From an uncultured Bacilli bacterium (GTDB lineage: Bacteria > Bacillota_I > Bacilli_A > RF39 > UBA660): a stretch of DNA of 56,198 nt. The notes below the pieces were generated by a model that saw only the letters and a list, made by a program, of their open reading frames with translations, did not search any database and was not told where the DNA came from. The position numbers were made by a program, and so were the translations under genes. The stretch spans positions 1-56,198 of the forward strand of contig CANQGF010000001.1 in the NCBI GenBank assembly GCA_947601485.1, in the 5' to 3' direction. Below, piece by piece: positions 1 to 56,198 of this stretch; within the stretch, counting starts at the first letter, position 1, and every line of letters starts with the position of its first letter.

Positions 1-6541: not shown

Positions 6542-9190
6542 TTACTTATTTAAAGTTCTCCTAAGTTTTAAAATTACTTCATCAGTCAATGTAAATTGAT
6601 TAATTGCATCTGATGAAATACCATTTCTTGCGGGATAATTACAAGGATTTTCATCATCATAAATTAAATTTTGTTGTTTTGCATATTTAAATATTTCCCA
6701 AGATGCAGTGCCAGGATCTTTTCCAACATTAACTTTTATACAAGGAATATTAAGCTCTCTCATTTTATAATAAATTCCATCAGCATAACGGAGAATTGCA
6801 TCAGCCATCATTGGGATAGATTCCGTATTATTTTTATCAACCCTGCTAAATTGTCCTTCTACATTATCAATACAGACAACTTTTTCTTCTTTATCATACC
6901 AAACTAATCCATCAAAAAATGTTCTATTAGCAGATGTAAAAGTGATATATCGCCAATTTAAATCTGTAATAACATGTGTTAAACGATCCTCTGCAAATCC
7001 ACCATATCTTGAACAACAATTTGTTTTTCTACCACTAAGAAAAGCTTGGGGATCATTTTTTAAATGGGAATTAAACTTCATTAAACTAGTTTTTAAATCT
7101 TCAATATTAGGAATAATTACTTTTTGTTCATCAATTAAAAGAGCTTGGTCATAAAGTCCTACAGCCCACCAAAGTTCATCTTCACTAGCACCAAATTTCA
7201 TTAATAATTGAATAAGGCGCAAGTAACGTTCGTCTTCGATTTTTGACCCAAACTTTTCTTTATCGACCTTAACATTAGTAATAGATGCCATTGCATCTAT
7301 TGGCGTTAATAATTTATTTCTCGTCCTCGTTTTTATTCTCTTTTCTGGTCTATTTTCAAGAACTTCATCAAATCTTTCAAATAGTTCGCCAGTCATATCA
7401 ATACCAAGATCTTGTTCAATAAAAGCTTGACTATCTTTAGCATAATGTTGCATAAAAAAGTCAGCAAACTGTTTATTATAACCTTTCCTCAAATCTATTG
7501 CTCCATAAGTAGTATGAAGTTCATTAGCAGTTATTCCTTTATTTAAAAAGTATTCAATAATATAATTCAAGGCTTTTTCACTAGTTGATTCTTTACTATT
7601 AAATAGTCCTAGAATATAACCAAGAGAAACTATGCCTTCCATTTCCTCATAATTACTTGCTTGATATTCATCTTTTAAGACTTTAAGACGTTTATGATTA
7701 TTATTATAAAAATATTCATGACTTTGCTCTGCTGGTATTTTATTAATAACGGCCGATGATGGAATCCATTTTTTTGCGGTGTAAGGAAGCCATTTAAACA
7801 ATTTTTTTCGTATATCATAATTATCCAACATCATTAATAGATCTTTATCAATATCCGATAAATCTTCTCTTTCTGCAGGAGGTAACCCTAGAAGTTTCAC
7901 AAGTTTGTATATTTGTTTACGACTAAGAAGTTTTTCTTGATTTTGTTCATCATAACAAACAATATAAAATTGGTTTTCAAATAAATTACCGTAATCTTTA
8001 AAACTATAACCATTTCGCATACACACAATAATCATTTTTAATATATTAACCAATTCTTTGCGAACAACAAATCGTTCTTTACCACTAGGATCAACAACTT
8101 TTAAATATTCTTGATTCATATTAAATAAATTATCGTTATCTGGAAAAGAAAAACCTAGATCTAAACCTTTTTTAATTATTCTAAACCATTCTGCAGAGAT
8201 AGATAATAATACATCACGCTTAATTGTTAAGTTATATTCCCTGCCAAACGTGCATCTTAAGCCAATATTTTTTACTCTTTTATCACAAAGATCAATAATA
8301 TCAGGGATTTCAAAACCTTCTTTCTTAAGGTTTTCCAATACATTAACATATTTAGTTAAGTCTGATTCTACATAACAACGATTAAAAATAATTTCTTTTT
8401 TATTAGAATCAATTAAAGTAATTTTATCACATTTTGAAGCAAATATATGGGCAGGATTTAAAAATTTATAATTATTTCTTTTTAAAAAATATACTAAACT
8501 TAATAAATTATTACTCATTTCACGAGCAAAGGCTTTATTTAATACCAATGTATTTTCACCATTGTTCTGTTTAAATACAATATTTTTTATAGATTCATTA
8601 AATAAGCTCTCTAATTCTGGAAAATCATAACCTTGACGAACTAAATAATGAACTGTTCTATAAAGCTTACCATCTATCATTTGGAATTTTTTTTCTTTAT
8701 ATTCATGCCAATAATGGTATTCTTTAGCATAATTATACGAAAATCTATAATACAAATCATCTTTATTAGGTATAAATACATAAGTATCATTTTTATCATA
8801 ACAAAATGACATAAGCATTTTAGTATTGTTATTTGGACTAGGAAGTTTTGCTATTCGTTCATCACTAAAATAACTCCCATATTGATTTTTAATTTCAATC
8901 TTTGGCATACCATATACGATTTTTGTGATACCTTTAATGAATTCATGTGGATCATCGTAAGGCTCAACGTGCCCATGGATGTAAAAATTTGTAATTTCAT
9001 TATTAGTTAGCCCCAAATCAATTAATGCATCTAATATCCCAAATAACCCCATTTGTTTCATAGTAAGAATAGGGTCTATATAATATAGTAAATGAAATAT
9101 TTCCTTGATAACATATGTATCATTGCCTTCAAATTGTAATAAAAATGCTTGGTCTTTTAAATCGTTATCTTGGTAATTTTCTCCTAACAT
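6542..9190 (-). CDS. Large hypothetical protein (882 aa) with four degenerate internal repeats
   Basis: Start moved to the ATG at 9190, 6-7 nt after GAGGGAG (the tracked start at 9235 lacks an RBS). Repeats begin G[YF][DES]F[PK]D..LF. No family recognised. Confidence 0.8.
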   Translation of the reverse strand: MLGENYQDNDLKDQAFLLQFEGNDTYVIKEIFHLLYYIDPILTMKQMGLFGILDALIDLGLTNNEITNFYIHGHVEPYDDPHEFIKGITKIVYGMPKIEIKNQYGSYFSDERIAKLPSPNNNTKMLMSFCYDKNDTYVFIPNKDDLYYRFSYNYAKEYHYWHEYKEKKFQMIDGKLYRTVHYLVRQGYDFPELESLFNESIKNIVFKQNNGENTLVLNKAFAREMSNNLLSLVYFLKRNNYKFLNPAHIFASKCDKITLIDSNKKEIIFNRCYVESDLTKYVNVLENLKKEGFEIPDIIDLCDKRVKNIGLRCTFGREYNLTIKRDVLLSISAEWFRIIKKGLDLGFSFPDNDNLFNMNQEYLKVVDPSGKERFVVRKELVNILKMIIVCMRNGYSFKDYGNLFENQFYIVCYDEQNQEKLLSRKQIYKLVKLLGLPPAEREDLSDIDKDLLMMLDNYDIRKKLFKWLPYTAKKWIPSSAVINKIPAEQSHEYFYNNNHKRLKVLKDEYQASNYEEMEGIVSLGYILGLFNSKESTSEKALNYIIEYFLNKGITANELHTTYGAIDLRKGYNKQFADFFMQHYAKDSQAFIEQDLGIDMTGELFERFDEVLENRPEKRIKTRTRNKLLTPIDAMASITNVKVDKEKFGSKIEDERYLRLIQLLMKFGASEDELWWAVGLYDQALLIDEQKVIIPNIEDLKTSLMKFNSHLKNDPQAFLSGRKTNCCSRYGGFAEDRLTHVITDLNWRYITFTSANRTFFDGLVWYDKEEKVVCIDNVEGQFSRVDKNNTESIPMMADAILRYADGIYYKMRELNIPCIKVNVGKDPGTASWEIFKYAKQQNLIYDDENPCNYPARNGISSDAINQFTLTDEVILKLRRTLNK

Positions 9191-9370
9191 ACATGCTCCC
9201 TCATTTGTAAAAATTATTATACACTTTTTAATCACTAAGTCAATTGATAATCAATAACCTTATTTACGCAAAATCTTATTATATTTCATTTTCATAACTA
9301 ATTAAAAACCCATAACAGCAAATGTTATGAACCTATATTAATAAAATCGCAAAAGTGCGACTTTCAACCT

Positions 9371-9688
9371 TTATGGGGGCCTAAAGGAAGAGGTACGACA
9401 ACTTTTAATCCATTTTTGGGGTGATATTTTAAATTTATTACTACCAGCTTCATTTTTAAACGCGTCGAATTCGACACCTTTGAAATTTTCATTATTTAAT
9501 TTTTCTCACAATCCTAAATAAGCAATAACATCCTTATTACGCATCAGTTTTGAATAGGATATCTTGGATCATCTTCATCGGCATATCTAGCCAAATCTAT
9601 AAGCGAAATATATTCCTTATTTCCTATTCGCATAACATTAATTATTATTATTCACATTAATTTCTGATTTTATTATTTCTTTCTTCAT
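9371..9688 (-). pseudogene. Decayed KilA-N domain gene
   Basis: The minus strand reads MKKEIIKSEINV.. / ..GNKEYISLIDLARYADEDDPRYPIQN / MRNKDVIAYLGL*EKLNNENFKGVEFDAFKNEAGSNKFKISPQKWIK. This matches the conserved core of Firmicute KilA-N proteins as I remember it. It is broken by at least two frameshifts and a TGA at the conserved Trp, and truncated after about 100 codons. Confidence 0.7.
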
Positions 9689-9775
9689 ATTTTCCCTTTA
9701 ATCACTAAAATTTTTTTATCATAAATTGAAGTATATTAAAACTCGAACCATAAAAGTCCGAGTTTGGTATCTATC

Positions 9776-9861
9776 TGGTGCAGGTAAAGGGACTTGAACC
9801 CCCACGGATTGCTCCACTAGATCCTAAGTCTAGCGCGTCTACCAATTTCGCCATACCTGCA
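9776..9861 (-). tRNA. tRNA-Leu (anticodon UAG)
   Basis: 86-nt class II tRNA on the minus strand. Anticodon loop ct-TAG-ga, long variable arm, encoded CCA. Confidence 0.93.
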
Positions 9862-9869
9862 AATTTATA

Positions 9870-9946
9870 TGGTGGACCTTATAGGACTCGAACCTATGAC
9901 CGCCCGGTTATGAGCCGGATGCTCTAACCAACTGAGCTAAAGGTCC
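9870..9946 (-). tRNA. tRNA with CAU anticodon (elongator Met or lysidine-type Ile2)
   Basis: 77-nt cloverleaf ggaccttt...aaggtcc-a-CCA with loop ct-CAT-aa. The CTCATAACC context resembles Ile2-type tRNAs, but identity cannot be settled by eye. Confidence 0.9.
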
Positions 9947-9957
9947 ATTACCAACTA

Positions 9958-9986
9958 ATAATACCATAATTATTCATTAATCGCAA
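9958..9986 (-). promoter_or_regulatory. Promoter of the tRNA-CAU/tRNA-Leu pair
   Basis: Minus strand: TTGCGA (9986-9981), 17 nt, TATTAT (9963-9958), about 12 nt upstream of the tRNA 5' end. Confidence 0.5.
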
Positions 9987-10069
9987 TATATTTTATGCAT
10001 AAATGAGCTAATAAATGAAAATAAGATAATCATGTTACCGTATGATTACCTTATTTTATAGACTCTTAA

Positions 10070-10489
10070 TTATTTATTTTGTAATAAATTTAATAAATCA
10101 ATCTTAAACATATCTTTCGAAGCATTAGCTTTAGAAATCATAATACCTTTATAAGTACCTAATTCTGATTTATGACCTTCTAAAAGAATATCTTCTGGTG
10201 TAATAGTTTTTAACATTACAGTTTTTTCATTTTTATAAATAGTATAAATTAATTTTACTTCTCCATGCACTTTACTAAACATATCGTCGCTTTTTAATTT
10301 TAACTCATAAGTTTCTGTACCTAATTTCTTATTTTGCGATACTTTTTCTCCTAAAAATTCACCATTTCTTAAAGCTGGATATGCAGAAAACATAAGTTCT
10401 TTATAAGCTAACATATTATATTTTTTTAACGATCTTTCTAATTTATTAAATTCGTTTTCATTAATATAATCTAATACATAACCTTTCAT
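10070..10489 (-). CDS. Hypothetical protein (139 aa)
   Basis: ATG at 10489, 8 nt after AAGGGGG. Hairpin taatcat/atgatta plus T-run downstream (about 10024-10050). No family recognised. Confidence 0.7.
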   Translation of the reverse strand: MKGYVLDYINENEFNKLERSLKKYNMLAYKELMFSAYPALRNGEFLGEKVSQNKKLGTETYELKLKSDDMFSKVHGEVKLIYTIYKNEKTVMLKTITPEDILLEGHKSELGTYKGIMISKANASKDMFKIDLLNLLQNK

Positions 10490-10596
10490 AAATATAACCC
10501 CCTTAATATATGACAATTATATCACAAAACTTCATAATTGTCAAATTTGTGTCTACCCTGAATTTCTTATGTGCTTAGATTATACAATATTTTCTT

Positions 10597-10872
10597 TCAT
10601 TTGTCAACATTTAATTCAACCACTGTACACCCTGGATTAAAAAAACCGGAATAAAAATTTAAAACTCTTTTATCTTTTTTGAGATAAGTATGCGTAGTTT
10701 CCTTTAATATCCCACTGCCGCGTCCATGAATAATAACAATATTTTTATTTTTTAACTTTACATTATCTTCGATAAAACTATTTAAAGGAGCAATCATAGT
10801 GTCCCGTGTTTCACCATGCAAATCAAGACTAGGATAACTATTAATAAATAAATCATCATTATACTTGTTCAT
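10597..10872 (-). CDS. Smr-domain protein
   Basis: LDLHG...VIIHGRGSG motifs typical of the Smr/MutS2 C-terminal domain. Confidence 0.8.
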   Translation of the reverse strand: MNKYNDDLFINSYPSLDLHGETRDTMIAPLNSFIEDNVKLKNKNIVIIHGRGSGILKETTHTYLKKDKRVLNFYSGFFNPGCTVVELNVDK

Positions 10873-11773
10873 AATATTTTTTTACTTCATCTAATTCTGG
10901 AAAAGAATTCTTACTTCCCACATTACGTACTGAAAGACCTGCCGCAACATTAGCAAATTTAACAGATTGTTCGATATTTCTGGTTTGTAAATACTGATAA
11001 GCAAAAGCCCCATGGAAAATATCGCCAGCTCCGGTTGTGTCCTTAGCATCTATTTTTAAAGCTGGAATTAACTTAATATGACCATCAACAGAATATAATG
11101 CTCCATCAGCTTCCAAAGTAACAATAATTTCTTGTTTCATAAATCGTTTCTTTAAAGCTTGGTATAAATCCGCAATAGTTTTCGTATCGCCAGACACAAT
11201 CTTAACTCCACTAACTTCTTCAGCAAATTCTTTAGAACAAATAATAAAATTAACTTTACTGCATAAATCTAAAACTTCTTTAGTTACTCTTCCCGCATCT
11301 AAAATACTAACTGCTGTTTGACAACTCTTTAAAGTCTTAATAGCAGTTGGATATTCAAAACCATCTAACATTATCATATCAATAGGAATTTTATTATAAT
11401 CATTTTTCTTAATTGGGGCCAAATCAGATTTTTTAGATAAAATAGTACGACTTTTAGTTTGCGGATTTAAAATAATATAAGAAACACTCGTTTTCTTTTC
11501 ATAATCCGTTTCTAAAAAATCCATATTAACTTTAAAATTATTAAACTCTTTTTTTATTTTTTCACTATTAGAATCATAGCCAACTACTCCACAAATATAA
11601 GGTTCAGCTTTCCATTTTCCTAATAAACACGCCGAATTAGCAACCGTTCCTCCACCATTTTCTACTATATTATTAATTTCATTTCGCGTATTTTCAACAG
11701 GATAGCCACTCATTTCTAATGTTACATCAAAAGCGACATGACCAATACACAAAACTTTCATACTAACTCTCAT
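10859..11773 (-). CDS. PfkB-family carbohydrate kinase (ribokinase-like)
   Basis: GGGTVANSA N-terminal motif and DTTGAGDIFHGAFAY C-terminal signature. RBS GGGTGAG. Confidence 0.85.
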   Translation of the reverse strand: MRVSMKVLCIGHVAFDVTLEMSGYPVENTRNEINNIVENGGGTVANSACLLGKWKAEPYICGVVGYDSNSEKIKKEFNNFKVNMDFLETDYEKKTSVSYIILNPQTKSRTILSKKSDLAPIKKNDYNKIPIDMIMLDGFEYPTAIKTLKSCQTAVSILDAGRVTKEVLDLCSKVNFIICSKEFAEEVSGVKIVSGDTKTIADLYQALKKRFMKQEIIVTLEADGALYSVDGHIKLIPALKIDAKDTTGAGDIFHGAFAYQYLQTRNIEQSVKFANVAAGLSVRNVGSKNSFPELDEVKKYYEQV

Positions 11774-11856
11774 AATTACTCACCCTTCTACTCTATCTAA
11801 ATTATATAAAATAACTCTAATTTTTTCAATAAAATAAGCACCGTTTAAATACGATG

Positions 11857-12285
11857 CTATAAAAATTTCTTTAAATCGTCTAAATTATTTTGTTCTGTTT
11901 CTAATAATTTATTAGCTAAAGAAACAATCTCTTCATCTTTTTCTTCATAATTATTTAATTTCTCCGTTATTTCAATAATTCCTTTATTTGAACCTTCCAT
12001 CATCATCTTTGCTAAATTAGAAGTAGAACAATCAGTCATAGTTTTCATTTTAACCATCATATAACTACTCATCTTTGCCATTTTATTTAATTCTTTTTGC
12101 TCTTTACCATATTTCTTTAAAATTTGAATAGCTTCATTACAAATATTTTCATAATCAGCTTTTTGTTCATTTAATAATTTTTCAAATTCCTTATCTTCTA
12201 CTTTTGTAATAATATCATCAATACCGACAATTCCCATTTGGGCATTTTGATAAATATAATTTAAAAATTCAATATGTTTATTCAT
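11857..12285 (-). CDS. Hypothetical helical protein (142 aa)
   Basis: Intact ORF, Met/Lys/Glu-rich and predicted all-helical. A hairpin overlaps the stop codon. Confidence 0.7.
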   Translation of the reverse strand: MNKHIEFLNYIYQNAQMGIVGIDDIITKVEDKEFEKLLNEQKADYENICNEAIQILKKYGKEQKELNKMAKMSSYMMVKMKTMTDCSTSNLAKMMMEGSNKGIIEITEKLNNYEEKDEEIVSLANKLLETEQNNLDDLKKFL

Positions 12286-12429
12286 TTTTCTTCACCATTT
12301 ATATAATTTCCTGAAAAACTAATTTTATACTCTTTTACTTGACTTAATTTCCCGCAATTTTATCTTTCATATTGCCTTAACCCCTAAATTTATTATATAA
12401 TAATAGAAGAATAAAAGGATGGGTGCTAG

Positions 12430-13770
12430 ATGATTAGAGAATTCGACTATGAAAATTTACCAATCGTTGATATCGTTAATGAAATTCTTGTCGATGCAAT
12501 CAAAAAGAATGCTTCCGATATTCATTTTGACCCAACCGAAAAAGGTTTACGTATTAGAATGCGTATTGATGGTTTATTAGTTGATTATTCCAAAGCTCCT
12601 CCTAGTGTCCAAAAAAACATGATAACTCGTATTAAAATATTAGCTGGTATGAATATTACCGAATCTCGTCTTCCTCAAGATGGTGCTATCAAAAATGAAC
12701 TTGAAGGATATGATTTAGATTTACGTGTATCTTCTCTTCCTATTTCAGATGGTGAAAAAATAGTTATTCGTATCTTAGACTATACAATGAGCCTTAAAGG
12801 TTTAGATAAAATAGATTTTACCGAAGAAAATTTAGAATTAGTAAATAGTATGATTGCTACTCCTAATGGGATTATCCTTGTAACAGGAGCTACTGGTAGT
12901 GGTAAATCTACAACAGTTTACTCTATTTTACAAAGATTAAATAAGCCAGAAACTAATATTATTACTGTTGAAGACCCCGTCGAAATGAAAATTGAAGGAA
13001 TTAATCAAGTTCAAGTTATGTCAGAAATTGGTATGACTTTCGGTGCAGCTTTACGTAGTATTTTAAGACAAGACCCTAATATCATTATGATTGGCGAAAT
13101 TCGTGATGATGAAACTGCTCGTATAGCTGTTCGTGCTTCCATTACCGGTCACTTAGTATTATCTACTATCCATACCAATAACTCCTTAAATACAATTGAA
13201 AGACTTTTAGATATGGAAGTAGAAAGATATCTTTTGGGTTCGGCTTTAGAAGGTATTATTTCTCAAAGATTAGCACGTAGACTTTGTAATCATTGTAAAA
13301 AACCACAAAAAGCTACGGAATACGAAAAAAAAGTTATTAAAAAAGCAATTGGTATAGACGTTGATGAATTATATGTTCCTGTTGGCTGTGATGAGTGTAT
13401 CGGCGGCTACAAAGGTAGAATTGCAATTCATGAAGTTTTAAAAATTAATCAAGATATTAGAGATGCTATTACTTCTAATATATCAAAAAAAGATTTCCGC
13501 GTATTAGTTTATAGTAAAGCTGGTGTTTCTACTCTTTTACAAGATGGACTAAAAAAAGTAGTAGCTGGTGATACAAGTTTTGAAGAAATATTAAAATTAA
13601 TTGATATTAACGAAGACTACGTTGGTGAAGAAACAGATGACTTAAAAGCAACACTAATGGGTAAAGACCACAATTCACCTGTAAATGAAGAAGAAATAAT
13701 AGAAGCTCCTCAAGAAGAAACTAAAAAAGAAGAAAACAAAAAAGAAGATATTGAAGTTTTAGACCTTTAA
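12430..13770 (+). CDS. Type IV pilus / T2SS assembly ATPase (PilB/GspE/ComGA family)
   Basis: Walker A GATGSGKST, Asp/His boxes (IMIGEIRD, LVLSTIHTN), tetracysteine CNHC...CDEC. It has an acidic/Lys-rich C-terminal tail and lacks the long N-terminal GSPII domain. Confidence 0.9.
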   Translation: MIREFDYENLPIVDIVNEILVDAIKKNASDIHFDPTEKGLRIRMRIDGLLVDYSKAPPSVQKNMITRIKILAGMNITESRLPQDGAIKNELEGYDLDLRVSSLPISDGEKIVIRILDYTMSLKGLDKIDFTEENLELVNSMIATPNGIILVTGATGSGKSTTVYSILQRLNKPETNIITVEDPVEMKIEGINQVQVMSEIGMTFGAALRSILRQDPNIIMIGEIRDDETARIAVRASITGHLVLSTIHTNNSLNTIERLLDMEVERYLLGSALEGIISQRLARRLCNHCKKPQKATEYEKKVIKKAIGIDVDELYVPVGCDECIGGYKGRIAIHEVLKINQDIRDAITSNISKKDFRVLVYSKAGVSTLLQDGLKKVVAGDTSFEEILKLIDINEDYVGEETDDLKATLMGKDHNSPVNEEEIIEAPQEETKKEENKKEDIEVLDL

Positions 13771-13887
13771 TATCTTCTTTTATTTTGAATAAGCTAAAAT
13801 TTTAGGAATACTTTTCTATAACAAAGGCTAAAGATATATATTTAACTTATTCTATATATAAACAATAAATGTTTATACCAATATTAC

Positions 13888-15645
13888 TTATCCTACAATA
13901 AATGGATTATTTTGAGACCCATCACCAGAGGTGATTTGTGTATCAGCATTTAGATTGATAACTGGCAGAACGCCGTCCGCATTGCTGACGCGGCCGACGC
14001 TGCCGTCGCTGATGAACCCATTAATGCCACCGAACTCAACGGCGCCAGACGAGTTGGAATAACGAGGCGACATTGTCCACCACCAATAACTATGATATAG
14101 GTAATGACTTTCTGGAGCATTTCCATAATACGATATTCCTGCTAACATCATCTCATCAGTGGTTAATAATCCAATCTTTGTTTTATAATATCCTCCATAA
14201 GTTTCAGTAGTATCCGGACATGTTAAATCTGGAGTATTTTCAGTATATGTTCTATTATATGTACTATAATATGTATATCCATTATCTGTATTATTTATAG
14301 TTGTATCATTACAGAAATTACTTTCAGCAATTTTTTCATCATATTTGGCTAAGTTTTCTTTATACCAATCTTCTAAAGTTGTCTTTATTGTACTATTTGT
14401 TCCTCTATTATTTGTAAAAGAGTTTGTTCCTTTATCATATGTTGTAATACACGGATTAGATTTAGTACATGAAGTACCATTTTCATATGTAAATCCTACA
14501 TATTTTTGCCTATTACTACTTTCCCCATATGTATTAAACACTTTATTATCTTTTAATTTATCATTTAAAACTATCCTTATTGTTCCATCCCCATTTATAC
14601 GAACAATACGCCATATTTGATTTGCAAATTTTATATAATTATTTGGACTACCATTATATACATAAGTTGGTCCTTTTTCATCTTGCACTAAAATAATACT
14701 GCTAATGTAGTTTTCATTAGATTTCGGTACTCTATGTTCAGTTACTTTTGTTACTTTACTACACATACCATCTGGTTCTTCATAAGTAGTTTCGCTATTT
14801 TCAATCTTATATATTCCATAATTATCTATATCAAAAACATAGTAACCATCATACCCACTATAGTCTTCTACTTCAATTGGATTTTTTAATCTATATTTAC
14901 CATTATAAGTATCAAATTCATAGTCTAAAGATACATAACCTACATCACCTAAGTCAGGACATATACTATTAACATAAAAACTATTTAAATTATCATTATC
15001 AATAGTATCCTCATAAGCAACTACCTGGTTTTTATCTACTGGTTCTCCACTTAATCCTAATATAGCATTTGTTGCCTCAGTATTTATTCCTGCAACATTT
15101 TCAATAGTAATCTTAAAAGTAAAACTTTTATTTTCTCCATCTTGTTCAGATGTCTTTTCGTCCATCCAACTTCTTATTTGAACCGTCTTAGTTTGTTTTG
15201 GTCCTACTACTCCTGTTCCGATTATATATGATGCTGTATTATTGAAATTATCTATTTGTCTAGTATCTGTTGGTGTTGCATCAGATAGTAGTTTATAATC
15301 GTTATCTACTGCTACTTTTAAATGACTATCTGCTAATGTACTTCCTGTTTGTTTATTTAGTATTACATTATACGTTGATACTGTATCACATGTATTTGTG
15401 ATTTGTACTTCATATGCATCATTTTGCATACCTTGTTCATCTTTTTGAGGAAAACCGTTATCCATAGTTATTCCCTGTCCATTTGTTTCTGCGTAGCTTA
15501 TTTCAAAACAAGCATACGTATTTTTATTTATACCTGTTTGAGTGTGTGTTCTACTCCATATGGCATAAGTAAATGTTGTTATGGCGAGTATCAACATTAT
15601 TCCTATTATAGTTATTATTGTTATTTTACGTTTTCTTTCCTTCAT
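13888..15645 (-). CDS. Membrane-anchored surface protein (585 aa), paralog of 36675-38267
   Basis: The basic N-terminus plus a single TM segment ends in the conserved TYAIWS motif. The C-terminal module carries WRIVRINGDGTIRI, TTDEMMLAG, YWWWTMSP and VLPVINLNAD, a pattern seen in lectin-like Firmicute surface proteins. RBS GGAAGG. Confidence 0.85.
   Translation of the reverse strand: MKERKRKITIITIIGIMLILAITTFTYAIWSRTHTQTGINKNTYACFEISYAETNGQGITMDNGFPQKDEQGMQNDAYEVQITNTCDTVSTYNVILNKQTGSTLADSHLKVAVDNDYKLLSDATPTDTRQIDNFNNTASYIIGTGVVGPKQTKTVQIRSWMDEKTSEQDGENKSFTFKITIENVAGINTEATNAILGLSGEPVDKNQVVAYEDTIDNDNLNSFYVNSICPDLGDVGYVSLDYEFDTYNGKYRLKNPIEVEDYSGYDGYYVFDIDNYGIYKIENSETTYEEPDGMCSKVTKVTEHRVPKSNENYISSIILVQDEKGPTYVYNGSPNNYIKFANQIWRIVRINGDGTIRIVLNDKLKDNKVFNTYGESSNRQKYVGFTYENGTSCTKSNPCITTYDKGTNSFTNNRGTNSTIKTTLEDWYKENLAKYDEKIAESNFCNDTTINNTDNGYTYYSTYNRTYTENTPDLTCPDTTETYGGYYKTKIGLLTTDEMMLAGISYYGNAPESHYLYHSYWWWTMSPRYSNSSGAVEFGGINGFISDGSVGRVSNADGVLPVINLNADTQITSGDGSQNNPFIVG
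13962..14072 (-). other. GC-rich patch of C-ending (NNC) codons inside the 585-aa gene
   Basis: About 60% G+C by hand count, against an AT-rich gene. It encodes SPRYSNSSGAVEFGGINGFISDGSVGRVSNADGVLP and contains 11 consecutive C-ending codons (ttc atc agc gac ggc agc gtc ggc cgc gtc agc). Confidence 0.9.
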
Positions 15646-15680
15646 TACATTTATTCCTTCCTATCTTTACATCTAACTCC

Positions 15681-15708
15681 ATTATACCCCCCCCCGGTTC
15701 GTTGTAAA
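15681..15708 (-). promoter_or_regulatory. Promoter of the 585-aa gene with a G9 homopolymer in the spacer
   Basis: Minus strand: TTTACA (15708-15703), a 16-nt spacer acgaacc+GGGGGGGGG (G-run is the complement of 15687-15695), then TATAAT (15686-15681). Confidence 0.55.
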
Positions 15709-15738
15709 GCAGAAAGTTCGTGGTTGACATTTTTGCAT

Positions 15739-15763
15739 GAAAAAAAAGAAGATTGCTCTTCTT
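15739..15763 (-). terminator. Intrinsic terminator after the prepilin peptidase gene
   Basis: aagaag/cttctt hairpin overlapping the stop codon, followed by T8 on the minus strand. Confidence 0.6.
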
Positions 15764-16517
15764 ACAAATAAAATACTTCTAAGATATGATTTATTGGGCC
15801 AGTTAAGATAAAGACTATTAACAAAGCAGTAATTAGAAAGGGTCCTAAAGGCATTTCATCACCCTTATTTTTTAAAAGCACATAACAAGCATATGGTAAA
15901 GCGATAAAGGAAGATAAAATTAAAGCTACTAAACCTAATTTAAATCCTAAAACTGTTCCCATTATCATCGCTAGTTTAATATCTCCTCCCCCTAAAGATT
16001 CTCGTTTAAAGACCTTATCACCAAATAATTTAATTAAAATCATAACCCCCATCATTAAAAGACCAAAACCTAAGCCTAGTAAAACTTCCTTAAGTCCCCC
16101 ATTTAAATATTTAGTAATTAAAATTAATAATTCAAATATTACTAAAGGTCCATCTAAAATTATATAATATTTAAAATCACTAACAAAAATAATAATTAAT
16201 AAAGAAGAAATACATAACATTATTAAAGTATTATAACTAAATCCATAAATCTTAAAACTTAAAGCAAATAGGATACCTGATAAAGTTTCAATAAGGGGAT
16301 ACATTAATGATAATTTTTCTTCACATTTACGACATTTACCTTTTTGAATTATAAAGGAAATAATCGGAATTAATTCATACCACTTTAATTTATGTTGGCA
16401 ATATTCGCAATGCGAAGCAGGTCTTACAATCGATTGATTTAAAGGACGACGCATGCCAATTACGGTATAAAAGGAACCAAAGACAGCTCCTAAAATAAAT
16501 AAATATACATAAATCAT
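15762..16517 (-). CDS. Prepilin peptidase (A24 family, PilD/ComC-like)
   Basis: Zn-finger-like CEYC...CRKC, a multi-TM body, and a GGGDIKL catalytic Asp motif. Start moved to the ATG at 16517, 8 nt after AAGGAG. Confidence 0.88.
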   Translation of the reverse strand: MIYVYLFILGAVFGSFYTVIGMRRPLNQSIVRPASHCEYCQHKLKWYELIPIISFIIQKGKCRKCEEKLSLMYPLIETLSGILFALSFKIYGFSYNTLIMLCISSLLIIIFVSDFKYYIILDGPLVIFELLILITKYLNGGLKEVLLGLGFGLLMMGVMILIKLFGDKVFKRESLGGGDIKLAMIMGTVLGFKLGLVALILSSFIALPYACYVLLKNKGDEMPLGPFLITALLIVFILTGPINHILEVFYL

Positions 16518-16530
16518 AAAGTTGTACTCC

Positions 16531-18306
16531 TTACATAATATTGTTGTATAAGTCAAACATCGGGATTATAACAGCTAAAATAATTGCTCCAACTACAACG
16601 GCTAAAGATGTAATCATAATTGGTTCAATAAAGCTTTTTAAATTATTGACTATTCCCCTATGTTGTTCTTGATAATATTTACTAACATTTTCCATCATTG
16701 CTGCTAATTCCCCTGTCGATTCACCAGTTACAATCATGTAATAAGCAACATCAGGAATTGCCCAATGGTCTTTAAAAGATTCTGATATTTTCTCTCCTCT
16801 AGCAATATTAGTAATCGTATTATACATAATTTCCTTATATATTTCATTATTCGTTACTTTACTTAATATTTCAATACTTTCGGTAATAAAGACATTATTT
16901 TTAAGTAAGGAAGCAAAAGTTTTAGTAAATATTGTCATTTCATTATAAATCATAACTTTCCCAATAATCGGGACATGCATTAATAAAGTTTGCATATTCT
17001 TACGGAAAAATTTAACCTTTTTATAAGCTACAACTAATACTAAAATAATAGCAAAAGCAATTAGTAAAATCACCGAGATATTATTCTTCAAAAAATTACT
17101 AGCATCAATAATCGCTTTCGTAAAGCCATTTATAGTAACTCCGGCGGTATCATATACTTGAGTAAATTTAGGAATAACATACAATAAGATAAAAGTAATA
17201 ACAGCTCCTGAAAATATTGTAATAATAGCAGGATAAGTCATTGCACTAACCATTTGTTTACGTGTCGATTCTATCTCTCGATAATAATTAGCCATATCAT
17301 TTAAAGTTTCTTCTAATTCTCCTGTTGCCTCTGCGGCTTTTAACATATTAATTAAAAGAGAAGGAAAAACATTACCTTGTTTAGCTAAAGCATCACTAAA
17401 AGCTGCCCCCATAGTAAGTTCATAAATAATCTTTTCAAATACTCTTTTTCGATTTTTCTTTTTACCCATTTGATTAGATAAAATTTTAACAGAATCTGTT
17501 AAAGGAATACCCGATTTAACATACGTATATAATTGCGTAAGCCAAAAGATTAAATCCTTATTGCTCATCTTAGCTCCCCCAAAGCTAGGTTGACCATATA
17601 AGAAATTTATCATATTACTAGTTTTAATACTATAAACATCATAACCTTCATTAACTAAATACGCATTAACATCTAATTTAGAACTACCCGTAAAAGTTCC
17701 CGTTACCATTTTTCCTTTTGGGTCAATGGCTTTATAACGAAAGGCTACTGGTTTATCCGTTCTTTTAACATCACCACTAGCTAAGTCGCTAATTAAAATT
17801 TCTTTTTCAGCTTGTAATTTTCCATTTAACTGACGATTAAGTTTATTTTTTTCTTTTAAAGCTTTTTGTTCTTCTCGATGTTTCGCTTGACGTTCTTTCA
17901 TTATTTTACGACGGTCTTTTTTATTTATCATTACATTAGAATTACTAACTAGTTCATTACTCGTATCAGCAGCCAGTTCTTTAGGAACACTTTTTTTGGA
18001 AATCTGCTCATTAAGGGTCATCTTTTTTATCGTCTCAGCATCTAATTTACTTTTTGCTGTAGCCATTTCTGCTTCTTTTTTCGCTTTTTCTTCTCTTGAT
18101 TTTTTGGTTGCTTCTTGCATCATTTTCCCAGGTATAGTTCCAAAAATATATTTTAAGCCTTTTAAAGCATATAATAATATATTAGTTAATGGTTTACTTA
18201 AAAAAGAAAGAGTTGAAGTAATCCCTAAAATAGCCCATTTAAAAATACTAAATAAGCCAATAAATGGATATAAAATAAATGACGTTGATTTAGAAGATTT
18301 ATCCAT
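16531..18306 (-). CDS. PilC/GspF-family platform protein with a roughly 185-aa N-terminal extension
   Basis: The canonical PilC start (FRYKAIDPKGKMVTG...) appears only at about residue 189. The preceding part has a hydrophobic segment plus a Lys/Glu-rich coiled-coil-like region. Two T2SSF repeats follow. Confidence 0.88.
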   Translation of the reverse strand: MDKSSKSTSFILYPFIGLFSIFKWAILGITSTLSFLSKPLTNILLYALKGLKYIFGTIPGKMMQEATKKSREEKAKKEAEMATAKSKLDAETIKKMTLNEQISKKSVPKELAADTSNELVSNSNVMINKKDRRKIMKERQAKHREEQKALKEKNKLNRQLNGKLQAEKEILISDLASGDVKRTDKPVAFRYKAIDPKGKMVTGTFTGSSKLDVNAYLVNEGYDVYSIKTSNMINFLYGQPSFGGAKMSNKDLIFWLTQLYTYVKSGIPLTDSVKILSNQMGKKKNRKRVFEKIIYELTMGAAFSDALAKQGNVFPSLLINMLKAAEATGELEETLNDMANYYREIESTRKQMVSAMTYPAIITIFSGAVITFILLYVIPKFTQVYDTAGVTINGFTKAIIDASNFLKNNISVILLIAFAIILVLVVAYKKVKFFRKNMQTLLMHVPIIGKVMIYNEMTIFTKTFASLLKNNVFITESIEILSKVTNNEIYKEIMYNTITNIARGEKISESFKDHWAIPDVAYYMIVTGESTGELAAMMENVSKYYQEQHRGIVNNLKSFIEPIMITSLAVVVGAIILAVIIPMFDLYNNIM

Positions 18307-18413
18307 TTATAACTTCCACCTTTCTTATTCTTATCCATAATAAGTATAACATAGTTTATTAGTAAATTAAACTTTTTTAGGCCTCTTACATATAATTTAT
18401 TAGGTGAGGTTTT

Positions 18414-18707
18414 ATGTTTGGAAATAATTTTGGTGGTCCAATAATTAGAAGTAGTTTTACTCTACCCCGTATTTTAAATGGCCTTTCTAAAACTTTAGGC
18501 GTTGTAAATCAAGCTCTCCCTTTATATAGACAAGCTAAACCTATGATAAAAAAAGGTCAAACTTTATTTAAAATGGCCAAGGAAATGACTAAAACTTCTG
18601 TTTCTTCTAAACCTGTATCTAAACCTAAAACCCTAAATAATACAGAGCAAAAAAACATTTCTTTAAAAAGAAATGCTTCTTTAAATAAACCTATATTTTT
18701 TCAATAA
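18414..18707 (+). CDS. Small basic protein (97 aa), unknown (weak YqfQ/VrrA-like feel)
   Basis: ORF with RBS GGTGAGG. Only a loose motif resemblance, so the function is not supported. Confidence 0.55.
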   Translation: MFGNNFGGPIIRSSFTLPRILNGLSKTLGVVNQALPLYRQAKPMIKKGQTLFKMAKEMTKTSVSSKPVSKPKTLNNTEQKNISLKRNASLNKPIFFQ

Positions 18708-19121
18708 TTATTTGATAGTTTTCTTACTTTTAATAGCTAAGCCATAAATAAGTTCGACAACAAGTAAAACAGCACAGCCAATATTAACATATTTAACATA
18801 TTCTAGTTTGTCGCCGATAAGTTCAATCGCATTTACAGAACCCATAATATTAACAAATAACATTACGACAATACCTATAGAAATTAAAATATTCATAACT
18901 AAAACAGTAGTATTGCGCGTGTAGGCATTAATTAAAGCAATTAAACCATTAAAGATACTTAGAATTAATGGTAAATAAATCAAGAAACGATATATTGTAT
19001 CATTATCCTCCAAACGTACTATAACATTGCTAAAATCAACAACTGTTGGAATATATAACATAACATATACACCAATAGCAATAAGGCCGCAACCAACTAG
19101 TAAATTAATAATTGTTTTCAT
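18708..19121 (-). CDS. Integral membrane protein (137 aa, 4 TM helices)
   Basis: Hydrophobic ORF directly downstream of the TadC-like gene. RBS AGGAGG. Confidence 0.7.
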   Translation of the reverse strand: MKTIINLLVGCGLIAIGVYVMLYIPTVVDFSNVIVRLEDNDTIYRFLIYLPLILSIFNGLIALINAYTRNTTVLVMNILISIGIVVMLFVNIMGSVNAIELIGDKLEYVKYVNIGCAVLLVVELIYGLAIKSKKTIK

Positions 19122-19136
19122 AATTCCTCCTACTTT

Positions 19137-19832
19137 CTATTTTACCATATTTAAAAACATGGGTAATACAATAATTAAAACTAAAATAATACTAATAAAT
19201 AAAAACGACACTAATTTTACATATATTGGTAACTTATGCATTTTTTTCTGTTTCTCATAATGTTCTTGTTTCTTAATATATTCTAATTCCATTTTCACTG
19301 AATTAGTTATATTATTACCAAATTTATTAGTATTTATAATATTAATAATAATATTTTGGACCATTTCATTAGGTATTCTATTTTGAAAATCTTTTAAACA
19401 AGTATTTAAATCTTTACCAAGTTCTAAAGCTTGCAAGCTACCCTTTAAATCATAAGCTAATTCCCCCGCAACACTTTCACAAGCCTCTTCTAAAGCTTCT
19501 TTTAAACTATTGCCACTTTCTAATGCTAAAAGAACAGCTTCAAAAAAATATAAGGCTTCTTTCGCTATCGTCTTAGCTCTTTGCTTTAAAGGAATATCAA
19601 AACAAATATATTCCACTAAATAATAATATAATACAGTCATCACTGGTGAAGTAATATAACTAAAGGGAAAAATTACTAAACCTACCAGAAAAATACAAAT
19701 AGATGCAAGTAATCTTTTATTTAAAAAATTATAAATATCATAATTACTATCAAGACCTAATAAGTGAACTTTTCTTTTTAAACGATTAATAGTTTGAGGT
19801 AGATATAATTTTTTAATAATATCACTTTTCAT
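19137..19832 (-). CDS. TadC-like T2SSF-domain membrane protein
   Basis: Single T2SSF-type domain (ALESGNSLKEALEEA...LGKDL) flanked by TM helices. Its start overlaps the upstream gene by 4 nt. Confidence 0.75.
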   Translation of the reverse strand: MKSDIIKKLYLPQTINRLKRKVHLLGLDSNYDIYNFLNKRLLASICIFLVGLVIFPFSYITSPVMTVLYYYLVEYICFDIPLKQRAKTIAKEALYFFEAVLLALESGNSLKEALEEACESVAGELAYDLKGSLQALELGKDLNTCLKDFQNRIPNEMVQNIIINIINTNKFGNNITNSVKMELEYIKKQEHYEKQKKMHKLPIYVKLVSFLFISIILVLIIVLPMFLNMVK

Positions 19833-20830
19833 TTCTTACTACCTCCTAACAATTTTCTTATAACTAAATAATATAAGACATAAAGTAAAATAATAGTTAT
19901 TAGAACAAAAGGTCCAATCTTCATATCTTTTAAGATAGCAAAGTAATTTCTTTTCCATATTAGAAGGCCGATTATGACAAAAAGAGGTATTAACATAACT
20001 ATCTTAGTTAAGACTTTTAAAGGGGAAATAACTACTTTAGCTTCTTCCATCATATTTTGTTCATCTAAGAAATTTTTCTCGATAATATTAAATATTTGTC
20101 TTCCATCGCCACCCTCTTTATTTAAAAGACTTAAAGTAGTCCATATATATTTAAGTTCTGGTATTTTAATTCTTTCATAAAATCTAGCAAAAGCTTTTTC
20201 TAAAGAAAGACCATAAGCTAAATCTTCCGATACTTTCGCAAATTCTAAGCCAATCGCTCCCTTAAACTCTTTACTCACCATATTAATACTTTGATAAATG
20301 GTAAAACCAGATGCTAAAGCACTATTAATATAAATAATAGCTCGCAAAATTTCGCCTCTAACTGCTCTTTTCTTTTTTTGTAACTTTAAAATAAAGAAAA
20401 CATCAACACTATAAAAGCCTACTATAAAAGTTACAATTATACTTAGAAGACGCCATATATTAAGTGAATTAAAACTTGTAATAATATTTATAAAACATAG
20501 AAAAAAGGCTACTAATAATTTAATACTAATACAATCATAAGGACTAAATTTACTATCATATTCTAAATACTTTTCATATTTTAAAGCTAAATTAGGAAAA
20601 TAATTTTTCTTTTTTAATCTTTTAGCTAACTTATTAACGATATTATAAAGCCACGTAGCAAGACGTTCAAATAAAGAAAGTTCAGAGTCATAAGCTGAGG
20701 TAATAGCAAAATCGGTAATTCTTCTTTCAAACTTAATTGATTTGGAAGTTTCGTAGACATAAATAAAAGCTGTCAGTAAAACCATCCCAATAATTAAAGG
20801 AATAATTAAAATTTTCCATATTATATTCAT
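19829..20830 (-). CDS. TadB-like T2SSF-domain membrane protein
   Basis: T2SSF-type domain (INSALASGFTIYQSI...AYGLSLEKAF) plus TM helices. Confidence 0.75.
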   Translation of the reverse strand: MNIIWKILIIPLIIGMVLLTAFIYVYETSKSIKFERRITDFAITSAYDSELSLFERLATWLYNIVNKLAKRLKKKNYFPNLALKYEKYLEYDSKFSPYDCISIKLLVAFFLCFINIITSFNSLNIWRLLSIIVTFIVGFYSVDVFFILKLQKKKRAVRGEILRAIIYINSALASGFTIYQSINMVSKEFKGAIGLEFAKVSEDLAYGLSLEKAFARFYERIKIPELKYIWTTLSLLNKEGGDGRQIFNIIEKNFLDEQNMMEEAKVVISPLKVLTKIVMLIPLFVIIGLLIWKRNYFAILKDMKIGPFVLITIILLYVLYYLVIRKLLGGSKK

Positions 20831-20849
20831 GTTATGGCTCCTTTCTTTT

Positions 20850-22220
20850 TTATTTTTTTAGAAATGGTAAATCCATTTTCGTACTACTTGGGGCTTTTAA
20901 ATTAGAAAACATATCATCAACGGAAGTAATTCCTCTAACTTTTAATTTTTGATATACTTTCGGAACTTTTTCAATAAATTTATATTCTCCACTAACTTCC
21001 CCACTATCAGTTACTCCAAATTGATTAAAGACAAAAATATCATTTAATTGAATTTTATCATCGACAATTCCAGCAATTTCACATATTTTCGTAATTTTTC
21101 TTTTCCCATCACTTTGTCTTTCAATATGAATAACTAAATCAATAGCATTATTAATATATTCTCTAATAGCTTTAATAGGTATTTCAATTCCGGACATTAA
21201 AACCATTGTTTCAAGACGATTTAAAGCATCTTGAGCACTATTAGCATGCATCGTTGTAATTGAACCCTCATGCCCAGTATTCATGGCTTGTAACATATCA
21301 AAAGCTTCTTTTCCACGAATTTCCCCAACAATAATCCGGTCCGGACGCATACGTAAGGCATTAATAACTAAATCACGAATAGTTATTTCTTTATTTTTAT
21401 CATAATTACTGCTCTTTGTTTCTAAAGCAATAACATGGTCTTGTTTTAATCTTAACTCCGAAGCATCTTCAATTGTAATAATTCGTTCATTATTATCAAT
21501 AAAATCACTCAAAGTATTAAGTAATGAGGTTTTCCCAGAAGAAGAACCACCACTAATAATCATATTTAATTTACCCTTAATAGCTGCCTCTAGAAAACGA
21601 GCCATCCAAGGAGTTAAAGAACCCATCCTAATTAAATCTTCAATAGAAGAATTATTATTTTGAAACTTTCTAATAGTAATAACTGGTCCCTTCACAGCTA
21701 AAGGCGGAATAACAGCATTAATCCTCGCTCCATTTTCTAAACGAGAATCAACCATCGGATTAGTAGCATCAATAGTTTTTCCTAAAGGACTAATCATTTT
21801 TCTAATAGTCCTAATAATATGTTCATCATTAATAAAAGAAATACTTTCATCTTTAATAATCTGACCATTTATTTCAATATAAATTTCTTTTGGACTATTA
21901 ACCATTATTTCACTAATATTTTCATCTTCTAAAACTTCCGTTAAAGGTCCATAGCCATTAATTTCATTATCAATTAAATTATAAATATGATTACGTTCTA
22001 AATTAGTTAAATCATAACTGGCTATAACTTCTTCAATCTGAGCATTAATAAAATTCATATCCTTATCTTGAGGCATTTTCGTATCAATAATTTTTTCTAC
22101 TATCTTAGTTCTTAAAGCATCTAATAATTTCTTATCAGGAAAAATATCATAATCAGTCATTATTTGTTTTTTATAAGTTTTCTTCTTAATATTAAAAGCA
22201 TCTAATAAACTATCCTTCAT
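20850..22220 (-). CDS. CpaF/TadA-family secretion ATPase
   Basis: Walker [10 protein letters not shown] and [39 protein letters not shown], typical of CpaF/VirB11-like ATPases. Confidence 0.9.
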
Positions 22221-22983
22221 GTTCTTCCTCCTCTAAGATAAAATCACTAGCCATGGTCATAAAAGTTGTATACTCATTAGCAAACTTTCTTTCCACTTTA
22301 TCTTCTAGTAAAATTATCTTACCTGCCATTATATAATCATCGATATTACGAATATAAAACTTAGGTGATAAAGTATAATCTATATTAGCTTTTAAAATAT
22401 TTTTAATATCATATAAAGTAAAATAATTCTTAAAAGGATTAACAGCATTATTTAATAAAACTTTATAATTAGTTTTTCCTAAATCTCTAAAAATACTAAG
22501 TAAAGATTTTAAATTCTTAATATCAAAAGGGTCATTAGTCATCACAAATAAAATATTATCTACTCTTTCTAAAAGAGATAAATTAATTTCATTTATATTA
22601 TGATTAGTATCTATTAAAACCATATCATAAGCTAAAACAGCTCTATCTAAAATTAAATCAATATAACGCGCATCCAGGCGACCTGCTTGTCGAGGGTCTT
22701 TAGGACTTGCTAAAAAATCAATATAATCATTATATTTAGTGACATAATCATTTAAAGAATTATATTGGTTATTATCAATATCATCAGCTAAATTAACTAA
22801 ACTTTTTTCATAGTTTTTATTTAAAGCAACAGCAATAACTCCACTCGTTAAATCAAAATCAATTATTAAAGTTTTCTTCCCTAATTTGGCATAAGTTCCT
22901 GCTAAATTAATTAAAGTTGTAGTTTTCCCTACTCCTCCTTTAGCAGAAGTTATACATAAAGATTTACCAATTTTCTTTGCCAT
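22210..22983 (-). CDS. CpaE/TadZ-like ParA/MinD-family ATPase
   Basis: Deviant Walker A SAKGGVGKTT. It sits first in the Tad-like operon. Confidence 0.8.
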   Translation of the reverse strand: MAKKIGKSLCITSAKGGVGKTTTLINLAGTYAKLGKKTLIIDFDLTSGVIAVALNKNYEKSLVNLADDIDNNQYNSLNDYVTKYNDYIDFLASPKDPRQAGRLDARYIDLILDRAVLAYDMVLIDTNHNINEINLSLLERVDNILFVMTNDPFDIKNLKSLLSIFRDLGKTNYKVLLNNAVNPFKNYFTLYDIKNILKANIDYTLSPKFYIRNIDDYIMAGKIILLEDKVERKFANEYTTFMTMASDFILEEEEHEG

Positions 22984-23066
22984 TTCACACCTCGCAAATA
23001 GTCCCCTTTATTATCAATTTAATTATACCAATTTATATTATTTAAGACAAGAAAAAAACTAAAATA

Positions 23067-23354
23067 TTATTTAGTCATTTCTATTATTACCTCTTTTGGC
23101 ACAAAACCAATATTTTTCGCTTTTTCTTTGCCATTTTCCATATAGATTAAAGTCGGAATACTCATTACGCCATACTCTTGAGCAATCTTAGGAAATTCAT
23201 CAACATTAACTTTTAAAATATTAAGTTCTTCCATTGTTTCTAAAACTTGCCCTAACATCTTACAAGGACCACACCAATCCGCATAAAAGTCTATTAAAAC
23301 TGTTCCTTTAATGGCTTCTTTAAATTCTTCTTCTTTTTCTAAATATTTAATCAT
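23067..23354 (-). CDS. trxA: Thioredoxin
   Basis: WCGPCK active site. ATG at 23354, 8 nt after AAGGAG (the tracked start at 23393 is an upstream extension). Confidence 0.9.
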   Translation of the reverse strand: MIKYLEKEEEFKEAIKGTVLIDFYADWCGPCKMLGQVLETMEELNILKVNVDEFPKIAQEYGVMSIPTLIYMENGKEKAKNIGFVPKEVIIEMTK

Positions 23355-23370
23355 ATCAAATCTCCTTCTT

Positions 23371-24081
23371 TTAATATTTATTAAGTAAAACATCTAAATT
23401 ATTAATATCTAACTTTCCTTGCTTAGCTAGTGTTTCCACGGTATCAATCGTAACTACTTCATGTTTTAATAATATATCCATTGCTTCATAGTTATATTCC
23501 CTTTTACTACTTACATTATCATATTTTTCCTTTAAAGAATAAATTTCATTAATAGCAGTTGTCGAATTCTTCGCAAAGTTTGTTAAAATTGGCGTATGGT
23601 TTACTATTGGACTATAAAGCTTACTATTTTGGGTAAGCTCAATAGAAAAACTAAACATTGATAAGATATAAAGTAAAGCAAAAGAATAAATAAATCCTTC
23701 TAATAAACCAAAAATAAACCCTAATATCTTAGATGGTATTCCTAAAACTATTGTGGCTTTTAAAACCGTTTCTAAAACACCGCTGAAATGAATAACTATT
23801 TTTAAAATAATATTTAAAATAGCAAACACTATCAAAAAAGATACCGCTTCATAAATTAAGATATTTAAAACACTTACTCCTTTAAAAGCTCCCCCAAAAT
23901 CCACAAATGGTAAATGGGTCATTAAAAAATTAGCAATTGGATTTTTTAAAAAATAAGCTAAACAAATAATTAAAATAATACCCACAAAACTAACACTACT
24001 TTTAATAGCTCCACTTTTAAAACCAATTAAAGCACTAAATAAAATAAGAAATAAAACAATAACATCTAAAATATTAATCAC
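23371..24081 (-). CDS. CvpA-family membrane protein
   Basis: N-terminus MINILDVIVLFLILFSALIGFKSG and a 4-TM layout typical of CvpA. It sits next to rnhC, as in other Firmicutes. Confidence 0.8.
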   Translation of the reverse strand: MINILDVIVLFLILFSALIGFKSGAIKSSVSFVGIILIICLAYFLKNPIANFLMTHLPFVDFGGAFKGVSVLNILIYEAVSFLIVFAILNIILKIVIHFSGVLETVLKATIVLGIPSKILGFIFGLLEGFIYSFALLYILSMFSFSIELTQNSKLYSPIVNHTPILTNFAKNSTTAINEIYSLKEKYDNVSSKREYNYEAMDILLKHEVVTIDTVETLAKQGKLDINNLDVLLNKY

Positions 24082-24162
24082 TCTATCAACTCCTAGATAA
24101 ATTATATTATATTTTTGCTGAATTTAAAAGTAATACATGTTAAAATAATGACGAGGTGCTTT

Positions 24163-25092
24163 ATGACTATTGTATTTAAAGTAAGTGATAATATAAAAGA
24201 AAAAATGATTAAATATTATGAAGATTTAAAAAGAGATAATACTCCTCCTTATGCTATTTTCCAAGCTCAAGAAGAAGATACTATTATTACTCTTTATAAT
24301 TCTGGCAAAGTAATGTTTCAAGGAATTAGTGCCGATATAGATGCTAATATGTGGATTGACCAAGAACGTCATTTAAATAATCGAATTATAGATATAAATC
24401 CAAAAAAAGATGATAAGAAAAAAAGTGAAGATAAAGAATTAGTTACCGTTTCTTCCATTGGTTCTGATGAAGTTGGAACAGGAGACTTTTTTGGCCCTAT
24501 TGTCGTTACAGCTACTTTTGTTAGTAAAGAAAATATCAATTACTTAATTGATTTAGGTGTCAAAGATTCTAAAAAACTAACAGATACAAAAATCTTAAAA
24601 ATTGGTAAAGAAATTATGAATAATATTCCTCATGTTACTTTTATCTTAGATAATCCTTCTTTTAATAAATTTACTCAAAAAGGGTTTAATATGAATAAAA
24701 TTAAAGCTATATTACATAATAAAGTTTTAGTCGAAATGATAAAAAAAGAACAGGGCCATTATGATAAAATTGTGGTTGACCAATTTGTCTATCCTCAAAA
24801 ATATTATGAACACATCAAAGAAAGTTCTCAAAAAGCTACAAATATTACCTTTATGACCCATGCTGAAGATAAATGCTTAAGTGTTGCTGCTGCTTCCATT
24901 ATTAGTCGTTATGTTTTTCTAGCCAAAATGGAAAACATGAGTAAAGAACTTAATATTGCTATTCCAAAAGGAGCAGGAACTAAAGTAAATGAAATAGGTG
25001 TTCAAATAGCCAAAGAAAAAGGATTTAATTATCTAAATAACATTGCTAAATTAAATTTTAGTAATACTACCAAAATAAAAGAAAAGTTATAA
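24163..25092 (+). CDS. rnhC: Ribonuclease HIII
   Basis: About 309 aa with an N-terminal substrate-binding domain and an RNase H fold containing GSDEVGTGDFFGP. ATG at 24163 after GAGGTG. Confidence 0.85.
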   Translation: MTIVFKVSDNIKEKMIKYYEDLKRDNTPPYAIFQAQEEDTIITLYNSGKVMFQGISADIDANMWIDQERHLNNRIIDINPKKDDKKKSEDKELVTVSSIGSDEVGTGDFFGPIVVTATFVSKENINYLIDLGVKDSKKLTDTKILKIGKEIMNNIPHVTFILDNPSFNKFTQKGFNMNKIKAILHNKVLVEMIKKEQGHYDKIVVDQFVYPQKYYEHIKESSQKATNITFMTHAEDKCLSVAAASIISRYVFLAKMENMSKELNIAIPKGAGTKVNEIGVQIAKEKGFNYLNNIAKLNFSNTTKIKEKL

Positions 25093-25119
25093 TTTTTCTT
25101 GCAAACGTTTGCAAGTTTT

Positions 25120-26763
25120 TTACTTTTCTAATTTATCAATATAGGTATAATACCATAATTGAAAAATATAATAAGAAAATAAAACCTTTATTTCTTCTAA
25201 TGATAAACTATTATTTTTTAACTTGTTTAATAAATCTTGCATACTATTTATCTTAAACAATCTTTGGTTTTTCAAATCTTTTATTTGGGAATATTTTAAA
25301 ATATCATCTTTAAATACGGTATAAATCCAAATTTTTAAAGGTATACCAAACCCCTTCTTAGATTTATTTAACATATCTTGAGGAATATAATTATCCAAAA
25401 GTTTTTTTAAAATATATTTTTTATTGCGATGATTATATTTAAATTTATGATTTAGTTTTAAAGATGTCTCTACCAAATCATTATCTATAAAAGGATGAGT
25501 TACCGCTAAATCATAGTGAGTAGAAGATATATTTTGTTTTAAAAACAAACGATTAGCTAAAAAGGTTTGAATATCATTTAACATAAATTTTATCTGCGGT
25601 TTTAAATGTTTAGTAGATACAACACTATATCCATTAGGAATAACATCAATAATCTGTTTAACAACACTATCTCTACTTACACCCATACGATATATATTTT
25701 GAACATCTTGATAAGAATACTTTTCATTATTCATAAGACTATTAGAATATTTTAAAATGCCTTTCACTTTATTTTTAATGAAAAATGTATCATACACATT
25801 AGATCCACAAAATAATTGATCTGCTCCATCTCCAGAAACAAAAACATCAATATCTTCATTTTTAATTTTATCATTTAAAAATATAATAGGAATAATTGAA
25901 GGATCAGATAATAAATCAGCATAAAGAAAAGGTATTTTATGTGTAATAGCTAAAACTTTCTCTTCTTTTAAATAATATTCATGATGGCAAGTTTTTAAAT
26001 ATTGAGCTATTTCTTTAGCGTTAGTAGCTTCATTTCTCTCTTCATCAAAAAAGCCAACTGTATAAGTATTTAAATCATTTACATTTAATTTTTTTAATAA
26101 AGAAGAAATTAAAGTTGAATCAATCCCTGCTGATAAAAGAACACCAATTTTTTCTTTGTCTTTTATTCTAAGCTTTAAAGCATTTAAAAGTTTACTTTCT
26201 AATTCTTTTAATGCTTCCGATTCATTTTTAATTTTATTTTTATTTAAACAATATTCATTTTCAATATTATAATATTTATCTAATGTTACCTTTTTTTCAT
26301 AAATAAGAGCTGTTCCCGCTTGTAATTTATAAACATCTTCAAATATTGTATATGGTGCTTGAATATAATCATATACTAAAAAATTACTTAATTGCTGATG
26401 ACTTATCTTTAATTTTTTAGAATAAATTTTAATTATATTGGCTAAATTATTAGTACAGATAAATGTCCCTTTTTCTTGATAGTAATATAAATTTTTACTA
26501 CCTAACCCATCACGTACTAAAATAATTTGGCCATTTATTATTAAAATCAAAGCAAATTCACCATTTAATTTTTTGAATAGTTCTTGACCATAAATATTAT
26601 ATAATTTGAGTATTTTCTTTTCTAAAGATAATTTATTATTAAAATTATTTAAATCATCGAGATTATAAATATTTCCTATTAAAAAACAATAAGATTTATT
26701 TAAATCTTTCTTTTTATTATTAATATATAATTCTTTTTTATTTTTTACTATTGCAATTTCCAT
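25120..26763 (-). CDS. Asparagine-synthetase-like amidotransferase lacking the N-terminal Cys
   Basis: PP-loop SAGIDSTLISS and an AsnB-like C-terminal domain. The N-terminus is MEIAIV.. rather than MCG... ATG at 26763 follows GGGAGG. Confidence 0.8.
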   Translation of the reverse strand: MEIAIVKNKKELYINNKKKDLNKSYCFLIGNIYNLDDLNNFNNKLSLEKKILKLYNIYGQELFKKLNGEFALILIINGQIILVRDGLGSKNLYYYQEKGTFICTNNLANIIKIYSKKLKISHQQLSNFLVYDYIQAPYTIFEDVYKLQAGTALIYEKKVTLDKYYNIENEYCLNKNKIKNESEALKELESKLLNALKLRIKDKEKIGVLLSAGIDSTLISSLLKKLNVNDLNTYTVGFFDEERNEATNAKEIAQYLKTCHHEYYLKEEKVLAITHKIPFLYADLLSDPSIIPIIFLNDKIKNEDIDVFVSGDGADQLFCGSNVYDTFFIKNKVKGILKYSNSLMNNEKYSYQDVQNIYRMGVSRDSVVKQIIDVIPNGYSVVSTKHLKPQIKFMLNDIQTFLANRLFLKQNISSTHYDLAVTHPFIDNDLVETSLKLNHKFKYNHRNKKYILKKLLDNYIPQDMLNKSKKGFGIPLKIWIYTVFKDDILKYSQIKDLKNQRLFKINSMQDLLNKLKNNSLSLEEIKVLFSYYIFQLWYYTYIDKLEK

Positions 26764-26764
26764 T

Positions 26765-27853
26765 TTACCTCCCAAAAGTTTTAATTAAAAACTCCCATTT
26801 TTGAATTATTTTCTTTTTAGCATAAATATTTTTGACTTTAGCTGCTTCTTTAGCTAAACTTTTTCTTAAACTAGCATTTTCTAATACTTTTCTTAAAGCT
26901 TTTTCTAATTCTTTGACATTGTTTTTAGGAATAATAAGACCATTTTTCCCATTTTCAATTATAGTACCTATGGCTTTAGAAGAATTAGTAGAAATAACCG
27001 GTAAGGCTAAACTCATCGCTTCAATTAAAGCATTAGGCATACCTTCATAATTAGAGGGTAAAACAAAAACTTGAGCTTTGCAAATATGAGATCTAACATT
27101 ATTTGTATTTCCTTTTAAAATTACTCTATCTTCTAATTTTAATGAATTAATAAGTTTTTGGAGTTTAACCTTTTGACTTCCTTTGCCATATATTTCTAAT
27201 TTATAATGATTATAATCTTTGGGTAATTTAGAAAAAGCTTTAATTAATAGTTGAAAGTTTTTTTGTTTTTCTAATCTTCCGACACTAACAATTTTGTTTT
27301 CCCTTTTTTCTAAATGCTCATAATTTTCAAAATCTTCGGAAAGAAAATTAGGAATAAGATAAATTTTATTTGAAGAAATTCTTTTTAAATATTTAGCATA
27401 AGATTTATCTTGAATAATAAATCCATCTGCTTTTTGATAAAAATAATTTCTAATTATTTTTAAAAATCTAAACTCTTTTTGGGGATGATTACGAATAGCT
27501 ACCAATATTGGAATATTAAAAGATTTTTTTAAACTTAATCCTCTAATTGTTGGTTCTGGCAAGAAAGTAAAGATTAAATTAGGGCTTTCCTCTTTTATCA
27601 CCTCTTTTAATCTTTTACTTCTTGCTAAACTTAATTTAGTTTTTATTTTTTTTAATCCTTTTTCATTTTGTTTATTATCTTTATCTAAACATATATGTTT
27701 AATTTTTTTATTTAATTTGTATTCTGGTTTACTATTAATATTAGTAATAATAGTAATATCATATGTTTTAATAAATTCGTTAGCCAAATTGACAACCGTC
27801 TGCTCTGTTCCTCCCCTTGCTAAAGTCATTGTATAAAAGATAATTTTTTTCAT
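26765..27853 (-). CDS. Glycosyltransferase (GT4-like, GT-B fold)
   Basis: GGTEQ N-terminal motif and C-terminal EGMPNALIEAMSLALPVIST (E-x7-E type). Confidence 0.8.
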   Translation of the reverse strand: MKKIIFYTMTLARGGTEQTVVNLANEFIKTYDITIITNINSKPEYKLNKKIKHICLDKDNKQNEKGLKKIKTKLSLARSKRLKEVIKEESPNLIFTFLPEPTIRGLSLKKSFNIPILVAIRNHPQKEFRFLKIIRNYFYQKADGFIIQDKSYAKYLKRISSNKIYLIPNFLSEDFENYEHLEKRENKIVSVGRLEKQKNFQLLIKAFSKLPKDYNHYKLEIYGKGSQKVKLQKLINSLKLEDRVILKGNTNNVRSHICKAQVFVLPSNYEGMPNALIEAMSLALPVISTNSSKAIGTIIENGKNGLIIPKNNVKELEKALRKVLENASLRKSLAKEAAKVKNIYAKKKIIQKWEFLIKTFGR

Positions 27854-29550
27854 TTTAAACCTCGACATAACTTTTTATAAGTACTATTTTCTTCTAATAA
27901 TTTTTTATGTTTTCCTTTAGCTATTAAGTTACCATTTTCTAAAACCATTACTTTATCAGCAATTAAATTAAAATGAAAATCATGCGTAATCATAATAATT
28001 GTATAGTCTTTTTTTAATTTTAAAATAATATCTTCAATATCCTTCTTAGAAATAGGATCTAAATTATTAGTTACCTCATCAAGTAATATTACTTTGGAAT
28101 TAGATAGTAAAGCACGAGCTAAAGCTAATTTTTGTTTTTCTCCCCCACTTAAATTAGCGGCATCTTCATTAATAATAGTATCATAACCATCTTTTAAAGA
28201 ATTAATTTTAGCACTAAGGCCAACTAAAGCACAGACTTTCTTTATTTTATTAAAATCGTCATCAATTATAGCTAGATTATTTTTAATAGACATATTAAAA
28301 ATAAAAGGTTGTTGAGTTACTAAAGAGACACTTTCCCTAATACTTTCTTCTTTTAAACTATTAATATTATAATTATCTAAAAAAATACTTCCTTTTAAAA
28401 CATCATCAGTTTTAGTTATTAAAGAAAATAACGTAGATTTACCACTACCTGTATGACCAACTATTGTAACAAACTCCCCGGCTTTAATATGAAAATTAAT
28501 ATTCTTTAAATGAAATTTATCATGATAGGAAAAATAAACATTTTTAAAAGTAATATTACCTTGATAATCTTTCATTTCTAAATTACCAAACTTTTCTGTT
28601 TGGTAATCTAAAATAGTCATTATTCTTTGCAAAGATAGATTAAATTTACCAAAATGATTAATTAATTGAGCCATTTTATTTGAAAAAGTAAATACTCGAT
28701 TACGATACATAAATATCATAATAAATGTAGATGCTAATAATAAGTTATTTTTAATGAGTATTACCGATAATAAAAGCATTCCTCCTGTAGAGACTGTTTC
28801 TAAAAAACGCGTTAATTTATTTGTATAATCAATATACATTTGACTTTTATATTCTAAGGCCCCTATTTCTTCAAAGGAATTATCCGTCTTATTTTTAAAA
28901 TTATCTTTTAATTTTAAAACTTTAATATCTTTAGCACCTTTTATTACTTGACCTAACAAAGAAGCATTATAATCTAGTTTGTTTAAATTTTCTTCTTTAT
29001 AATATAAACTTTTTTTTATACCATAAAAATGAATTAACAACAACACTAGAGTACAAACAAAATAATAAAGACCAATTATTTTATTTAAATAAAATATAAC
29101 AAATAAAACACCAATATTACTGATAACTAAAACTAAACTATCTTTAATATAACCTAAATAAGTGGCAATATAATTGGAATCATCTTTGATTCGATTTAAA
29201 AATTTTCCTTGGCCTTCATCTTTTATAGTAGAAAGTTTTAAATTTAAAACGACATTACAAGCCTTTTTTCTTATTCCTAAAACTATTTTCTTTTGGAATA
29301 CTAAATAAGTTTTAGTTATAAGTAAATTACAAAAGAAAATACCCATTTCTAAAAAGCCGATTAAAAATACTAACAAAATAGAAGTTTTAAATTTACTTTC
29401 TAAAATATGATTGATAAGCATTCCTCCAATAGAAGGAGAAATGCTCGACATTACAGCAACAATTAAAGTAAAGATTAAAAGAACAATTAATTCTTTATGA
29501 CAATTTTTTAAAAATAAACGACATGATTTAATATTTTTCCAAAAACGCAT
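27850..29550 (-). CDS. ABC exporter, fused permease-ATPase (MsbA/PglK-like)
   Basis: Six TM helices in the N-terminal half. Walker A GHTGSGKST, signature LSGGEKQ, Walker B ILLDE. Confidence 0.88.
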   Translation of the reverse strand: MRFWKNIKSCRLFLKNCHKELIVLLIFTLIVAVMSSISPSIGGMLINHILESKFKTSILLVFLIGFLEMGIFFCNLLITKTYLVFQKKIVLGIRKKACNVVLNLKLSTIKDEGQGKFLNRIKDDSNYIATYLGYIKDSLVLVISNIGVLFVIFYLNKIIGLYYFVCTLVLLLIHFYGIKKSLYYKEENLNKLDYNASLLGQVIKGAKDIKVLKLKDNFKNKTDNSFEEIGALEYKSQMYIDYTNKLTRFLETVSTGGMLLLSVILIKNNLLLASTFIMIFMYRNRVFTFSNKMAQLINHFGKFNLSLQRIMTILDYQTEKFGNLEMKDYQGNITFKNVYFSYHDKFHLKNINFHIKAGEFVTIVGHTGSGKSTLFSLITKTDDVLKGSIFLDNYNINSLKEESIRESVSLVTQQPFIFNMSIKNNLAIIDDDFNKIKKVCALVGLSAKINSLKDGYDTIINEDAANLSGGEKQKLALARALLSNSKVILLDEVTNNLDPISKKDIEDIILKLKKDYTIIMITHDFHFNLIADKVMVLENGNLIAKGKHKKLLEENSTYKKLCRGLK

Positions 29551-29552
29551 AT

Positions 29553-30677
29553 TTACACCTCTTTACCTAAAAGTTGCTCATAAACTTTAACATACTCTTT
29601 TAAAATATTATTTATACTATATTCTAAGATAGCTGGTTGATTATTCTTGCCTAAAGTTTTAGCATAACTATAATTTTCTTTTAAATAATTTATTGCCGTT
29701 ATCAATGCTTTAGCATCATTAAGAGGAACAACTAAACCATTAACTTTATTGGTAATTAAATCACGATTTCCTCGGCAATCAGTAACTATTATTGGTTTTT
29801 CTTTATACATAGCTTCCATAATATTTAAAGGTAAACCTTCTTGTTTACTAACGGAAATTACTAAATCAGCAATATCCAATAAATTAGCAATATCAGGACG
29901 AAAGCCTAAAACTTTGACTCTATCTTCTAAATGAAACTTTTGAATATAACTATTGATATCAGAAGATAGATTAGATCGTCCTGCTAGTAATAATTTAATA
30001 TTTTTATCTTTAATTTGGGCCATAGTTTTAATAAGATATTTTTGTCTTTTTCGTTTTGATATTTCGGCAATATATAATATAACAAAATCATTTTTACTTA
30101 AGCCTAAATGCTGACGATATTGAAATTGTTCTTTTAAAGTTAATTTAGTTTTTAATCTGTTTTCATTAAATCCTATACCCTTTATATATTTAACAACTGT
30201 TTTAAAATGTTTTTGAGCAAATTTATAATCTTCTTCATTAATTGTAATTAAAACGTCAGTATATTTAATTAAATACCGTTCTACGGGATAATAAATTAAA
30301 TAATTTAACCAAGGACACCCTTTAAAAAAATGAAACCCATGCGCAGTATAAATTAATTTTGTCTGTTTTAATTTTATTGCTTTTGCCGAAGCTAAACGGG
30401 CGACAACTCCACCCATAGGAGTTGAGCAAGAAATTAAAGAATATTTTTCTTGAGCAATTACTTTGCGTAATTGCCAAATAGCTTTAATATTTTGCCAATG
30501 AAAAGGAGTTCTAGAAATAGGAATTTTAATTTTTTTAGTAGCATAAGGAAGTAAAAGGTCAGTATTATTAGCAAGATGTACTTCATAACCTTTTTTTTGA
30601 AAATATTCTAAATAAGCTAAATAGCATAATTCTAAATGAAAATCACTATTTGCTACAAAAAGAATTTTTTTCTTCAT
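29553..30677 (-). CDS. Glycosyltransferase (GT4-like)
   Basis: GT-B layout with SKQEGLPLNIMEAMYKEKPIIVTD. Confidence 0.8.
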   Translation of the reverse strand: MKKKILFVANSDFHLELCYLAYLEYFQKKGYEVHLANNTDLLLPYATKKIKIPISRTPFHWQNIKAIWQLRKVIAQEKYSLISCSTPMGGVVARLASAKAIKLKQTKLIYTAHGFHFFKGCPWLNYLIYYPVERYLIKYTDVLITINEEDYKFAQKHFKTVVKYIKGIGFNENRLKTKLTLKEQFQYRQHLGLSKNDFVILYIAEISKRKRQKYLIKTMAQIKDKNIKLLLAGRSNLSSDINSYIQKFHLEDRVKVLGFRPDIANLLDIADLVISVSKQEGLPLNIMEAMYKEKPIIVTDCRGNRDLITNKVNGLVVPLNDAKALITAINYLKENYSYAKTLGKNNQPAILEYSINNILKEYVKVYEQLLGKEV

Positions 30678-30685
30678 ACTTCCTC

Positions 30686-31825
30686 CTATATTTCTATTTC
30701 TCCATTAATATCACAAAAATAAATTTTAAATAAGCCCCGATATTCCGGATATACTTTTAAATATTCTTTAGTAAAACGTTTTTCTATTTCTTTTTCGTAT
30801 TGAGGGTCTATTAAAGCCATATAATAGCCCCTAAATCCTGCCCCAGAAAATCTTCCACCGTAAATGCCTTTCGTTTTTTGAGCAATTTTATGCAGTAATT
30901 CTAAAGGCTTTGAACCAGTTTGGTATTTTTTTATCGAAGAAGAACCCGAAGCAAAAATATATTTACCAAAATTTACTAAGTCCCCTTTTTCAAAATATTT
31001 AATTCCTTTAGTAACTCGTTTCATTTCTTCATAAAAATGTTCAGCCCGCAATACTTGTTGCGCAGGTAAATATTTTTGATATCTTTTAAAATTTTGATAT
31101 CTTATATTTCCTAAATAAGCATCATCATATTCAATTTCTTGATTTTTTAAAAAATTATTTAAAGAAAAGGCCGCACTTTTACACTCATCTACTCTAACAT
31201 TGTAAATAGTATCACTTAACTTTTTAGAAAGCCCTGAATAGACTAAACAAATTTTAAAATGCATTTTCTTTTGCGGTTTAATTAAATGATATTCTTGCTT
31301 TTTGATATCTAAATAAAGCAAACTATTTTTTTGACAATATATTTCACAAGCTGGGTCTAAAATACCCACCTTATTGTGCATATATTTACGTTCAACTTTT
31401 TGAACTAAATTAATAATTTTTTCTTTAGTTAATTGAATATTATTAACTTTGCATAAAGCACTTATATAAGAAATAATAATTGCTGAAGAAGAAGCTAAAC
31501 CACCCGTAGGAATTGACTTTTCAATATATGCTTTAATGCCCTGTTTTAAAAAATATTCTTCTTGTAAAACTTTAATACTCCCTACCAGATAATCAAGCCA
31601 AGAACCATCAAACTTTGGCAAAGAGGTATAATTAAATATTACTTTTTGAGCATAGTTTTCACAAATAATATTAAAATTACCATTTTTTAACGCTCTATAA
31701 TGCATTGTTATTCCATAATTAATAGCAAAACCCGTTACTTTGCCTAATTGATGATCAATATGAGCTCCTAAAGGACAAACCCGAAAAGGAACAAAAGATT
31801 TATATTCATATTTTAATTTTAGCAT
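30686..31825 (-). CDS. GHMP-family sugar kinase (galactokinase-like)
   Basis: N-terminal RVCPLGAHIDHQ, GHMP motif PTGGLASSSA, C-terminal RFSGAGFRG. Confidence 0.8.
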   Translation of the reverse strand: MLKLKYEYKSFVPFRVCPLGAHIDHQLGKVTGFAINYGITMHYRALKNGNFNIICENYAQKVIFNYTSLPKFDGSWLDYLVGSIKVLQEEYFLKQGIKAYIEKSIPTGGLASSSAIIISYISALCKVNNIQLTKEKIINLVQKVERKYMHNKVGILDPACEIYCQKNSLLYLDIKKQEYHLIKPQKKMHFKICLVYSGLSKKLSDTIYNVRVDECKSAAFSLNNFLKNQEIEYDDAYLGNIRYQNFKRYQKYLPAQQVLRAEHFYEEMKRVTKGIKYFEKGDLVNFGKYIFASGSSSIKKYQTGSKPLELLHKIAQKTKGIYGGRFSGAGFRGYYMALIDPQYEKEIEKRFTKEYLKVYPEYRGLFKIYFCDINGEIEI

Positions 31826-31855
31826 TACTATCCCTCTTTCATGATTAAGGAAAGA

Positions 31856-32995
31856 TTAATTATTCTTATCCCCCTCTAATATAATTTTTTTCCATTTTTC
31901 CATAATAATATCTTTATTAAATGTTTTAATTCTTTCTAATGATTTTTGCTGATAATATTTATATTTACTTTTATTATTTAATAATAGTAAAAGTGCTTTT
32001 ACTAAATCTCTTTCCTTATTTTCTTTAGAAATTAAAATTCCATATTTAGCTTGGGTCATTTTGGTGACGCCTTTGTCCTCATAATAATTATCACTTAATA
32101 TTTCTTTAGCACCCCCAGGAGCATCAGTAGCAATAATAGGTGCTCCACAAGCCATAGCTTCAATGATCACATTAGGAAAACCTTCAAAGTCAGATGCTAA
32201 AACAAAAGCTTTAGCACGATAAATATATTGGTATGGATTTTTTTGAAAATCCATTAAATAAACATTATTTTCAAGATTATTAGCTTTAATCAAAGCTAAT
32301 AATTTTTCTTTTAAAGGTCCTCTTCCCAAAATTAATAATTGGCTATCTGGTACTTTTTTTACAACATCTACCATAGCTTTAATAATTTCAATATGTCCTT
32401 TATGTTCTACTAATCGCCCCATAGTTACAATTAAATTATTAGATAATGATTCTTTAGGTTCTTTTTGCCTATCTTCTAGTATTTGCAATTCATTACAAAA
32501 ATTTTCTATTACCACTACTTTTTTGGGATTGCATTTAAAATTATGAATTTGATCATATGCTACACTTTTTGAACAACACACAATTTTGTTAGCTAATTTA
32601 ATAGATATTTTATGACATAATTTTTCCAATCTTTTTTCATTTTTAGTAGTTAAATGATTTCTTATAGAAATTATTGTTTTTTCTTTGTAATGAGATATTA
32701 CATTATAAAAATTATAAAGAGTAATATAACTAATACAAACATCAATTTTATTTTGTTTTTTTAACTGGCGGATTTTTAATATACCTAAAATTTTACGCCA
32801 ACCTTGCAGTTCCTTCATTTCAATGACTGGCACCTTACAAATATAATCTTTATTTTGAGCGTTGGCTGTAACTAAAATAACATTATGATATTTAATCAAT
32901 TCATTAGCTAAGTTAGTTATTGATCTTTCTGCTCCCCCATTTTTAAGTTGACCTATTATTAACATTATATTTTTCTTCATGATGTTTCCTTTCAT
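31856..32995 (-). CDS. Glycosyltransferase (GT4-like)
   Basis: NGGAERS N-terminus and FEGFPNVIIEAMACGAPIIATD. An alternative start at 32980 is also preceded by an RBS. Confidence 0.8.
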   Translation of the reverse strand: MKGNIMKKNIMLIIGQLKNGGAERSITNLANELIKYHNVILVTANAQNKDYICKVPVIEMKELQGWRKILGILKIRQLKKQNKIDVCISYITLYNFYNVISHYKEKTIISIRNHLTTKNEKRLEKLCHKISIKLANKIVCCSKSVAYDQIHNFKCNPKKVVVIENFCNELQILEDRQKEPKESLSNNLIVTMGRLVEHKGHIEIIKAMVDVVKKVPDSQLLILGRGPLKEKLLALIKANNLENNVYLMDFQKNPYQYIYRAKAFVLASDFEGFPNVIIEAMACGAPIIATDAPGGAKEILSDNYYEDKGVTKMTQAKYGILISKENKERDLVKALLLLLNNKSKYKYYQQKSLERIKTFNKDIIMEKWKKIILEGDKNN

Positions 32996-34067
32996 TTTTG
33001 ATTTCCTTATAAAAACTACAATTACAATTATTATTTGGACAAATTAAATAATCAGTTAATAAATTTATATCATCTTCTAAGATATTGCCAACAATCGTCT
33101 GATTAGGACAACTAAGGCATCTAGATACTACTCCTAAATTGTTAATCGTTAGATTATGAATTCCTGAATCACATAAAAAACCATGAGGATTAAAGTGTCC
33201 GTCTTTAATTTTCAAACTTATCTTACTGGTATTTGAAAAATAATATATTTTATTATCTTTAGTTAAAACTTTAATAATTTTACGATTTGAATTGCTTAAT
33301 TTATCTTTTAACTTATTAGAAATACTTTTTTTATAATTTCTAATAATAACATAATTAATTGTTAAAGCGCATTTTTCATATTTTCTTTTAAATTTTTGGT
33401 ATGCTTCATAATCTTCATCGGTTATTAAAGGATAAGTTATTATTACAATTAATTGATTTTTTTTTGCTAATAAACTTAGACATAAAAAGATAAATTTATA
33501 GATAAAGTTTTTTCTAGATTGAAAATATCTTCGACCGTGAACTACATAATATTGAAAACGATTTATATTATATATAGTCTTAACTTTTTTGATAAATTCT
33601 TCTTCTGTTGTAAATTCTTTATAGAAACTGGCTGCAATAGATAATTTACGAACATAAGGAGACTTATTTTTTAAAAATAAATCTCGCATTTTCTTATATA
33701 CTTCTATGTCAGCTGATAAATTAGTAGTTATATGATATTCTATCTCTCCATTAAAATTAACTTTTAATAATTTTTCCAAAATAGTTAAAAAATCATTTAA
33801 AATTGTAATTTCGCCACCAATTAAATAAATATATAAATTTTTATATTTATTATTTATTTTATTTTCAATAAAATAAATAATTTTATCACATATAGCATTT
33901 CTTATTTTTGCACTTTCACCTTTACTCTCTTTTAAATGTTTTTCTTTATTACCCTGAATACAGAAATCACAATAATAATTACATAAATTAGTAATATTCC
34001 ATCTAATAGTATAAGAATTAGGAGCATATTTTAAGTTTTCAATTTTTAATATATCGTCGTTATTCAT
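32943..34067 (-). CDS. Radical SAM enzyme with Cys-rich C-terminus
   Basis: CNYYCDFC (Cx3Cx2C) near the N-terminus. C-terminal cysteines (CDSG..CLSCPN..CPNNNCNC) suggest auxiliary clusters. Confidence 0.8.
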   Translation of the reverse strand: MNNDDILKIENLKYAPNSYTIRWNITNLCNYYCDFCIQGNKEKHLKESKGESAKIRNAICDKIIYFIENKINNKYKNLYIYLIGGEITILNDFLTILEKLLKVNFNGEIEYHITTNLSADIEVYKKMRDLFLKNKSPYVRKLSIAASFYKEFTTEEEFIKKVKTIYNINRFQYYVVHGRRYFQSRKNFIYKFIFLCLSLLAKKNQLIVIITYPLITDEDYEAYQKFKRKYEKCALTINYVIIRNYKKSISNKLKDKLSNSNRKIIKVLTKDNKIYYFSNTSKISLKIKDGHFNPHGFLCDSGIHNLTINNLGVVSRCLSCPNQTIVGNILEDDINLLTDYLICPNNNCNCSFYKEIKNERKHHEEKYNVNNRST

Positions 34068-35364
34068 AATTACACTTCTTTCTATTCAAATTCATAAAAT
34101 AAAATATATATGGTAGACAAAAAACTGAAGGTAAAATATATCTATACAACGATGCTGGTGCAACTAAAGCTGCAACCCATACTACTATTATTGGAATAAG
34201 AACAATAATATTTTTTCGCTTTTTAAGGAGTGCATATAAAAATAATATAATTAATAAATATAAATTAATTGCTGGTGAAAATAATATAATTATAGGTATA
34301 ATTAATAATTTAATTATTTTCGAAATCAATTTATGATTAATATTTGATAATTTTCTATAATTACCTATTAATACATTTTCATTTGGAATTATTAATCTTT
34401 TATTTTTATTCCAAAAAGCTTTTATACTTTCTTTTGGATATCTTATAAATAAATTCACGTTTAATTTTAAAAATTCCAGTTTATGACATTTAAAATAATC
34501 TTCATGAAAGTATTTTTTTATTCCATCAATTTTAGTTTTATTATATTTTTGTTGTAAAGGATTAATATCAATAAAATTACTAATTTTTTGTAAAGTAGTT
34601 TTAGAAACATCTTGATTATATACTATATAATTTATTTGATTTATAAATATTCCCAAGCGTTCCACTTCTTCTGTGGGTTTTACATTTAACAATGTTAAAA
34701 TTACATTATTCCATATAATAAATAGCACCATAATAGCTATAAAAATTAAACTTAAACGCTTAAGATATTGTTTTCTAAAAAAAATCAATAAAAATATTTG
34801 CGTGACTGTTATTATGTAAATTCCATTGTTTTTATATAAAAAAGTAAATATCATACTTATAAATAATAAACCAATATTTTTTCTTTTTGATAAATACTCA
34901 CTAGGATTATTTATTAGTCTAGAAAGTTCAACAATATAAAATAATATGCTAACGCTAAATAAAGTATCTTTAGTAGTATAAATTGCAAAAAGAGCAAAAA
35001 CTGGGTAAAACGCATAAAACAAAATTAACAAATTATTTTTAATTTTTATTTTATCCAAATTATATTTTGCATAAGTACAAACTCCTGCTATCGCACACAT
35101 TTGCAAAAAAGAATTTAATAATACTGCTAAATTATCGTTATGAAATATCTTGCCTATATTTATAAATATTTTCCATAAAAATGTTTGAAATACTGGATGA
35201 TGATTAGATAAGCTTTGAAGGCCAATAGCTTGTTTCATTTGCGAATATGTATCACTAATAATTATACCAGGATAAAAATGTATTAAATATGGAATATAAC
35301 TAACAAAAATAAGAAGGAAAATGAATATATATTTATGTTGTTTAATAAGATTGTTTCTCTTCAT
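34060..35364 (-). CDS. Polytopic membrane protein (434 aa), possible GT-C type glycosyltransferase
   Basis: More than 10 hydrophobic helices, embedded in the glycan cluster. Family not recognised. Confidence 0.7.
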   Translation of the reverse strand: MKRNNLIKQHKYIFIFLLIFVSYIPYLIHFYPGIIISDTYSQMKQAIGLQSLSNHHPVFQTFLWKIFINIGKIFHNDNLAVLLNSFLQMCAIAGVCTYAKYNLDKIKIKNNLLILFYAFYPVFALFAIYTTKDTLFSVSILFYIVELSRLINNPSEYLSKRKNIGLLFISMIFTFLYKNNGIYIITVTQIFLLIFFRKQYLKRLSLIFIAIMVLFIIWNNVILTLLNVKPTEEVERLGIFINQINYIVYNQDVSKTTLQKISNFIDINPLQQKYNKTKIDGIKKYFHEDYFKCHKLEFLKLNVNLFIRYPKESIKAFWNKNKRLIIPNENVLIGNYRKLSNINHKLISKIIKLLIIPIIILFSPAINLYLLIILFLYALLKKRKNIIVLIPIIVVWVAALVAPASLYRYILPSVFCLPYIFYFMNLNRKKCNYE

Positions 35365-36602
35365 AATTCACCCTCCTTACTACATCCAAATCCCATAATC
35401 ATATAAAATATTGGAGCTACAGTAATACTACTAATATTAAATAACGCTTGAATTAAGTAACCAATTAGCATATATAATATTCCTTTATTTTTTGAACTAT
35501 GTAATACATAGCTTAAAAAACTTAAATAAACTATTAAAGTAAATACTCCTTCTGTTAAAAGAATTTGAATATATTCATTATGAGCTTTATCAAAACACTC
35601 AACAGGTGAACAAATATAAAAACCATCATTTAAGTAACCAAAATTATCAATTCCAATACCAGTTTTATAATATTTAGGAACTTTTTTTAAACTTTCTTTC
35701 CACACATATATTCTGTAATTCCCAGTTTTATCGGTAATTCCATTTTTAAAAATATCAACAATCTCCATAGTATTATTTTTAATTGTTTTAAATATCCACT
35801 TATTAGTAAATATATTTAAAATACTTAAAAATAAAACTGATAATACTAATATTTCTATTCCTTTAATACTTATTTTTTTTATATTTTGCCGATTTATTTT
35901 TTTTATTAAAGTAAATACCATAATAAGTATAGCGCTTAATATACAACTGGAAGTATTACCAATAATTAAACCATACCAAAATAAAATAAATAATATTCCA
36001 TTTAAAATTTTATTTTTATCCGTTTTTACTAATAAATACCAAATATATAATAAACACATTAAAATATATGATGAATAAATATTAGGATTACCAAACGTTC
36101 CACTAGCAGCCTTATATCTATTACTAAAATTATGACTTCGGTCATACCCTAAAATATTATTTATTTTTAAATTTTGAAAAGTTCCCAGTAATATCTGCAT
36201 CAAACCAAAACCAACAAAAGTTAATAATAATCTTTTTTGCCATTTTTTATCTATCGTAGACGATAGTAAAAAAATAGCATAATAACTAAATAAAGTTTTT
36301 AATCCCTCATGTCTTCCTATTGCACCATTTAAAGCCACATCTTTTTTATAGGCAAATACATAAGAAATAAATCCAAATATTAATAAAAGTATGATAAAGA
36401 TATCTTTAATCTTTATTTTTTCTTTACGCATTATTTTATTAATAATATACAAAATTAAAGCTATTATACCTAATATAAATAGACATTTAGAAAATTCTAA
36501 ATGTTGAATAGTATTTTTACAAATTAAAATTGTTCCTATATTTAAAAATATTATTAAAATAAATAAAAATATTATAGATCCTTTATTTATTATTTTTTTC
36601 AT
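35361..36602 (-). CDS. O-antigen ligase/polymerase (Wzy-like) family membrane protein
   Basis: Polytopic protein with the characteristic AHNEYIQILLTEG motif in a late loop. Confidence 0.75.
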   Translation of the reverse strand: MKKIINKGSIIFLFILIIFLNIGTILICKNTIQHLEFSKCLFILGIIALILYIINKIMRKEKIKIKDIFIILLLIFGFISYVFAYKKDVALNGAIGRHEGLKTLFSYYAIFLLSSTIDKKWQKRLLLTFVGFGLMQILLGTFQNLKINNILGYDRSHNFSNRYKAASGTFGNPNIYSSYILMCLLYIWYLLVKTDKNKILNGILFILFWYGLIIGNTSSCILSAILIMVFTLIKKINRQNIKKISIKGIEILVLSVLFLSILNIFTNKWIFKTIKNNTMEIVDIFKNGITDKTGNYRIYVWKESLKKVPKYYKTGIGIDNFGYLNDGFYICSPVECFDKAHNEYIQILLTEGVFTLIVYLSFLSYVLHSSKNKGILYMLIGYLIQALFNISSITVAPIFYMIMGFGCSKEGEL

Positions 36603-36640
36603 AATTTCACAACCAATTCTTTAACCCTTTTAATTTTTAA

Positions 36641-36672
36641 AGAAGCCAATGTTGCCATTGGCTTCTTTTTTT
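36641..36672 (-). terminator. Strong hairpin terminator after the 530-aa gene (bidirectional)
   Basis: agaagccaatg-ttgc-cattggcttct, flanked by A and T runs. Confidence 0.6.
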
Positions 36673-36674
36673 AA

Positions 36675-38267
36675 CTATTCTACAATGTATGGATCTTCTT
36701 CGATCCCTGAACCAGAAGTATATAATATATCAGCATTCAGATTAATAACTGGCCTAGGATATAACAAACTATCAGCTTCTTTTTCTGTTTTTCTAGCCCA
36801 ATCACCTTCGACTATATCCATATAAAAATCCACTCTTTCATCTGAACAGTCTCCATCATCATAACAACTATAATAATAATAGGAGTACTGACTTGGAGTC
36901 ATTGTCCAAAAATCATTTCCGATGTATAAATAATTATTATTATTATTATCAGAATTTTTATATGGAGCTTCCCAAGATAAACCAGCCATTGATAATTCAT
37001 CACCATTTATTAACCCTATTTTTAATTTATATACTCCTCCGTAATCAAGAATTTCATTTTCTTTTTGATAAATTGGATCTAAACATTTTAATGAGATAGC
37101 CTTGTCTTTACTATAATAAATATATTGATATTCTTTATAATCTCCATCATTGTAATTTTTCCGTTCTGAGTCCCACATTTTATATGATGTATCATTACAA
37201 TATGTTGTTAAAGCTATTTTATCATTATATTGGGCTAGATTACTTTGATACCATTTTTCTAACTCAGTTTTTATATTGGAATCTTCTCCTATTCCTTCTG
37301 AGTTTTTAAAACTTTCATTTACAAAATCGCTTATACATGGATTATCGTTTGTACAAGGTTTGGTATTACTATATGTATATCCCCCCATTCCCTCATATTC
37401 TTCATTATCACTGTATGTATTAAATTGAGTTACACTAGGATCCTCGTTATTATTATTTAATATAAGTCTTATTGTACCATCTCCATTTATTCGTACTATA
37501 CGCCATGTTTTTTCTGCAAATTTTACGTAATTATTGTCTATTTTACCCCTAAAGTAATATGAATCTCCGTCATCATCTAGTGCCATATACAGACCGCTAC
37601 CTCCAGTTTGATCCTGAGAAGCTATTGCTACTGGCTCTGGCCACTCAAAATTAGGTTGTGTTTCGATTAACCTATTATCTGCTAATATTTTTCGAGAAAG
37701 TAAATTACCATTTTCACCAATTGCTTCTATTGTTATTTTATAAGCAAAAGATTTATCAGTTCCATCTTGTTCACTGGTATTTTCATCCATCCAATGTCGT
37801 ATATGAATAGTTTTAGTTTGCCCGGCTAAAACAAGTCCTGTGCCAATCAATCGTGATTCAGCAACACTATAATCATCTATAACTTTTTTATCAACTGGTT
37901 TAGCATCAGATAGCAATTGAGAAATACTATCAACAGCTACTTTTAAGTGACTATTATCTAAGGTTGATCCTTCTTTTTTATTTAAGATAACATTATAAGG
38001 TACAATAGTATTACATATATTTTTTATTTCTATATCATATGGATCATTTTGCATACCTTCTTCGTCTGTTTGCGGAAAGGCATCACCCATTGTAACCCCT
38101 CCACCATTAGGTTCATTATAAGTTACTTCAAAACAAGCATACGTATTTTTATTTACGCCTGTTTCAGTAAATGTTTTACTCCATATGGCATAACTTATTG
38201 CTGCGGCAGCAACAATTAAGACAGCAACTAATGTGATTATTATTACTTTTCGTTTATTTCCCTTCAT
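36675..38267 (-). CDS. Membrane-anchored surface protein (530 aa), paralog of 13888-15645
   Basis: Shares the N-terminal anchor (SYAIWS) and first domain almost colinearly, including identical 26-nt DNA stretches. It also shares the WRIVRINGDGTIRL and RPVINLNAD framework, but the middle and C-terminal loop differ. Confidence 0.85.
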   Translation of the reverse strand: MKGNKRKVIIITLVAVLIVAAAAISYAIWSKTFTETGVNKNTYACFEVTYNEPNGGGVTMGDAFPQTDEEGMQNDPYDIEIKNICNTIVPYNVILNKKEGSTLDNSHLKVAVDSISQLLSDAKPVDKKVIDDYSVAESRLIGTGLVLAGQTKTIHIRHWMDENTSEQDGTDKSFAYKITIEAIGENGNLLSRKILADNRLIETQPNFEWPEPVAIASQDQTGGSGLYMALDDDGDSYYFRGKIDNNYVKFAEKTWRIVRINGDGTIRLILNNNNEDPSVTQFNTYSDNEEYEGMGGYTYSNTKPCTNDNPCISDFVNESFKNSEGIGEDSNIKTELEKWYQSNLAQYNDKIALTTYCNDTSYKMWDSERKNYNDGDYKEYQYIYYSKDKAISLKCLDPIYQKENEILDYGGVYKLKIGLINGDELSMAGLSWEAPYKNSDNNNNNYLYIGNDFWTMTPSQYSYYYYSCYDDGDCSDERVDFYMDIVEGDWARKTEKEADSLLYPRPVINLNADILYTSGSGIEEDPYIVE

Positions 38268-38432
38268 TACTTATCCATCCTATCTTTATAACTAATATAT
38301 CTTTAGTATTTCCATTTTCAGTTTATCATATACGCATTGCTTTTTGCAAGCTATAACTAGAGAATATTAACATATTTTAGAGATGTTATATTTTACCAGT
38401 TGTCTTTTTAAGAAAATATACTATAATAATAT

Positions 38433-38446
38433 TGAACAAACGTTTG
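38433..38446 (+). promoter_or_regulatory. Candidate LexA (Cheo/SOS) box
   Basis: tGAACaaacGTTTg lies between TATAAT (38422-38427) and the RBS GGAGG (38446-38450). The Firmicute consensus is CGAAC-N4-GTTCG. Confidence 0.5.
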
Positions 38447-38455
38447 GAGGATAAT

Positions 38456-39706
38456 ATGGAAGAAAGAGATATTTTATGTATTGATTTAAAAAGTTTTTTT
38501 GCTTCTTGTGAGTGTGTAGAAAGACACTTAGACCCTTTTTCTTATCCTCTAGTTGTAGCTAGTACCAAACAAGGAAATGGTGCTATTACTTTAGCTATTA
38601 CTCCCTACCTTAAAAGTAAAGGTTTAAAATCAAGAGGTAGACTTTATGAAATACCTAAAAATATTAAATATACTATTGTTCCTCCTCGGATGAGCCTTTA
38701 TATAAAAAAAAGTAAAGAAGTAGTTAGTATTTATTTAGATTATGTTTCAGAAGATGATATGCATATTTATTCAATTGATGAAGTTTTTTTAGATGTTACA
38801 GAATATTTAAATTTATATAAGAAAACTTCTTATGAATTAGCCGAAACTATTTTAAAAGATATTTATAAGAAAACAGGTCTTACTGCTACCTGTGGAATTG
38901 GTCCTAATCTTTTATTAGCTAAAATTGCGATGGATACAGAAGCAAAGAAATATAAAAATGGGATTGCTAAATGGAGTTTTGAAGATATCCCTACGAAATT
39001 ATGGCCACTTAGTCCTTTATCTAAAGTTTGGGGTATTGGTAGTAGGATGGAAAAAAGATTAAATGCTTTAAATATTTTTTCCATCTATGACCTAGCCCAC
39101 TACCCTAAAAATAAGTTAAAAGATAAATTTGGGGTTATGGGTGAAGAATTATGGAACCATGCTAATGGCATTGATTTAAGTAGAATAAGCGACTACAAAA
39201 ATATAGCTAAAGATAAATCTATTAGTCATAGTCAAGTTTTATTTAAAGATTATAATGGTAATAATATTCGTTTAATTATTGCCGAAATGACTGATGTTTT
39301 AATGCAAAGATTAAGAGAAGAAAAAAAGCAAACTAGTTGTGTTGGTTTAGGTATAGGTTATTCTAAAAATATAGGTGGAGGTTTTTACCATGTAACTAAA
39401 TTAGATAATCCTACTGATGATGTTAAAGTTATTTTAAATACTATTTATCTTCTTTTTGATAAATATTATGATAATCTTCCTATTCGTAAAGTTAGTTTAT
39501 GTTTTTCAAGACTTAGTGAAAAAAAGATGGTTCAATTGAATATTTTTGAAACAATTAACCATATTAATACCGAAGAAAACTATAATAAGACAATTGATGA
39601 AATTAAAAATAAATTTGGGAAGAATAGTATTTTAAAAGCAACAGCTTTATTAGAAGATTCTACTGCTATCTCCCGTAATCAAAAAATAGGAGGTCATGAA
39701 CAGTGA
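38456..39706 (+). CDS. Y-family DNA polymerase (UmuC/UvrX/DinB-like)
   Basis: ILCIDLKSFFASCE N-terminus and SIDEVFLDVT catalytic motif. ATG at 38456 after GGAGG (the tracked TTG at 38432 overlaps the SOS box). Confidence 0.88.
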   Translation: MEERDILCIDLKSFFASCECVERHLDPFSYPLVVASTKQGNGAITLAITPYLKSKGLKSRGRLYEIPKNIKYTIVPPRMSLYIKKSKEVVSIYLDYVSEDDMHIYSIDEVFLDVTEYLNLYKKTSYELAETILKDIYKKTGLTATCGIGPNLLLAKIAMDTEAKKYKNGIAKWSFEDIPTKLWPLSPLSKVWGIGSRMEKRLNALNIFSIYDLAHYPKNKLKDKFGVMGEELWNHANGIDLSRISDYKNIAKDKSISHSQVLFKDYNGNNIRLIIAEMTDVLMQRLREEKKQTSCVGLGIGYSKNIGGGFYHVTKLDNPTDDVKVILNTIYLLFDKYYDNLPIRKVSLCFSRLSEKKMVQLNIFETINHINTEENYNKTIDEIKNKFGKNSILKATALLEDSTAISRNQKIGGHEQ

Positions 39707-40017
39707 ACGACCGTGGGATAATAAAATGGCAACCTTTTGCCTCTTTAATTTCTTCTAAAGAAGTTATTAATTCTATTTTAAAAGGCAAAAATAAAATAGA
39801 AAAGCCAATATTATCTTCCGACCAATTAGAAACTTTAAATGCCCTTTTAAAAGAAAGTTATTACACCCAATCCCAAACTATTATTTATTATTTTAAAAAT
39901 AATCAAATATATAAAATCACGGGTATTATAACGGAAATCAATCAAAATACTAAGATTATTACTATAAATAAACAAATAAAATTACATATTTCGCAAATTT
40001 TACAAATAAACACTTGA
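39703..40017 (+). CDS. YolD-like protein
   Basis: GIIKWQPFASL N-terminal motif. Overlaps the polymerase stop, the usual partner arrangement. Confidence 0.7.
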   Translation: MNDRGIIKWQPFASLISSKEVINSILKGKNKIEKPILSSDQLETLNALLKESYYTQSQTIIYYFKNNQIYKITGIITEINQNTKIITINKQIKLHISQILQINT

Positions 40018-40056
40018 TTTTAGTTTCATAATTTGGTAATATTAATTTGTTCGTTT

Positions 40057-40133
40057 GGGGAATTAGCTCAGCTGGCTAGAGCACCACGTTTGCACCGTGG
40101 GGGTCAAGGGTTCGAATCCCTTATTCTCCACCA
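40057..40133 (+). tRNA. tRNA-Ala (anticodon UGC)
   Basis: Acceptor ggggaat/attctcc with G3:U70, loop tt-TGC-ac, encoded CCA. Confidence 0.93.
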
Positions 40134-40211
40134 AATTGATATTAAACTCGAAACTCGAGTAAAAATATAAAACGACTTGTAGTAAAGTCGTTTTTATGTT
40201 ATGATGGATAT

Positions 40212-40320
40212 GTCAAGGAAACTTGCATAAAATAAAAAAGGAACATTTAATATTGTCTGTGTTGAGTGTTGCCAAAAAGTTGGTTCACCTAAATCATTGC
40301 TGAGTTAGGTGATTTTCTTT
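40212..40320 (+). ncRNA. Antitoxin-type sRNA, unit A
   Basis: Promoter TTGTAG (40177-40182), 17 nt, TATGAT (40200-40205). Terminator tcacctaa/ttaggtga (40285-40312) plus T-run ending at the toxin stop codon. Antisense to the toxin mRNA 3' region. Confidence 0.55.
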
Positions 40321-40402
40321 ATATTAAAACTATAAATAGTAATAATACTAATAGGAAGATAAGAATTACTAGAGAAAGAATTAAAAAATCCTTCTTGTTC
40401 AT
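40319..40402 (-). CDS. Type I toxin peptide A, 27 aa (MNKKDFLILSLVILIFLLVLLLFIVLI)
   Basis: ATG 7 nt after GGGAGG. Short basic N-terminus followed by one TM helix. Confidence 0.65.
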   Translation of the reverse strand: MNKKDFLILSLVILIFLLVLLLFIVLI

Positions 40403-40462
40403 TATATCGCCTCCCTTCTTTAGAAGTTCGGCAATCACCCAACTATTAAATGTTCCTAATAA

Positions 40463-40491
40463 ATTATATCAAACAAATGTTCCTAACACAA
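40463..40491 (-). promoter_or_regulatory. Promoter of toxin A mRNA
   Basis: Minus strand: TTGTGT (40491-40486), 17 nt, TATAAT (40468-40463). The +1 at about 40457 is the first base of the 5' arm AGGAACAUUUAAUA. Confidence 0.6.
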
Positions 40492-40562
40492 TGTTTTTAT
40501 ACTGAATTTTAAATTTAGAAAGCATACTTGATAAAGGTGTGTTTTTATGTTACGATGAATAT

Positions 40563-40673
40563 GTCAAGGAAACTTGAATAAAATAAAAAAGGGAATACTT
40601 AACAGCGTGATGTTGAGTACTCGCCAATACTTTGGGGAGCACTTAATCTTGTTAGATTGAGTGCTTTTCTTTT
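40563..40673 (+). ncRNA. Antitoxin-type sRNA, unit B
   Basis: Promoter TTGATA (40528-40533), 17 nt, TACGAT (40551-40556). Terminator agcacttaatct/agattgagtgct (40638-40665) plus T-run. Confidence 0.55.
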
Positions 40674-40683
40674 ACATAGTATA

Positions 40684-40767
40684 CTATATTACAAAAGTAA
40701 AAAGTAAGGCTATTAGTAAAAAGATAATAAGAATAAGTGATAAGATTAAAAAATCTTTCTTAGACAT
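40684..40767 (-). CDS. Type I toxin peptide B, 27 aa (MSKKDFLILSLILIIFLLIALLFTFVI)
   Basis: ATG 8 nt after GGAGG. Paralog of peptide A. Confidence 0.65.
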   Translation of the reverse strand: MSKKDFLILSLILIIFLLIALLFTFVI

Positions 40768-40828
40768 ACTATCAGCCTCCTTCCTTTTAGAAGTTGGCAA
40801 GCACTCAACTGCCAAATATTCCCAATAA

Positions 40829-40857
40829 ATTATACCAAACAATTGTTCTTGACACAA
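40829..40857 (-). promoter_or_regulatory. Promoter of toxin B mRNA
   Basis: Minus strand: TTGTGT (40857-40852), 17 nt, TATAAT (40834-40829). The +1 at about 40823 begins the 5' arm GGGAAUAUUUGGCAG. Confidence 0.6.
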
Positions 40858-40930
40858 TGTTTTTATAAGAATTTATGACAATTTCAAAAGCACACTTGAT
40901 AAAGGTGTGTTTTTATGTTACGATGGATAT

Positions 40931-41040
40931 GTCAAGGAAACTTGAATAAAGAGAAAAGGATACATTTGATTGGGGAAATCAAATGCAATCCCTTATGGAG
41001 TGCATCTGAAATCAACTATTGTTGAAATCAGATGCTTTTA
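40931..41040 (+). ncRNA. Orphan antitoxin-type sRNA, unit C (no toxin ORF)
   Basis: Same promoter as unit B (TTGATA 40896-40901, 17 nt, TACGAT 40919-40924) and the same 5' sequence gtcaaggaaacttgaataaa. Own terminator gcatctgaaatcaac/gttgaaatcagatgc (41002-41035). The toxin RBS and ORF are missing downstream. Confidence 0.45.
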
Positions 41041-41098
41041 CTATTTTAGAAGTAAAATAATAGCAAACACACTTGATAAAAGTGTGTCTTTATTAATT

Positions 41099-42487
41099 TT
41101 ATTCATCTAATAAATCTAGTGAATTTTTATATTCAGCTATTTTTTCTTTGTATTCATTTATTTTTTCTTCATATAATTCTTTTTGTTCGGCATTTAAAAT
41201 TACTTCTTCATTGTATTTTTCTTCCCAGTCTTTTATTTCTAACTCTTTTTGATTTAACTCAGTTTGTAATTTATTTAAATAACTATTACGTTCTTTAGCT
41301 TGGTATTCTTCTTGATTAGCTAATAATTTTTCAATATTATTTTTAGAAGTAATTACTTTAATTTCACTTAAACATAAATCATTATAATTATGAATTTGTT
41401 TTTTTCGTAAATCTGCAATAATTAAATTAAATATAGTTTGACCGGAAGCTTTAGGTTGTTTATGAATAGTAACTACCCCATCACTAACATTTAATTCATA
41501 ATTACTAAAATCTTTATAATAACTAATTTCAATTTTAATATTATCATTTAAACTATTATCTTCTATATAAGATATTTGTCTAGCATTTAAAATAAGTAAA
41601 TTATCTTGCATAGGATATTCTTTAGTATCTACTACTTGAGAAATATTATCAGGTGCTTTATCTATATATTTAAAATTAGCAATATCTAAAGAAGTAATTC
41701 CTAAACCAATACCTAATACTACTACACCAGATATTAAACTGATAAATGTTTTTTTAGATGGTTTTTTAATATTAAAAATAAAGTTAAATAATATTTCTAA
41801 AATAATTATATTTAAACTTAATACACCTAAAATACTAAGTATGACACCTAGATAAAATACTTTTTGAAAAATTAAAGAGATGGAAAGAGCTAGAAGTATA
41901 GCTACAAATAATAAAGAAATAATAAAAGGAATAGCTATAATTATAGCAATAAATTTAAGAAAACAAATTCCTAATTTCCCCAGAAAATCTAATATACTTA
42001 TATTTTTAGAAGTTTTTATATTAGTTTTAGTTTCATTAGTTATAATTTTAATATCTTTATGTTCTTCTTGTTTATTTAGATATTTTCTTTGAAATATATT
42101 AATAAATATAGCAAGACATATAACGATATAACTTACTTGTAAAACTACTTCCCAAACATTACCTACAAATTCTCCTAAAATAGGAATTTGCCATAAAAAG
42201 TCTCTTCCCATTTTTATTATTATATTAACAGGAATACAACATAAAATGAAAATGCCAAATATAAATACTAAAAATACTAGGAATTTGAGAAAATCTTTAA
42301 ATTTTAGATGACTAAAATAATTTAAAGTATCATCAAAGAATTTAATGACTTTATCAATATAAGTTTCTAAATTTCTTTTTGGCGTAGCTTGATTTAATTT
42401 AACTTCATTATTAACGAGTTCATCTAAAGTACATCCAAAGATTTTACTCATTGCAATTATTTTATCCATTTCCGGATAGGCAGTACC
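41099..42487 (-). pseudogene. 3' portion of an XRE-HTH membrane protein gene split by element insertion
   Basis: The frame reads G-TAYPE-MDKIIAMSKIFGCTLDELV..., which is the second half of an XRE HTH domain. Multiple TM helices and a coiled-coil tail follow. There is no RBS or plausible start of its own upstream of MDKII. Confidence 0.8.
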
Positions 42488-44162
42488 TGTTTACTTGTTC
42501 AAATGACACAAGCTCATTTTTGTTTCCTTTTTTGTTAGAATAAGTTAAAAATCTTTCTTCACCTGTTTTTAAAACAAATCTTATTATTTTAGGATTTTTA
42601 TTTTTGTTTTCATCATAGCCACCAATGATAATTTTTTCTACTATACTATCAAATGCCTCTTTATCAAATTGCTTTAAAGTGGTTGGTTCTTCAAATATTT
42701 TTTCTATTTCTCCAATTTGTTTAGTTAAAGTTTTATTTTCACTTTCTAACATTTCGTAATTTTTTATTTCTTCTTTAATTAAATCCAATTTCTCATTTAT
42801 TTCTTTTTCTTTTGAAATATATGCCTCTTTATGCTCGTAATCATCTAATTTCATATCAATTAAATTTGATAATCTTTTTTGTAGGGTATTTTTTTCATTA
42901 TTTAAGTTATCAAGTTTTTTCTTATAATCATTATCACTTATAACTTCTTTAATAGCATTTATCATTAAATCTTTGGTCTTATATTTATTTTTTATTATAG
43001 AGTTATACATTTGAACAAATGCACTTTCTAATAATTCTTCTCTTATAAGTAAAGCATCTTCGCAATTTTTTACATTAACTACTTTATTATAACAACTCCA
43101 ATAGACTACTTGGCTTCCATTTTTTCGTTTGCTACTAACTCTACGTGCATAATTTGTTCCACAAAATCCACATTCTATTTTGCTACTAAAAGCATATCTT
43201 TGACTAAATTTACCAAAATGTTGTTTACCATTAGGTATTATCTTATTTCTTCTTTTTTCTAATATTTCTTGTGCTTTTTCCCAAACTTCACGAGATATTA
43301 TTGCCTTATGATGATTTCTAACACGATATAGTTCTTTTTCTCCATAATTTCTTACTTTTTTATGAGTTAAAGGACTAATAGTGTAATTCTTTTGTCCTAA
43401 TAAATCACCAACATATTTTTCTTGCGAAATCATAGTTCTTACGTATTGTTGCGACCATTTCTTACCACCTGGCGATTTTACACCCATTTCATTTAATTTA
43501 TTGGCTATTATTCTTGATCCGATACCATCACAATACCAATTAAAAACCTTTCTTACAATTTCGGCTTCTTCTTCATTAATAGTTAGTTCTTTAGTTTCTT
43601 TGTTCCAATTATACCCATAAGGGTTTGCTTTACCGACAGGTTCACCATTTTTCATTTTGGCTCTTAATCCCATTGTTACATTTTGTGAAGTTGATTCACT
43701 TTCTGCTTGTGCAAATGCACTATAAAGAGTTAAAAACATCTCACTATCTAAATTAAGTGTGTGTATATTTTCTTTTTCAAAATATACATCTATTTTCTTA
43801 TCCCGTAAATCACGTACATATTTTAAAGTATCAACAACATTTCTAGCAAATCTTGATATAGATTTTGTAATGATTACATCAATCTTACCATTCATAGCGT
43901 CATTTATCATTCGTAAAAATTCTGTCCTGTTTTTTACTCTTGTTCCACTAATACCCTCATCAGCGTAAATACCTACAAACTCCCATTCAGAATTGGCTTT
44001 GATTTTTTCAGTATAATATCTTATTTGAGATTCATAACTTGTTAGTTGTTCTTCACTATCAGTACTAACTCTCGCATAAGCGCATACCTTTTTCTTTTTA
44101 CTTAAGGAAACATTAACGTTTTCAGTTTTGAGATTAGGTTTAATAATCTCAACCTGTGTCAT
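42462..44162 (-). CDS. Large serine recombinase
   Basis: N-terminal resolvase domain (VCAYARVSTDSEEQLTSYESQ, catalytic Ser), recombinase domain, Zn-ribbon (CGFCG...WSCY) and a coiled coil. The last 7 codons and the stop lie in host DNA beyond attL. Confidence 0.92.
   Translation of the reverse strand: MTQVEIIKPNLKTENVNVSLSKKKKVCAYARVSTDSEEQLTSYESQIRYYTEKIKANSEWEFVGIYADEGISGTRVKNRTEFLRMINDAMNGKIDVIITKSISRFARNVVDTLKYVRDLRDKKIDVYFEKENIHTLNLDSEMFLTLYSAFAQAESESTSQNVTMGLRAKMKNGEPVGKANPYGYNWNKETKELTINEEEAEIVRKVFNWYCDGIGSRIIANKLNEMGVKSPGGKKWSQQYVRTMISQEKYVGDLLGQKNYTISPLTHKKVRNYGEKELYRVRNHHKAIISREVWEKAQEILEKRRNKIIPNGKQHFGKFSQRYAFSSKIECGFCGTNYARRVSSKRKNGSQVVYWSCYNKVVNVKNCEDALLIREELLESAFVQMYNSIIKNKYKTKDLMINAIKEVISDNDYKKKLDNLNNEKNTLQKRLSNLIDMKLDDYEHKEAYISKEKEINEKLDLIKEEIKNYEMLESENKTLTKQIGEIEKIFEEPTTLKQFDKEAFDSIVEKIIIGGYDENKNKNPKIIRFVLKTGEERFLTYSNKKGNKNELVSFEQVNRYCLSGNG
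42485..42488. other. attL crossover core (ACCT on the + strand)
   Basis: The same 4 nt occur at 48513-48516. The host reading frame is restored exactly when the two copies are merged. Confidence 0.6.
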
Positions 44163-44254
44163 TTTACCTCTCTTTCTTTAGTTAATATTCTTAAATGAAT
44201 ACATCAAAAGTATTCATTTACATTATACCTTATTTTTTTACTAATCGGTAGCAT

Positions 44255-44419
44255 TTAATAAAAACTTTGTACTCTTTCTTTTAAAACATAATATTGTTTT
44301 TCGTTAATTAAATTCAATTTTAATAATCTTGATAGAATAGACATATTTATTGATTTATCAATAATATTATCTATTTCTAGTTGTGTTAAATTCTTTTCTT
44401 TAATATCATCTTCTTTCAT
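44255..44419 (-). CDS. Small protein (54 aa), unknown
   Basis: ATG after GAGGGGG, not in the ORF track. Sequence: MKEDDIKEKNLTQLEIDNIIDKSINMSILSRLLKLNLINEKQYYVLKERVQSFY. Confidence 0.5.
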   Translation of the reverse strand: MKEDDIKEKNLTQLEIDNIIDKSINMSILSRLLKLNLINEKQYYVLKERVQSFY

Positions 44420-44767
44420 ATTTGATTTTCCCCCTCTCTTTTTTATATTTTATACTTTTTTAACATACTAATCTCATTCCTTTCGTTAATTGCTTTCTTT
44501 TAATATTAAATCTCTTATAATTTTCCTACACTCATAAAAAACATATTTACTACAAATTACTAACTAAAAAAGTCAATAATATCCCTATGAGGAATAAATC
44601 TCCTTTTAGTAATAATTTGAGCTATAACATATATATTTTATTTATTATAGTTCTTTGAAATATGTTATAGTTCAAACTTGTATTCATCTTATATTTTTAT
44701 AAGATAGGTTCTGATATAAGCCTTAATATCTTACCGAGCCTCTTATAACTAGTGTTTATTAAACTTT

Positions 44768-45025
44768 CTAGTTAAGTGTTATTGTGTACATTCCATTAGA
44801 ATATTCCTTGTATATTAGATATTTTAATTCTTCTAATATTTTAAGGTTTTTTCTCAAGCCAATATTTTTGATGTTAATTACTTGTTGTATCTCTCCAACA
44901 TTTATATCTGTAAGAATTTTATCAAATCCTTTGCTATAAATATATGAGTAGATTAACTTTGCTTCTTTTGGAATTCTTTTATCTTTCCAAATTTCTTGTG
45001 GTACTTCTAGTTGTCTTAATCTCAT
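44768..45025 (-). CDS. Small winged-helix-like DNA-binding protein (85 aa)
   Basis: RBS AGGAGG. Transcribed divergently from the XRE gene. A role as regulator or directionality factor is inferred only. Confidence 0.6.
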   Translation of the reverse strand: MRLRQLEVPQEIWKDKRIPKEAKLIYSYIYSKGFDKILTDINVGEIQQVINIKNIGLRKNLKILEELKYLIYKEYSNGMYTITLN

Positions 45026-45050
45026 TCATAACATTCCTCCTTTCTTTTGA

Positions 45051-45138
45051 TGACTTTTACATCAATTACCATTAGTCTAGCACTATATTTTGAGTTTGTC
45101 AACATTATAATTATAATATTGTTGATTTTTACATCAAT
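45051..45138. promoter_or_regulatory. Divergent control region with repeated operator-like sites
   Basis: Direct repeats tga[c/t]ttttacatcaat at 45051-45066 and 45123-45138. Inverted repeat tcaaca(45099-45104)/tgttga(45120-45125). Extended -10 TGtTATACT at about 45142-45150. Confidence 0.45.
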
Positions 45139-45182
45139 ATGTGTTATACTTGTTTTAGCAAACGAATAGGAGGTGTTTAAAA

Positions 45183-45779
45183 ATGTTAAAGAAAAATACA
45201 ACTAAACTTGGTAAAACTATATGTGAAGCAAGAGAAAAAATAGGTATTTCACAAAGAGAACTAGCAAGACAAGCAAATATGGATTGTGCGGAAGTATCAA
45301 GAATAGAAGCTGGTAAAAGATTAAAGCCAAATGTTTTATATTTAAAAGGAATTGCTGATACATTAAATTTAAGTATGGTCGAATTAATGAAACTTGCAGG
45401 ATATAGCGATATAGATATAAATTTAGGACAAGATCTTCCAAATAAAAGATCTACTTCTGATTATCAAAAACAAATCCAAAGTTATGAACAATTTTATTTT
45501 GATGTTTTAGAAGAATTAGAAAATAGAAGAAAGGTTGACTTTGCTATTAAGGGTGGTATTGCAGATATAATAGATAATATAGAGTTATCTAAAATAGAAA
45601 AAAAAGAAATATCAAATGATGAAATATTGGATAGATTAAAAGAGTTGATCCCAATGATAAGACCTAATTTAGAAAAATTTGATAAATCTAAATATCCATT
45701 ATTTGATAAAGGAGTATTTCCCAAAAAAGATTTAAAATCAAATATTAAGTATAATTCTATTACAGATAATAAAGAATAA
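45183..45779 (+). CDS. XRE-family transcriptional regulator (198 aa)
   Basis: HTH ISQRELARQANMDCAEVSRIEAG. RBS AGGAGG. Confidence 0.8.
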   Translation: MLKKNTTKLGKTICEAREKIGISQRELARQANMDCAEVSRIEAGKRLKPNVLYLKGIADTLNLSMVELMKLAGYSDIDINLGQDLPNKRSTSDYQKQIQSYEQFYFDVLEELENRRKVDFAIKGGIADIIDNIELSKIEKKEISNDEILDRLKELIPMIRPNLEKFDKSKYPLFDKGVFPKKDLKSNIKYNSITDNKE

Positions 45780-45967
45780 TTTTTTCAAAACAAAAAATAA
45801 TCTTTTTGCCATTAAACATAAAGATTATTTTTATATAAAATATATACAGAATTTTAAAATAGGATTTTTCCTTTTCCCACCGTTATTGGCTTGCCAATAG
45901 CGTAGTGGGTTACCGTTTTGGAAAAATGGTCTATTAAAATTCAATACCAATAAATCATGAATTTTAC

Positions 45968-46876
45968 TTAATTATGTATTTTGGAATTAGCTAATTTTAA
46001 TTTTTTGGTTTCGCTTAAATCTTGTTCAAGCCAAGATTGTAAATTAATCGTTTCCATATTAAAATCTAGTTTATTTTCACCTATTTTATCCTTAGGAACA
46101 TCAAGTATTTTTAATAAGTTTAACGATAAATCTGATAAATTCATTTCATTTTTTTCAATAGTTTCAATGTCCCTGTATTGTTCAAAACCTTCTACTATTT
46201 TGAACCCCTTTTCATTAAGTAATAAATTAATAATTTTATATAATTCTTTATTCCATTTTTCTATTTCTTCTTTATCTTGTCCAAGATGTTGAATAATATC
46301 AATTGGAAACGGTCTAGTTTTTTTATCTATATGCATATTAATACATTCATCAATATTTATCATAATACTTTTCAAATAAGAATGAACTTCTGGGTATTCA
46401 AAATCCAATATTTTCATTTGATAAGCATTTAAAAAATATTGTTCAATTTGCATTCCTAAAAATTTGATATACGCTAATAAAGATATATAAGTATTTTCGT
46501 GGCCGTCAACTACATATTTACCATTAACAATTATATGATTATTATAAAAATCAACTCGTTTAGCTAAATCTGCTATTTGCTTTAAACTAAAGTTTTGAAA
46601 AGGATATAGTAAATTCGACTCATTATTATAGTCAACATAGTTATATAAATCTCGATATTTTATTGCATATTCTTCAATACTTTTCATTTGATTACTATTA
46701 TTAAGTTTATGAATGCCAATTGTATTATAATTATCATCTAATAAAACAAAAATATCTGTTTTTGGAGAATTTAATATAATAATATCGTTATATACATTAA
46801 ATTCATTCCAGTCTAGTCCATAATCTACACATTTACTTCTGAAAGCCAAATCATCTCTTATTGTATTTTTATCCAT
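45968..46876 (-). CDS. Hypothetical cargo protein (302 aa), no family recognised
   Basis: Intact ORF with RBS AAGGAG. The largest non-mobility gene in the element. Confidence 0.75.
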   Translation of the reverse strand: MDKNTIRDDLAFRSKCVDYGLDWNEFNVYNDIIILNSPKTDIFVLLDDNYNTIGIHKLNNSNQMKSIEEYAIKYRDLYNYVDYNNESNLLYPFQNFSLKQIADLAKRVDFYNNHIIVNGKYVVDGHENTYISLLAYIKFLGMQIEQYFLNAYQMKILDFEYPEVHSYLKSIMINIDECINMHIDKKTRPFPIDIIQHLGQDKEEIEKWNKELYKIINLLLNEKGFKIVEGFEQYRDIETIEKNEMNLSDLSLNLLKILDVPKDKIGENKLDFNMETINLQSWLEQDLSETKKLKLANSKIHN

Positions 46877-46971
46877 AATTGAATACTCCTTTCAACTTAA
46901 AGTAATTTAATATATATACTATTCTACCATGCTTTTTCAATTATTACTACATGTTTTTAAACAATTTGTTT

Positions 46972-48267
46972 TTATAAATTCATATCATAATCTTCTTTTT
47001 CTTTTTCATCTTCGTAGTCTGAAAAATCTTTTTCAGTTTTATAATAATCTGGTACATTTGCATATTTAAATAAACTATCTTCTTTAGTTGTACCTGTGGC
47101 AATATCTTTTACATCTTCCATTTCAAAATCACAGTTGTCATAATATTTTTTAACTTCATTTTCAGTATAATCTTTAATATATTCTGTACCTATTTGTAAT
47201 AGTTTTCTGAAAAAATATTTGATAACATTTATTATTCTTTTTATTTGATACATTAAACTTTTGTTTTCTTCTTTTAATTTTTTGTTTCTTAATTTTAAAT
47301 TATCAACTTCTTTTTTGTATTTTTGATTTTCTTTCTCAAGTATTTTATATCCACTAGAATATCCATTTATCTCATCAAATACTTCATTTATTTTAGGTTG
47401 TAATTCTACAACTTTTTTTGATTCTTTAACTATTCTTTTCATAGTATTAAAAGTATCCACATTAACAATTACTTGATTTTTATTAAAAGGAATATTTTTA
47501 GTAACTTTCATTTGTTTAACAAATTCATCTATTGATTTATCAAGTCTATCATTTCTAACATTTAAATTTTCTTCTAATTTTCTATTTATCTTTTTATAAT
47601 CTTTAATTTTAATATGTTTTCTATCACTACCCTTAATACCTCTTTCTAAATCATAATCTTTATCAGTTAATCTTTTATAATATTTATCTTGTAGTTCTGA
47701 CAAATGTATTTTATCTTTTATGTATTTCTTTTTAGAAATAGTATATCTTTCACTATTAGTTCTTTTATCGTATTTTTTAATAAGTGGAACAACAATGCAA
47801 TGGATATGTGGTGTTTTTTCATCTAAATGTACTGTTGCATGTAAAATTTGTTCTCTAGTATATCCTAAATCTTTATAAACAAATTCCATACAAGTATCAG
47901 CCCATTTTTTTATATCATCTTTTGTCATATTTTTAAAGAATTCATTAGTAGCAGTAAATAGTAATTCATCAGCAACAACATTATTTGATTTATCTAACAT
48001 TTGTTTAAAAGTCTTTTTTCTATCTTCACGTTCTGTTTTCATTCTTTCCTCATGTTCTTTTCTATAATCTTTTACTATATTATAAAACCCTTTAACATAT
48101 TTATCTGTTAAAGGGACTAGTTCTATATTATCTTTACTTTTTTCTATATCTATATCTGGATTAGAATTATAAGAGTTTTTTTCTCTTTTATTATGTGATC
48201 CGATTTGTGCTAAATCGTTTATAGTCATTATCGGTTCACTTCTAAATATTGCATAATTTAAATTCAT
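46972..48267 (-). CDS. MobV-family relaxase (Mob/Pre)
   Basis: N-terminal HNKRE motif and HLDEKTPHIHCIVVP (HxDExxPHxH). Long coiled-coil C-terminus. RBS GGAGG. Confidence 0.88.
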   Translation of the reverse strand: MNLNYAIFRSEPIMTINDLAQIGSHNKREKNSYNSNPDIDIEKSKDNIELVPLTDKYVKGFYNIVKDYRKEHEERMKTEREDRKKTFKQMLDKSNNVVADELLFTATNEFFKNMTKDDIKKWADTCMEFVYKDLGYTREQILHATVHLDEKTPHIHCIVVPLIKKYDKRTNSERYTISKKKYIKDKIHLSELQDKYYKRLTDKDYDLERGIKGSDRKHIKIKDYKKINRKLEENLNVRNDRLDKSIDEFVKQMKVTKNIPFNKNQVIVNVDTFNTMKRIVKESKKVVELQPKINEVFDEINGYSSGYKILEKENQKYKKEVDNLKLRNKKLKEENKSLMYQIKRIINVIKYFFRKLLQIGTEYIKDYTENEVKKYYDNCDFEMEDVKDIATGTTKEDSLFKYANVPDYYKTEKDFSDYEDEKEKEDYDMNL

Positions 48268-48494
48268 ATATCAAACCTCCTATCTTTAAATCTATATAAA
48301 ATAAAAAGATATGCTTTTTTAAACATACCTTTTACCTAAATTCAAAACTGTTAAAATTTACTTTTATTTTGATATGGATACAATAATGTTAAAAATATCA
48401 CCAATTTCGATTTTTTTTGAAACTTCTAACTTCATATTTAAGTTATTATTTTTCCCTTTAAAATAAAGCAAATCTCTTATTTTTTTATTATGTG

Positions 48495-48626
48495 TCATTT
48501 GACAATGGAAACACCTAATTCCCATTTAGATACAGCTTGTCTAGAAACATTTAGCTTCTCTGCCAGTTGTTCTTGAGACATATGTTTTTCTTTTCTTAAT
48601 TTTTGAATATTATCACAAAATTTCAT
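48495..48626 (-). pseudogene. 5' portion of the split XRE-HTH membrane protein gene
   Basis: RBS GAGGTG followed by MKFCDNIQKLRKEKHMSQEQLAEKLNVSRQAVSKWELG, then 5 element-encoded codons and a stop. The HTH is cut in helix 3. Confidence 0.8.
48513..48516. other. attR crossover core (ACCT on the + strand)
   Basis: Identical to 42485-42488. Host codon GGT (Gly38) is shared by both junctions. Confidence 0.6.
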
Positions 48627-48709
48627 TTTTTCACCTCAAGCCAACTATAATAAAACTTTTAGTTTTCCACTACCAACTTTCAGTTGTTTTTTGTCAACTT
48701 AAGGTTGCC

Positions 48710-49231
48710 TTAGCCAATTATTCCCCCAATTATACCAAAAGATAATATCATCATAATAACACTAGCCATTAAGACTCCTATTAAAGCTGCTATTAATGAT
48801 TTCTTTTTATCCATCTCTAAAACTGAAGCAATTAAACAACCGGTCCAAGCTCCAGTACCAGGAAGTGGAACACCTACAAATAAAACTAGACCCCAAAAAC
48901 CATATTTTTCAATAGATTTTTTATGTTTTTTTACTTTTTTATCTAACCACTTTGCTACTTTTCTTATCCTTTTAAATTTGCAATTATGCATCCAATTTAA
49001 AATAGAATTCATAAACCATAATATAAAAGGAATTGGTAAGATATTGCCAATTATTGCAATAATATAACTAGATATAGGGTTCATTTTTAAAAGTGAGGCT
49101 GCAATAAGTCCTCCTCTTAATTCTAATATAGGCATTAAAGAAATTATAAATACTAATATTTCTTTACCAAATTTTAAAGAAGTAATACCTCCAAATAACC
49201 CTATAATACTTTTCACTAATTTATCTGCCAT
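48710..49231 (-). CDS. Small membrane protein of the putative small-multidrug-export family
   Basis: LELRGGLIAA motif and a 4-5 TM layout. Confidence 0.7.
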   Translation of the reverse strand: MADKLVKSIIGLFGGITSLKFGKEILVFIISLMPILELRGGLIAASLLKMNPISSYIIAIIGNILPIPFILWFMNSILNWMHNCKFKRIRKVAKWLDKKVKKHKKSIEKYGFWGLVLFVGVPLPGTGAWTGCLIASVLEMDKKKSLIAALIGVLMASVIMMILSFGIIGGIIG

Positions 49232-49965
49232 TATTCATCATCCTTTTTTATTTTTTTAATTATATCACTTACTTTAAAACGCGGAAAAGAATCGATAATT
49301 CTTTTGGTAAAGTAAGATTGTTCAGATAATACTTTACGGATTTTTTTATCAGGATTATTAAATCTATTTTTAAATGTTTTAATTTTACTTACTATTTTAT
49401 CTTTAACTTTTTTACTTACTTCTTCCGTATTATCTTTAATAATATTAGATGTAATTAATTTAATATTTGAAATAACCTTTAAAGATATAATTAAATCAGT
49501 TAAGAAAGTTAAAAAGATTAAATAAAATATCACATGTAATAAGGTTGGACTAACCATTTCTAGTAAATTACTAAAGAAAGGATTAATAAAATAAACTAAT
49601 AGACAACCAATTATCCCAAAAGGAACCATTGTCTCTAAACAAATACGTCCATTGATATTAAATTTATTTTGAGAATAATCCCACCATCTAATTTTAAAGA
49701 CTTTTTCTAAAACATAACTAGTTAAATACTCTAAGATCGAACAGATTAAAATAGCTAATATAAATAAGATAAAAGGTTGACTTTTATACCCTTTTAAAAA
49801 GAATATCATTAAAAGACTACCTACCCCATAGATAGGACATATCGGTCCAATTAAAAAGCCTCTATTCATTAATCTTTTACAATCAAAATAGTTATAGATA
49901 ACTTCCATAATCCAACCTACAAAAGAATAAATTATAAATAGTAAAAAATATATTTCTAAATTCAT
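49231..49965 (-). CDS. Membrane protein of the putative ABC-transporter type IV (CmpB-like) family
   Basis: IIYSFVGWIMEVIY and GPICPIYGVG motifs. Confidence 0.7.
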   Translation of the reverse strand: MNLEIYFLLFIIYSFVGWIMEVIYNYFDCKRLMNRGFLIGPICPIYGVGSLLMIFFLKGYKSQPFILFILAILICSILEYLTSYVLEKVFKIRWWDYSQNKFNINGRICLETMVPFGIIGCLLVYFINPFFSNLLEMVSPTLLHVIFYLIFLTFLTDLIISLKVISNIKLITSNIIKDNTEEVSKKVKDKIVSKIKTFKNRFNNPDKKIRKVLSEQSYFTKRIIDSFPRFKVSDIIKKIKKDDE

Positions 49966-50483
49966 AAGCGACTACCTTTACTTTTCTTAGATTTAACACC
50001 CACTAGCATTAAAAGTTTTTTAGGATATTTAAATACTTCTAAAGATACTATTTTATCTGCTAAAGTAACTATCCATCCTACTTTATAACGCGGTGGTTTA
50101 ATATTTAAGGGAAACATATGACGTAAGATAGCATTTTCAATCTCAGGGGTCATATATTTAGCAAAATATTGGCGAGCATTATCTTTGGCATTTTTAGCAT
50201 GCGTAAAACCATGTTGTTCAAAGAATTTATGCTTTTCTGGGTCATCTTGCCAAGGTTTCTCATAAAAATCATGCAATAATCCGGCTATAGCAGCACTTTT
50301 ATAATCAGTATGAAAAAAACGAGCAAGAGAATAAGCTTTTTTAGAAACTTTTAAACAATGGTCATATACAGTTATATCCCCATGATGAGCATATTTCTTT
50401 CTTTTTTGAAATTCGGGATGCTCAATTATTTCTTTAACTATTTCTTCATATTCCTTTTCTAATTGTTTTTTCATACTCACCAC
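49962..50483 (-). CDS. HD-domain phosphohydrolase-like protein
   Basis: H...HD motif (GLLHDFYE). Start uncertain: GTG at 50483 or ATG at 50474. Confidence 0.8.
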   Translation of the reverse strand: MVSMKKQLEKEYEEIVKEIIEHPEFQKRKKYAHHGDITVYDHCLKVSKKAYSLARFFHTDYKSAAIAGLLHDFYEKPWQDDPEKHKFFEQHGFTHAKNAKDNARQYFAKYMTPEIENAILRHMFPLNIKPPRYKVGWIVTLADKIVSLEVFKYPKKLLMLVGVKSKKSKGSRL

Positions 50484-50556
50484 TATATAAATATATCATA
50501 AATTAGGCTTTTATTCATCTTTTTAACAGAAAAAAATTGACCGAAGTCAATTTTTA

Positions 50557-52098
50557 TTACATATATTTAGTATTACCAGTAAATTTATAACCACTTACAG
50601 TACGTGATGTTGTCCATTTAGTTTGAGTATAATCAACATATTCTGTAATATAACGATAATAATTTACTGTATCTGTATAAGCATATGTCTTAGTATATCC
50701 ACTATATTTATATGAGTTAGATTCTTTATCTAAGAATTTTAAGGTATTACCACTAGTTGTTCCTGAACTTGTTACTTTAAAGTATACTGGAACATAATAT
50801 AGGTAATTACGTAAATAGTTATCATAATATGCAGATACACCAATACGATTTTTTAAATTAATAGTTACTCTAACACGCCATACATTATTTTGTTTATATG
50901 GGTTACTTATATAATAACTAAAGTTACTACTCTTTAAGGCTGTTTGTTTAAATGCTGTAACATCTCTATTAGAAGAGTTAGACAACATATCATTACCAGT
51001 CATATATAAGTTAGTACTACTTGTATCTAAATATTTTTGATAATCTGTTGAATTAAAGTATCTTGTAGTAGATAAAGTTACTTTAGAAACATTTTGTGGA
51101 ATATTCGTTAATTGTAATTCATAAGAATATTGGTCACCAGCACGGAAATCATTAGCAAATACATAAGATGTTGTACGATATTCATTAGATGTTGTACTTG
51201 AACTAGATGTATTCTTCGTAAAGTAATAATATCTTGTACTTTCAGTTTTAGTTTCTACGTTGCTGCCACTTCTATAACCTTCTGTCCAATTTGTATAATC
51301 TTTAACAATTTTAGCTTGTTGGTAATATAAAGTTTTATTATTTTCTTCTGGTTTTTTATTATTGTTATCATCACCATTACCATCATCATTATTATTATGA
51401 TTATTATTTGGTTTAGTAGGTTTTTTCTTATTACCTTTATCACTATGATTATCAGTAGTATTATTTGTCGTATTATTAGTAGTGTTATTTGTAGTATTAT
51501 TTGATGTACTTTCAGGATATTTAATAATAGTAGTTGTACTAGTTGGTGTACTACCTCCTAAAGGATAATAGTAATACTTAGTTTCTCCCCCATTACTAAA
51601 TTTTACATCACTTGTATAATTATCATCATCGCTAACTTTACTAGTAGTTTTTTCTTCTTGTTCTTTTACTTCTGATAATAAACATGTACCATTACATCCA
51701 ATTGTATCAATTATATAATCAGATTCATCTCCACATGTTAATTGAACTTTTAATGCATACTCACTATCTAAAGTTTTTGTAACTTGAACATAACTATTAG
51801 CAGTATCACACGTATTTCCATCTTTGTCTGAGAATTCAAGGATAAGTTTATTATCAACTAATTGTTTTAAAGACATTGTCTTTGTTTCCCCAATATTACT
51901 AGGTAAACGATCTACAGTATAATAGTCTCTAGCAGCAGTTTTCATAGTTTGAATATTTTCATTAAAGACTTTATCATAGAAAGTATCTAGTTTTGGCATT
52001 GGGAATAACCAACATATTAATAGAACGAATAATATTAATAAGATAACTTTAATTATTAAGTCTACCCAATTAATTCCATATCTTCTTTCTTCTGTCAT
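50557..52098 (-). CDS. Membrane-anchored surface protein with Asn/Thr-rich low-complexity linker
   Basis: ATG at 52098, 5 nt after GGAGGTTGAGGT. One N-terminal TM helix, a Cys-containing domain, an NNTT/NNHNNNDD linker, and a beta-rich C-terminal half. Confidence 0.75.
   Translation of the reverse strand: MTEERRYGINWVDLIIKVILLILFVLLICWLFPMPKLDTFYDKVFNENIQTMKTAARDYYTVDRLPSNIGETKTMSLKQLVDNKLILEFSDKDGNTCDTANSYVQVTKTLDSEYALKVQLTCGDESDYIIDTIGCNGTCLLSEVKEQEEKTTSKVSDDDNYTSDVKFSNGGETKYYYYPLGGSTPTSTTTIIKYPESTSNNTTNNTTNNTTNNTTDNHSDKGNKKKPTKPNNNHNNNDDGNGDDNNNKKPEENNKTLYYQQAKIVKDYTNWTEGYRSGSNVETKTESTRYYYFTKNTSSSSTTSNEYRTTSYVFANDFRAGDQYSYELQLTNIPQNVSKVTLSTTRYFNSTDYQKYLDTSSTNLYMTGNDMLSNSSNRDVTAFKQTALKSSNFSYYISNPYKQNNVWRVRVTINLKNRIGVSAYYDNYLRNYLYYVPVYFKVTSSGTTSGNTLKFLDKESNSYKYSGYTKTYAYTDTVNYYRYITEYVDYTQTKWTTSRTVSGYKFTGNTKYM
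51454..51501 (-). repeat. Four tandem 12-nt repeats encoding (NNTT)4
   Basis: agtagtattatt / tgtcgtattatt / agtagtgttatt / tgtagtattatt on the + strand. Confidence 0.85.
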
Positions 52099-52210
52099 TT
52101 CAGACCTCAACCTCCATTTCATGGCTGTATATTAACACTTTTCCAAACATTTGTCAACATTTATTAAAAGGGGCCCTAAATAAGGCCGAACAAATAAAAA
52201 AATTAATCAA

Positions 52211-56198: not shown

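Follow-up and report, generated by a model that had tools for sequence, protein, structure and literature searches.

A probable diversity-generating retroelement variable region in a DUF6273-like protein gene of an uncultured Bacilli bacterium, on a contig without template repeat or reverse transcriptase

In the archetypal diversity-generating retroelement (DGR), that of Bordetella phage BPP-1 with its target Mtd, AAY codons of a template repeat (TR) become NNY codons in a variable region (VR), and both Avd and a reverse transcriptase (RT) are required (PMC3240598). Remote targets are an established mode of DGRs (PMC5758913); the DGR of Treponema denticola has seven non-adjacent targets (PMC5758913, PMC4891356). 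Among the target domains, DUF6273 resembles C-type lectins (PMC10743442) and has its VR in a C-terminal position (PMC10743442, PMC11792537). Large DGR surveys explicitly miss VRs that have no retroelement on their contig (PMC8144416). Here, a candidate VR of this kind is described from an uncultured Bacilli bacterium; the stretch analyzed (the window) is an entire contig of 56,198 nt.

The locus and its protein family share features with each of the described systems. As in T. denticola, several paralogous genes for surface proteins contain VRs at a distance from the RT, the differences from the TR are adenine-specific, and the VR lies C-terminally in a lectin-like domain. Unlike T. denticola, whose target domain is of the FGE-sulfatase type, the window target is DUF6273-like, a related MAG contains targets with their own TR plus spacer and no adjacent Avd or RT, and G+C-rich loops lacking a TR in cis appear to be numerous. 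The tentaclins (PMC10743442) and the Faecalibacterium prophage targets (PMC11792537) belong to the same fold family according to structure searches, and their VR likewise consists of a β-hairpin and flanking loops, C-terminal within the domain. However, these are phage receptor-binding proteins encoded in compact phage cassettes, whereas the window gene is chromosomal, stands last in a string of type IV pilus-like genes on a contig that carries no cassette, and encodes an N-terminal helix and β-sandwich (camelysin/TasA-like in some homologs). With BPP-1, the family shares the AAY-to-NNY relation, the presence of Avd and RT in its canonical cassettes, a G+C-rich 3′ end of the repeat, and divergence of TR and VR directly after it. 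Yet the gene order of BPP-1 is target, avd, TR, RT, and that of the canonical family cassettes is target, TR, avd, RT; moreover, the family has a hairpin past the stop codon, ~90 nt beyond the VR, which is absent from the window, and an RT motif that reads IGCLTNQ in the metagenome cassettes and IGNMTSQ in locus L093. The best solved-structure match of the C-terminal domain (residues 318–585) is the N-terminal domain, annotated as DUF6273, of the Thomasclavelia ramosa IgA peptidase (PDB 9qa6; PMC12402451), but that domain is part of a metallopeptidase and lacks both a DGR and a variable region. The features of the window are listed in Table 1.

Table 1. Positions of the target gene, its putative variable region, and associated elements in the window.
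Feature	Position	Strand	Basis or remark
Palindromic element GGTATAAACATTTATTGTTTATATATAG, directly past the stop codon	13852..13879	(-)	Alignment of the regions 3′ of target genes (L001, L006, L004, window)
Target gene, 585 aa (P0001)	13888..15645	(-)	ORF; AlphaFold2 model
Predicted DUF6273-like (C-type-lectin-like) domain, residues 318–585, VR at C-terminal end	13891..14694	(-)	Domain model and Foldseek
VR-specific 3′ flank TTATCAATCTAAATGCTGATACAC, 24 nt, encodes VINLNADT	13938..13961	(-)	Not in TRs
G+C-rich 3′ end of VR, GGCGTTCTGCCAG	13962..13974	(-)	Identical in window VR, L001 VR, and L001 TR
Putative variable region (VR), TGTCGCCT...GGCGTTCTGCCAG	13962..14072	(-)	Adenine-specific match to L001 TR
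Predicted N-terminal helix (residues 1–33) and β-sandwich (~residues 46–185)	15091..15645	(-)	Model secondary structure
Paralog, 530 aa	36675..38267	(-)	37% identical to the 585-aa protein (BLASTP); non-templated loop

A preliminary description had singled out a patch of about 110 nt with roughly 60% G+C, in which codon choice flips to C-ending codons. Indeed, the patch contains 61.3% G+C (14% A), compared to a contig mean of 26.3% with a standard deviation of 6.1% for 111-nt windows, and is the most G+C-rich of all 111-nt windows of the contig; the next ranks are occupied by tRNA genes. C-ending codons account for 52.8% of the 36 codons lying fully within the patch, against 5.9% of 14,876 codons in other ORFs and 5.5% in the rest of the same gene. 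The 11 consecutive C-ending codons noted there (TTC ATC AGC GAC GGC AGC GTC GGC CGC GTC AGC, encoding FISDGSVGRVS) have no equal, as other ORFs reach at most 4 in a row and the chance expectation for runs of 11 is ~4e-10. The patch is in frame within the target ORF and is flanked by the framework motifs WWWTMSP and LPVINLNAD. As had been proposed, the paralog retains both motifs around an unrelated, A+T-rich loop (33% G+C, 9% C-ending codons). This loop includes K, E, Q, M, and W, residues that NNY codons cannot encode, and is an internal control for the appearance of the loop without DGR rewriting.

An adenine-tolerant scan of the retrieved loci revealed TRs in MAG GCA_947594925.1, which is derived from related uncultured Bacilli and is a different species-level genome from that of the window. 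At locus L001 of this MAG, the TR is non-coding and lies 118 nt beyond the stop codon of the homolog P0002; a second TR is present downstream of P0004 in L006. In the relatives, the TR reads ...TCG CCT AAT AAT TCC AAC TCG TCT AAC GCC AAT GAG TTC AAT GGC AAT AAT GGC AAC ATC AAC AAC AAC AAC GTC AAC AAT ACA AAC GGC GTT CTG CCAG. The TR-homologous segment of the window, TGTCGCCT...CTGCCAG, coincides exactly with the limits of the patch given beforehand, and spans bases 2 and 3 of the M525 codon, S526–P561, and base 1 of V562, ending 24 codons ahead of the stop codon. The window VR and the L001 TR match at 80 of 102 aligned bases, 37 of which are TR adenines, and 21 of the 22 mismatches fall at template adenines (hypergeometric p = 7e-11), whereas only 1 of 65 non-adenine positions differs. 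Thus, the near-copy with mismatches confined to template adenines that had been suggested as a check exists with a single exception, in the form of a TR from a related genome. The mismatches are distributed over codon positions 1, 2, and 3 as 10, 10, and 2, and the adenine substitutions comprise 15 A to G, 5 A to T, and 1 A to C; in addition, the window VR has one 9-nt insertion. Rewriting of AAY to NNY codons would explain the fixed C/T third positions, the loss of A from 36% in the TR to 14% in the window VR, and the jump in G+C from 43% to 61%. The L001 VR differs from its own TR in cis at 14 positions, all of them adenines. A scan of genome contigs, in which the pattern fixed GGT where the TR has AAT, matched only two VRs of the same MAG, and the window VR carries bases at the adenine-derived positions that are unique among all VRs retrieved. 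Its exact template would be a TR that differs by one C-to-G change and contains the 9-nt insertion, probably TGTCGCCTAATAATTCCAACTCGTCTAACGCCAATGAGTTCAATGGCAATAATGGGAACATCAACAACAACA, then 9 nt close to ACGTCAACA, then ACGTCAACAATACAAACGGCGTTCTGCCAG. Together with the family cassettes and the DUF6273-like fold described below, this TR supports the earlier proposal of a DGR variable region: the patch is very probably a DGR-written VR of the target gene, and in all likelihood the same adenine-specific chemistry wrote the window copy in its own genome.

The boundary of the repeat is also visible. Past CCAG, the VRs run on as TTATCAATC... and the TRs as ATTCCTACTAG..., so that GGCGTTCTGCCAG, as the last stretch common to both, marks the end of TR/VR homology; on sequence grounds it may have an IMH-like role. 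The adjoining flank TTATCAATCTAAATGCTGATACAC is identical at the DNA level in the target genes of the window, L001, and L006, although the proteins are only ~55% identical, and might take part in target recognition. Of the 3′ boundary elements of the L001 pair, the window has an identical G+C-rich end and 24-nt flank but lacks the post-stop hairpin.

The AlphaFold2 model of the full-length 585-aa protein (mean pLDDT 78.8, with values >90 across most of residues 320–585) consists of an N-terminal hydrophobic helix, a β-sandwich, a poorly modelled insert, and a C-terminal variable domain. The full-length fold search was dominated by β-sandwich matches to the N-terminal domain, and the C-terminal domain (residues 318–585) was modelled alone (pLDDT 88.5, pTM 0.90). 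Its Foldseek match to 9qa6 has an E-value of 5.8e-6 over 306 aligned columns with 14% sequence identity, and its top BFVD matches are DUF6273 phage proteins; direct matches to C-type lectins are weak (EBV gp42, E 0.8). In the domain model, the VR corresponds to strands 522–531 and 534–541 and the following loops, with a pLDDT minimum at residues 549–551. It is encoded in the 3′-terminal part of the ORF, within a predicted C-type-lectin-like domain. P0001 gave no Pfam match at E-values up to 1, DUF6273 (PF19789) included, and no significant NCBIfam match. Among 60 family members, nine match Pfam DUF6273 (best E 2.5e-6), and P0107 reaches E 0.0032, below the cut-off. By predicted structure and homologs, P0001 is a divergent DUF6273 relative under the curated threshold. 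The N-terminal helix and β-sandwich are presumed from the model to be an anchoring or fibre-forming part. Peptidase_M73 (camelysin/TasA-like) is matched by 4 of the 60 members (best E 3.8e-9) and Pilin_N weakly by 10, while P0001 itself has no match to Peptidase_M73 (PF12389) and no significant match to Pilin_N; a camelysin/TasA-like identity of this domain is only a lead. A prepilin peptidase is encoded adjacent to the target gene. Homologs of the protein number 828, most of them unmatched in Pfam and many of them paralogs within one genome; the cluster of P0001 has one member.

As stated in the preliminary description, the 56-kb contig is devoid of retroelement components. Adenine-tolerant scans, a repeat search, and self-BLAST filtered for adenine bias found no TR in the 56,198 nt; the RT motif [YF]xDD occurs in none of the 45 contig ORFs of at least 110 aa; and the RT and Avd of related cassettes have no tblastn match in the contig. 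Such components are present elsewhere in the family. In the more distant gut-metagenome members, which have the canonical order given above with an Avd-like ORF, the TR/VR pairs of L061, L065, L068, L072, and L075 show 81–100% of mismatches at adenines. The RT of these cassettes scores above the Pfam RVT_1 cut-off and carries YIRYMDD. The Avd-like ORF matches NF033474 DivGenRetAVD (E 8.7e-8) and Pfam bAvd (E 0.0018) without reaching either curated cut-off. RT and Avd adjoin family genes in nine loci, and an RT also lies beside a family member in L093. Some targets of the related MAG come with a TR and spacer of their own and have no Avd or RT adjacent; the spacer past the TR has a conserved core, GGAAACAAG..T.TTCC.TG (represented by GGAAACAAGNTNTNNTCCNTG), common to RT-less and canonical cassettes. 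Searches for RT homologs yielded only human-gut and other sources and none in this MAG, the sole NCBI-only homolog (P0246) being from another assembly. The TR cassette has no Rfam match. Viral contigs gave no match to the VR/TR framework, the TR, or the spacer core as exact patterns, nor in a protein-based scan, and metagenome contigs had no match to the TR as an exact pattern. Of 93 family loops surveyed, ~45 combine high G+C with few adenines, yet a TR in cis accompanies only ~10. G+C-rich loops without a TR are the commonest state in the family.

Alignment of the downstream regions revealed how the window differs from the cassette-bearing loci. In L001 and L006, two copies of the palindromic element bracket the hairpin, TR, and spacer, whereas the window has one copy and is missing the ~505-nt TR cassette of the related MAG; the cassette site of the window is therefore empty. 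The post-stop hairpin of the cassette-bearing loci (CCAAGACTTTG...CAAAGTCTTGG) is also missing, and the window copy may be inert if this hairpin is needed for retrohoming. The target gene is thus either remote from its template and served in trans, or has lost this template recently, and the chances that its VR is still undergoing diversification are about even.

The single palindrome copy and the missing hairpin also suit a different history, in which the VR was written by a DGR earlier, the TR cassette was lost by recombination between the bracketing palindromes, and the segment, no longer served by any template, is now ordinary coding DNA. The failure to find TR, Avd, and RT in the 56 kb agrees with this, and VRs in the related MAG are not always in step with their template: the cassette-less L004 VR and even the cassette-bearing L006 VR depart from the known TRs at several non-adenine positions. 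On the other hand, only a single non-adenine position differs from the TR of another species, and the 11 C-ending codons stand undecayed in a genome where such codons are rare, which favours recent writing. The immediate 3′ flank is likewise 95% identical to L001, so that low decay of the VR is not decisive. The abundance of G+C-rich loops without a TR in the family, and the fact that remote targets are functional in other DGRs (PMC5758913), speak against this history. It is a serious contender that falls somewhat short of an even chance.

The place of writing might also be elsewhere, if recombination or gene conversion brought in the C-terminal segment, together with its VR, out of another strain or from a paralog in which a DGR had written it, with no retrohoming on the window copy. 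The target gene is in fact a mosaic relative to P0002, with DNA identities of 80–90% in the N-terminal part, 50–60% in the middle, and 76–83% at the 3′ end. Moreover, the strains represented by L040 and L041 differ by 15–25% across the whole family gene while their flanks are ~99% identical, which indicates that allelic replacement occurs in the family; variation of the VR alone was not isolated in this pair. Given that the window copy is unique among the retrieved VRs in its bases at the adenine-derived positions, such an import is unlikely, and it would retain a DGR origin in any case. The alternative raised in the preliminary description, a mosaic patch from a high-G+C donor, or an assembly chimera with reads of another organism, draws on composition alone (61% G+C in a 26% G+C contig) and is very improbable. 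Reading frame and framework residues continue unbroken through the patch. Several paralogs in a MAG that is just as A+T-rich share this DNA framework, as does the non-coding TR of that MAG, and the TR contains only 43% G+C, the excess arising from adenine replacement (15 of 21 adenines to G). A search for such a donor had been proposed; phage and plasmid collections yielded no similar DNA. Both G+C-rich donor and chimera were rejected on frame continuity, the paralogs of the A+T-rich MAG, and the composition of the TR, and codon selection alone was rejected because it cannot yield adenine-specific mismatches.

Returning to the DGR-written VR, an RNA with the adenine-rich TR would be reverse-transcribed by an RT/Avd complex with misincorporation opposite template adenines, and the cDNA would be swapped in for its homologous counterpart at the 3′ terminus of the target gene, turning AAY template codons into NNY codons. 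TR, spacer RNA, Avd, and RT would be supplied from outside the contig, unless the template was lost recently. The rewritten segment is predicted to supply the C-terminal β-hairpin and loops of the DUF6273-like domain, and the protein, with its N-terminal hydrophobic helix and β-sandwich, would presumably act as a variable ligand binder on the cell surface. The family proteins are likely variable ligand binders, adhesins or receptors, and a large surface-protein family of uncultured gut Bacilli is now tied to targeted hypermutation. The locus also indicates that composition alone (NNC codons, adenine depletion) can reveal a DGR VR when the retroelement is off-contig. The RT-less TR-plus-spacer cassettes, and the sites in relatives that are empty of them, hint at the way in which templates and targets get reshuffled. 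A tentative extension, rather doubtful at present, is a distributed DGR of this gut Bacilli lineage, in which some paralogs have portable RT-less TR-plus-spacer cassettes between palindromic repeats, others, the window gene among them, are empty sites rewritten in trans by way of a distant TR, and a single Avd/RT pair serves many dispersed genes. Were this so, the multi-template DGR would be invisible to RT-anchored DGR finders, and the palindromic repeat would let the cassette be gained or lost. With the target gene last in a string of type IV pilus-like genes, a connection between diversification and a surface appendage becomes open to testing.

The loop of the target protein P0001 encoded at 13962–14072 (minus strand) has a G+C content of 61.3%, against a contig mean of 26.3% (SD 6.1% for 111-nt windows), and is the most G+C-rich of all 111-nt windows of the sequence, the runners-up being tRNA genes. 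C-ending codons make up 52.8% of its 36 codons, compared with 5.5% in the remainder of the gene and 5.9% in the other ORFs (14,876 codons). Eleven of them stand in series; the longest run elsewhere is four, and ~4e-10 runs of eleven would be expected by chance. The patch is flanked by WWWTMSP and LPVINLNAD, and the paralog at 36675–38267 (37% identical) keeps both motifs around an unrelated, A+T-rich loop with K, E, Q, M and W. The preliminary description of a patch of about 60% G+C in an A+T-rich gene, with eleven successive C-ending codons and framed by motifs common to this paralog, is confirmed in each of these points.

Of the 828 homologs of P0001, nearly all lack a Pfam domain, and many carry loops rich in Y, S, N, G and D at the same position. 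Several of the nearest come from one metagenome-assembled genome, GCA_947594925.1 (uncultured Bacilli bacterium, 27–31% G+C), which has many family paralogs dispersed among housekeeping genes. Several of their loops have in common a G+C-rich DNA framework (TCG CCT NNT NAT NCC NAC TCG TCT NNC GCC NNT GAG TTC NNT GGC...) and differ chiefly at codon positions 1 and 2; in other paralogs the loop is A+T-rich in the ordinary way. Scanning the fetched loci with tolerance at adenines revealed two non-coding template repeats (TRs), each directly 3′ of a target gene (P0002 in locus L001 and P0004 in locus L006). They read ...AAT AAT TCC AAC TCG TCT AAC GCC AAT GAG TTC AAT GGC AAT AAT GGC AAC ATC AAC AAC AAC AAC GTC AAC AAT ACA AAC GGC GTT CTG CCAG, with adenine at every variable position. 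The L001 TR differs from its own variable region (VR) at 14 positions, all 14 of which are template adenines. The near-copy mismatched at template adenines that had been envisaged for the window patch was found in this same TR of a relative: over 102 aligned bases, including 37 template adenines, 21 of 22 mismatches fall at adenines (hypergeometric p = 7e-11), comprising 15 A→G, 5 A→T and 1 A→C, with one C→G at a third position and one 9-nt insertion. Codon positions 1 and 2 account for ten mismatches each and position 3 for two, and the aligned segment is exactly 13962–14072.

Canonical cassettes of diversity-generating retroelements (DGRs) occur within the same family. Among 80 further loci from a profile-guided scan of metagenome contigs, five (L061, L065, L068, L072 and L075) contain TR/VR pairs with 81–100% of the mismatches at adenines and the TR ~350 nt 3′ of the VR. 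The gene order in L068 and L075 is target, TR, a 132–133-aa ORF and a 424–429-aa ORF. The latter scores above the Pfam RVT_1 cut-off and contains YIRYMDD, as expected of a reverse transcriptase (RT). For the former, matches to the DGR Avd model of NCBIfam (E 8.7e-8) and to Pfam bAvd (E 0.0018) both stay under the curated cut-offs, and its size and position fit the accessory protein Avd. The RT/Avd pair adjoins family genes in nine loci by tblastn, and gut metagenomes contain this RT family in abundance. In L092 the cassette is small and complete, consisting of the target end, a hairpin, TR, spacer, avd and RT. In L093 (2466–4987), the start of a family-like gene is immediately preceded by avd (encoding 114 aa) and an RT of 609 aa with IGNMTSQ, YIRYMDD and a long extension at the C-terminus, indicating that the RT can precede the target in this lineage; no TR lies between them, and presumably it is downstream of the target in such an arrangement. 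The RT/Avd pair had no tblastn match in L001–L010 (ten loci of the rabbit-gut MAG set and related assemblies) or in the window. Within the window, adenine-tolerant ungapped scans with the patch, a general repeat search and self-BLAST filtered for adenine-biased mismatches revealed no TR, and a [YF]xDD motif is absent from all 45 ORFs that reach 110 aa. The earlier statement that TR, RT and Avd are missing from these 56 kb therefore holds. The window spans all 56,198 nt of the only contig record carrying P0001, with no further flanking sequence on that record.

Downstream of the target stop codon, L001 and L006 contain, in this order, a strong hairpin (CCAAGACTTTG...CAAAGTCTTGG), a first copy of a palindromic element, the TR, conserved non-coding sequence of ~260 nt, the second copy of the palindromic element and a terminator-like hairpin. 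The palindromic element bracketing the cassette is GGTATAAACG...GTTTATATAG (also written GGTATAAACG...TTTATATAG). A core after the TR, GGAAACAAG..T.TTCC.TG, is common to these RT-less cassettes and to the pre-avd spacers of canonical ones. In the Bordetella system, the spacer belongs to a functional RNA. The RT-less arrangement would fit a TR-plus-spacer RNA served by an RT encoded elsewhere; no Rfam family matched the TR cassette. In L004 and the window, a single palindromic element (window copy, 13852–13879) comes immediately after the stop codon, and the ~505-nt cassette including the hairpin is missing. The window retains the G+C-rich VR end (13962–13974) and a 24-nt VR-specific flank (13938–13961) identical in the L001 and L006 targets. 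Judged from these alleles, the palindrome-bracketed cassette looks like a module that may be gained or lost. The P0004 VR (L006, 11636–11738) has four non-adenine disagreements with its own cis TR (11926–12028), which hints at more TR variants, templating in trans or TR drift; it has a GGG codon in common with the window VR. L006 (12463–12580) and L004 (1650–1770) contain, 3′ of the target gene or cassette, four imperfect palindromes with the form GCAGATTTTnAAAATCTG.

The preliminary description weighed a DGR variable region against a mosaic patch from a G+C-rich donor. A foreign donor is rejected, since the L001 TR is 43% G+C and 36% A and the window VR 61% and 14%, indicating that the composition of the patch results from adenine replacement. 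An assembly chimera is likewise rejected: the same G+C-rich framework occurs in paralog loops of the A+T-rich GCA_947594925.1, and relatives carry it as non-coding TRs. The adenine bias, the canonical cassettes in the family and the DUF6273-like fold described below support a DGR variable region, and the patch was very probably written by mutagenic retrohoming.

Recent writing would agree with the match of 64 of 65 non-adenine positions to a template from another species, and with the persistence of C-ending codons despite their strong avoidance in the genome. However, the low decay is not decisive because the adjoining 3′ flank is also ~95% identical to L001. The cassette and hairpin missing at the window site would instead suit a relic of past writing. 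The chances that the patch is still being rewritten appear evenly balanced.

A census of 93 family loops from all fetched loci, among which the window loop has the highest G+C, identified ~45 that are G+C-rich and A-poor. Just ~10 of these have a cis TR, and at least 20 have none within at least 2 kb of downstream sequence. On a single 251-kb contig, VRs separated by ~40 kb are built on one DNA framework, with variation at the first two codon positions. L026 (57–185 and 2049–2177) and L041/L069 (OLVR01000011.1) have two or more family genes per contig with VRs on the same framework and no TR nearby, consistent with several putative remote targets of one template. DGRs are already known to serve remote targets (PMC5758913), and the largest metagenome survey states that they are beyond its detection (PMC8144416). 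Recombination also shapes family genes. Compared with P0002, the window gene is a mosaic, and between two human-gut strains (L040, 8950–10800, versus L041) the whole family gene differs by 15–25%, whereas the flanking 8–10 kb on each side are ~99% identical, which suggests that alleles are replaced, or paralogs recombine, in addition to any DGR activity.

The full-length AlphaFold2 model of P0001 (mean pLDDT 78.8) consists of a long N-terminal helix, a β-sandwich, an insert that is poorly modelled and a C-terminal domain predicted with confidence. Residues 318–585 modelled separately (pLDDT 88.5, pTM 0.90) best matched, among solved structures, the Thomasclavelia ramosa IgA peptidase (9qa6, E 5.8e-6), an enzyme with an N-terminal domain annotated as DUF6273 (PMC12402451), and, among predicted viral structures, DUF6273 phage proteins. 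Pfam matches among 60 family members were to DUF6273 (9), Peptidase_M73 (camelysin/TasA-like, N-terminus; 4) and, weakly, Pilin_N (10); P0001 itself matched none of the three. Published work describes DUF6273 as a C-type-lectin-like DGR target with the VR at the domain C-terminus, in a β-hairpin and flanking loops (PMC10743442, PMC11792537). The window VR occupies strands 522–531 and 534–541 and the subsequent loops, with the pLDDT minimum at 549–551. Since the mechanism, the target fold and remote targets are all known, the finding fits the existing DGR class. What appear to be new to the searchable literature are the chromosomal target family (N-terminal helix, β-sandwich and DUF6273-like variable domain) and, seen in related loci only, its expansion to many paralogs per genome and the RT-less TR-plus-spacer cassettes with empty-site alleles.

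Positions of TRs, RT-less cassettes and genes in the window and in loci L001 and L006
Feature	Position	Strand	Remark
TR	L001 11983–12084		after P0002; adenine-tolerant scan
TR	L006 11926–12028		after P0004; adenine-tolerant scan
TR-plus-spacer cassette	L001 11867–12440		after own target gene; no adjacent avd or RT
TR-plus-spacer cassette	L006 11811–12402		after own target gene; no adjacent avd or RT
Second T2SSE ATPase	12430–13770		convergent with target gene
Target ORF (P0001)	13888–15645	minus	585 aa; patch in frame near 3′ end
Prepilin peptidase A24	15762–16556	minus	next before target
T2SSF/PilC-like	16531–18306	minus	pilus-like string
137-aa ORF		minus	between T2SSF pair and T2SSF/PilC-like gene
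T2SSF (two)	19137–19832, 19829–20830	minus	pilus-like string
T2SSE ATPase	20850–22220	minus	pilus-like string
ParA/CpaE-like	22210–22983	minus	pilus-like string, first
Glycosyltransferase and radical SAM ORFs (putative)			glycan-synthesis cluster; by eye, N-terminal sequences
DUF6020 gene	34060–35364		glycan-synthesis cluster
Wzy_C O-antigen ligase-like	35361–36602		glycan-synthesis cluster
Y-family DNA polymerase	38432–39706		after paralog 36675–38267
tRNA-Ala	40057–40133		then three tandem units of ~360 nt, 40161–41093
Large serine recombinase	42462–44162		
HTH regulator	45183–45779		
Mob_Pre relaxase	46972–48267		

Within 12430–22983, the target gene is the last in a minus-strand string of type IV pilus/T2SS-like genes. 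P0001 might be pilus-associated, as the weak Pilin_N matches in the family would support; unlike in this setting, family genes in other genomes lie among housekeeping genes. Judging by gene content, 40057–48267 looks like a mobilisable element integrated at a tRNA gene. Within 25120–38267, a glycan-synthesis cluster lies directly upstream of the non-templated paralog.

Follow-up and report, generated by a model that had tools for sequence, protein, structure and literature searches.

The window (the whole stretch of DNA analysed here, 56,198 nt) carries on its minus strand an ORF of 585 aa that lies between components of a type IV pilus gene set. The genes at this position are arranged as follows:

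12430-13770: gene for a PilB/PilT-type ATPase, downstream of the 585-aa gene and convergent with it
13888-15645, minus strand: 585-aa ORF, encoding an N-terminal signal/anchor and a β-sandwich N-domain, with a variable middle part ahead of a DUF6273-like C-terminal domain
15762-16556, minus strand: pilD
16531-18306, minus strand: pilC, with a Tad-like gene set beyond it

The short interval between pilD and the 585-aa ORF contains a predicted promoter and the elements associated with it, listed here from the pilD side towards the start codon (cassette types A and B and locus L005 are described below):

15740-15763, minus strand: weak hairpin AAGAAGA/TCTTCTT followed by T8, after the pilD stop codon
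15709-15730, minus strand: conserved upstream part of the cassette, ATGTCAACCAcgAACTTTCTGC, at which homology with the paralogs starts in the alignment
15703-15708, minus strand: -35 hexamer TTTACA, matching TTGACA at five of six positions and unchanged in all 12 complete type A cassettes
15696-15702, minus strand: constant portion of the spacer, acgaacc (AYRAACC as the consensus of the family)
15687-15695, minus strand: G9 homopolymer (C9 on the plus strand), the proposed slippage-prone element, which sets the spacer at 16 nt
15681-15686, minus strand: -10 hexamer TATAAT, which abuts the G9 tract and is invariant in the type A, type B and L005 cassettes
15646-15680, minus strand: leader of 35 nt, with the ribosome-binding site AGGAAGGA at 15655-15662

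In a consensus scan, TTTACA-N16-TATAAT is the single good promoter predicted between pilD and the 585-aa ORF, matching the consensus at 11 of 12 positions and ranking as the best site within 15400-16000. The G9 tract lies 41 nt, and TATAAT 35 nt, before the ATG at 15645, and nine of the 16 spacer bases are G. Sequence and coordinates agree exactly with a preliminary description of this DNA, which had named the site as the only plausible promoter between pilD and the start of the gene. The tract had also been described there as the longest G/C homopolymer of the window and as improbable by chance in DNA this AT-rich. Both statements hold, as the window has a GC content of 26.3%, the next longest G/C homopolymers are two runs of six at 58-63 and 37381-37386, and dinucleotide-preserving shuffles yield 0.04 G9/C9 runs per window, with any such run in 3 of 100 shuffles. 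A tract so rare in shuffled DNA is unlikely to have arisen by chance.

The terminator that had been assigned to pilD stands in part: a 7-bp hairpin followed by T8 is present, but it is weak (-6.4 kcal/mol, z = -1.5) and was not called by the terminator scan. The same hairpin is also found ahead of the cassettes at L010:5946 and L011, and probably insulates the promoter from read-through. This hairpin and T-run upstream, together with the convergent neighbour downstream, mark the 585-aa gene on sequence grounds as an independent single-gene transcription unit.

An invertase-type switch was considered for this promoter and rejected: the search for inverted repeats around it gave no convincing flanking pair, and the large serine recombinase encoded in the window sits 27 kb off, in a mobile element. 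The latter is a probable integrative mobilisable element (40057-48267) that adjoins a tRNA gene (40057-40130) and contains the following genes:

42462-44162: large serine recombinase
45183-45779: HTH regulator
46972-48267: Mob_Pre relaxase

The 585-aa protein and its gene neighbourhood

The 585-aa protein has no Pfam or NCBIfam match, and a sequence search of the PDB with the family profile returned no significant family. Its N-terminus consists of MKERKRK, a hydrophobic helix and a TFTYAIWS motif, and resembles SipW-dependent TasA/CalY signals; distant homologs match Peptidase_M73/camelysin and TIGR04088 in the same region. The first 45 residues contain no Cys, and the lipobox is therefore absent. 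Prediction gives conserved cysteines and β-rich domains, and an AlphaFold2 model built on a 43-sequence alignment reaches a mean pLDDT of 78. The top PDB match of the predicted β-sandwich N-domain is an archaeal bundling pilin (7ueg). The C-terminal domain is confidently modelled, and its top fold matches are phage DUF6273 proteins. On these models, the family is predicted to comprise secreted or surface proteins with a TasA/pilin-like N-domain, and the DUF6273-like C-terminal domain is presumably of the lectin type. TRF detects only short, low-scoring repeats in the ORF, and no in-frame tandem repeats at its 3' end that could serve size variation.

Two pilus/secretion sets lie side by side in this part of the window (12430-13770 and 15762-22983). 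The first, of the type IV pilus kind, comprises a PilB/T-like ATPase, PilD and PilC, and the second, which is Tad-like, two TadB/C-like T2SSF proteins, a CpaF-like ATPase and a CpaE/TadZ-like ParA ATPase; a pilin gene was recognised in neither. A functional tie between the 585-aa gene and the adjacent type IV pilus genes was considered and rejected. Its paralogs are dispersed and adjoin unrelated housekeeping genes, and the adjacency is thus incidental.

One paralog is located in the window itself (36675-38267, 530 aa), and its N-terminal third is 59% identical to that of the 585-aa protein. As had been noted at the outset, its upstream region is homologous at the 3' end, where the last ~30 nt of the leader are common to both genes, and contains no G run. 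This paralog is the first gene of a minus-strand glycosylation/polysaccharide operon (25120-38267), which also encodes a Wzy_C/O-antigen-ligase-like protein, DUF6020 and radical SAM proteins, three GT4 glycosyltransferases, a GHMP kinase, an ABC exporter and an asparagine synthase. It may be a glycosylated, constitutively expressed member of the family. A gene for a Y-family (DinB/IMS) DNA polymerase lies divergently beside it on the plus strand (38432-39706). Y-family polymerases promote frameshifts in homopolymer runs, and the neighbourhood of the two genes is probably a coincidence.

Poly-G cassettes in the rabbit-gut MAG and in other lineages

The closest homologs of the 585-aa protein are all encoded on contigs of one MAG from the rabbit gut, "uncultured Bacilli bacterium Lapin-007__bin15" (GCA_947594925.1), of which the window is very probably a further contig. 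The next best relative in other samples is 55% identical. Exact-protein look-ups for the 585-aa protein, for the neighbouring ATPase and for P0040 gave no record, and a scan of JGI metagenomes for the invariant leader gave 0 matches. Host markers in the MAG (SpoIIP, GPR, FemAB and LtaS) indicate a walled, spore-forming organism, which also encodes MutL.

The DNA examined amounts to 145.6 kb and comprises the window and loci L001-L011, among which L005 belongs to a different MAG and L011 to a separate ENA assembly. It contains 15 family genes by tblastn, to which locus L022 adds two. A run of G7-G9 abutting TATAAT precedes 14 of the 16 family genes whose upstream DNA is readable; two members are without a tract. 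Most of these runs belong to a cassette of ~90 nt, termed type A, which includes promoter, leader and signal peptide and is present in 12 complete copies (11 in the one rabbit-gut MAG and one in a separate assembly). Its layout is ATGTCAACCA..CTTTCTGCTTTACA-AYRAACC-Gn-TATAAT-35 nt-ATG, followed by the conserved signal peptide and N-domain. Homology begins ~35 nt upstream of the tract, right after a terminator-like hairpin and T-run that differ by locus. Two diverged cassettes of the MAG (L001 and L002), termed type B, have the arrangement TTGCAA-10 nt-G9-TATAAT. On this sequence comparison, one and the same cassette of promoter, leader, signal peptide and N-domain heads at least 13 paralogs, which are dispersed over the genome and each have a tract length of their own.

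Conservation of the type A cassette is high on both sides of the tract. Between TATAAT and the position 10 nt past the ATG, 49 of 51 nt are invariant among the 12 copies, and when 87 nt are compared on fixed flanks, length changes occur solely in the tract and the adjacent C. The tract itself is G7 in three copies, G8 in five and G9 in four. In seven pairs of cassettes the flanks differ at no more than 2 of 87 positions, yet the tracts are of unequal length. The resulting spacers measure 13-16 nt, and none is at the 17-nt optimum.

These tract lengths derive from short-read metagenome assemblies of a repeated cassette, and the contigs themselves carry its imprint. Three MAG contigs begin 69 nt ahead of a tract and one stops within a tract; overall, breaks at the tract or at the conserved N-domain are found at L006:1, L007:1, L009:1, L022:11826, L008:1 and L004:4512. 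Such breaks are the expected behaviour of a repeated, length-ambiguous element in short-read assembly, and they imply that the family is larger than the copies counted.

Tracts in the same position precede homologous genes elsewhere. The second rabbit MAG (L005) has TTGACA-9 nt-G10-TATAAT ahead of a homolog of 804 aa. A profile-guided scan of public metagenome contigs provided 79 loci (340 kb), in which there are seven G runs of at least 7, each of them with a -35-like hexamer before it and a -10-like hexamer after it, a short way ahead of a family homolog. At L030 the sequence is TTGACA-10-G9-TATCAT. Together, 23 of 23 G runs of at least 7 in ~550 kb of fetched DNA occur in this promoter context, and runs of G9-G11 lie between the -35 and -10 of homologous genes in four other lineages with unrelated flanks. 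The tract is absent from human-gut relatives (P0025; 10 loci, L012-L021) and from a Logan contig (P0023; L023), and is thus lineage-specific and recurrent rather than universal in the protein family.

In two related lineages, loci that are near-identical and apparently orthologous differ by a single G from one sample to another. L047 has G9 and L049 G10 within nearly identical flanks, and L063 has G9 against G10 in L050 and L073, which are near-identical loci. L055 has G11, reached via a T>G change beside the tract, and its promoter (TTGACA-17-TATAAT) matches the consensus at 12 of 12 positions in the scan. Read in the same register, the spacers of L050 and L073 are 17 nt and that of L063 is 16 nt. 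A reading of the -10 of the L050 group as TATATA, with a spacer of 15, was rejected, since the scan places TATACT/TATAAT one position downstream and gives a spacer of 17 nt. By these hexamer assignments, the majority allele of the L050 group would be at optimum spacing and the allele shorter by one G at 16 nt. Three other cassette types have spacers of 19 nt.

The leader at L047 (250-300), and likewise at L049, has a further feature. The distance from the poly-G promoter to the ATG is ~120 nt here, and within it a perfect hairpin, AACTAGTT-tatt-AACTAGTT, precedes T6; the two together may be a leader attenuator or a terminator.

Variable regions and template repeats

The preliminary description had pointed to a GC-rich patch within the 585-aa gene. 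The patch is indeed present, and can now be further identified. It has a GC content of 51-53% in 150-nt windows across 13900-14124, and its best 100-nt window is 62% GC and 15% A. Three adenine-rich template-repeat (TR) copies sit 120-180 nt downstream of sister genes in the MAG:

13962-14072, minus strand: DGR variable region (VR), corresponding to the patch rich in GC and poor in adenine towards the 3' end of the 585-aa ORF
L001:5869-5970: TR copy
L002:5926-6028: TR copy
L007:1929-2030: TR copy

The VR encodes residues ~525-561 of the 585. Compared with the TR of L001, it has 22 substitutions, of which 21 lie at adenines of the template (A>G 15, A>T 5, A>C 1), and the VR/TR pair of L001 itself has 14 of 14 differences at adenines. 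Substitutions confined to template adenines are the DGR signature, by which the window patch is identified as a DGR variable region. The window VR and the L001 TR also differ in length by 9 nt, and the cognate template is therefore probably another copy outside the fetched loci. The window contains no TR, a motif search of the window and the fetched MAG loci gave no reverse transcriptase (RT), and there is no RT or Avd gene next to the TR copies of L001, L002 and L007. Going by its sequence, the 585-aa gene has the features of a DGR target, cognate TR and RT excepted. The adenine-depleted VR signature is present in about half of the paralogs and absent from the two tract-less paralogs. A fold search of the PDB returned no direct match to a solved DGR target. 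Three points were thus missing from the preliminary description, namely that the gene belongs to a large cassette-sharing family, that its GC-rich patch is a DGR variable region and that the pil adjacency is incidental.

In the lineage of L055 and L073, poly-G promoter, target gene with VR, TR and RT are found together as a complete DGR arrangement. The cassette at L055 is organized as follows:

L055:1217-5869: whole cassette, with G11 in the promoter (G10 in L073, which has the same layout)
3230-3353: VR of the target gene, which encodes 714 aa
3697-3821: TR, with 20 of 20 VR/TR mismatches at A
4016-4043: terminator-like hairpin, followed by two small ORFs
4760-5869: RT (RVT_1, 2e-14; motifs IGNMTSQ and YMDD)

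At L007 (2385-2900), downstream of the TR, the 5' end of a small ORF (148 aa), whose N-terminus "ATFAYFTAS" is TasA-like, is directly duplicated together with its upstream region, over ~300 nt.

Promoter spacing as a candidate switch

The reading favoured here, with a probability of roughly three in four, is that the promoter is a contingency (phase-variable) one, with the G9 run as its mutable element. During replication, the run would gain or lose one G through slipped-strand mispairing, giving a spacer of 15 nt with G8, 16 nt with G9 and 17 nt with G10. The -35 hexamer would be rotated and displaced relative to the -10, and initiation by the housekeeping sigma factor, modulated by the spacing, would drive transcription up or down. 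G10 would be fully ON, G9 intermediate or ON, and G8 and G7 OFF, going by spacers of 14, 15 and 16 nt here and of 16 and 17 nt in the L050 group. That TATAAT is the active -10, and that switching proceeds at an appreciable rate, is what we infer. Each cell would then display a stochastic subset of the family.

A slipped-strand spacing switch had already been proposed in the preliminary description, and three comparative lines (paralogs, other lineages and samples) now argue for it. The tract recurs, its length varies between paralogs and in related lineages, length changes in the type A cassette are confined to the tract and the adjacent C, single-G polymorphism exists between samples, and lineages other than that of the window possess the same arrangement. 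G/C runs of at least 9 within 200 bp of the ATG have been used as an operational criterion for transcriptionally phase-variable genes (PMC5953494). The window tract has nine bases, has TTTACA on one side and TATAAT on the other, and is less than 200 bp from the start codon of a gene whose product is predicted to be at the surface or secreted; the G7 and G8 tracts of the sister genes are below this cut-off. Switches of this type usually control surface or secreted structures, or restriction-modification systems, and a hypervariable surface protein would be a typical product. A G7 tract switches at <1e-5 in Neisseria (PMC5953494). With G7-G9 at the low end of mutability, and MutL encoded, switching may be slow. 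With all type A copies short of 17 nt and three cassette types at 19 nt, it may be that the majority genotype has most loci OFF, or else that the geometry of the G-tract shifts the optimum. Majority-OFF loci are normal for large contingency families.

A different explanation, which we regard as unlikely, is that the run is a fixed promoter element, acting as the rigid GC-rich spacer of a weak promoter or as the binding site of a family regulator, and that its lengths reflect slow neutral drift. A sequence-specific role would suit a tract that is always on the sense strand and usually abuts the -10, and most copies being off the 17-nt optimum, as well as the presence of MutL, would agree with a static element. 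An inert homopolymer also has a precedent in vpma of Mycoplasma agalactiae, in which a poly-T immediately upstream of the -10 plays no switching role and Xer1 inversion does the switching (PMC2268961). In both cases the promoter of a variable surface protein has a homopolymer directly ahead of its -10, and the inertness of the poly-T means that tract position alone is no proof of function. They differ in that tract length varies here between copies and samples. A binding or structural site should hold its length, whereas the tract and the adjacent C alone vary in the 87 nt compared, and length differs between samples at near-identical loci. Moreover, four lineages with unrelated flanks share only the poly-G between -35 and -10, and a weak promoter needs no homopolymer in a genome of 26% GC.

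A far less probable origin of the tract, or of its length variation, is an error in sequencing or assembly, by way of two-colour poly-G or mis-threading of the repeated cassette. The data are short-read metagenome assemblies, and the three contigs that start 69 nt upstream of a tract and the one that ends inside a tract would fit such an origin. Artefactual poly-G, however, falls at the ends of reads or contigs and not precisely between -35 and -10, and the window tract is internal to a 56-kb contig with unique flanks. The same functional position recurs in independent assemblies from several projects and assemblers, and even if lengths had been swapped among paralogs, the reads must contain three lengths. 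A functionless chance homopolymer, which the 3 of 100 shuffles with a G9/C9 run might admit, is effectively refuted by the recurrence of the tract, with all 23 G runs of at least 7 in the ~550 kb at the same promoter position of one gene family, lineages with unrelated flanks included.

A contingency promoter of the kind favoured here has its closest counterparts in mycoplasmas and Neisseria. In mycoplasmas, vlp, maa2 and vmm are switched by changes in a homopolymer or dinucleotide repeat between the -35 and the -10 (PMC2268961). [quoted passage not shown] Work by Citti and Wise from 1995 reportedly described in Vlp a conserved 5' cassette of promoter, leader and signal peptide, divergent mature regions, independent switching and combinatorial display. 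Several traits separate the two systems. The Vlp tract is poly-A or TA, whereas here it is poly-G; the host there is a mollicute, here a walled, spore-forming gut Bacilli; and the Vlp genes encode lipoproteins and are clustered, in contrast to dispersed genes with no lipobox Cys and a SipW/TasA-like motif. Finally, Vlp proteins have C-terminal tandem repeats, in place of which the present family has a DGR variable region. The 585-aa family is not a member of the Vlp family.

In Neisseria meningitidis, porA (poly-G) and opc (poly-C) have spacer tracts in which one-base changes lead to graded or on/off expression. A third gene of this species, fetA, has an intergenic tract of C10-14 (PMC5953494). 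These genes and the present family have in common a G/C homopolymer (~9-14 in Neisseria) between the -35 and -10 of a surface-protein gene. They are single-copy outer-membrane genes of a Gram-negative pathogen, unlike the at least 14 paralogs of an uncultured commensal Firmicute, in which the tracts are shorter (7-11).

The DGR component has parallels in Mtd of Bordetella phage, TvpA of Treponema denticola and phage targets of the DUF6273 type. As in these, the VR is at the 3' end and its differences from the TR are confined to adenines; the fold of the C-terminal domain matches phage DUF6273 proteins, and a related lineage has the cassette of target, TR and RT. The present family differs in its TasA/SipW-type N-terminus, its many paralogous targets, the several TR copies without an adjacent RT and the poly-G promoter tracts on the target genes.

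With the odds evenly balanced in our judgement, the two components may constitute a two-layer system, in which a poly-G promoter gates each of at least 14 dispersed TasA-like/DUF6273 paralogs and the DGR rewrites the binding tips of about half of them. The poly-G switch would vary display and the DGR binding specificity, each independently of the other. Where a TR lies directly downstream of a switched gene (L001, L002, L007 and L055), the switch might also gate synthesis of the template RNA. This extension is distinctly doubtful; if true, hypermutation itself would be phase-variable.

The switch mechanism is of a known kind, and its setting appears to be undescribed. What appears to be new is that, in an uncultured gut commensal, a dispersed family of DGR-linked surface proteins with at least 14 members is headed by a conserved poly-G cassette. 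A literature search, with incomplete journal coverage, gave no description of poly-G promoter families in gut Bacilli, or of DGR targets that are phase-variable or have repeat-controlled promoters. Among the known switches of gut commensals, invertible promoters of Bacteroidales predominate. Whether phase variation at many loci is truly restricted to pathogens, or whether this reflects database bias, is a question raised in a recent review (PMC11868660). The family described here would represent a non-pathogenic gut Firmicute with a dozen or more repeat-controlled promoters on one family, a number comparable to the repertoires of classical pathogens. As the controlled genes are DGR targets, the locus would join the two best-known programmed mechanisms of bacterial diversification, and may offer a natural model for commensal surface variation against host IgA or phages.

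What the first reader, a model, noticed from the sequence alone, without database searches (positions are those of the whole stretch)
40140..41098. Tandem array of type I toxin-antitoxin modules after tRNA-Ala, with covarying mRNA 5'/3' stems and one toxin-less copy
Units A and B, each about 370 bp, contain three parts:
1. A minus-strand promoter TTGTGT-17-TATAAT.
2. A strong RBS and a 27-codon ORF (MNKKDFLILSLVILIFLLVLLLFIVLI and MSKKDFLILSLILIIFLLIALLFTFVI).
3. A convergent + strand sRNA gene with its own promoter and terminator, overlapping roughly the last 95 nt of the toxin mRNA.

The first nucleotides of each toxin mRNA pair with its own 3' end just before a T-run. In A, AGGAACAUUUAAUA (40457-40444) pairs with UAUUAAAUGUUCCU (complement of 40239-40252). 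In B, GGGAAUAUUUGGCAG pairs with CUGUUAAGUAUUCCC, allowing G-U pairs. The two stems differ in sequence but keep the pairing, which argues for a functional RNA fold.

Unit C keeps the sRNA promoter, 5' sequence and a terminator, but the RBS and ORF are deleted, leaving an orphan antitoxin. I cannot assign the peptides to a named toxin family.
Basis: partly seen in the sequence, partly recalled or inferred. Interest (0 to 1): 0.75.

Follow-up and report, generated by a model that had tools for sequence, protein, structure and literature searches.

The report
New tRNA-linked type I toxin-antitoxin family
Behind a tRNA gene sit three tandem copies of a small cassette that encodes a 27-residue membrane peptide and an opposing antisense RNA. 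[quoted passage not shown]

Summary
Units A and B each have an extended -10 promoter, a GGAGG ribosome-binding site and a 27-codon hydrophobic ORF on the minus strand. Each also has a convergent ~113-nt sRNA gene on the plus strand.

The toxin mRNA 5' end pairs with its 3' end in a ~30-bp two-segment helix that is directly followed by a U-tract.

Covariation strongly supports the closing helix and all three sRNA hairpins. G.U versus A.C asymmetry shows that both strands make structured RNA. The ORF is under purifying selection.

Unit C is a 5'-truncated toxin gene: the last six codons and stop, the 3' UTR and an intact sRNA gene remain.

The architecture matches Bacillus subtilis bsrG/SR4. No Rfam, Pfam, NCBIfam, PHROGs or PADLOC model and no paper in the library matches it.

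Extra findings: 20-28% of modules lie at a fixed distance behind tRNA genes of at least nine identities, and a fourth, divergent module sits at window 280-640.

Expression and toxicity remain untested.

The parts
40057..40133 (+). tRNA-Ala(UGC), the anchor of the array
   Evidence: ARAGORN; Rfam tRNA 68.1 bits
40134..40168 (+). Conserved tRNA 3' trailer (AATTGATATTAAACTCGAAACTCGAGTA...) with a small hairpin at 40146-40160
   Evidence: The same trailer follows tRNAs of many identities, with and without a module
40169..40205 (+). Bidirectional terminator hairpin (40169-40194) whose loop carries the sRNA-A -35 box (TTGTAG, 40177-40182); extended -10 TGTTATGAT ends at 40205
   Evidence: Terminator-like on both strands; the arrangement is conserved in most homologous loci
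40208..40321 (+). Predicted antitoxin sRNA-A: SL1 (UCAAG-GAAA-CUUG), A-rich linker, SL2, terminator hairpin 40285-40312 plus U-tract
   Evidence: Fold dG -32.7, z -4.3; covariance model R1 98.3 bits; covariation; G.U asymmetry
40319..40402 (-). Toxin A ORF, 27 aa: MNKKDFLILSLVILIFLLVLLLFIVLI; ribosome-binding site GGAGG at 40414-40410
   Evidence: homologous ORFs in 82 of 127 and 110 of 123 loci; pN/pS 0.40
40230..40457 (-). Predicted toxin A mRNA: 5' arm 40457-40430 pairs with 3' arm 40273-40239, followed by the U-tract 40238-40228
   Evidence: Fold dG -66.5, z -7.9; covariation
40463..40491 (-). Toxin A promoter: TTGTGT-17-TGATATAAT
   Evidence: Read. In homologues the 5' arm starts a few nt after a -10 box (0-6 nt by the crude measure, which trims one base upstream of the arm; about 5-8 nt by eye in the listing).
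40520..40556 (+). Inter-unit hairpin (40520-40545) carrying the sRNA-B -35 box (TTGATA), with -10 TGTTACGAT
   Evidence: (repeat family D3)
40559..40675 (+). Predicted antitoxin sRNA-B
   Evidence: Fold dG -39.7, z -6.8; R1 108.4 bits
40684..40767 (-). Toxin B ORF, 27 aa: MSKKDFLILSLILIIFLLIALLFTFVI; ribosome-binding site GGAGG at 40780-40776
40580..40823 (-). Predicted toxin B mRNA: 5' arm 40823-40789 pairs with 3' arm 40628-40591, followed by a U-tract
   Evidence: Fold dG -79.8, z -8.5
40829..40857 (-). Toxin B promoter: TTGTGT-17-TGGTATAAT
   Evidence: Read
40888..40924 (+). Inter-unit hairpin (40888-40913) carrying the sRNA-C -35 box, with -10 TGTTACGAT
40927..41043 (+). Predicted sRNA-C, an orphan antitoxin of the 'C type' (SL2 GGAUACAUUUGAUUG..AAUCAAAUGCAAUCC)
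   Evidence: Fold dG -35.5, z -5.5; R1 78.9 bits. The same type is paired with MTKREFSQFIIILLLFLVVIILLLK toxins elsewhere. Duplex energy of -105 kcal/mol with a C-type mRNA, against -34 to -40 with mRNAs A and B.
41041..41061 (-). Remnant of toxin C: the last six codons plus the stop (..IILLLK*); everything 5' of it is replaced
   Evidence: Comparison with intact and truncated C-type loci
41065..41089 (.). Fourth copy of the inter-unit hairpin. Here it is the terminator of the neighbouring 456-aa (originally 498-aa) gene.
   Evidence: (D3)
280..640 (+). Fourth, divergent module of the same architecture (toxin on +, sRNA on -), about 125 nt after tRNA-Glu
   Evidence: R1 hit at 466-594(-), 28.8 bits, E 0.0014. 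mRNA 301-570 has a 16+17-bp closing helix followed by U7, dG -86.9, z -7.6. sRNA fold z -6.6.

Best explanation
Each unit is a type I toxin-antitoxin module of the 3'-overlapping, cis-antisense kind, and it works like Bacillus subtilis bsrG/SR4.

Shown by sequence analysis:
- The minus strand encodes a ~230-245-nt mRNA for a 24-31-aa peptide with a short basic N-terminus and a single transmembrane helix.
- The first nucleotides of that mRNA pair with its 3' end in a ~26-30-bp helix made of two segments.
- The 3' side of the helix carries a 7-nt unpaired bulge, and a U-tract follows the helix directly.
- The ribosome-binding site is predicted to be paired.
- The plus strand encodes a ~113-nt sRNA with its own promoter, made of a 5' hairpin (SL1), an A-rich linker, SL2 and a terminator hairpin.
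- The sRNA is fully complementary to the last ~95 nt of the mRNA: the 3' UTR hairpin plus the 3' arm of the closing helix.

Inferred:
- The closing helix hides the mRNA 5' end and keeps the message stable but poorly translated.
- The sRNA makes first contact through loops. Its terminator loop meets the loop of the mRNA 3' UTR hairpin, and its SL2 loop meets the bulge in the closing helix.
- SL2 has nearly the same sequence as the mRNA 5' arm, so the sRNA can then displace that arm.
- The resulting ~95-bp duplex would be cut by RNase III, and the freed 5' end would become accessible to 5' exonuclease.
- If the sRNA is lost, the stable mRNA is translated and the peptide damages the membrane.

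Unit C is a toxin gene that has lost its 5' half but kept a functional-looking antitoxin gene.
For: Anatomy in the window.

Coding:
- A hydrophobic ORF preceded by a ribosome-binding site starts 181-215 nt from the sRNA start in 82 of 127 sites.
- pN/pS is 0.40 in frame, against 0.67 and 1.41 out of frame. Differences by codon position are 1675/934/2180.

mRNA closing helix:
- RNAalifold on an unguided MAFFT alignment of 74 mRNAs recovers it.
- 93.2% of cells are paired against 30-43% when slid. There are 433 double changes against 24-83, and 0 of 500 shuffles reach the observed value.
- The MFE closing helix has a median of 26 bp, and at least 15 bp in 55 of 57.

sRNA hairpins:
- 93-94% of cells are paired against 28-41% when slid, in two independent samples.
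- SL1 covaries in the toxin-anchored set, for example CG:33 and GC:27 at one pair.

Strand assignment:
- Closing helix: G.U 150 against A.C 22 on the minus strand.
- SL2: 138 against 7 on the plus strand.
- Terminator: 74 against 19 on the plus strand, but 8 against 23 when read on the mRNA strand.

Ribosome-binding site and bulge: pairing probability is 0.83 for the ribosome-binding site against a baseline of 0.66, and 0.05 for the bulge.

Linkage: 81 of 92 intact toxin genes have a convergent covariance-model hit. Ten of the other 11 keep the antisense architecture without SL1.

Toxin loss with sRNA retention: independent 5' truncations in the window and in L160, L167, L195, L201, L204 and L221.

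Specificity: cognate duplex energies are -149 and -161 kcal/mol, against -34 to -57 for non-cognate pairs.

Precedent: bsrG mRNA has a 5'/3' helix P1, its ribosome-binding site lies in SL1, and SR4 makes first contact through its terminator loop (PMC3834814).
Against: - There are no transcript, translation or toxicity data. All organisms are uncultured metagenome-assembled genomes.
- The peptides match no known toxin family.
- Rfam BsrG scores only 14.5 and 11.1 bits against a gathering score of 55.
- Promoters and terminators are consensus matches. In the window region the number of promoter-like sites is no higher than in shuffles.
- The partner of the ribosome-binding site is not conserved: it lies in the 5' UTR in 47 mRNAs and in the ORF in 24.
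- The mRNA 3' end is unknown. It could lie at the U-tract after the helix, or ~60 nt further on at the bidirectional hairpin.
- The count of orphan antitoxins is biased, because those loci were found through the sRNA.
- The strand-displacement step and the involvement of RNase III are inference.
Confidence: 0.78

Rival explanations
1. The peptide is a non-toxic small membrane protein, for example a regulator or accessory subunit. Its expression is tuned by a cis-antisense RNA. The module is an ordinary antisense-regulated small gene, not an addiction or toxin system.
For: Coding and antisense architecture are supported, but nothing here measures toxicity. The peptides match no toxin family.
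Against: - Tandem arrays of diverged paralogues each carry a private antisense RNA.
- The ribosome-binding site is sequestered and the 5' end is locked.
- An antisense partner is almost never absent from the toxin side.
- Repeated 5' truncations of the ORF keep the sRNA.
- Array content varies between strains.
Confidence: 0.12
2. The ORF is not translated. The element is a pair of structured non-coding RNAs, or a tRNA-linked repeat or terminator cassette, and the hydrophobic ORF is incidental to AT-rich sequence.
For: The sequence is AT-rich (26% GC), where Leu/Ile/Phe/Lys-rich ORFs arise easily. Modules have conserved ends and sit behind tRNA genes.
Against: - pN/pS is 0.40 in frame against 0.67 and 1.41 out of frame, and substitutions follow the pattern third > first > second codon position.
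- A GGAGG lies at 6-11 nt from a conserved ATG.
- ORF length is conserved: 27 aa in 86 of 110.
- Across six sequence types the design stays the same: a charged N-terminus followed by about 20 hydrophobic residues.
Confidence: 0.04
3. The module is primarily the cargo or terminal module of an integrative element inserted at tRNA genes, and stabilises that element. On this view the array in the window marks the end of a genomic island rather than a free-standing chromosomal toxin-antitoxin system. This concerns biological role and does not conflict with the type I mechanism.
For: - Modules start at a fixed distance after the CCA end of tRNAs of at least nine identities.
- Mobile-element genes lie nearby: a Y-family polymerase with YolD, and an element with a serine recombinase and a Mob_Pre relaxase.
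- The known Bacillus type I systems sit on prophage-like elements (established knowledge).
Against: - There is no match on IMG/VR viral contigs, PLSDB plasmids or GenBank phages.
- The mobilizable element in the window is inserted in the neighbouring gene, not at the tRNA.
- The flanks of modules differ widely between loci and often are ordinary genes.
- The tRNA trailer also exists without any module.
Confidence: 0.2

Closest known systems
bsrG/SR4 of Bacillus subtilis (and the related bsrE/SR5, bsrH/as-bsrH, txpA/RatA and yonT/SR6 type I systems)
   Same: - Toxin and antitoxin genes are convergent, and the antisense RNA overlaps the 3' end of the toxin mRNA.
- The toxin is a small peptide with a single transmembrane helix.
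- The toxin mRNA is closed by a long helix between its first ~35 nt and its 3' region, interrupted by bulges. From that helix branch a hairpin that sequesters the ribosome-binding site, the ORF, and a 3' hairpin (PMC3834814).
- The antitoxin terminator hairpin is the complement of the mRNA 3' hairpin, the site of first contact for SR4.
   Different: - No sequence relationship is detectable. Rfam BsrG scores 14.5 and 11.1 bits against a gathering score of 55. Profile comparison with BsrG gives a probability of 0.2%.
- The sRNA is shorter: about 113 nt against 183 nt.
- bsrG has a separate terminator SL4 one nucleotide after P1. Here a U-tract follows the closing helix directly.
- SL2 of the sRNA mimics the mRNA 5' arm, and its loop faces a bulge in the helix.
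- The hosts are uncultured gut Bacilli, and modules are linked to tRNA genes rather than to prophages.
par (Fst / RNA I-RNA II) of Enterococcus faecalis pAD1 and the Fst/Ldr superfamily
   Same: - Promoters are convergent.
- The terminator stem-loops of the two RNAs are complementary.
- An intramolecular helix sequesters the extreme 5' end of the toxin mRNA (the 5'-UH).
- A 5' stem-loop sequesters the ribosome-binding site.
- The toxin is a ~30-aa membrane peptide (PMC7472228).
   Different: - The Fst/Ldr signature is absent: there is no Trp followed by a highly charged C-terminal tail, and no P/D/S/TxxxG motif in the transmembrane segment (peptide alignment). Pfam and NCBIfam give no hit, and hhalign gives a probability of 0.1%.
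- In par, direct repeats DRa and DRb make the 5' regions of the two RNAs complementary. Here the 5' arm of the mRNA and SL2 of the sRNA have the same sequence, not complementary ones (inverted repeat I1).
hok/Sok and AapA1/IsoA1 (Gram-negative type I systems with a 5'-3' long-distance interaction)
   Same: The full-length toxin mRNA is locked by pairing between its 5' and 3' ends (PMC8594479).
   Different: In those systems the antisense RNA targets the 5' region or the translation-initiation region, and activation needs 3' processing. Here the antisense RNA covers the 3' UTR and the 3' arm itself. The peptides are unrelated.

Membership tests
Type I toxin-antitoxin system (generic) | Small (<60 aa) hydrophobic peptide gene with its own promoter and ribosome-binding site | tested here: met
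   27-aa ORFs with GGAGG. The ORF is conserved and under purifying selection.
Type I toxin-antitoxin system (generic) | Antisense RNA gene that pairs with the toxin mRNA | tested here: met
   A convergent sRNA gene with conserved promoter and terminator. Its structure is supported by covariation and by plus-strand G.U asymmetry. The overlap is about 95 nt and the cognate duplex energy is -149 and -161 kcal/mol. Transcription itself was not observed.
Type I toxin-antitoxin system (generic) | The peptide is toxic and the RNA prevents its synthesis | not testable with these tools
   Only indirect evidence: toxin genes are almost never without the sRNA, and 5'-truncated toxins that keep the sRNA recur.
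Type I toxin-antitoxin system (generic) | Cis elements in the mRNA that restrain translation (ribosome-binding site sequestration, 5'-3' interaction) | tested here: met
   The closing helix covaries. The predicted pairing probability of the ribosome-binding site is 0.83 against a baseline of 0.66. The second result is prediction only.
BsrG/SR4 family | Match to the Rfam BsrG model RF01412 at the gathering score (55 bits) | tested here: not met
   14.5 and 11.1 bits, E 1.1 and 9.1, on the correct strand of units A and B.
BsrG/SR4 family | Peptide homologous to BsrG | tested here: not met
   hhalign probability 0.2%. NCBIfam and Pfam gave no hit.
BsrG/SR4 family | mRNA architecture: P1 helix joining nt 1-35 to the 3' region, ribosome-binding site in SL1, 3' hairpin contacted by the antitoxin terminator loop | tested here: met
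   compared with PMC3834814. This shows it works like bsrG/SR4, not that it is a member.
BsrG/SR4 family | Separate terminator stem-loop immediately after P1 | tested here: not met
   A U-tract follows the last pair of the closing helix in all 74 aligned mRNAs. The next hairpin lies about 40-60 nt downstream.
Fst/Ldr superfamily (par-like) | [quoted passage not shown] | tested here: not met
   Peptide alignment A3 has no Trp, no PxxxG motif and at most two C-terminal Lys. hhalign probability 0.1%.
Fst/Ldr superfamily (par-like) | Direct repeats DRa/DRb that give complementarity between the 5' regions of the two RNAs | tested here: not met
   The matching segments form an inverted repeat on the DNA (I1). 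The two RNAs therefore carry the same sequence there, not complementary ones.
hok/Sok, AapA/IsoA | Antisense RNA overlaps the 5' or translation-initiation region of a 5'-3' locked mRNA | tested here: not met
   The sRNA overlaps the 3' UTR and the last codons only.

The most novel reading that the evidence does not exclude
The unit is a self-contained ~0.4-kb type I toxin-antitoxin cassette with defined ends. It spreads to, or recombines at, the conserved 3' trailer shared by many tRNA operons. That would explain why cassettes of different specificity types stack into arrays behind tRNA genes of at least nine identities, with no integrase of their own.

In addition, the toxin mRNA would have no local terminator hairpin: its 5'-3' closing helix would itself act as the stem of the intrinsic terminator. 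The antitoxin would act by toehold-mediated displacement of the mRNA 5' arm.
Probability: 0.2. Interest if true: 0.8.

Novelty: new member of a known kind. Interest (0 to 1): 0.58.

Why it matters
[quoted passage not shown] This is largely because their short peptides and RNAs escape homology searches and gene callers (PMC12390103, PMC8594479).

This family is abundant in a large, uncultured branch of gut Bacilli (genomes labelled Bacilli, Tenericutes, Mollicutes or Erysipelotrichaceae, from human, rabbit, goat, chicken and mouse gut). None of the protein, RNA or defence libraries searched here captures it.

It comes with more than 200 natural sequence variants in about six specificity types. 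That gives a ready-made covariation data set for how a toxin mRNA is locked and how a 3' antisense RNA unlocks or destroys it. It also provides orthogonal RNA-RNA pairs for engineering.

The fixed position behind tRNA genes and the stacking of different types into arrays suggest a way for these cassettes to spread that has not been described.

Tried and rejected
- **Rfam.** Nothing but tRNAs at gathering scores over the whole window. Only chance-level hits at E up to 10 in the region.
- **Viral contigs.** A 15-mer scan returned only chance hits, with no BLAST similarity to the units. A specific 26-mer found nothing.
- **Plasmids and phages.** blastn of units A+B found no match in either collection.
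- **Protein databases.**
  - The exact peptides and their extended ORFs are not in the 15-billion-protein collection.
  - The homology search refuses queries shorter than 40 aa.
  - The 57-aa extended ORF of unit B found a single unnamed hit.
- **Missing 5' half of toxin C.** I looked for it elsewhere in the window, in case the 6-kb mobilizable element had split it. It is not there. That element instead splits the neighbouring HTH-membrane gene.
- **Genetic code.** TGA-as-Trp (code 4), suggested by an ORF fragment near tRNA-Leu, is rejected for the contig as a whole.
- **The 'invariant' 18-mer.** ATATGTCAAGGAAACTTG first looked like an invariant functional motif. It was an artefact of searching with it. 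In toxin-anchored loci it is exact in only 6 of 110, and SL1 covaries.
- **Organism.** The look-up of encoding contigs returned only unnamed ENA metagenome contigs.
- **Literature.** Searches for the peptide motifs and the sRNA motif, and for type I systems in these taxa, found nothing specific. The supplements of Fozo et al. 2010 are not held.
Full report
**What is in the window.**
The 958-bp region follows tRNA-Ala(UGC) at 40057-40133. It holds three tandem units with start-to-start spacing of 351 and 368 bp.

Units A and B each carry the following on the minus strand:
- A promoter TTGTGT-17-TGnTATAAT, at 40491-40463 and 40857-40829.
- A ~55-nt leader and a GGAGG 7-8 nt before an ATG.
- A 27-codon ORF: MNKKDFLILSLVILIFLLVLLLFIVLI at 40319-40402, and MSKKDFLILSLILIIFLLIALLFTFVI at 40684-40767.

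On the plus strand each of the three units has a promoter (TTGTAG or TTGATA, 17 nt, TGnTATGAT or TACGAT). Its -35 box lies in the loop of a terminator-like hairpin. The promoter is followed by a ~113-nt sRNA with three hairpins:
- SL1 (UCAAG-GAAA-CUUG).
- SL2, preceded by an A-rich linker.
- A terminator hairpin with a U-tract that reaches the toxin stop codon.

These come; fold z-scores are -4.3 to -6.8.

**The mRNA fold.**
Folded from the predicted start to the U-tract, mRNA A (40457 to 40228) and mRNA B (40823 to 40578) give -66.5 and -79.8 kcal/mol. The z-scores are -7.9 and -8.5.

The closing helix has about 30 pairs in two segments. The segments are contiguous on the 5' side and separated by a 7-8-nt bulge on the 3' side. 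The last pair is followed at once by U6AU4.

Inside the helix lie a hairpin next to or including the ribosome-binding site, the ORF, and a 3' UTR hairpin. That 3' UTR hairpin is the complement of the sRNA terminator.

**The family.**
Every site shows the same promoter, the same sRNA 5' part and a variable SL2.

The records are almost all gut metagenome-assembled genomes labelled uncultured Bacilli, Tenericutes, Mollicutes or Erysipelotrichaceae.

Eighty-two sites have a convergent hydrophobic ORF of 24-31 aa with a ribosome-binding site, starting 181-215 nt from the motif. The ORFs fall into about six types, each paired with its own SL2 and terminator sequence.

A second, independent scan of metagenomes was anchored on the toxin side (GGAGG, ATG, KKDFLI codons).

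**Tests of the RNA structures.**
An unguided MAFFT alignment of 74 mRNAs, folded with RNAalifold, returns exactly three helices: the two-segment closing helix and the 3' UTR hairpin.
- 93.2% of cells are paired, against 30-43% when the 3' partners are slid by 1-3 columns.
- There are 433 double-change cells against 24-83.
- 0 of 500 shuffles reach the observed value.

In nearly all loci the 5' arm begins a few nucleotides after a TATAAT-like box, that is, at the predicted transcription start. The automated measure, which trims one base upstream of the arm, gives 0-6 nt. Reading the upstream sequences printed gives about 5-8 nt.

For the sRNA, 94 sequences give 93.4% paired against 28-39% slid.

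In the toxin-anchored sample the covariance model finds 98 sRNAs. In these all three hairpins covary, including SL1 (one pair reads CG:33 and GC:27). They are 94.0% paired against 32-41% slid.

The exact 18-mer that I first took for an invariant motif is present in only 6 of 110 toxin-anchored loci. Its apparent invariance came from searching with it.

**Both strands make RNA.**
G.U pairs become A.C mismatches on the opposite strand, so their ratio shows on which strand a helix is selected.
- Closing helix: 150 G.U against 22 A.C on the minus strand.
- SL2: 138 against 7 on the plus strand.
- sRNA terminator: 74 against 19 on the plus strand. The same hairpin read on the mRNA strand gives 8 against 23.

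This is the strongest evidence available without transcript data for convergent, structured transcripts.

**The ORF is coding.**
Among 311 pairs of homologous ORFs, pN/pS is 0.40 in frame, against 0.67 and 1.41 in the other two frames. Differences fall 1675/934/2180 on codon positions 1/2/3. ORF length is 27 aa in 86 of 110 toxin-anchored loci.

**Linkage, orphans and specificity.**
From the toxin side, 81 of 92 intact toxin genes have a convergent covariance-model hit.
- Ten of the other 11 keep the 3' UTR hairpin, the 3' arm and an opposite-strand -10 box, but lack SL1.
- One has unrelated downstream DNA.

From the sRNA side, unit C and six loci in other genomes (L160, L167, L195, L201, L204, L221) are C-type modules. 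In each the toxin has lost its 5' part at a different breakpoint while the sRNA gene is intact.

In the window only the last 21 nt of the ORF (41041-41061) and the 3' UTR remain. Upstream lies the 3' end and terminator of a neighbouring gene.

Because those loci were found through the sRNA, the asymmetry is suggestive, not proof.

Cognate sRNA-mRNA duplexes are predicted at -149 and -161 kcal/mol, and non-cognate ones at -34 to -57. The orphan sRNA-C would pair well (-105) with a C-type toxin mRNA from another genome, but not with mRNAs A or B.

**Likely mechanism.**
Shown: the anatomy above.

Predicted:
- The ribosome-binding site is paired (probability 0.83 against a baseline of 0.66), but its partner is not conserved.
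- The bulge in the 3' arm is single-stranded (probability 0.05; median 7 nt).

Inferred:
- The closing helix protects the 5' end and, together with the paired ribosome-binding site, keeps a stable message silent.
- The sRNA nucleates through its terminator loop on the loop of the mRNA 3' hairpin, as shown for SR4 and bsrG.
- It also nucleates through its SL2 loop on the bulge.
- SL2 carries the same sequence as the mRNA 5' arm, so it can replace that arm on the 3' arm. This would give a long duplex for RNase III and a free 5' end.

It is not known whether the mRNA ends at the U-tract after the helix. If it does, the closing helix would itself be the terminator stem. The alternative is the bidirectional hairpin ~60 nt further on.

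**Comparison with known systems.**
The closest is bsrG/SR4 of B. subtilis. There nt 1-35 and 232-262 of the mRNA form helix P1, the ribosome-binding site sits in SL1, and SR4 overlaps the 3' end (PMC3834814).

The resemblance is architectural only:
- Rfam BsrG scores 14.5 and 11.1 bits against a gathering score of 55.
- Profile comparison with BsrG and with Fst gives probabilities of 0.2% and 0.1%.
- The Fst/Ldr signature (Trp, a charged tail, PxxxG; PMC7472228) is absent.
- No Pfam, NCBIfam, PHROGs or PADLOC model matches.
- No plasmid, phage or viral contig carries the module.
- No paper in the library prints the peptide or sRNA motifs.

I therefore file it as a new family of a known kind of system.

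**Context and things beyond the finding.**
Thirty-five of 127 sRNA-anchored sites have a tRNA gene on the sRNA strand that ends 47-108 nt (mostly 72-88 nt) before the sRNA. So do 21 of 107 toxin-anchored sites. The identities are Leu, Thr, Arg, Met, Ala, Phe, Lys, Glu and Gly.

The stretch between tRNA and sRNA is a conserved tRNA trailer (GATTGATAnnAAACTCGAAC..GTTCGAGT) followed by the promoter hairpin.

The same trailer, carrying a T-run, follows tRNAs that have no module, for example tRNA-Leu at window 9776.

Modules also share a right-end motif, which in the window is the inter-unit hairpin.

Arrays of two to four units of different types are common. A strain variant of this very locus has other DNA in place of unit A.

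The covariance model also found a fourth, divergent module at window 280-640, next to tRNA-Glu.

The gene next to unit C is an HTH-membrane gene split by a ~6-kb integrative mobilizable element.

**Limits.**
Nothing here shows transcription, translation or toxicity. The covariance-model alignment leans towards the model structure. The shuffle controls do not account for relatedness, although the slid controls do.

Noticed in passing
window 280-640: A fourth, divergent module of the same architecture, in the opposite orientation, about 125 nt after tRNA-Glu. Its mRNA (301-570, +) has a 16+17-bp closing helix followed by U7 (z -7.6). The ribosome-binding site is GGAGG; the ATG is at 379 (39 aa, not hydrophobic) or 395 (23 aa, MEYLIILAIIIYLINAKDTHNKD). 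The convergent sRNA (~606-462, -) has a different 5' hairpin.
   Followed up: partly
window 40134-40205, and loci L121-L238, L243-L362: Modules lie at a fixed distance behind tRNA genes of at least nine identities (35 of 127 and 21 of 107 sites), always on the sRNA strand. They are separated from the tRNA by a conserved trailer that also exists behind tRNAs without a module.
   Followed up: partly
window 40500-40545, 40870-40913, 41061-41093; right flanks of L148, L150, L156, L164, L229, L236, L237: A conserved right-end motif (..AAATTTTGTCAATTTAGnAAACACACTTG..hairpin) lies beyond the toxin promoter. This suggests a discrete cassette of about 0.4 kb with defined ends. No recombinase is associated with it.
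   Followed up: partly
window 41099-42469 and 48497-48625 (minus strand), with 42470-48500 between them: A ~498-aa XRE-HTH membrane gene is split by a ~6-kb integrative mobilizable element. The element carries a large serine recombinase (42462-44162), an HTH protein (45183-45779) and a Mob_Pre relaxase (46972-48267).
   Followed up: partly
window 9500-9740 (minus strand), after tRNA-Leu 9776-9860: An ORF fragment (..PRYPIQN*MRNKDVIAYLGL*EK) has in-frame TGA at two positions where Trp would be expected. The contig as a whole uses TGA as a stop: 84% coding under code 11, with TGA ending 6 of 39 long ORFs. The fragment may be a remnant of a recoded or code-4 mobile element.
   Followed up: partly
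window 38432-40017: A Y-family DNA polymerase (IMS domains) and a YolD-like gene lie immediately upstream of tRNA-Ala. This gene pair is typical of mobile elements or SOS cassettes in Firmicutes.
   Followed up: no
L241:2560-3202 (ENA ERZ27249248): A strain variant of the same locus carries units B and C at 95.9% identity but has unrelated DNA where unit A lies. Its changes cluster in the SL2 loop and the 3' arm, and its toxin B stop codon is altered.
   Followed up: partly
L259, L282, L286, L292, L296, L312, L315, L318, L327, L341: A variant form of the module in which the sRNA seems to lack SL1 and the A-rich linker. A -10-like box sits directly after the 3' arm of the closing helix.
   Followed up: no

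Follow-up and report, generated by a model that had tools for sequence, protein, structure and literature searches.

Positions 42488-48513 of the window, the whole 56,198-nucleotide stretch of DNA analysed here, very probably represent an integrative mobilizable element (IME) of an uncultured low-GC Bacilli-type gut bacterium, which is targeted to a sequence motif and is not a gene-specific switch. This 6,026-bp element lies between two copies of the dinucleotide GG inside a 499-codon gene encoding an XRE-HTH membrane protein (Table 1). Its close relatives are inserted at the same codon of other XRE genes, and empty versions of the site exist in other samples.

The element and the gene that it splits

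All seven ORFs of the element are intact and, with the exception of the 198-aa XRE gene, are on the same strand as the host gene. The gene order—orf44, hairpin, MobV, cargo, XRE/orf85, orf54, recombinase—is common to more than 10 loci, in which the cargo varies. A preliminary description based on the DNA letters had proposed a serine-recombinase/MobV mobilizable element, an assignment that Pfam and NCBIfam calls above the cut-offs support, and the gene content that it listed was recovered throughout (Resolvase, Recombinase and Zn_ribbon_recom domains, Mob_Pre/MobV, and HTH_3 in the 198-aa protein). Its estimate of about 6 kb for the element stands in refined form, although orf44 and the hairpin had been overlooked. 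There is no resistance gene on the element. No conjugative element is visible across the 56-kb window, for which the ORF list is partly annotated.

Table 1. Features of the element, its attachment sites and the split host gene (window positions).
Feature	Position	Strand	Remarks
Host gene 3' fragment	41099..42485	-	Gly38 codon third base to stop; rest of HTH, membrane region, coiled-coil tail
attR central dinucleotide GG	42486..42487	-	Within 4-nt core; 22+2+22 plan
attP left arm (element side of attR)	42488..42509	-	GTGTCATTTGAACAAGTAAACA; encodes recombinase C-terminus VSFEQVN(R)
Large serine recombinase (LSR), 566 aa	42462..44162	-	Pfam Resolvase+Recombinase+Zn_ribbon_recom; faces outward at element end
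54-aa ORF (orf54)	44255..44419	-	Directly upstream of LSR; tblastn matches in 45 loci
85-aa ORF (orf85)	44768..45025	-	Divergent from XRE gene; conserved in 26 loci
198-aa XRE (HTH_3) regulator	45183..45779	+	Pfam HTH_3 E=5e-9; sole opposite-strand gene
302-aa ORFan	45968..46876	-	Element-specific cargo; 90% cluster has single member
MobV (Mob_Pre) relaxase, 431 aa	46972..48267	-	Pfam PF01076, NCBIfam MobV
Hairpin	48303..48331	-	AAGGTATG-N-CATATCTTTTT; conserved, with 13 family members aligned; lies ~35 nt upstream of mobV
orf44, 44 aa	48364..48498	-	MTHNKKIRDLLYFKGK..VSISK; protein-level conservation in 12 loci
attP right arm (element side of attL)	48492..48513	-	TGTTTCCATTGTCAAATGACAC; inverted repeat of left arm
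attL central dinucleotide GG	48514..48515	-	First two bases of Gly38 codon; within 4-nt core
Host gene 5' fragment	48516..48626	-	Codons 1-37, XRE-HTH membrane protein; Pfam HTH_3; collinear with L001, L002, L173

The 5' fragment of the host gene corresponds to positions 1-35 of 55 of HTH_3 (Pfam, E=9.6e-13), and in the occupied state its frame runs on to a TGA at 48495-48497. This agrees with the earlier reading of the minus-strand ORF 48626-48495 as 38 host residues (..RQAVSKWELG) running into foreign sequence, here five residues long. The ORF at 42469-41099 begins in mid-domain, as had been noticed and as is evident from its translation, and the 3' fragment scores 44 bits over positions 38-72 of a purpose-built HMM for the N-terminal XRE domain. 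Fused at the GGT codon, the two fragments give 1500 nt of uninterrupted reading frame, 499 codons plus stop, in line with the length of about 499 codons suggested for the merged gene. That precise excision would restore the gene is thus supported both by the in-frame join and by real empty sites of exactly that sequence.

Empty and occupied sites

Both flanks align collinearly, at 97-99% identity (97% for the 3' fragment), to three independent metagenome contigs (L001, L002 and L173), which hold the predicted attB string verbatim and whose BLAST pieces overlap by exactly the 4-nt core. In addition, a 498-aa protein (P0001) is 99% identical to the joined host product. The empty site that the preliminary description had proposed to look for therefore exists, and the two fragments are contiguous on these contigs, which contradicts the possibility that they never are. 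No circular form or attP junction, the other product to be sought, turned up in a pattern scan of viral contigs or in the fetched loci.

The occupied state recurs as well. Contigs of four other ENA samples contain each of the window's two junctions, attL and attR, at 99.2-100% identity, and three Logan runs contain attR; copies of the two junctions sit on separate contigs, each broken inside the recombinase gene. Because the empty alleles are 2-3% divergent from the window flanks and come from other samples, while the occupied ones are 99.2-100% identical, the difference looks like strain polymorphism rather than excision.

Attachment sites and crossover

ACCT is present at both junctions (42485-42488 and 48513-48516), and the element-side flanks are imperfect inverted repeats that match at 18 of 22 positions in an ungapped comparison, both as previously described; the calls of core, junctions, attB and attP likewise hold. 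In the right arm of attP, the outer AATGACAC is conserved among family members. The window's own crossover narrows only to within AGGT, and we infer from relatives that it falls on GG, because attL and attR of L006 have only GG in common and because a plan of 22+2+22 bp, in which the window's central GG lies in the codon for the glycine of the HTH 'WExG' turn, predicts the same dinucleotide at both ends in 12/12 complete elements. These elements span nine att types, with centres GG, CC, TG, AA and GA.

A shared target codon in many XRE genes

When fetched loci are ranked by the global identity of their LSR to that of the window, all 11 at 64% or above are inserted at the same HTH codon, in 11 different XRE genes, and abut the second HTH half directly downstream of this Gly codon. 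Where the junction was read, every locus at 62% or below borders something else. The genes hit are of the HTH-membrane, HTH-ABC ATPase and HTH-AAA_28 types, and three loci (L006, L007 and L088) keep the matching first HTH half 9-10 kb upstream. Even LSRs 95% identical to that of the window occupy at least two other genes (L005, L171), and its 90%-identity cluster shows at least eight further host-derived C-terminal tails. This rule, based on 12 insertion events together with the indirect evidence of protein tails, argues that the target is a conserved coding motif and not a gene that the element has evolved to control. The recombinase subclade would recognise DNA encoding 'S-K-W-E-x-G', with ATCWAAATGGGAA as left half-site and a right half-site spanning the next 'x-x-P-D/E' codons, and close relatives would for this reason land at the same codon in many XRE genes. 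Judging from the sequences, the XRE motif site appears to be a widespread, dispensable landing pad.

Genes of the element

The LSR, presumably an active enzyme, takes its residues 560-566 and its stop codon from host DNA, and residues R31, S33 and D35 of its catalytic region are invariant in 28 homologues. Its nearest solved structure is a conjugative-transposon recombinase (3g13, E=3e-55) and its closest full-length one SprA (9dxh, E=2e-18); among curated models, those for Ccr and XisF recombinases match best but far under their cut-offs, and Pfam gives no DUF4368 match. Compared with any protein match in PLSDB, the LSR is at most 41% and the relaxase at most 47% identical. The relaxase, probably functional too, scores 108 bits against PF01076 (cut-off 25.5) and 120.4 bits against NCBIfam MobV (cut-off 100), and contains the motif HLDEKTPHIH. 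The hairpin upstream is unique in the window and forms a 13-bp stem when folded as single-stranded DNA; its position upstream of the MobV gene makes it a candidate oriT and/or mob operator.

Several small ORFs complete the element. The 54-aa ORF, for which Pfam, NCBIfam and PHROG return no family match, adjoins the recombinase in every locus inspected, even those with other cargo (L003, L004), and because of this constant association it is the best candidate for a directionality (excision) factor, should one be needed, or for a recombinase partner. The 198-aa XRE protein matches PHROG families of transcriptional regulators/repressors, its homologues hold the same position in family members, and it is likely to be a regulator of the element. 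Its divergent neighbour, the 85-aa ORF, is possibly a winged-helix protein; in PHROG it weakly resembles DnaD-like loaders over their N-terminal part (E=7.6e-5). In a Pfam search extended to E <= 10, an RNA_pol_Rpc34 match of this ORF was at chance level (E=0.055, far below the cut-off) and was rejected; at E <= 0.01, Pfam returns nothing for the 54-, 85- and 302-aa ORFs. The 302-aa ORFan also finds nothing in NCBIfam or PHROG, and no tblastn match among 165 related loci.

The start codon of orf44 falls within the att arm and is not preceded by a Shine-Dalgarno sequence. As read from the sequence, the LSR frame continues in frame across attP into orf44, and translation may cross attP. Relatives of orf44 form 145 protein clusters, every one of 40-77 aa, and its AlphaFold2 model (pLDDT 62) contains only a beta-hairpin. 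Variants of 53 aa that start with MG(K/T/M)(R/G/W) correspond to a +1-frame reading of host AAATGGGAANNNGG and point to further XRE insertions.

Proposed mechanism and alternative explanations

In the mechanism that we propose, the LSR would have recombined attB in the XRE gene with a 46-bp attP, in which imperfect inverted arms of 22 bp each flank a central GG. The exchange would have taken place at the GG that opens the glycine codon of the HTH_3 'S-K-W-E-x-G' turn, a conservative 2-bp crossover that would have divided the gene and placed a GG at either end of the element. After excision, possibly assisted by the 54-aa ORF as directionality factor, the relaxase would cut one strand at the candidate hairpin oriT that precedes mobV, and a conjugative element in the same cell could provide the mating pore for transfer. 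Expression may be controlled by the divergent XRE/85-aa pair.

The preliminary description had instead likened the element to the gene-splitting skin, SPbeta and comK phages, which can act as regulatory switches; they interrupt sigK, spsM and, in Listeria, comK. On that explanation, the element is kept since its condition-triggered, reversible excision turns the XRE membrane regulator on, an idea compatible with an in-frame, conservative insertion whose precise excision would restore the gene, and with element genes on the host gene strand. Earlier work on serine-integrase IMEs has drawn the same analogy (PMC5357655). We nevertheless consider it improbable: close relatives, one of them with a recombinase 95% identical, sit in 11 different XRE genes at the same codon and therefore show no lineage-to-gene fidelity, the empty alleles come from strains 2-3% divergent and from other samples, no excised form was seen in the viral-contig pattern scan or the fetched loci, and a relaxase suggests a transfer life style and not a domesticated switch. 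Nothing in these data indicates regulated excision.

The chance that a Tn4451/Tn4453-type mobilizable transposon of low target specificity merely happened to enter this gene is slight, since 12/12 insertions are at one codon of one domain and share a conserved left half-site. Moreover, Tn4451 ends in GA whereas the central dinucleotide here is GG; in Tn4451 the recombinase gene tnpX comes first and is driven by a joint-formed promoter, whereas the recombinase here is at the 3' outward-facing end; and the curated models that come closest are the distant Ccr and XisF. What the two do have in common is their size class and the pairing of a large serine recombinase with a MobV relaxase (PMC5704250), to which can be added that the recombinase lineage uses many target genes. 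It is barely conceivable that the window holds an assembly chimera or a decayed, immobile remnant. Contigs from other samples do break within the recombinase gene, and repeated related elements confuse assemblers, but independent contigs of several samples reproduce both junctions at 99.2-100% identity, and the seven intact ORFs and conserved catalytic motifs speak against decay.

Comparison with known systems

Serine-integrase IMEs with MobV relaxases, some of them within HTH-XRE genes, are already in print, and gene-disrupting ones include a class of Streptococcus suis that sits within an HTH_XRE regulator gene (PMC5704250, PMC5357655, PMC7168690). Like the motif-targeted IME described here, the Firmicutes serine-integrase IMEs of the Guedon/Leblond-Bourget/Payot classification are small, have one outward-facing integrase, often a MobV relaxase and no mating-pore genes, and insert site-specifically into genes with very short direct repeats. 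The XRE-regulator target class of S. suis also matches. The present element differs in its host, a gut bacterium of low-GC Bacilli type that is uncultured. A same-codon rule over many XRE genes is not mentioned, by term, in these three papers. Tn4451/Tn4453 (TnpX recombinase, TnpZ MobV relaxase) is likewise of about 6 kb, with an LSR, MobV and an upstream oriT (a candidate here), and excises as a circle with a 2-bp crossover (PMC5704250). However, its target specificity is low (PMC5704250), unlike that of the present motif-specific family, and it differs in gene order, recombinase position and the presence of a resistance gene.

Skin (SpoIVCA), SPbeta (SprA/SprB) and the Listeria comK prophage similarly combine an LSR, an in-frame split and a restoring conservative excision, but they are (defective) prophages, each bound to a single gene and a single cue from development or infection, whereas the present element is mobilizable and its relatives use multiple genes. 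In SSV-type self-splitting archaeal tyrosine integrases (PMC7253208, PMC8371274), a comparison that bears only on the question of orf44, the att site is also inside the integrase frame and integration alters the product; these enzymes belong to another superfamily and another domain of life, and here only the extreme C-terminus is predicted to be affected. Finally, the multi-targeting LSRs of Durrant et al. 2022 include close recombinases in differing target gene clusters (PMC10083194), and an HTH/XRE target is absent from the text and supplements of that paper that were examined. That clade has DUF4368 and relaxed motifs (PMC10083194), whereas the present LSR is without DUF4368 and its targets share one domain-coding motif.

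An XRE regulator gene split by the element and intact in related strains

The minus-strand ORF that carries the start of the split gene encodes MKFCDNIQKLRKEKHMSQEQLAEKLNVSRQAVSKWELG and then five unrelated residues before its stop codon, and aligns with positions 1-35 of the 55 positions of Pfam HTH_3 (E=9.6e-13). The ORF on the far side of the element starts in mid-domain, and the frame upstream of its start is open, reading G-TAYPE-MDKII. When the two pieces are fused at their common GGT, they form 1500 nt, i.e., 499 codons and a stop with no interruption, in agreement with the preliminary description, which had claimed that excision restores an intact gene. Its other structural claims held as well: an ACCT core is present at both junctions (Table), and the element-side flanks are imperfect inverted repeats, with 18/22 positions matching without gaps. 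A protein search with the joined sequence returned a 498-aa protein (P0001) that is 99% identical across its full length, together with nearly a thousand more distant full-length relatives sharing the HTH-plus-membrane architecture.

Both alleles of this locus are represented in public data. Three metagenome contigs—L001, L002, and L173, from samples ERZ27249546, ERZ27249050, and ERZ27249059—cover both window flanks at 97-99% identity; in each of them the two aligned pieces share exactly the 4-nt core as overlap, and the attB predicted for the empty site, AAATGGGAATTAGGTACTGCCTATCCGGAAATGG, is found verbatim. Four further ENA samples (ERZ27249453, ERZ27249239, ERZ27249456, and ERZ27249248) contain the attL junction (host 5' fragment/element) and the attR junction (recombinase/host 3' fragment) again, each at 99.2-100% identity and on contigs of its own, and the attR junction is additionally present in three Logan runs (ERR10663694-6). 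Because the contigs with recurring junctions end inside the recombinase gene, no one contig beyond the window has both junctions. This recurrence in further samples establishes that the occupied allele is genuine and not an assembly artefact. The empty alleles, which diverge by 2-3% from the window, come from other samples at low coverage, and we read the pair of alleles as a polymorphism between strains and not as evidence of excision.

Several features of the neighbourhood deserve mention. Genes encoding HD-domain, ABC_trans_CmpB-like, and small multidrug export proteins lie directly upstream of the split regulator, 83 nt away and on the same strand, and their transcription could read into the regulator or, in the occupied allele, into orf44 and mobV. 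Just downstream of the split gene, and adjoining tRNA-Ala, a 424-aa ORF resembling Y-family polymerases overlaps one of 104 aa, whose product carries a Pfam YolD label on two collinear contigs (L174 and L175). Between tRNA-Ala and the host gene terminator, secondary BLAST pieces reveal a direct repeat of ~400 bp in tandem, 78% identical between copies, and each copy has a small hydrophobic ORF (..KKDFLILSL(V/I)ILIFLL..). Stop and start codons overlap at both ends of the element. At one, the truncated host 5' fragment terminates in a TGA that shares bases with the start codon of orf44 (ATGA); at the other, the recombinase terminates 5 nt past the start codon of the 456-aa host 3' fragment and within this ORF (ATGGATAA). 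Translation might be coupled at either place, and a membrane protein lacking the HTH might be made in this way.

Anatomy of the element

Table. Features of the element and of its host locus (window positions)
Feature	Position	Strand	Evidence or remark
HD-domain, ABC_trans_CmpB-like, and export protein genes	48710-50483	-	
Host 5' fragment ORF	48626-48495	-	
ACCT core at attL	48513-48516		
Right att arm	48513-48492	-	
Host 5' fragment stop/orf44 start overlap	48495-48498		
orf44, 44 aa	48498-48364	-	
Conserved hairpin, candidate oriT	48331-48303	-	Family alignment
MobV relaxase, 431 aa	48267-46972	-	Pfam PF01076, 108 bits; NCBIfam MobV NF041497, 120.4 bits
302-aa ORFan	46876-45968	-	No family match; no relatives in 165 related loci
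XRE regulator, 198 aa	45183-45779	+ (opposite strand)	Pfam
85-aa ORF, divergent	45025-44768	-	Weak match to winged-helix N terminus of DnaD-like proteins
orf54, 54 aa	44419-44255	-	
Large serine recombinase, 566 aa	44162-42462	-	Resolvase, Recombinase, and Zn_ribbon_recom (PF00239, PF07508, PF13408)
Left att arm	42509-42488	-	
ACCT core at attR	42485-42488		
Recombinase stop/host 3' fragment start overlap	42462-42469		
Host 3' fragment ORF	42469-41099	-	
Tandem direct repeat, copies 1 and 2	40175-40592, 40526-40959		
Hydrophobic ORFs in the repeat copies	40319-40438, 40684-40857		
Y-family polymerase-like and 104-aa ORFs	38432-40133		

The element, which spans 6,026 bp between both GG copies, was correctly identified from its sequence as a mobilizable element with a serine recombinase and a MobV relaxase. 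The recombinase domains are confirmed and the YARVSTD motif is present, with R31, S33, and D35 invariant among 28 homologues. Its nearest solved structure is 3g13, the catalytic domain of a conjugative-transposon recombinase (E=3e-55), and the nearest full-length one is SPbeta SprA, while the best curated-model matches are to Ccr and XisF recombinases, far below cut-offs. Since the recombinase's final seven codons and stop lie in host DNA, the left att arm encodes the C terminus VSFEQVN(R). The relaxase scores above the curated cut-offs (100 bits for NF041497) and its translation has the HxDE..PHxH metal-binding motif as HLDEKTPHIH.

No phage or mating-pore genes were found in the element, and the 44-, 54-, 85-, 198-, and 302-aa ORFs match no conjugation families in Pfam, NCBIfam, or PHROG. 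In the same three databases the 44-aa ORF (overlooked in the preliminary description), the 54-aa ORF, and the 302-aa ORF match nothing, and the 85-aa ORF has, besides its DnaD-like hint, a chance-level Pfam match (E=0.055). orf54, present in 45 loci and adjoining the recombinase wherever inspected, is a candidate directionality factor (RDF). A generic inverted-repeat search upstream of mob singled out no oriT; the conserved hairpin emerged only from the family alignment. An Rfam scan returned tRNAs only, and a promoter/terminator scan was uninformative in this AT-rich DNA (56 promoter-like sites vs 63 in shuffled sequence). In a DNA search of plasmids and phages with the whole element, only short matches to the recombinase and relaxase genes were seen, at 65-68% identity, and no related element.

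A widespread family with a constant att plan

Relatives of the recombinase number in the thousands, and the best are 55-95% identical and 552-592 aa long, lengths that vary because the tails are host encoded. Approximately 170 loci were fetched altogether, 80 of them from species-representative genomes, 80 from metagenomes, and others as contexts of selected proteins, and the nearest named records are gut MAGs of uncultured Bacilli, Bacillales, or "Tenericutes." More than 10 loci have in common a backbone—orf44, hairpin, MobV, cargo, XRE/orf85, orf54, and recombinase—in which the cargo varies.

Reconstruction of the circle junction gives GTGTCATTTGAACAAGTAAACAGGTGTTTCCATTGTCAAATGACAC as the attP of the window element, and the family's attP plan consists of 22 nt, 2 nt, and 22 nt (46 bp), running from GTGTCA.. 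to ..TGACAC. Under this plan, the dinucleotide that follows the recombinase-side arm should be identical to the one preceding the other arm, as is the case in 12/12 complete elements, representing nine att types whose central dinucleotides are GG (four XRE types), CC, TG (two types), AA (two types), and GA. With a chance expectation of 1 in 16 per dinucleotide match, the 22+2+22 plan and the element boundaries are secure. attL and attR share AGG in locus L007 and only GG in L006, and for the latter reason we infer that the window crossover is at GG, inside the 4-nt identity. No circular junction was present among the fetched data, and attP was not matched anywhere in a pattern scan of viral contigs. 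The same plan, with centres CC, TG, AA, and GA, is seen with more distant recombinases, 50-62% identical (loci L008, L090-L117, L135, L145, and L156-L158).

An orf54-recombinase module 70-77% identical is found with a T4SS coupling protein and sortase cargo in an ICE-like setting (L004, 1-11731) and with ABC-transporter ATPase cargo in L003 (2-7131), which suggests that integration modules may be exchanged between IMEs and ICEs. In L114 (5648-14088), a second MobV gene begins ~2 kb downstream of the first element's recombinase, which looks like tandem accretion of two IMEs. L088 is the complete element nearest to that of the window, with 82% identity between the recombinases; its MobV gene is broken into two ORFs of 290 and 153 aa (2589-3919), and it is probably decaying.

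A single codon of the XRE HTH as target

When loci are ranked by global identity of the recombinase core to that of the window, a rule appears. All loci at ≥64% identity (11/11: L171/L172, L005, L086, L087, L088, L003, L004, L089, L007, and L006) adjoin the second half of an XRE HTH directly after a Gly codon, as in G-LCLMDMSLLKPLSELLGVTINELL, G-KSKPDLEKLKLLSTLYNVPLNELL, and G-ICMPDVSTIEELCKILNITINDLF, and all loci at ≤62% identity whose junction was read adjoin other sequence. Some half-domains (L005) were overlooked by the XRE HMM that we built, and those junctions were read by eye from translations. In L006, L007, and L088, the first half of the same HTH (..SKWERG, ..SKWENG) is found 9-10 kb upstream on the same strand. 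The 11 target genes differ, encoding HTH-membrane proteins, an HTH-ABC ATPase (L006), and an HTH-AAA_28 protein (L171); even recombinases 95% identical to that of the window have at least two other genes as targets, and its 90% cluster contains at least eight further different host-derived tails. Versions of orf44 that are 53 aa long and start MG(K/T/M)(R/G/W) correspond to a +1-frame reading of host AAATGGGAANNNGG and are a sign of additional XRE insertions. The S-K-W-E codons fix the left half-site ATCWAAATGGGAA, and within the 56-kb window the exact motif AAATGGGAANNNGG is found a single time. Together, these junction sequences indicate that insertions of the subclade fall on the Gly codon of the XRE "WExG" turn, irrespective of the gene.

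For recombinases at ≤62% identity, translations inspected by eye suggest as targets RhuM-like (WKNSPDGPIYKYD), ORF6N-like (ATRDVAKLY..RFPEDF), and BRO-like (LNREPFKVWLAKLG) coding sequence, and an antisense site. A 699-aa recombinase homologue (P0204) has a C-terminal Virulence_RhuM domain (PF13310), apparently because the recombinase reading frame continues into the target gene.

Ordinary insertion, unlikely switch, or possible state-dependent recombinase

The preliminary description had further likened the element to gene-splitting prophages that can act as regulatory switches. The element does have the same geometry as the skin, SPbeta, and comK prophages, splitting its host gene so that conservative excision restores it, but the comparison of loci makes such a role very unlikely. 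Recombinases 64-95% identical lie in 11 different XRE genes and thus have no stable association with one gene, and since the same codon is hit in many unrelated XRE genes, the lineage selects a conserved, widely available, and dispensable DNA motif rather than to gate one gene. The distribution of empty and occupied alleles over different samples and strains, and the presence of a relaxase, also speak against a switch. The simplest reading is that this is an ordinary IME insertion inactivating the regulator.

A different form of control is conceivable for the recombinase itself. In the excised circle, its frame would continue through attP into orf44, giving a ~608-aa recombinase with an extra C-terminal module. 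Integration would remove this module, so that the integrated copy would make a core of 559 aa to which host DNA adds a random tail; orf44 would come to lie 6 kb away behind the host gene's promoter. Different recombinase isoforms in the two states could then provide built-in, state-dependent control of directionality or expression. In reconstructed circles of 9/9 att types, frame 0 across attP is stop-free and frames 1 and 2 are always closed. The protein sequence of orf44 is conserved (..DLLYFKG..VSV.K) in 145 clusters, with lengths of 40-77 aa throughout. No Shine-Dalgarno sequence precedes orf44, and GAGG or AGGAGG is present at each of the six other element genes. The orf44 ATG falls within the att arm and mirrors CAT in the other arm, and in L099 the ATG is missing and the frame is still open up to the junction. 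Against the fusion, the in-frame relation of recombinase and orf44 follows from the fixed 46-bp geometry, and with an XRE insertion orf44 could alternatively start at an in-frame ATG farther upstream, in the host AAATGGGA. No fused protein occurs in the 145 orf44 clusters or among the top recombinase homologues, and an exhaustive HMMER search with orf44 returned six small proteins and no fused or annotated relative. On balance we consider a fusion of this kind unlikely. If it is real, it would be a serine-recombinase counterpart of the SSV self-splitting integrases and a natural analogue of engineered integrase-RDF fusions, and would give serine integrases a novel means of sensing whether they are integrated.

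Two further results concern this region. A conserved C-terminal extension of the recombinase was rejected, as no homologue covered the extension in a search with the 608-aa fusion. For orf44 alone, AlphaFold2 predicts a low-confidence beta-hairpin (pLDDT 62), too weak for a fold search.

Significance and relation to known elements

By itself the element is an ordinary, well-delimited IME insertion, and the finding is solid but ordinary for the field; the family-level rule is useful, and translation across attP is an intriguing possibility. The practical value lies in a precisely mapped example, with 46-bp attP, attB, and central dinucleotide defined, from an uncharacterised IME family that is widespread in gut Bacilli and whose recombinases have diversified into at least nine att types on a constant 22+2+22 plan. 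Since the Gly codon of "WExG" can be hit in any gene, a dispensable site would be available to the subclade in whichever Firmicute host it newly enters. Annotators are also warned that an IME may end where an XRE gene is truncated, and related recombinases with known but different sites are raw material for the discovery of genome-engineering tools.

Judged from its sequence, the element belongs among the integrative mobilizable elements. It encodes its own integration/excision enzyme with three Pfam domains and a relaxase without mating-pore or VirB4 genes, has the hairpin as candidate oriT, and has ends marked by a short direct repeat (GG within AGGT), with three empty-site contigs. The domain order and the att sites of ~40-50 bp with an imperfect dyad and a non-palindromic 2-bp crossover are those of large serine recombinases, and Mob_Pre above threshold together with the metal-binding motif places the relaxase in MOBV. 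IMEs that insert into genes and disrupt them, using one serine integrase and frequently carrying a MobV relaxase, form an established class, of which Tn4451 is the studied prototype (PMC5704250, PMC5357655), and the switch analogy has already been voiced for them (PMC5357655). Unlike Tn4451/Tn4453, the former of which has low target specificity (PMC5704250), the subclade described here has 12/12 insertions at one XRE HTH codon. The large serine recombinase survey by Durrant et al. distinguishes single-target and multi-target clades, and no HTH target is mentioned in its text or available supplements (PMC10083194). The element type is thus already known, and both the domain-codon rule over many genes and the constant 46-bp plan over nine specificities seem to go beyond those papers, extending published work on serine-integrase elements and not overturning it.
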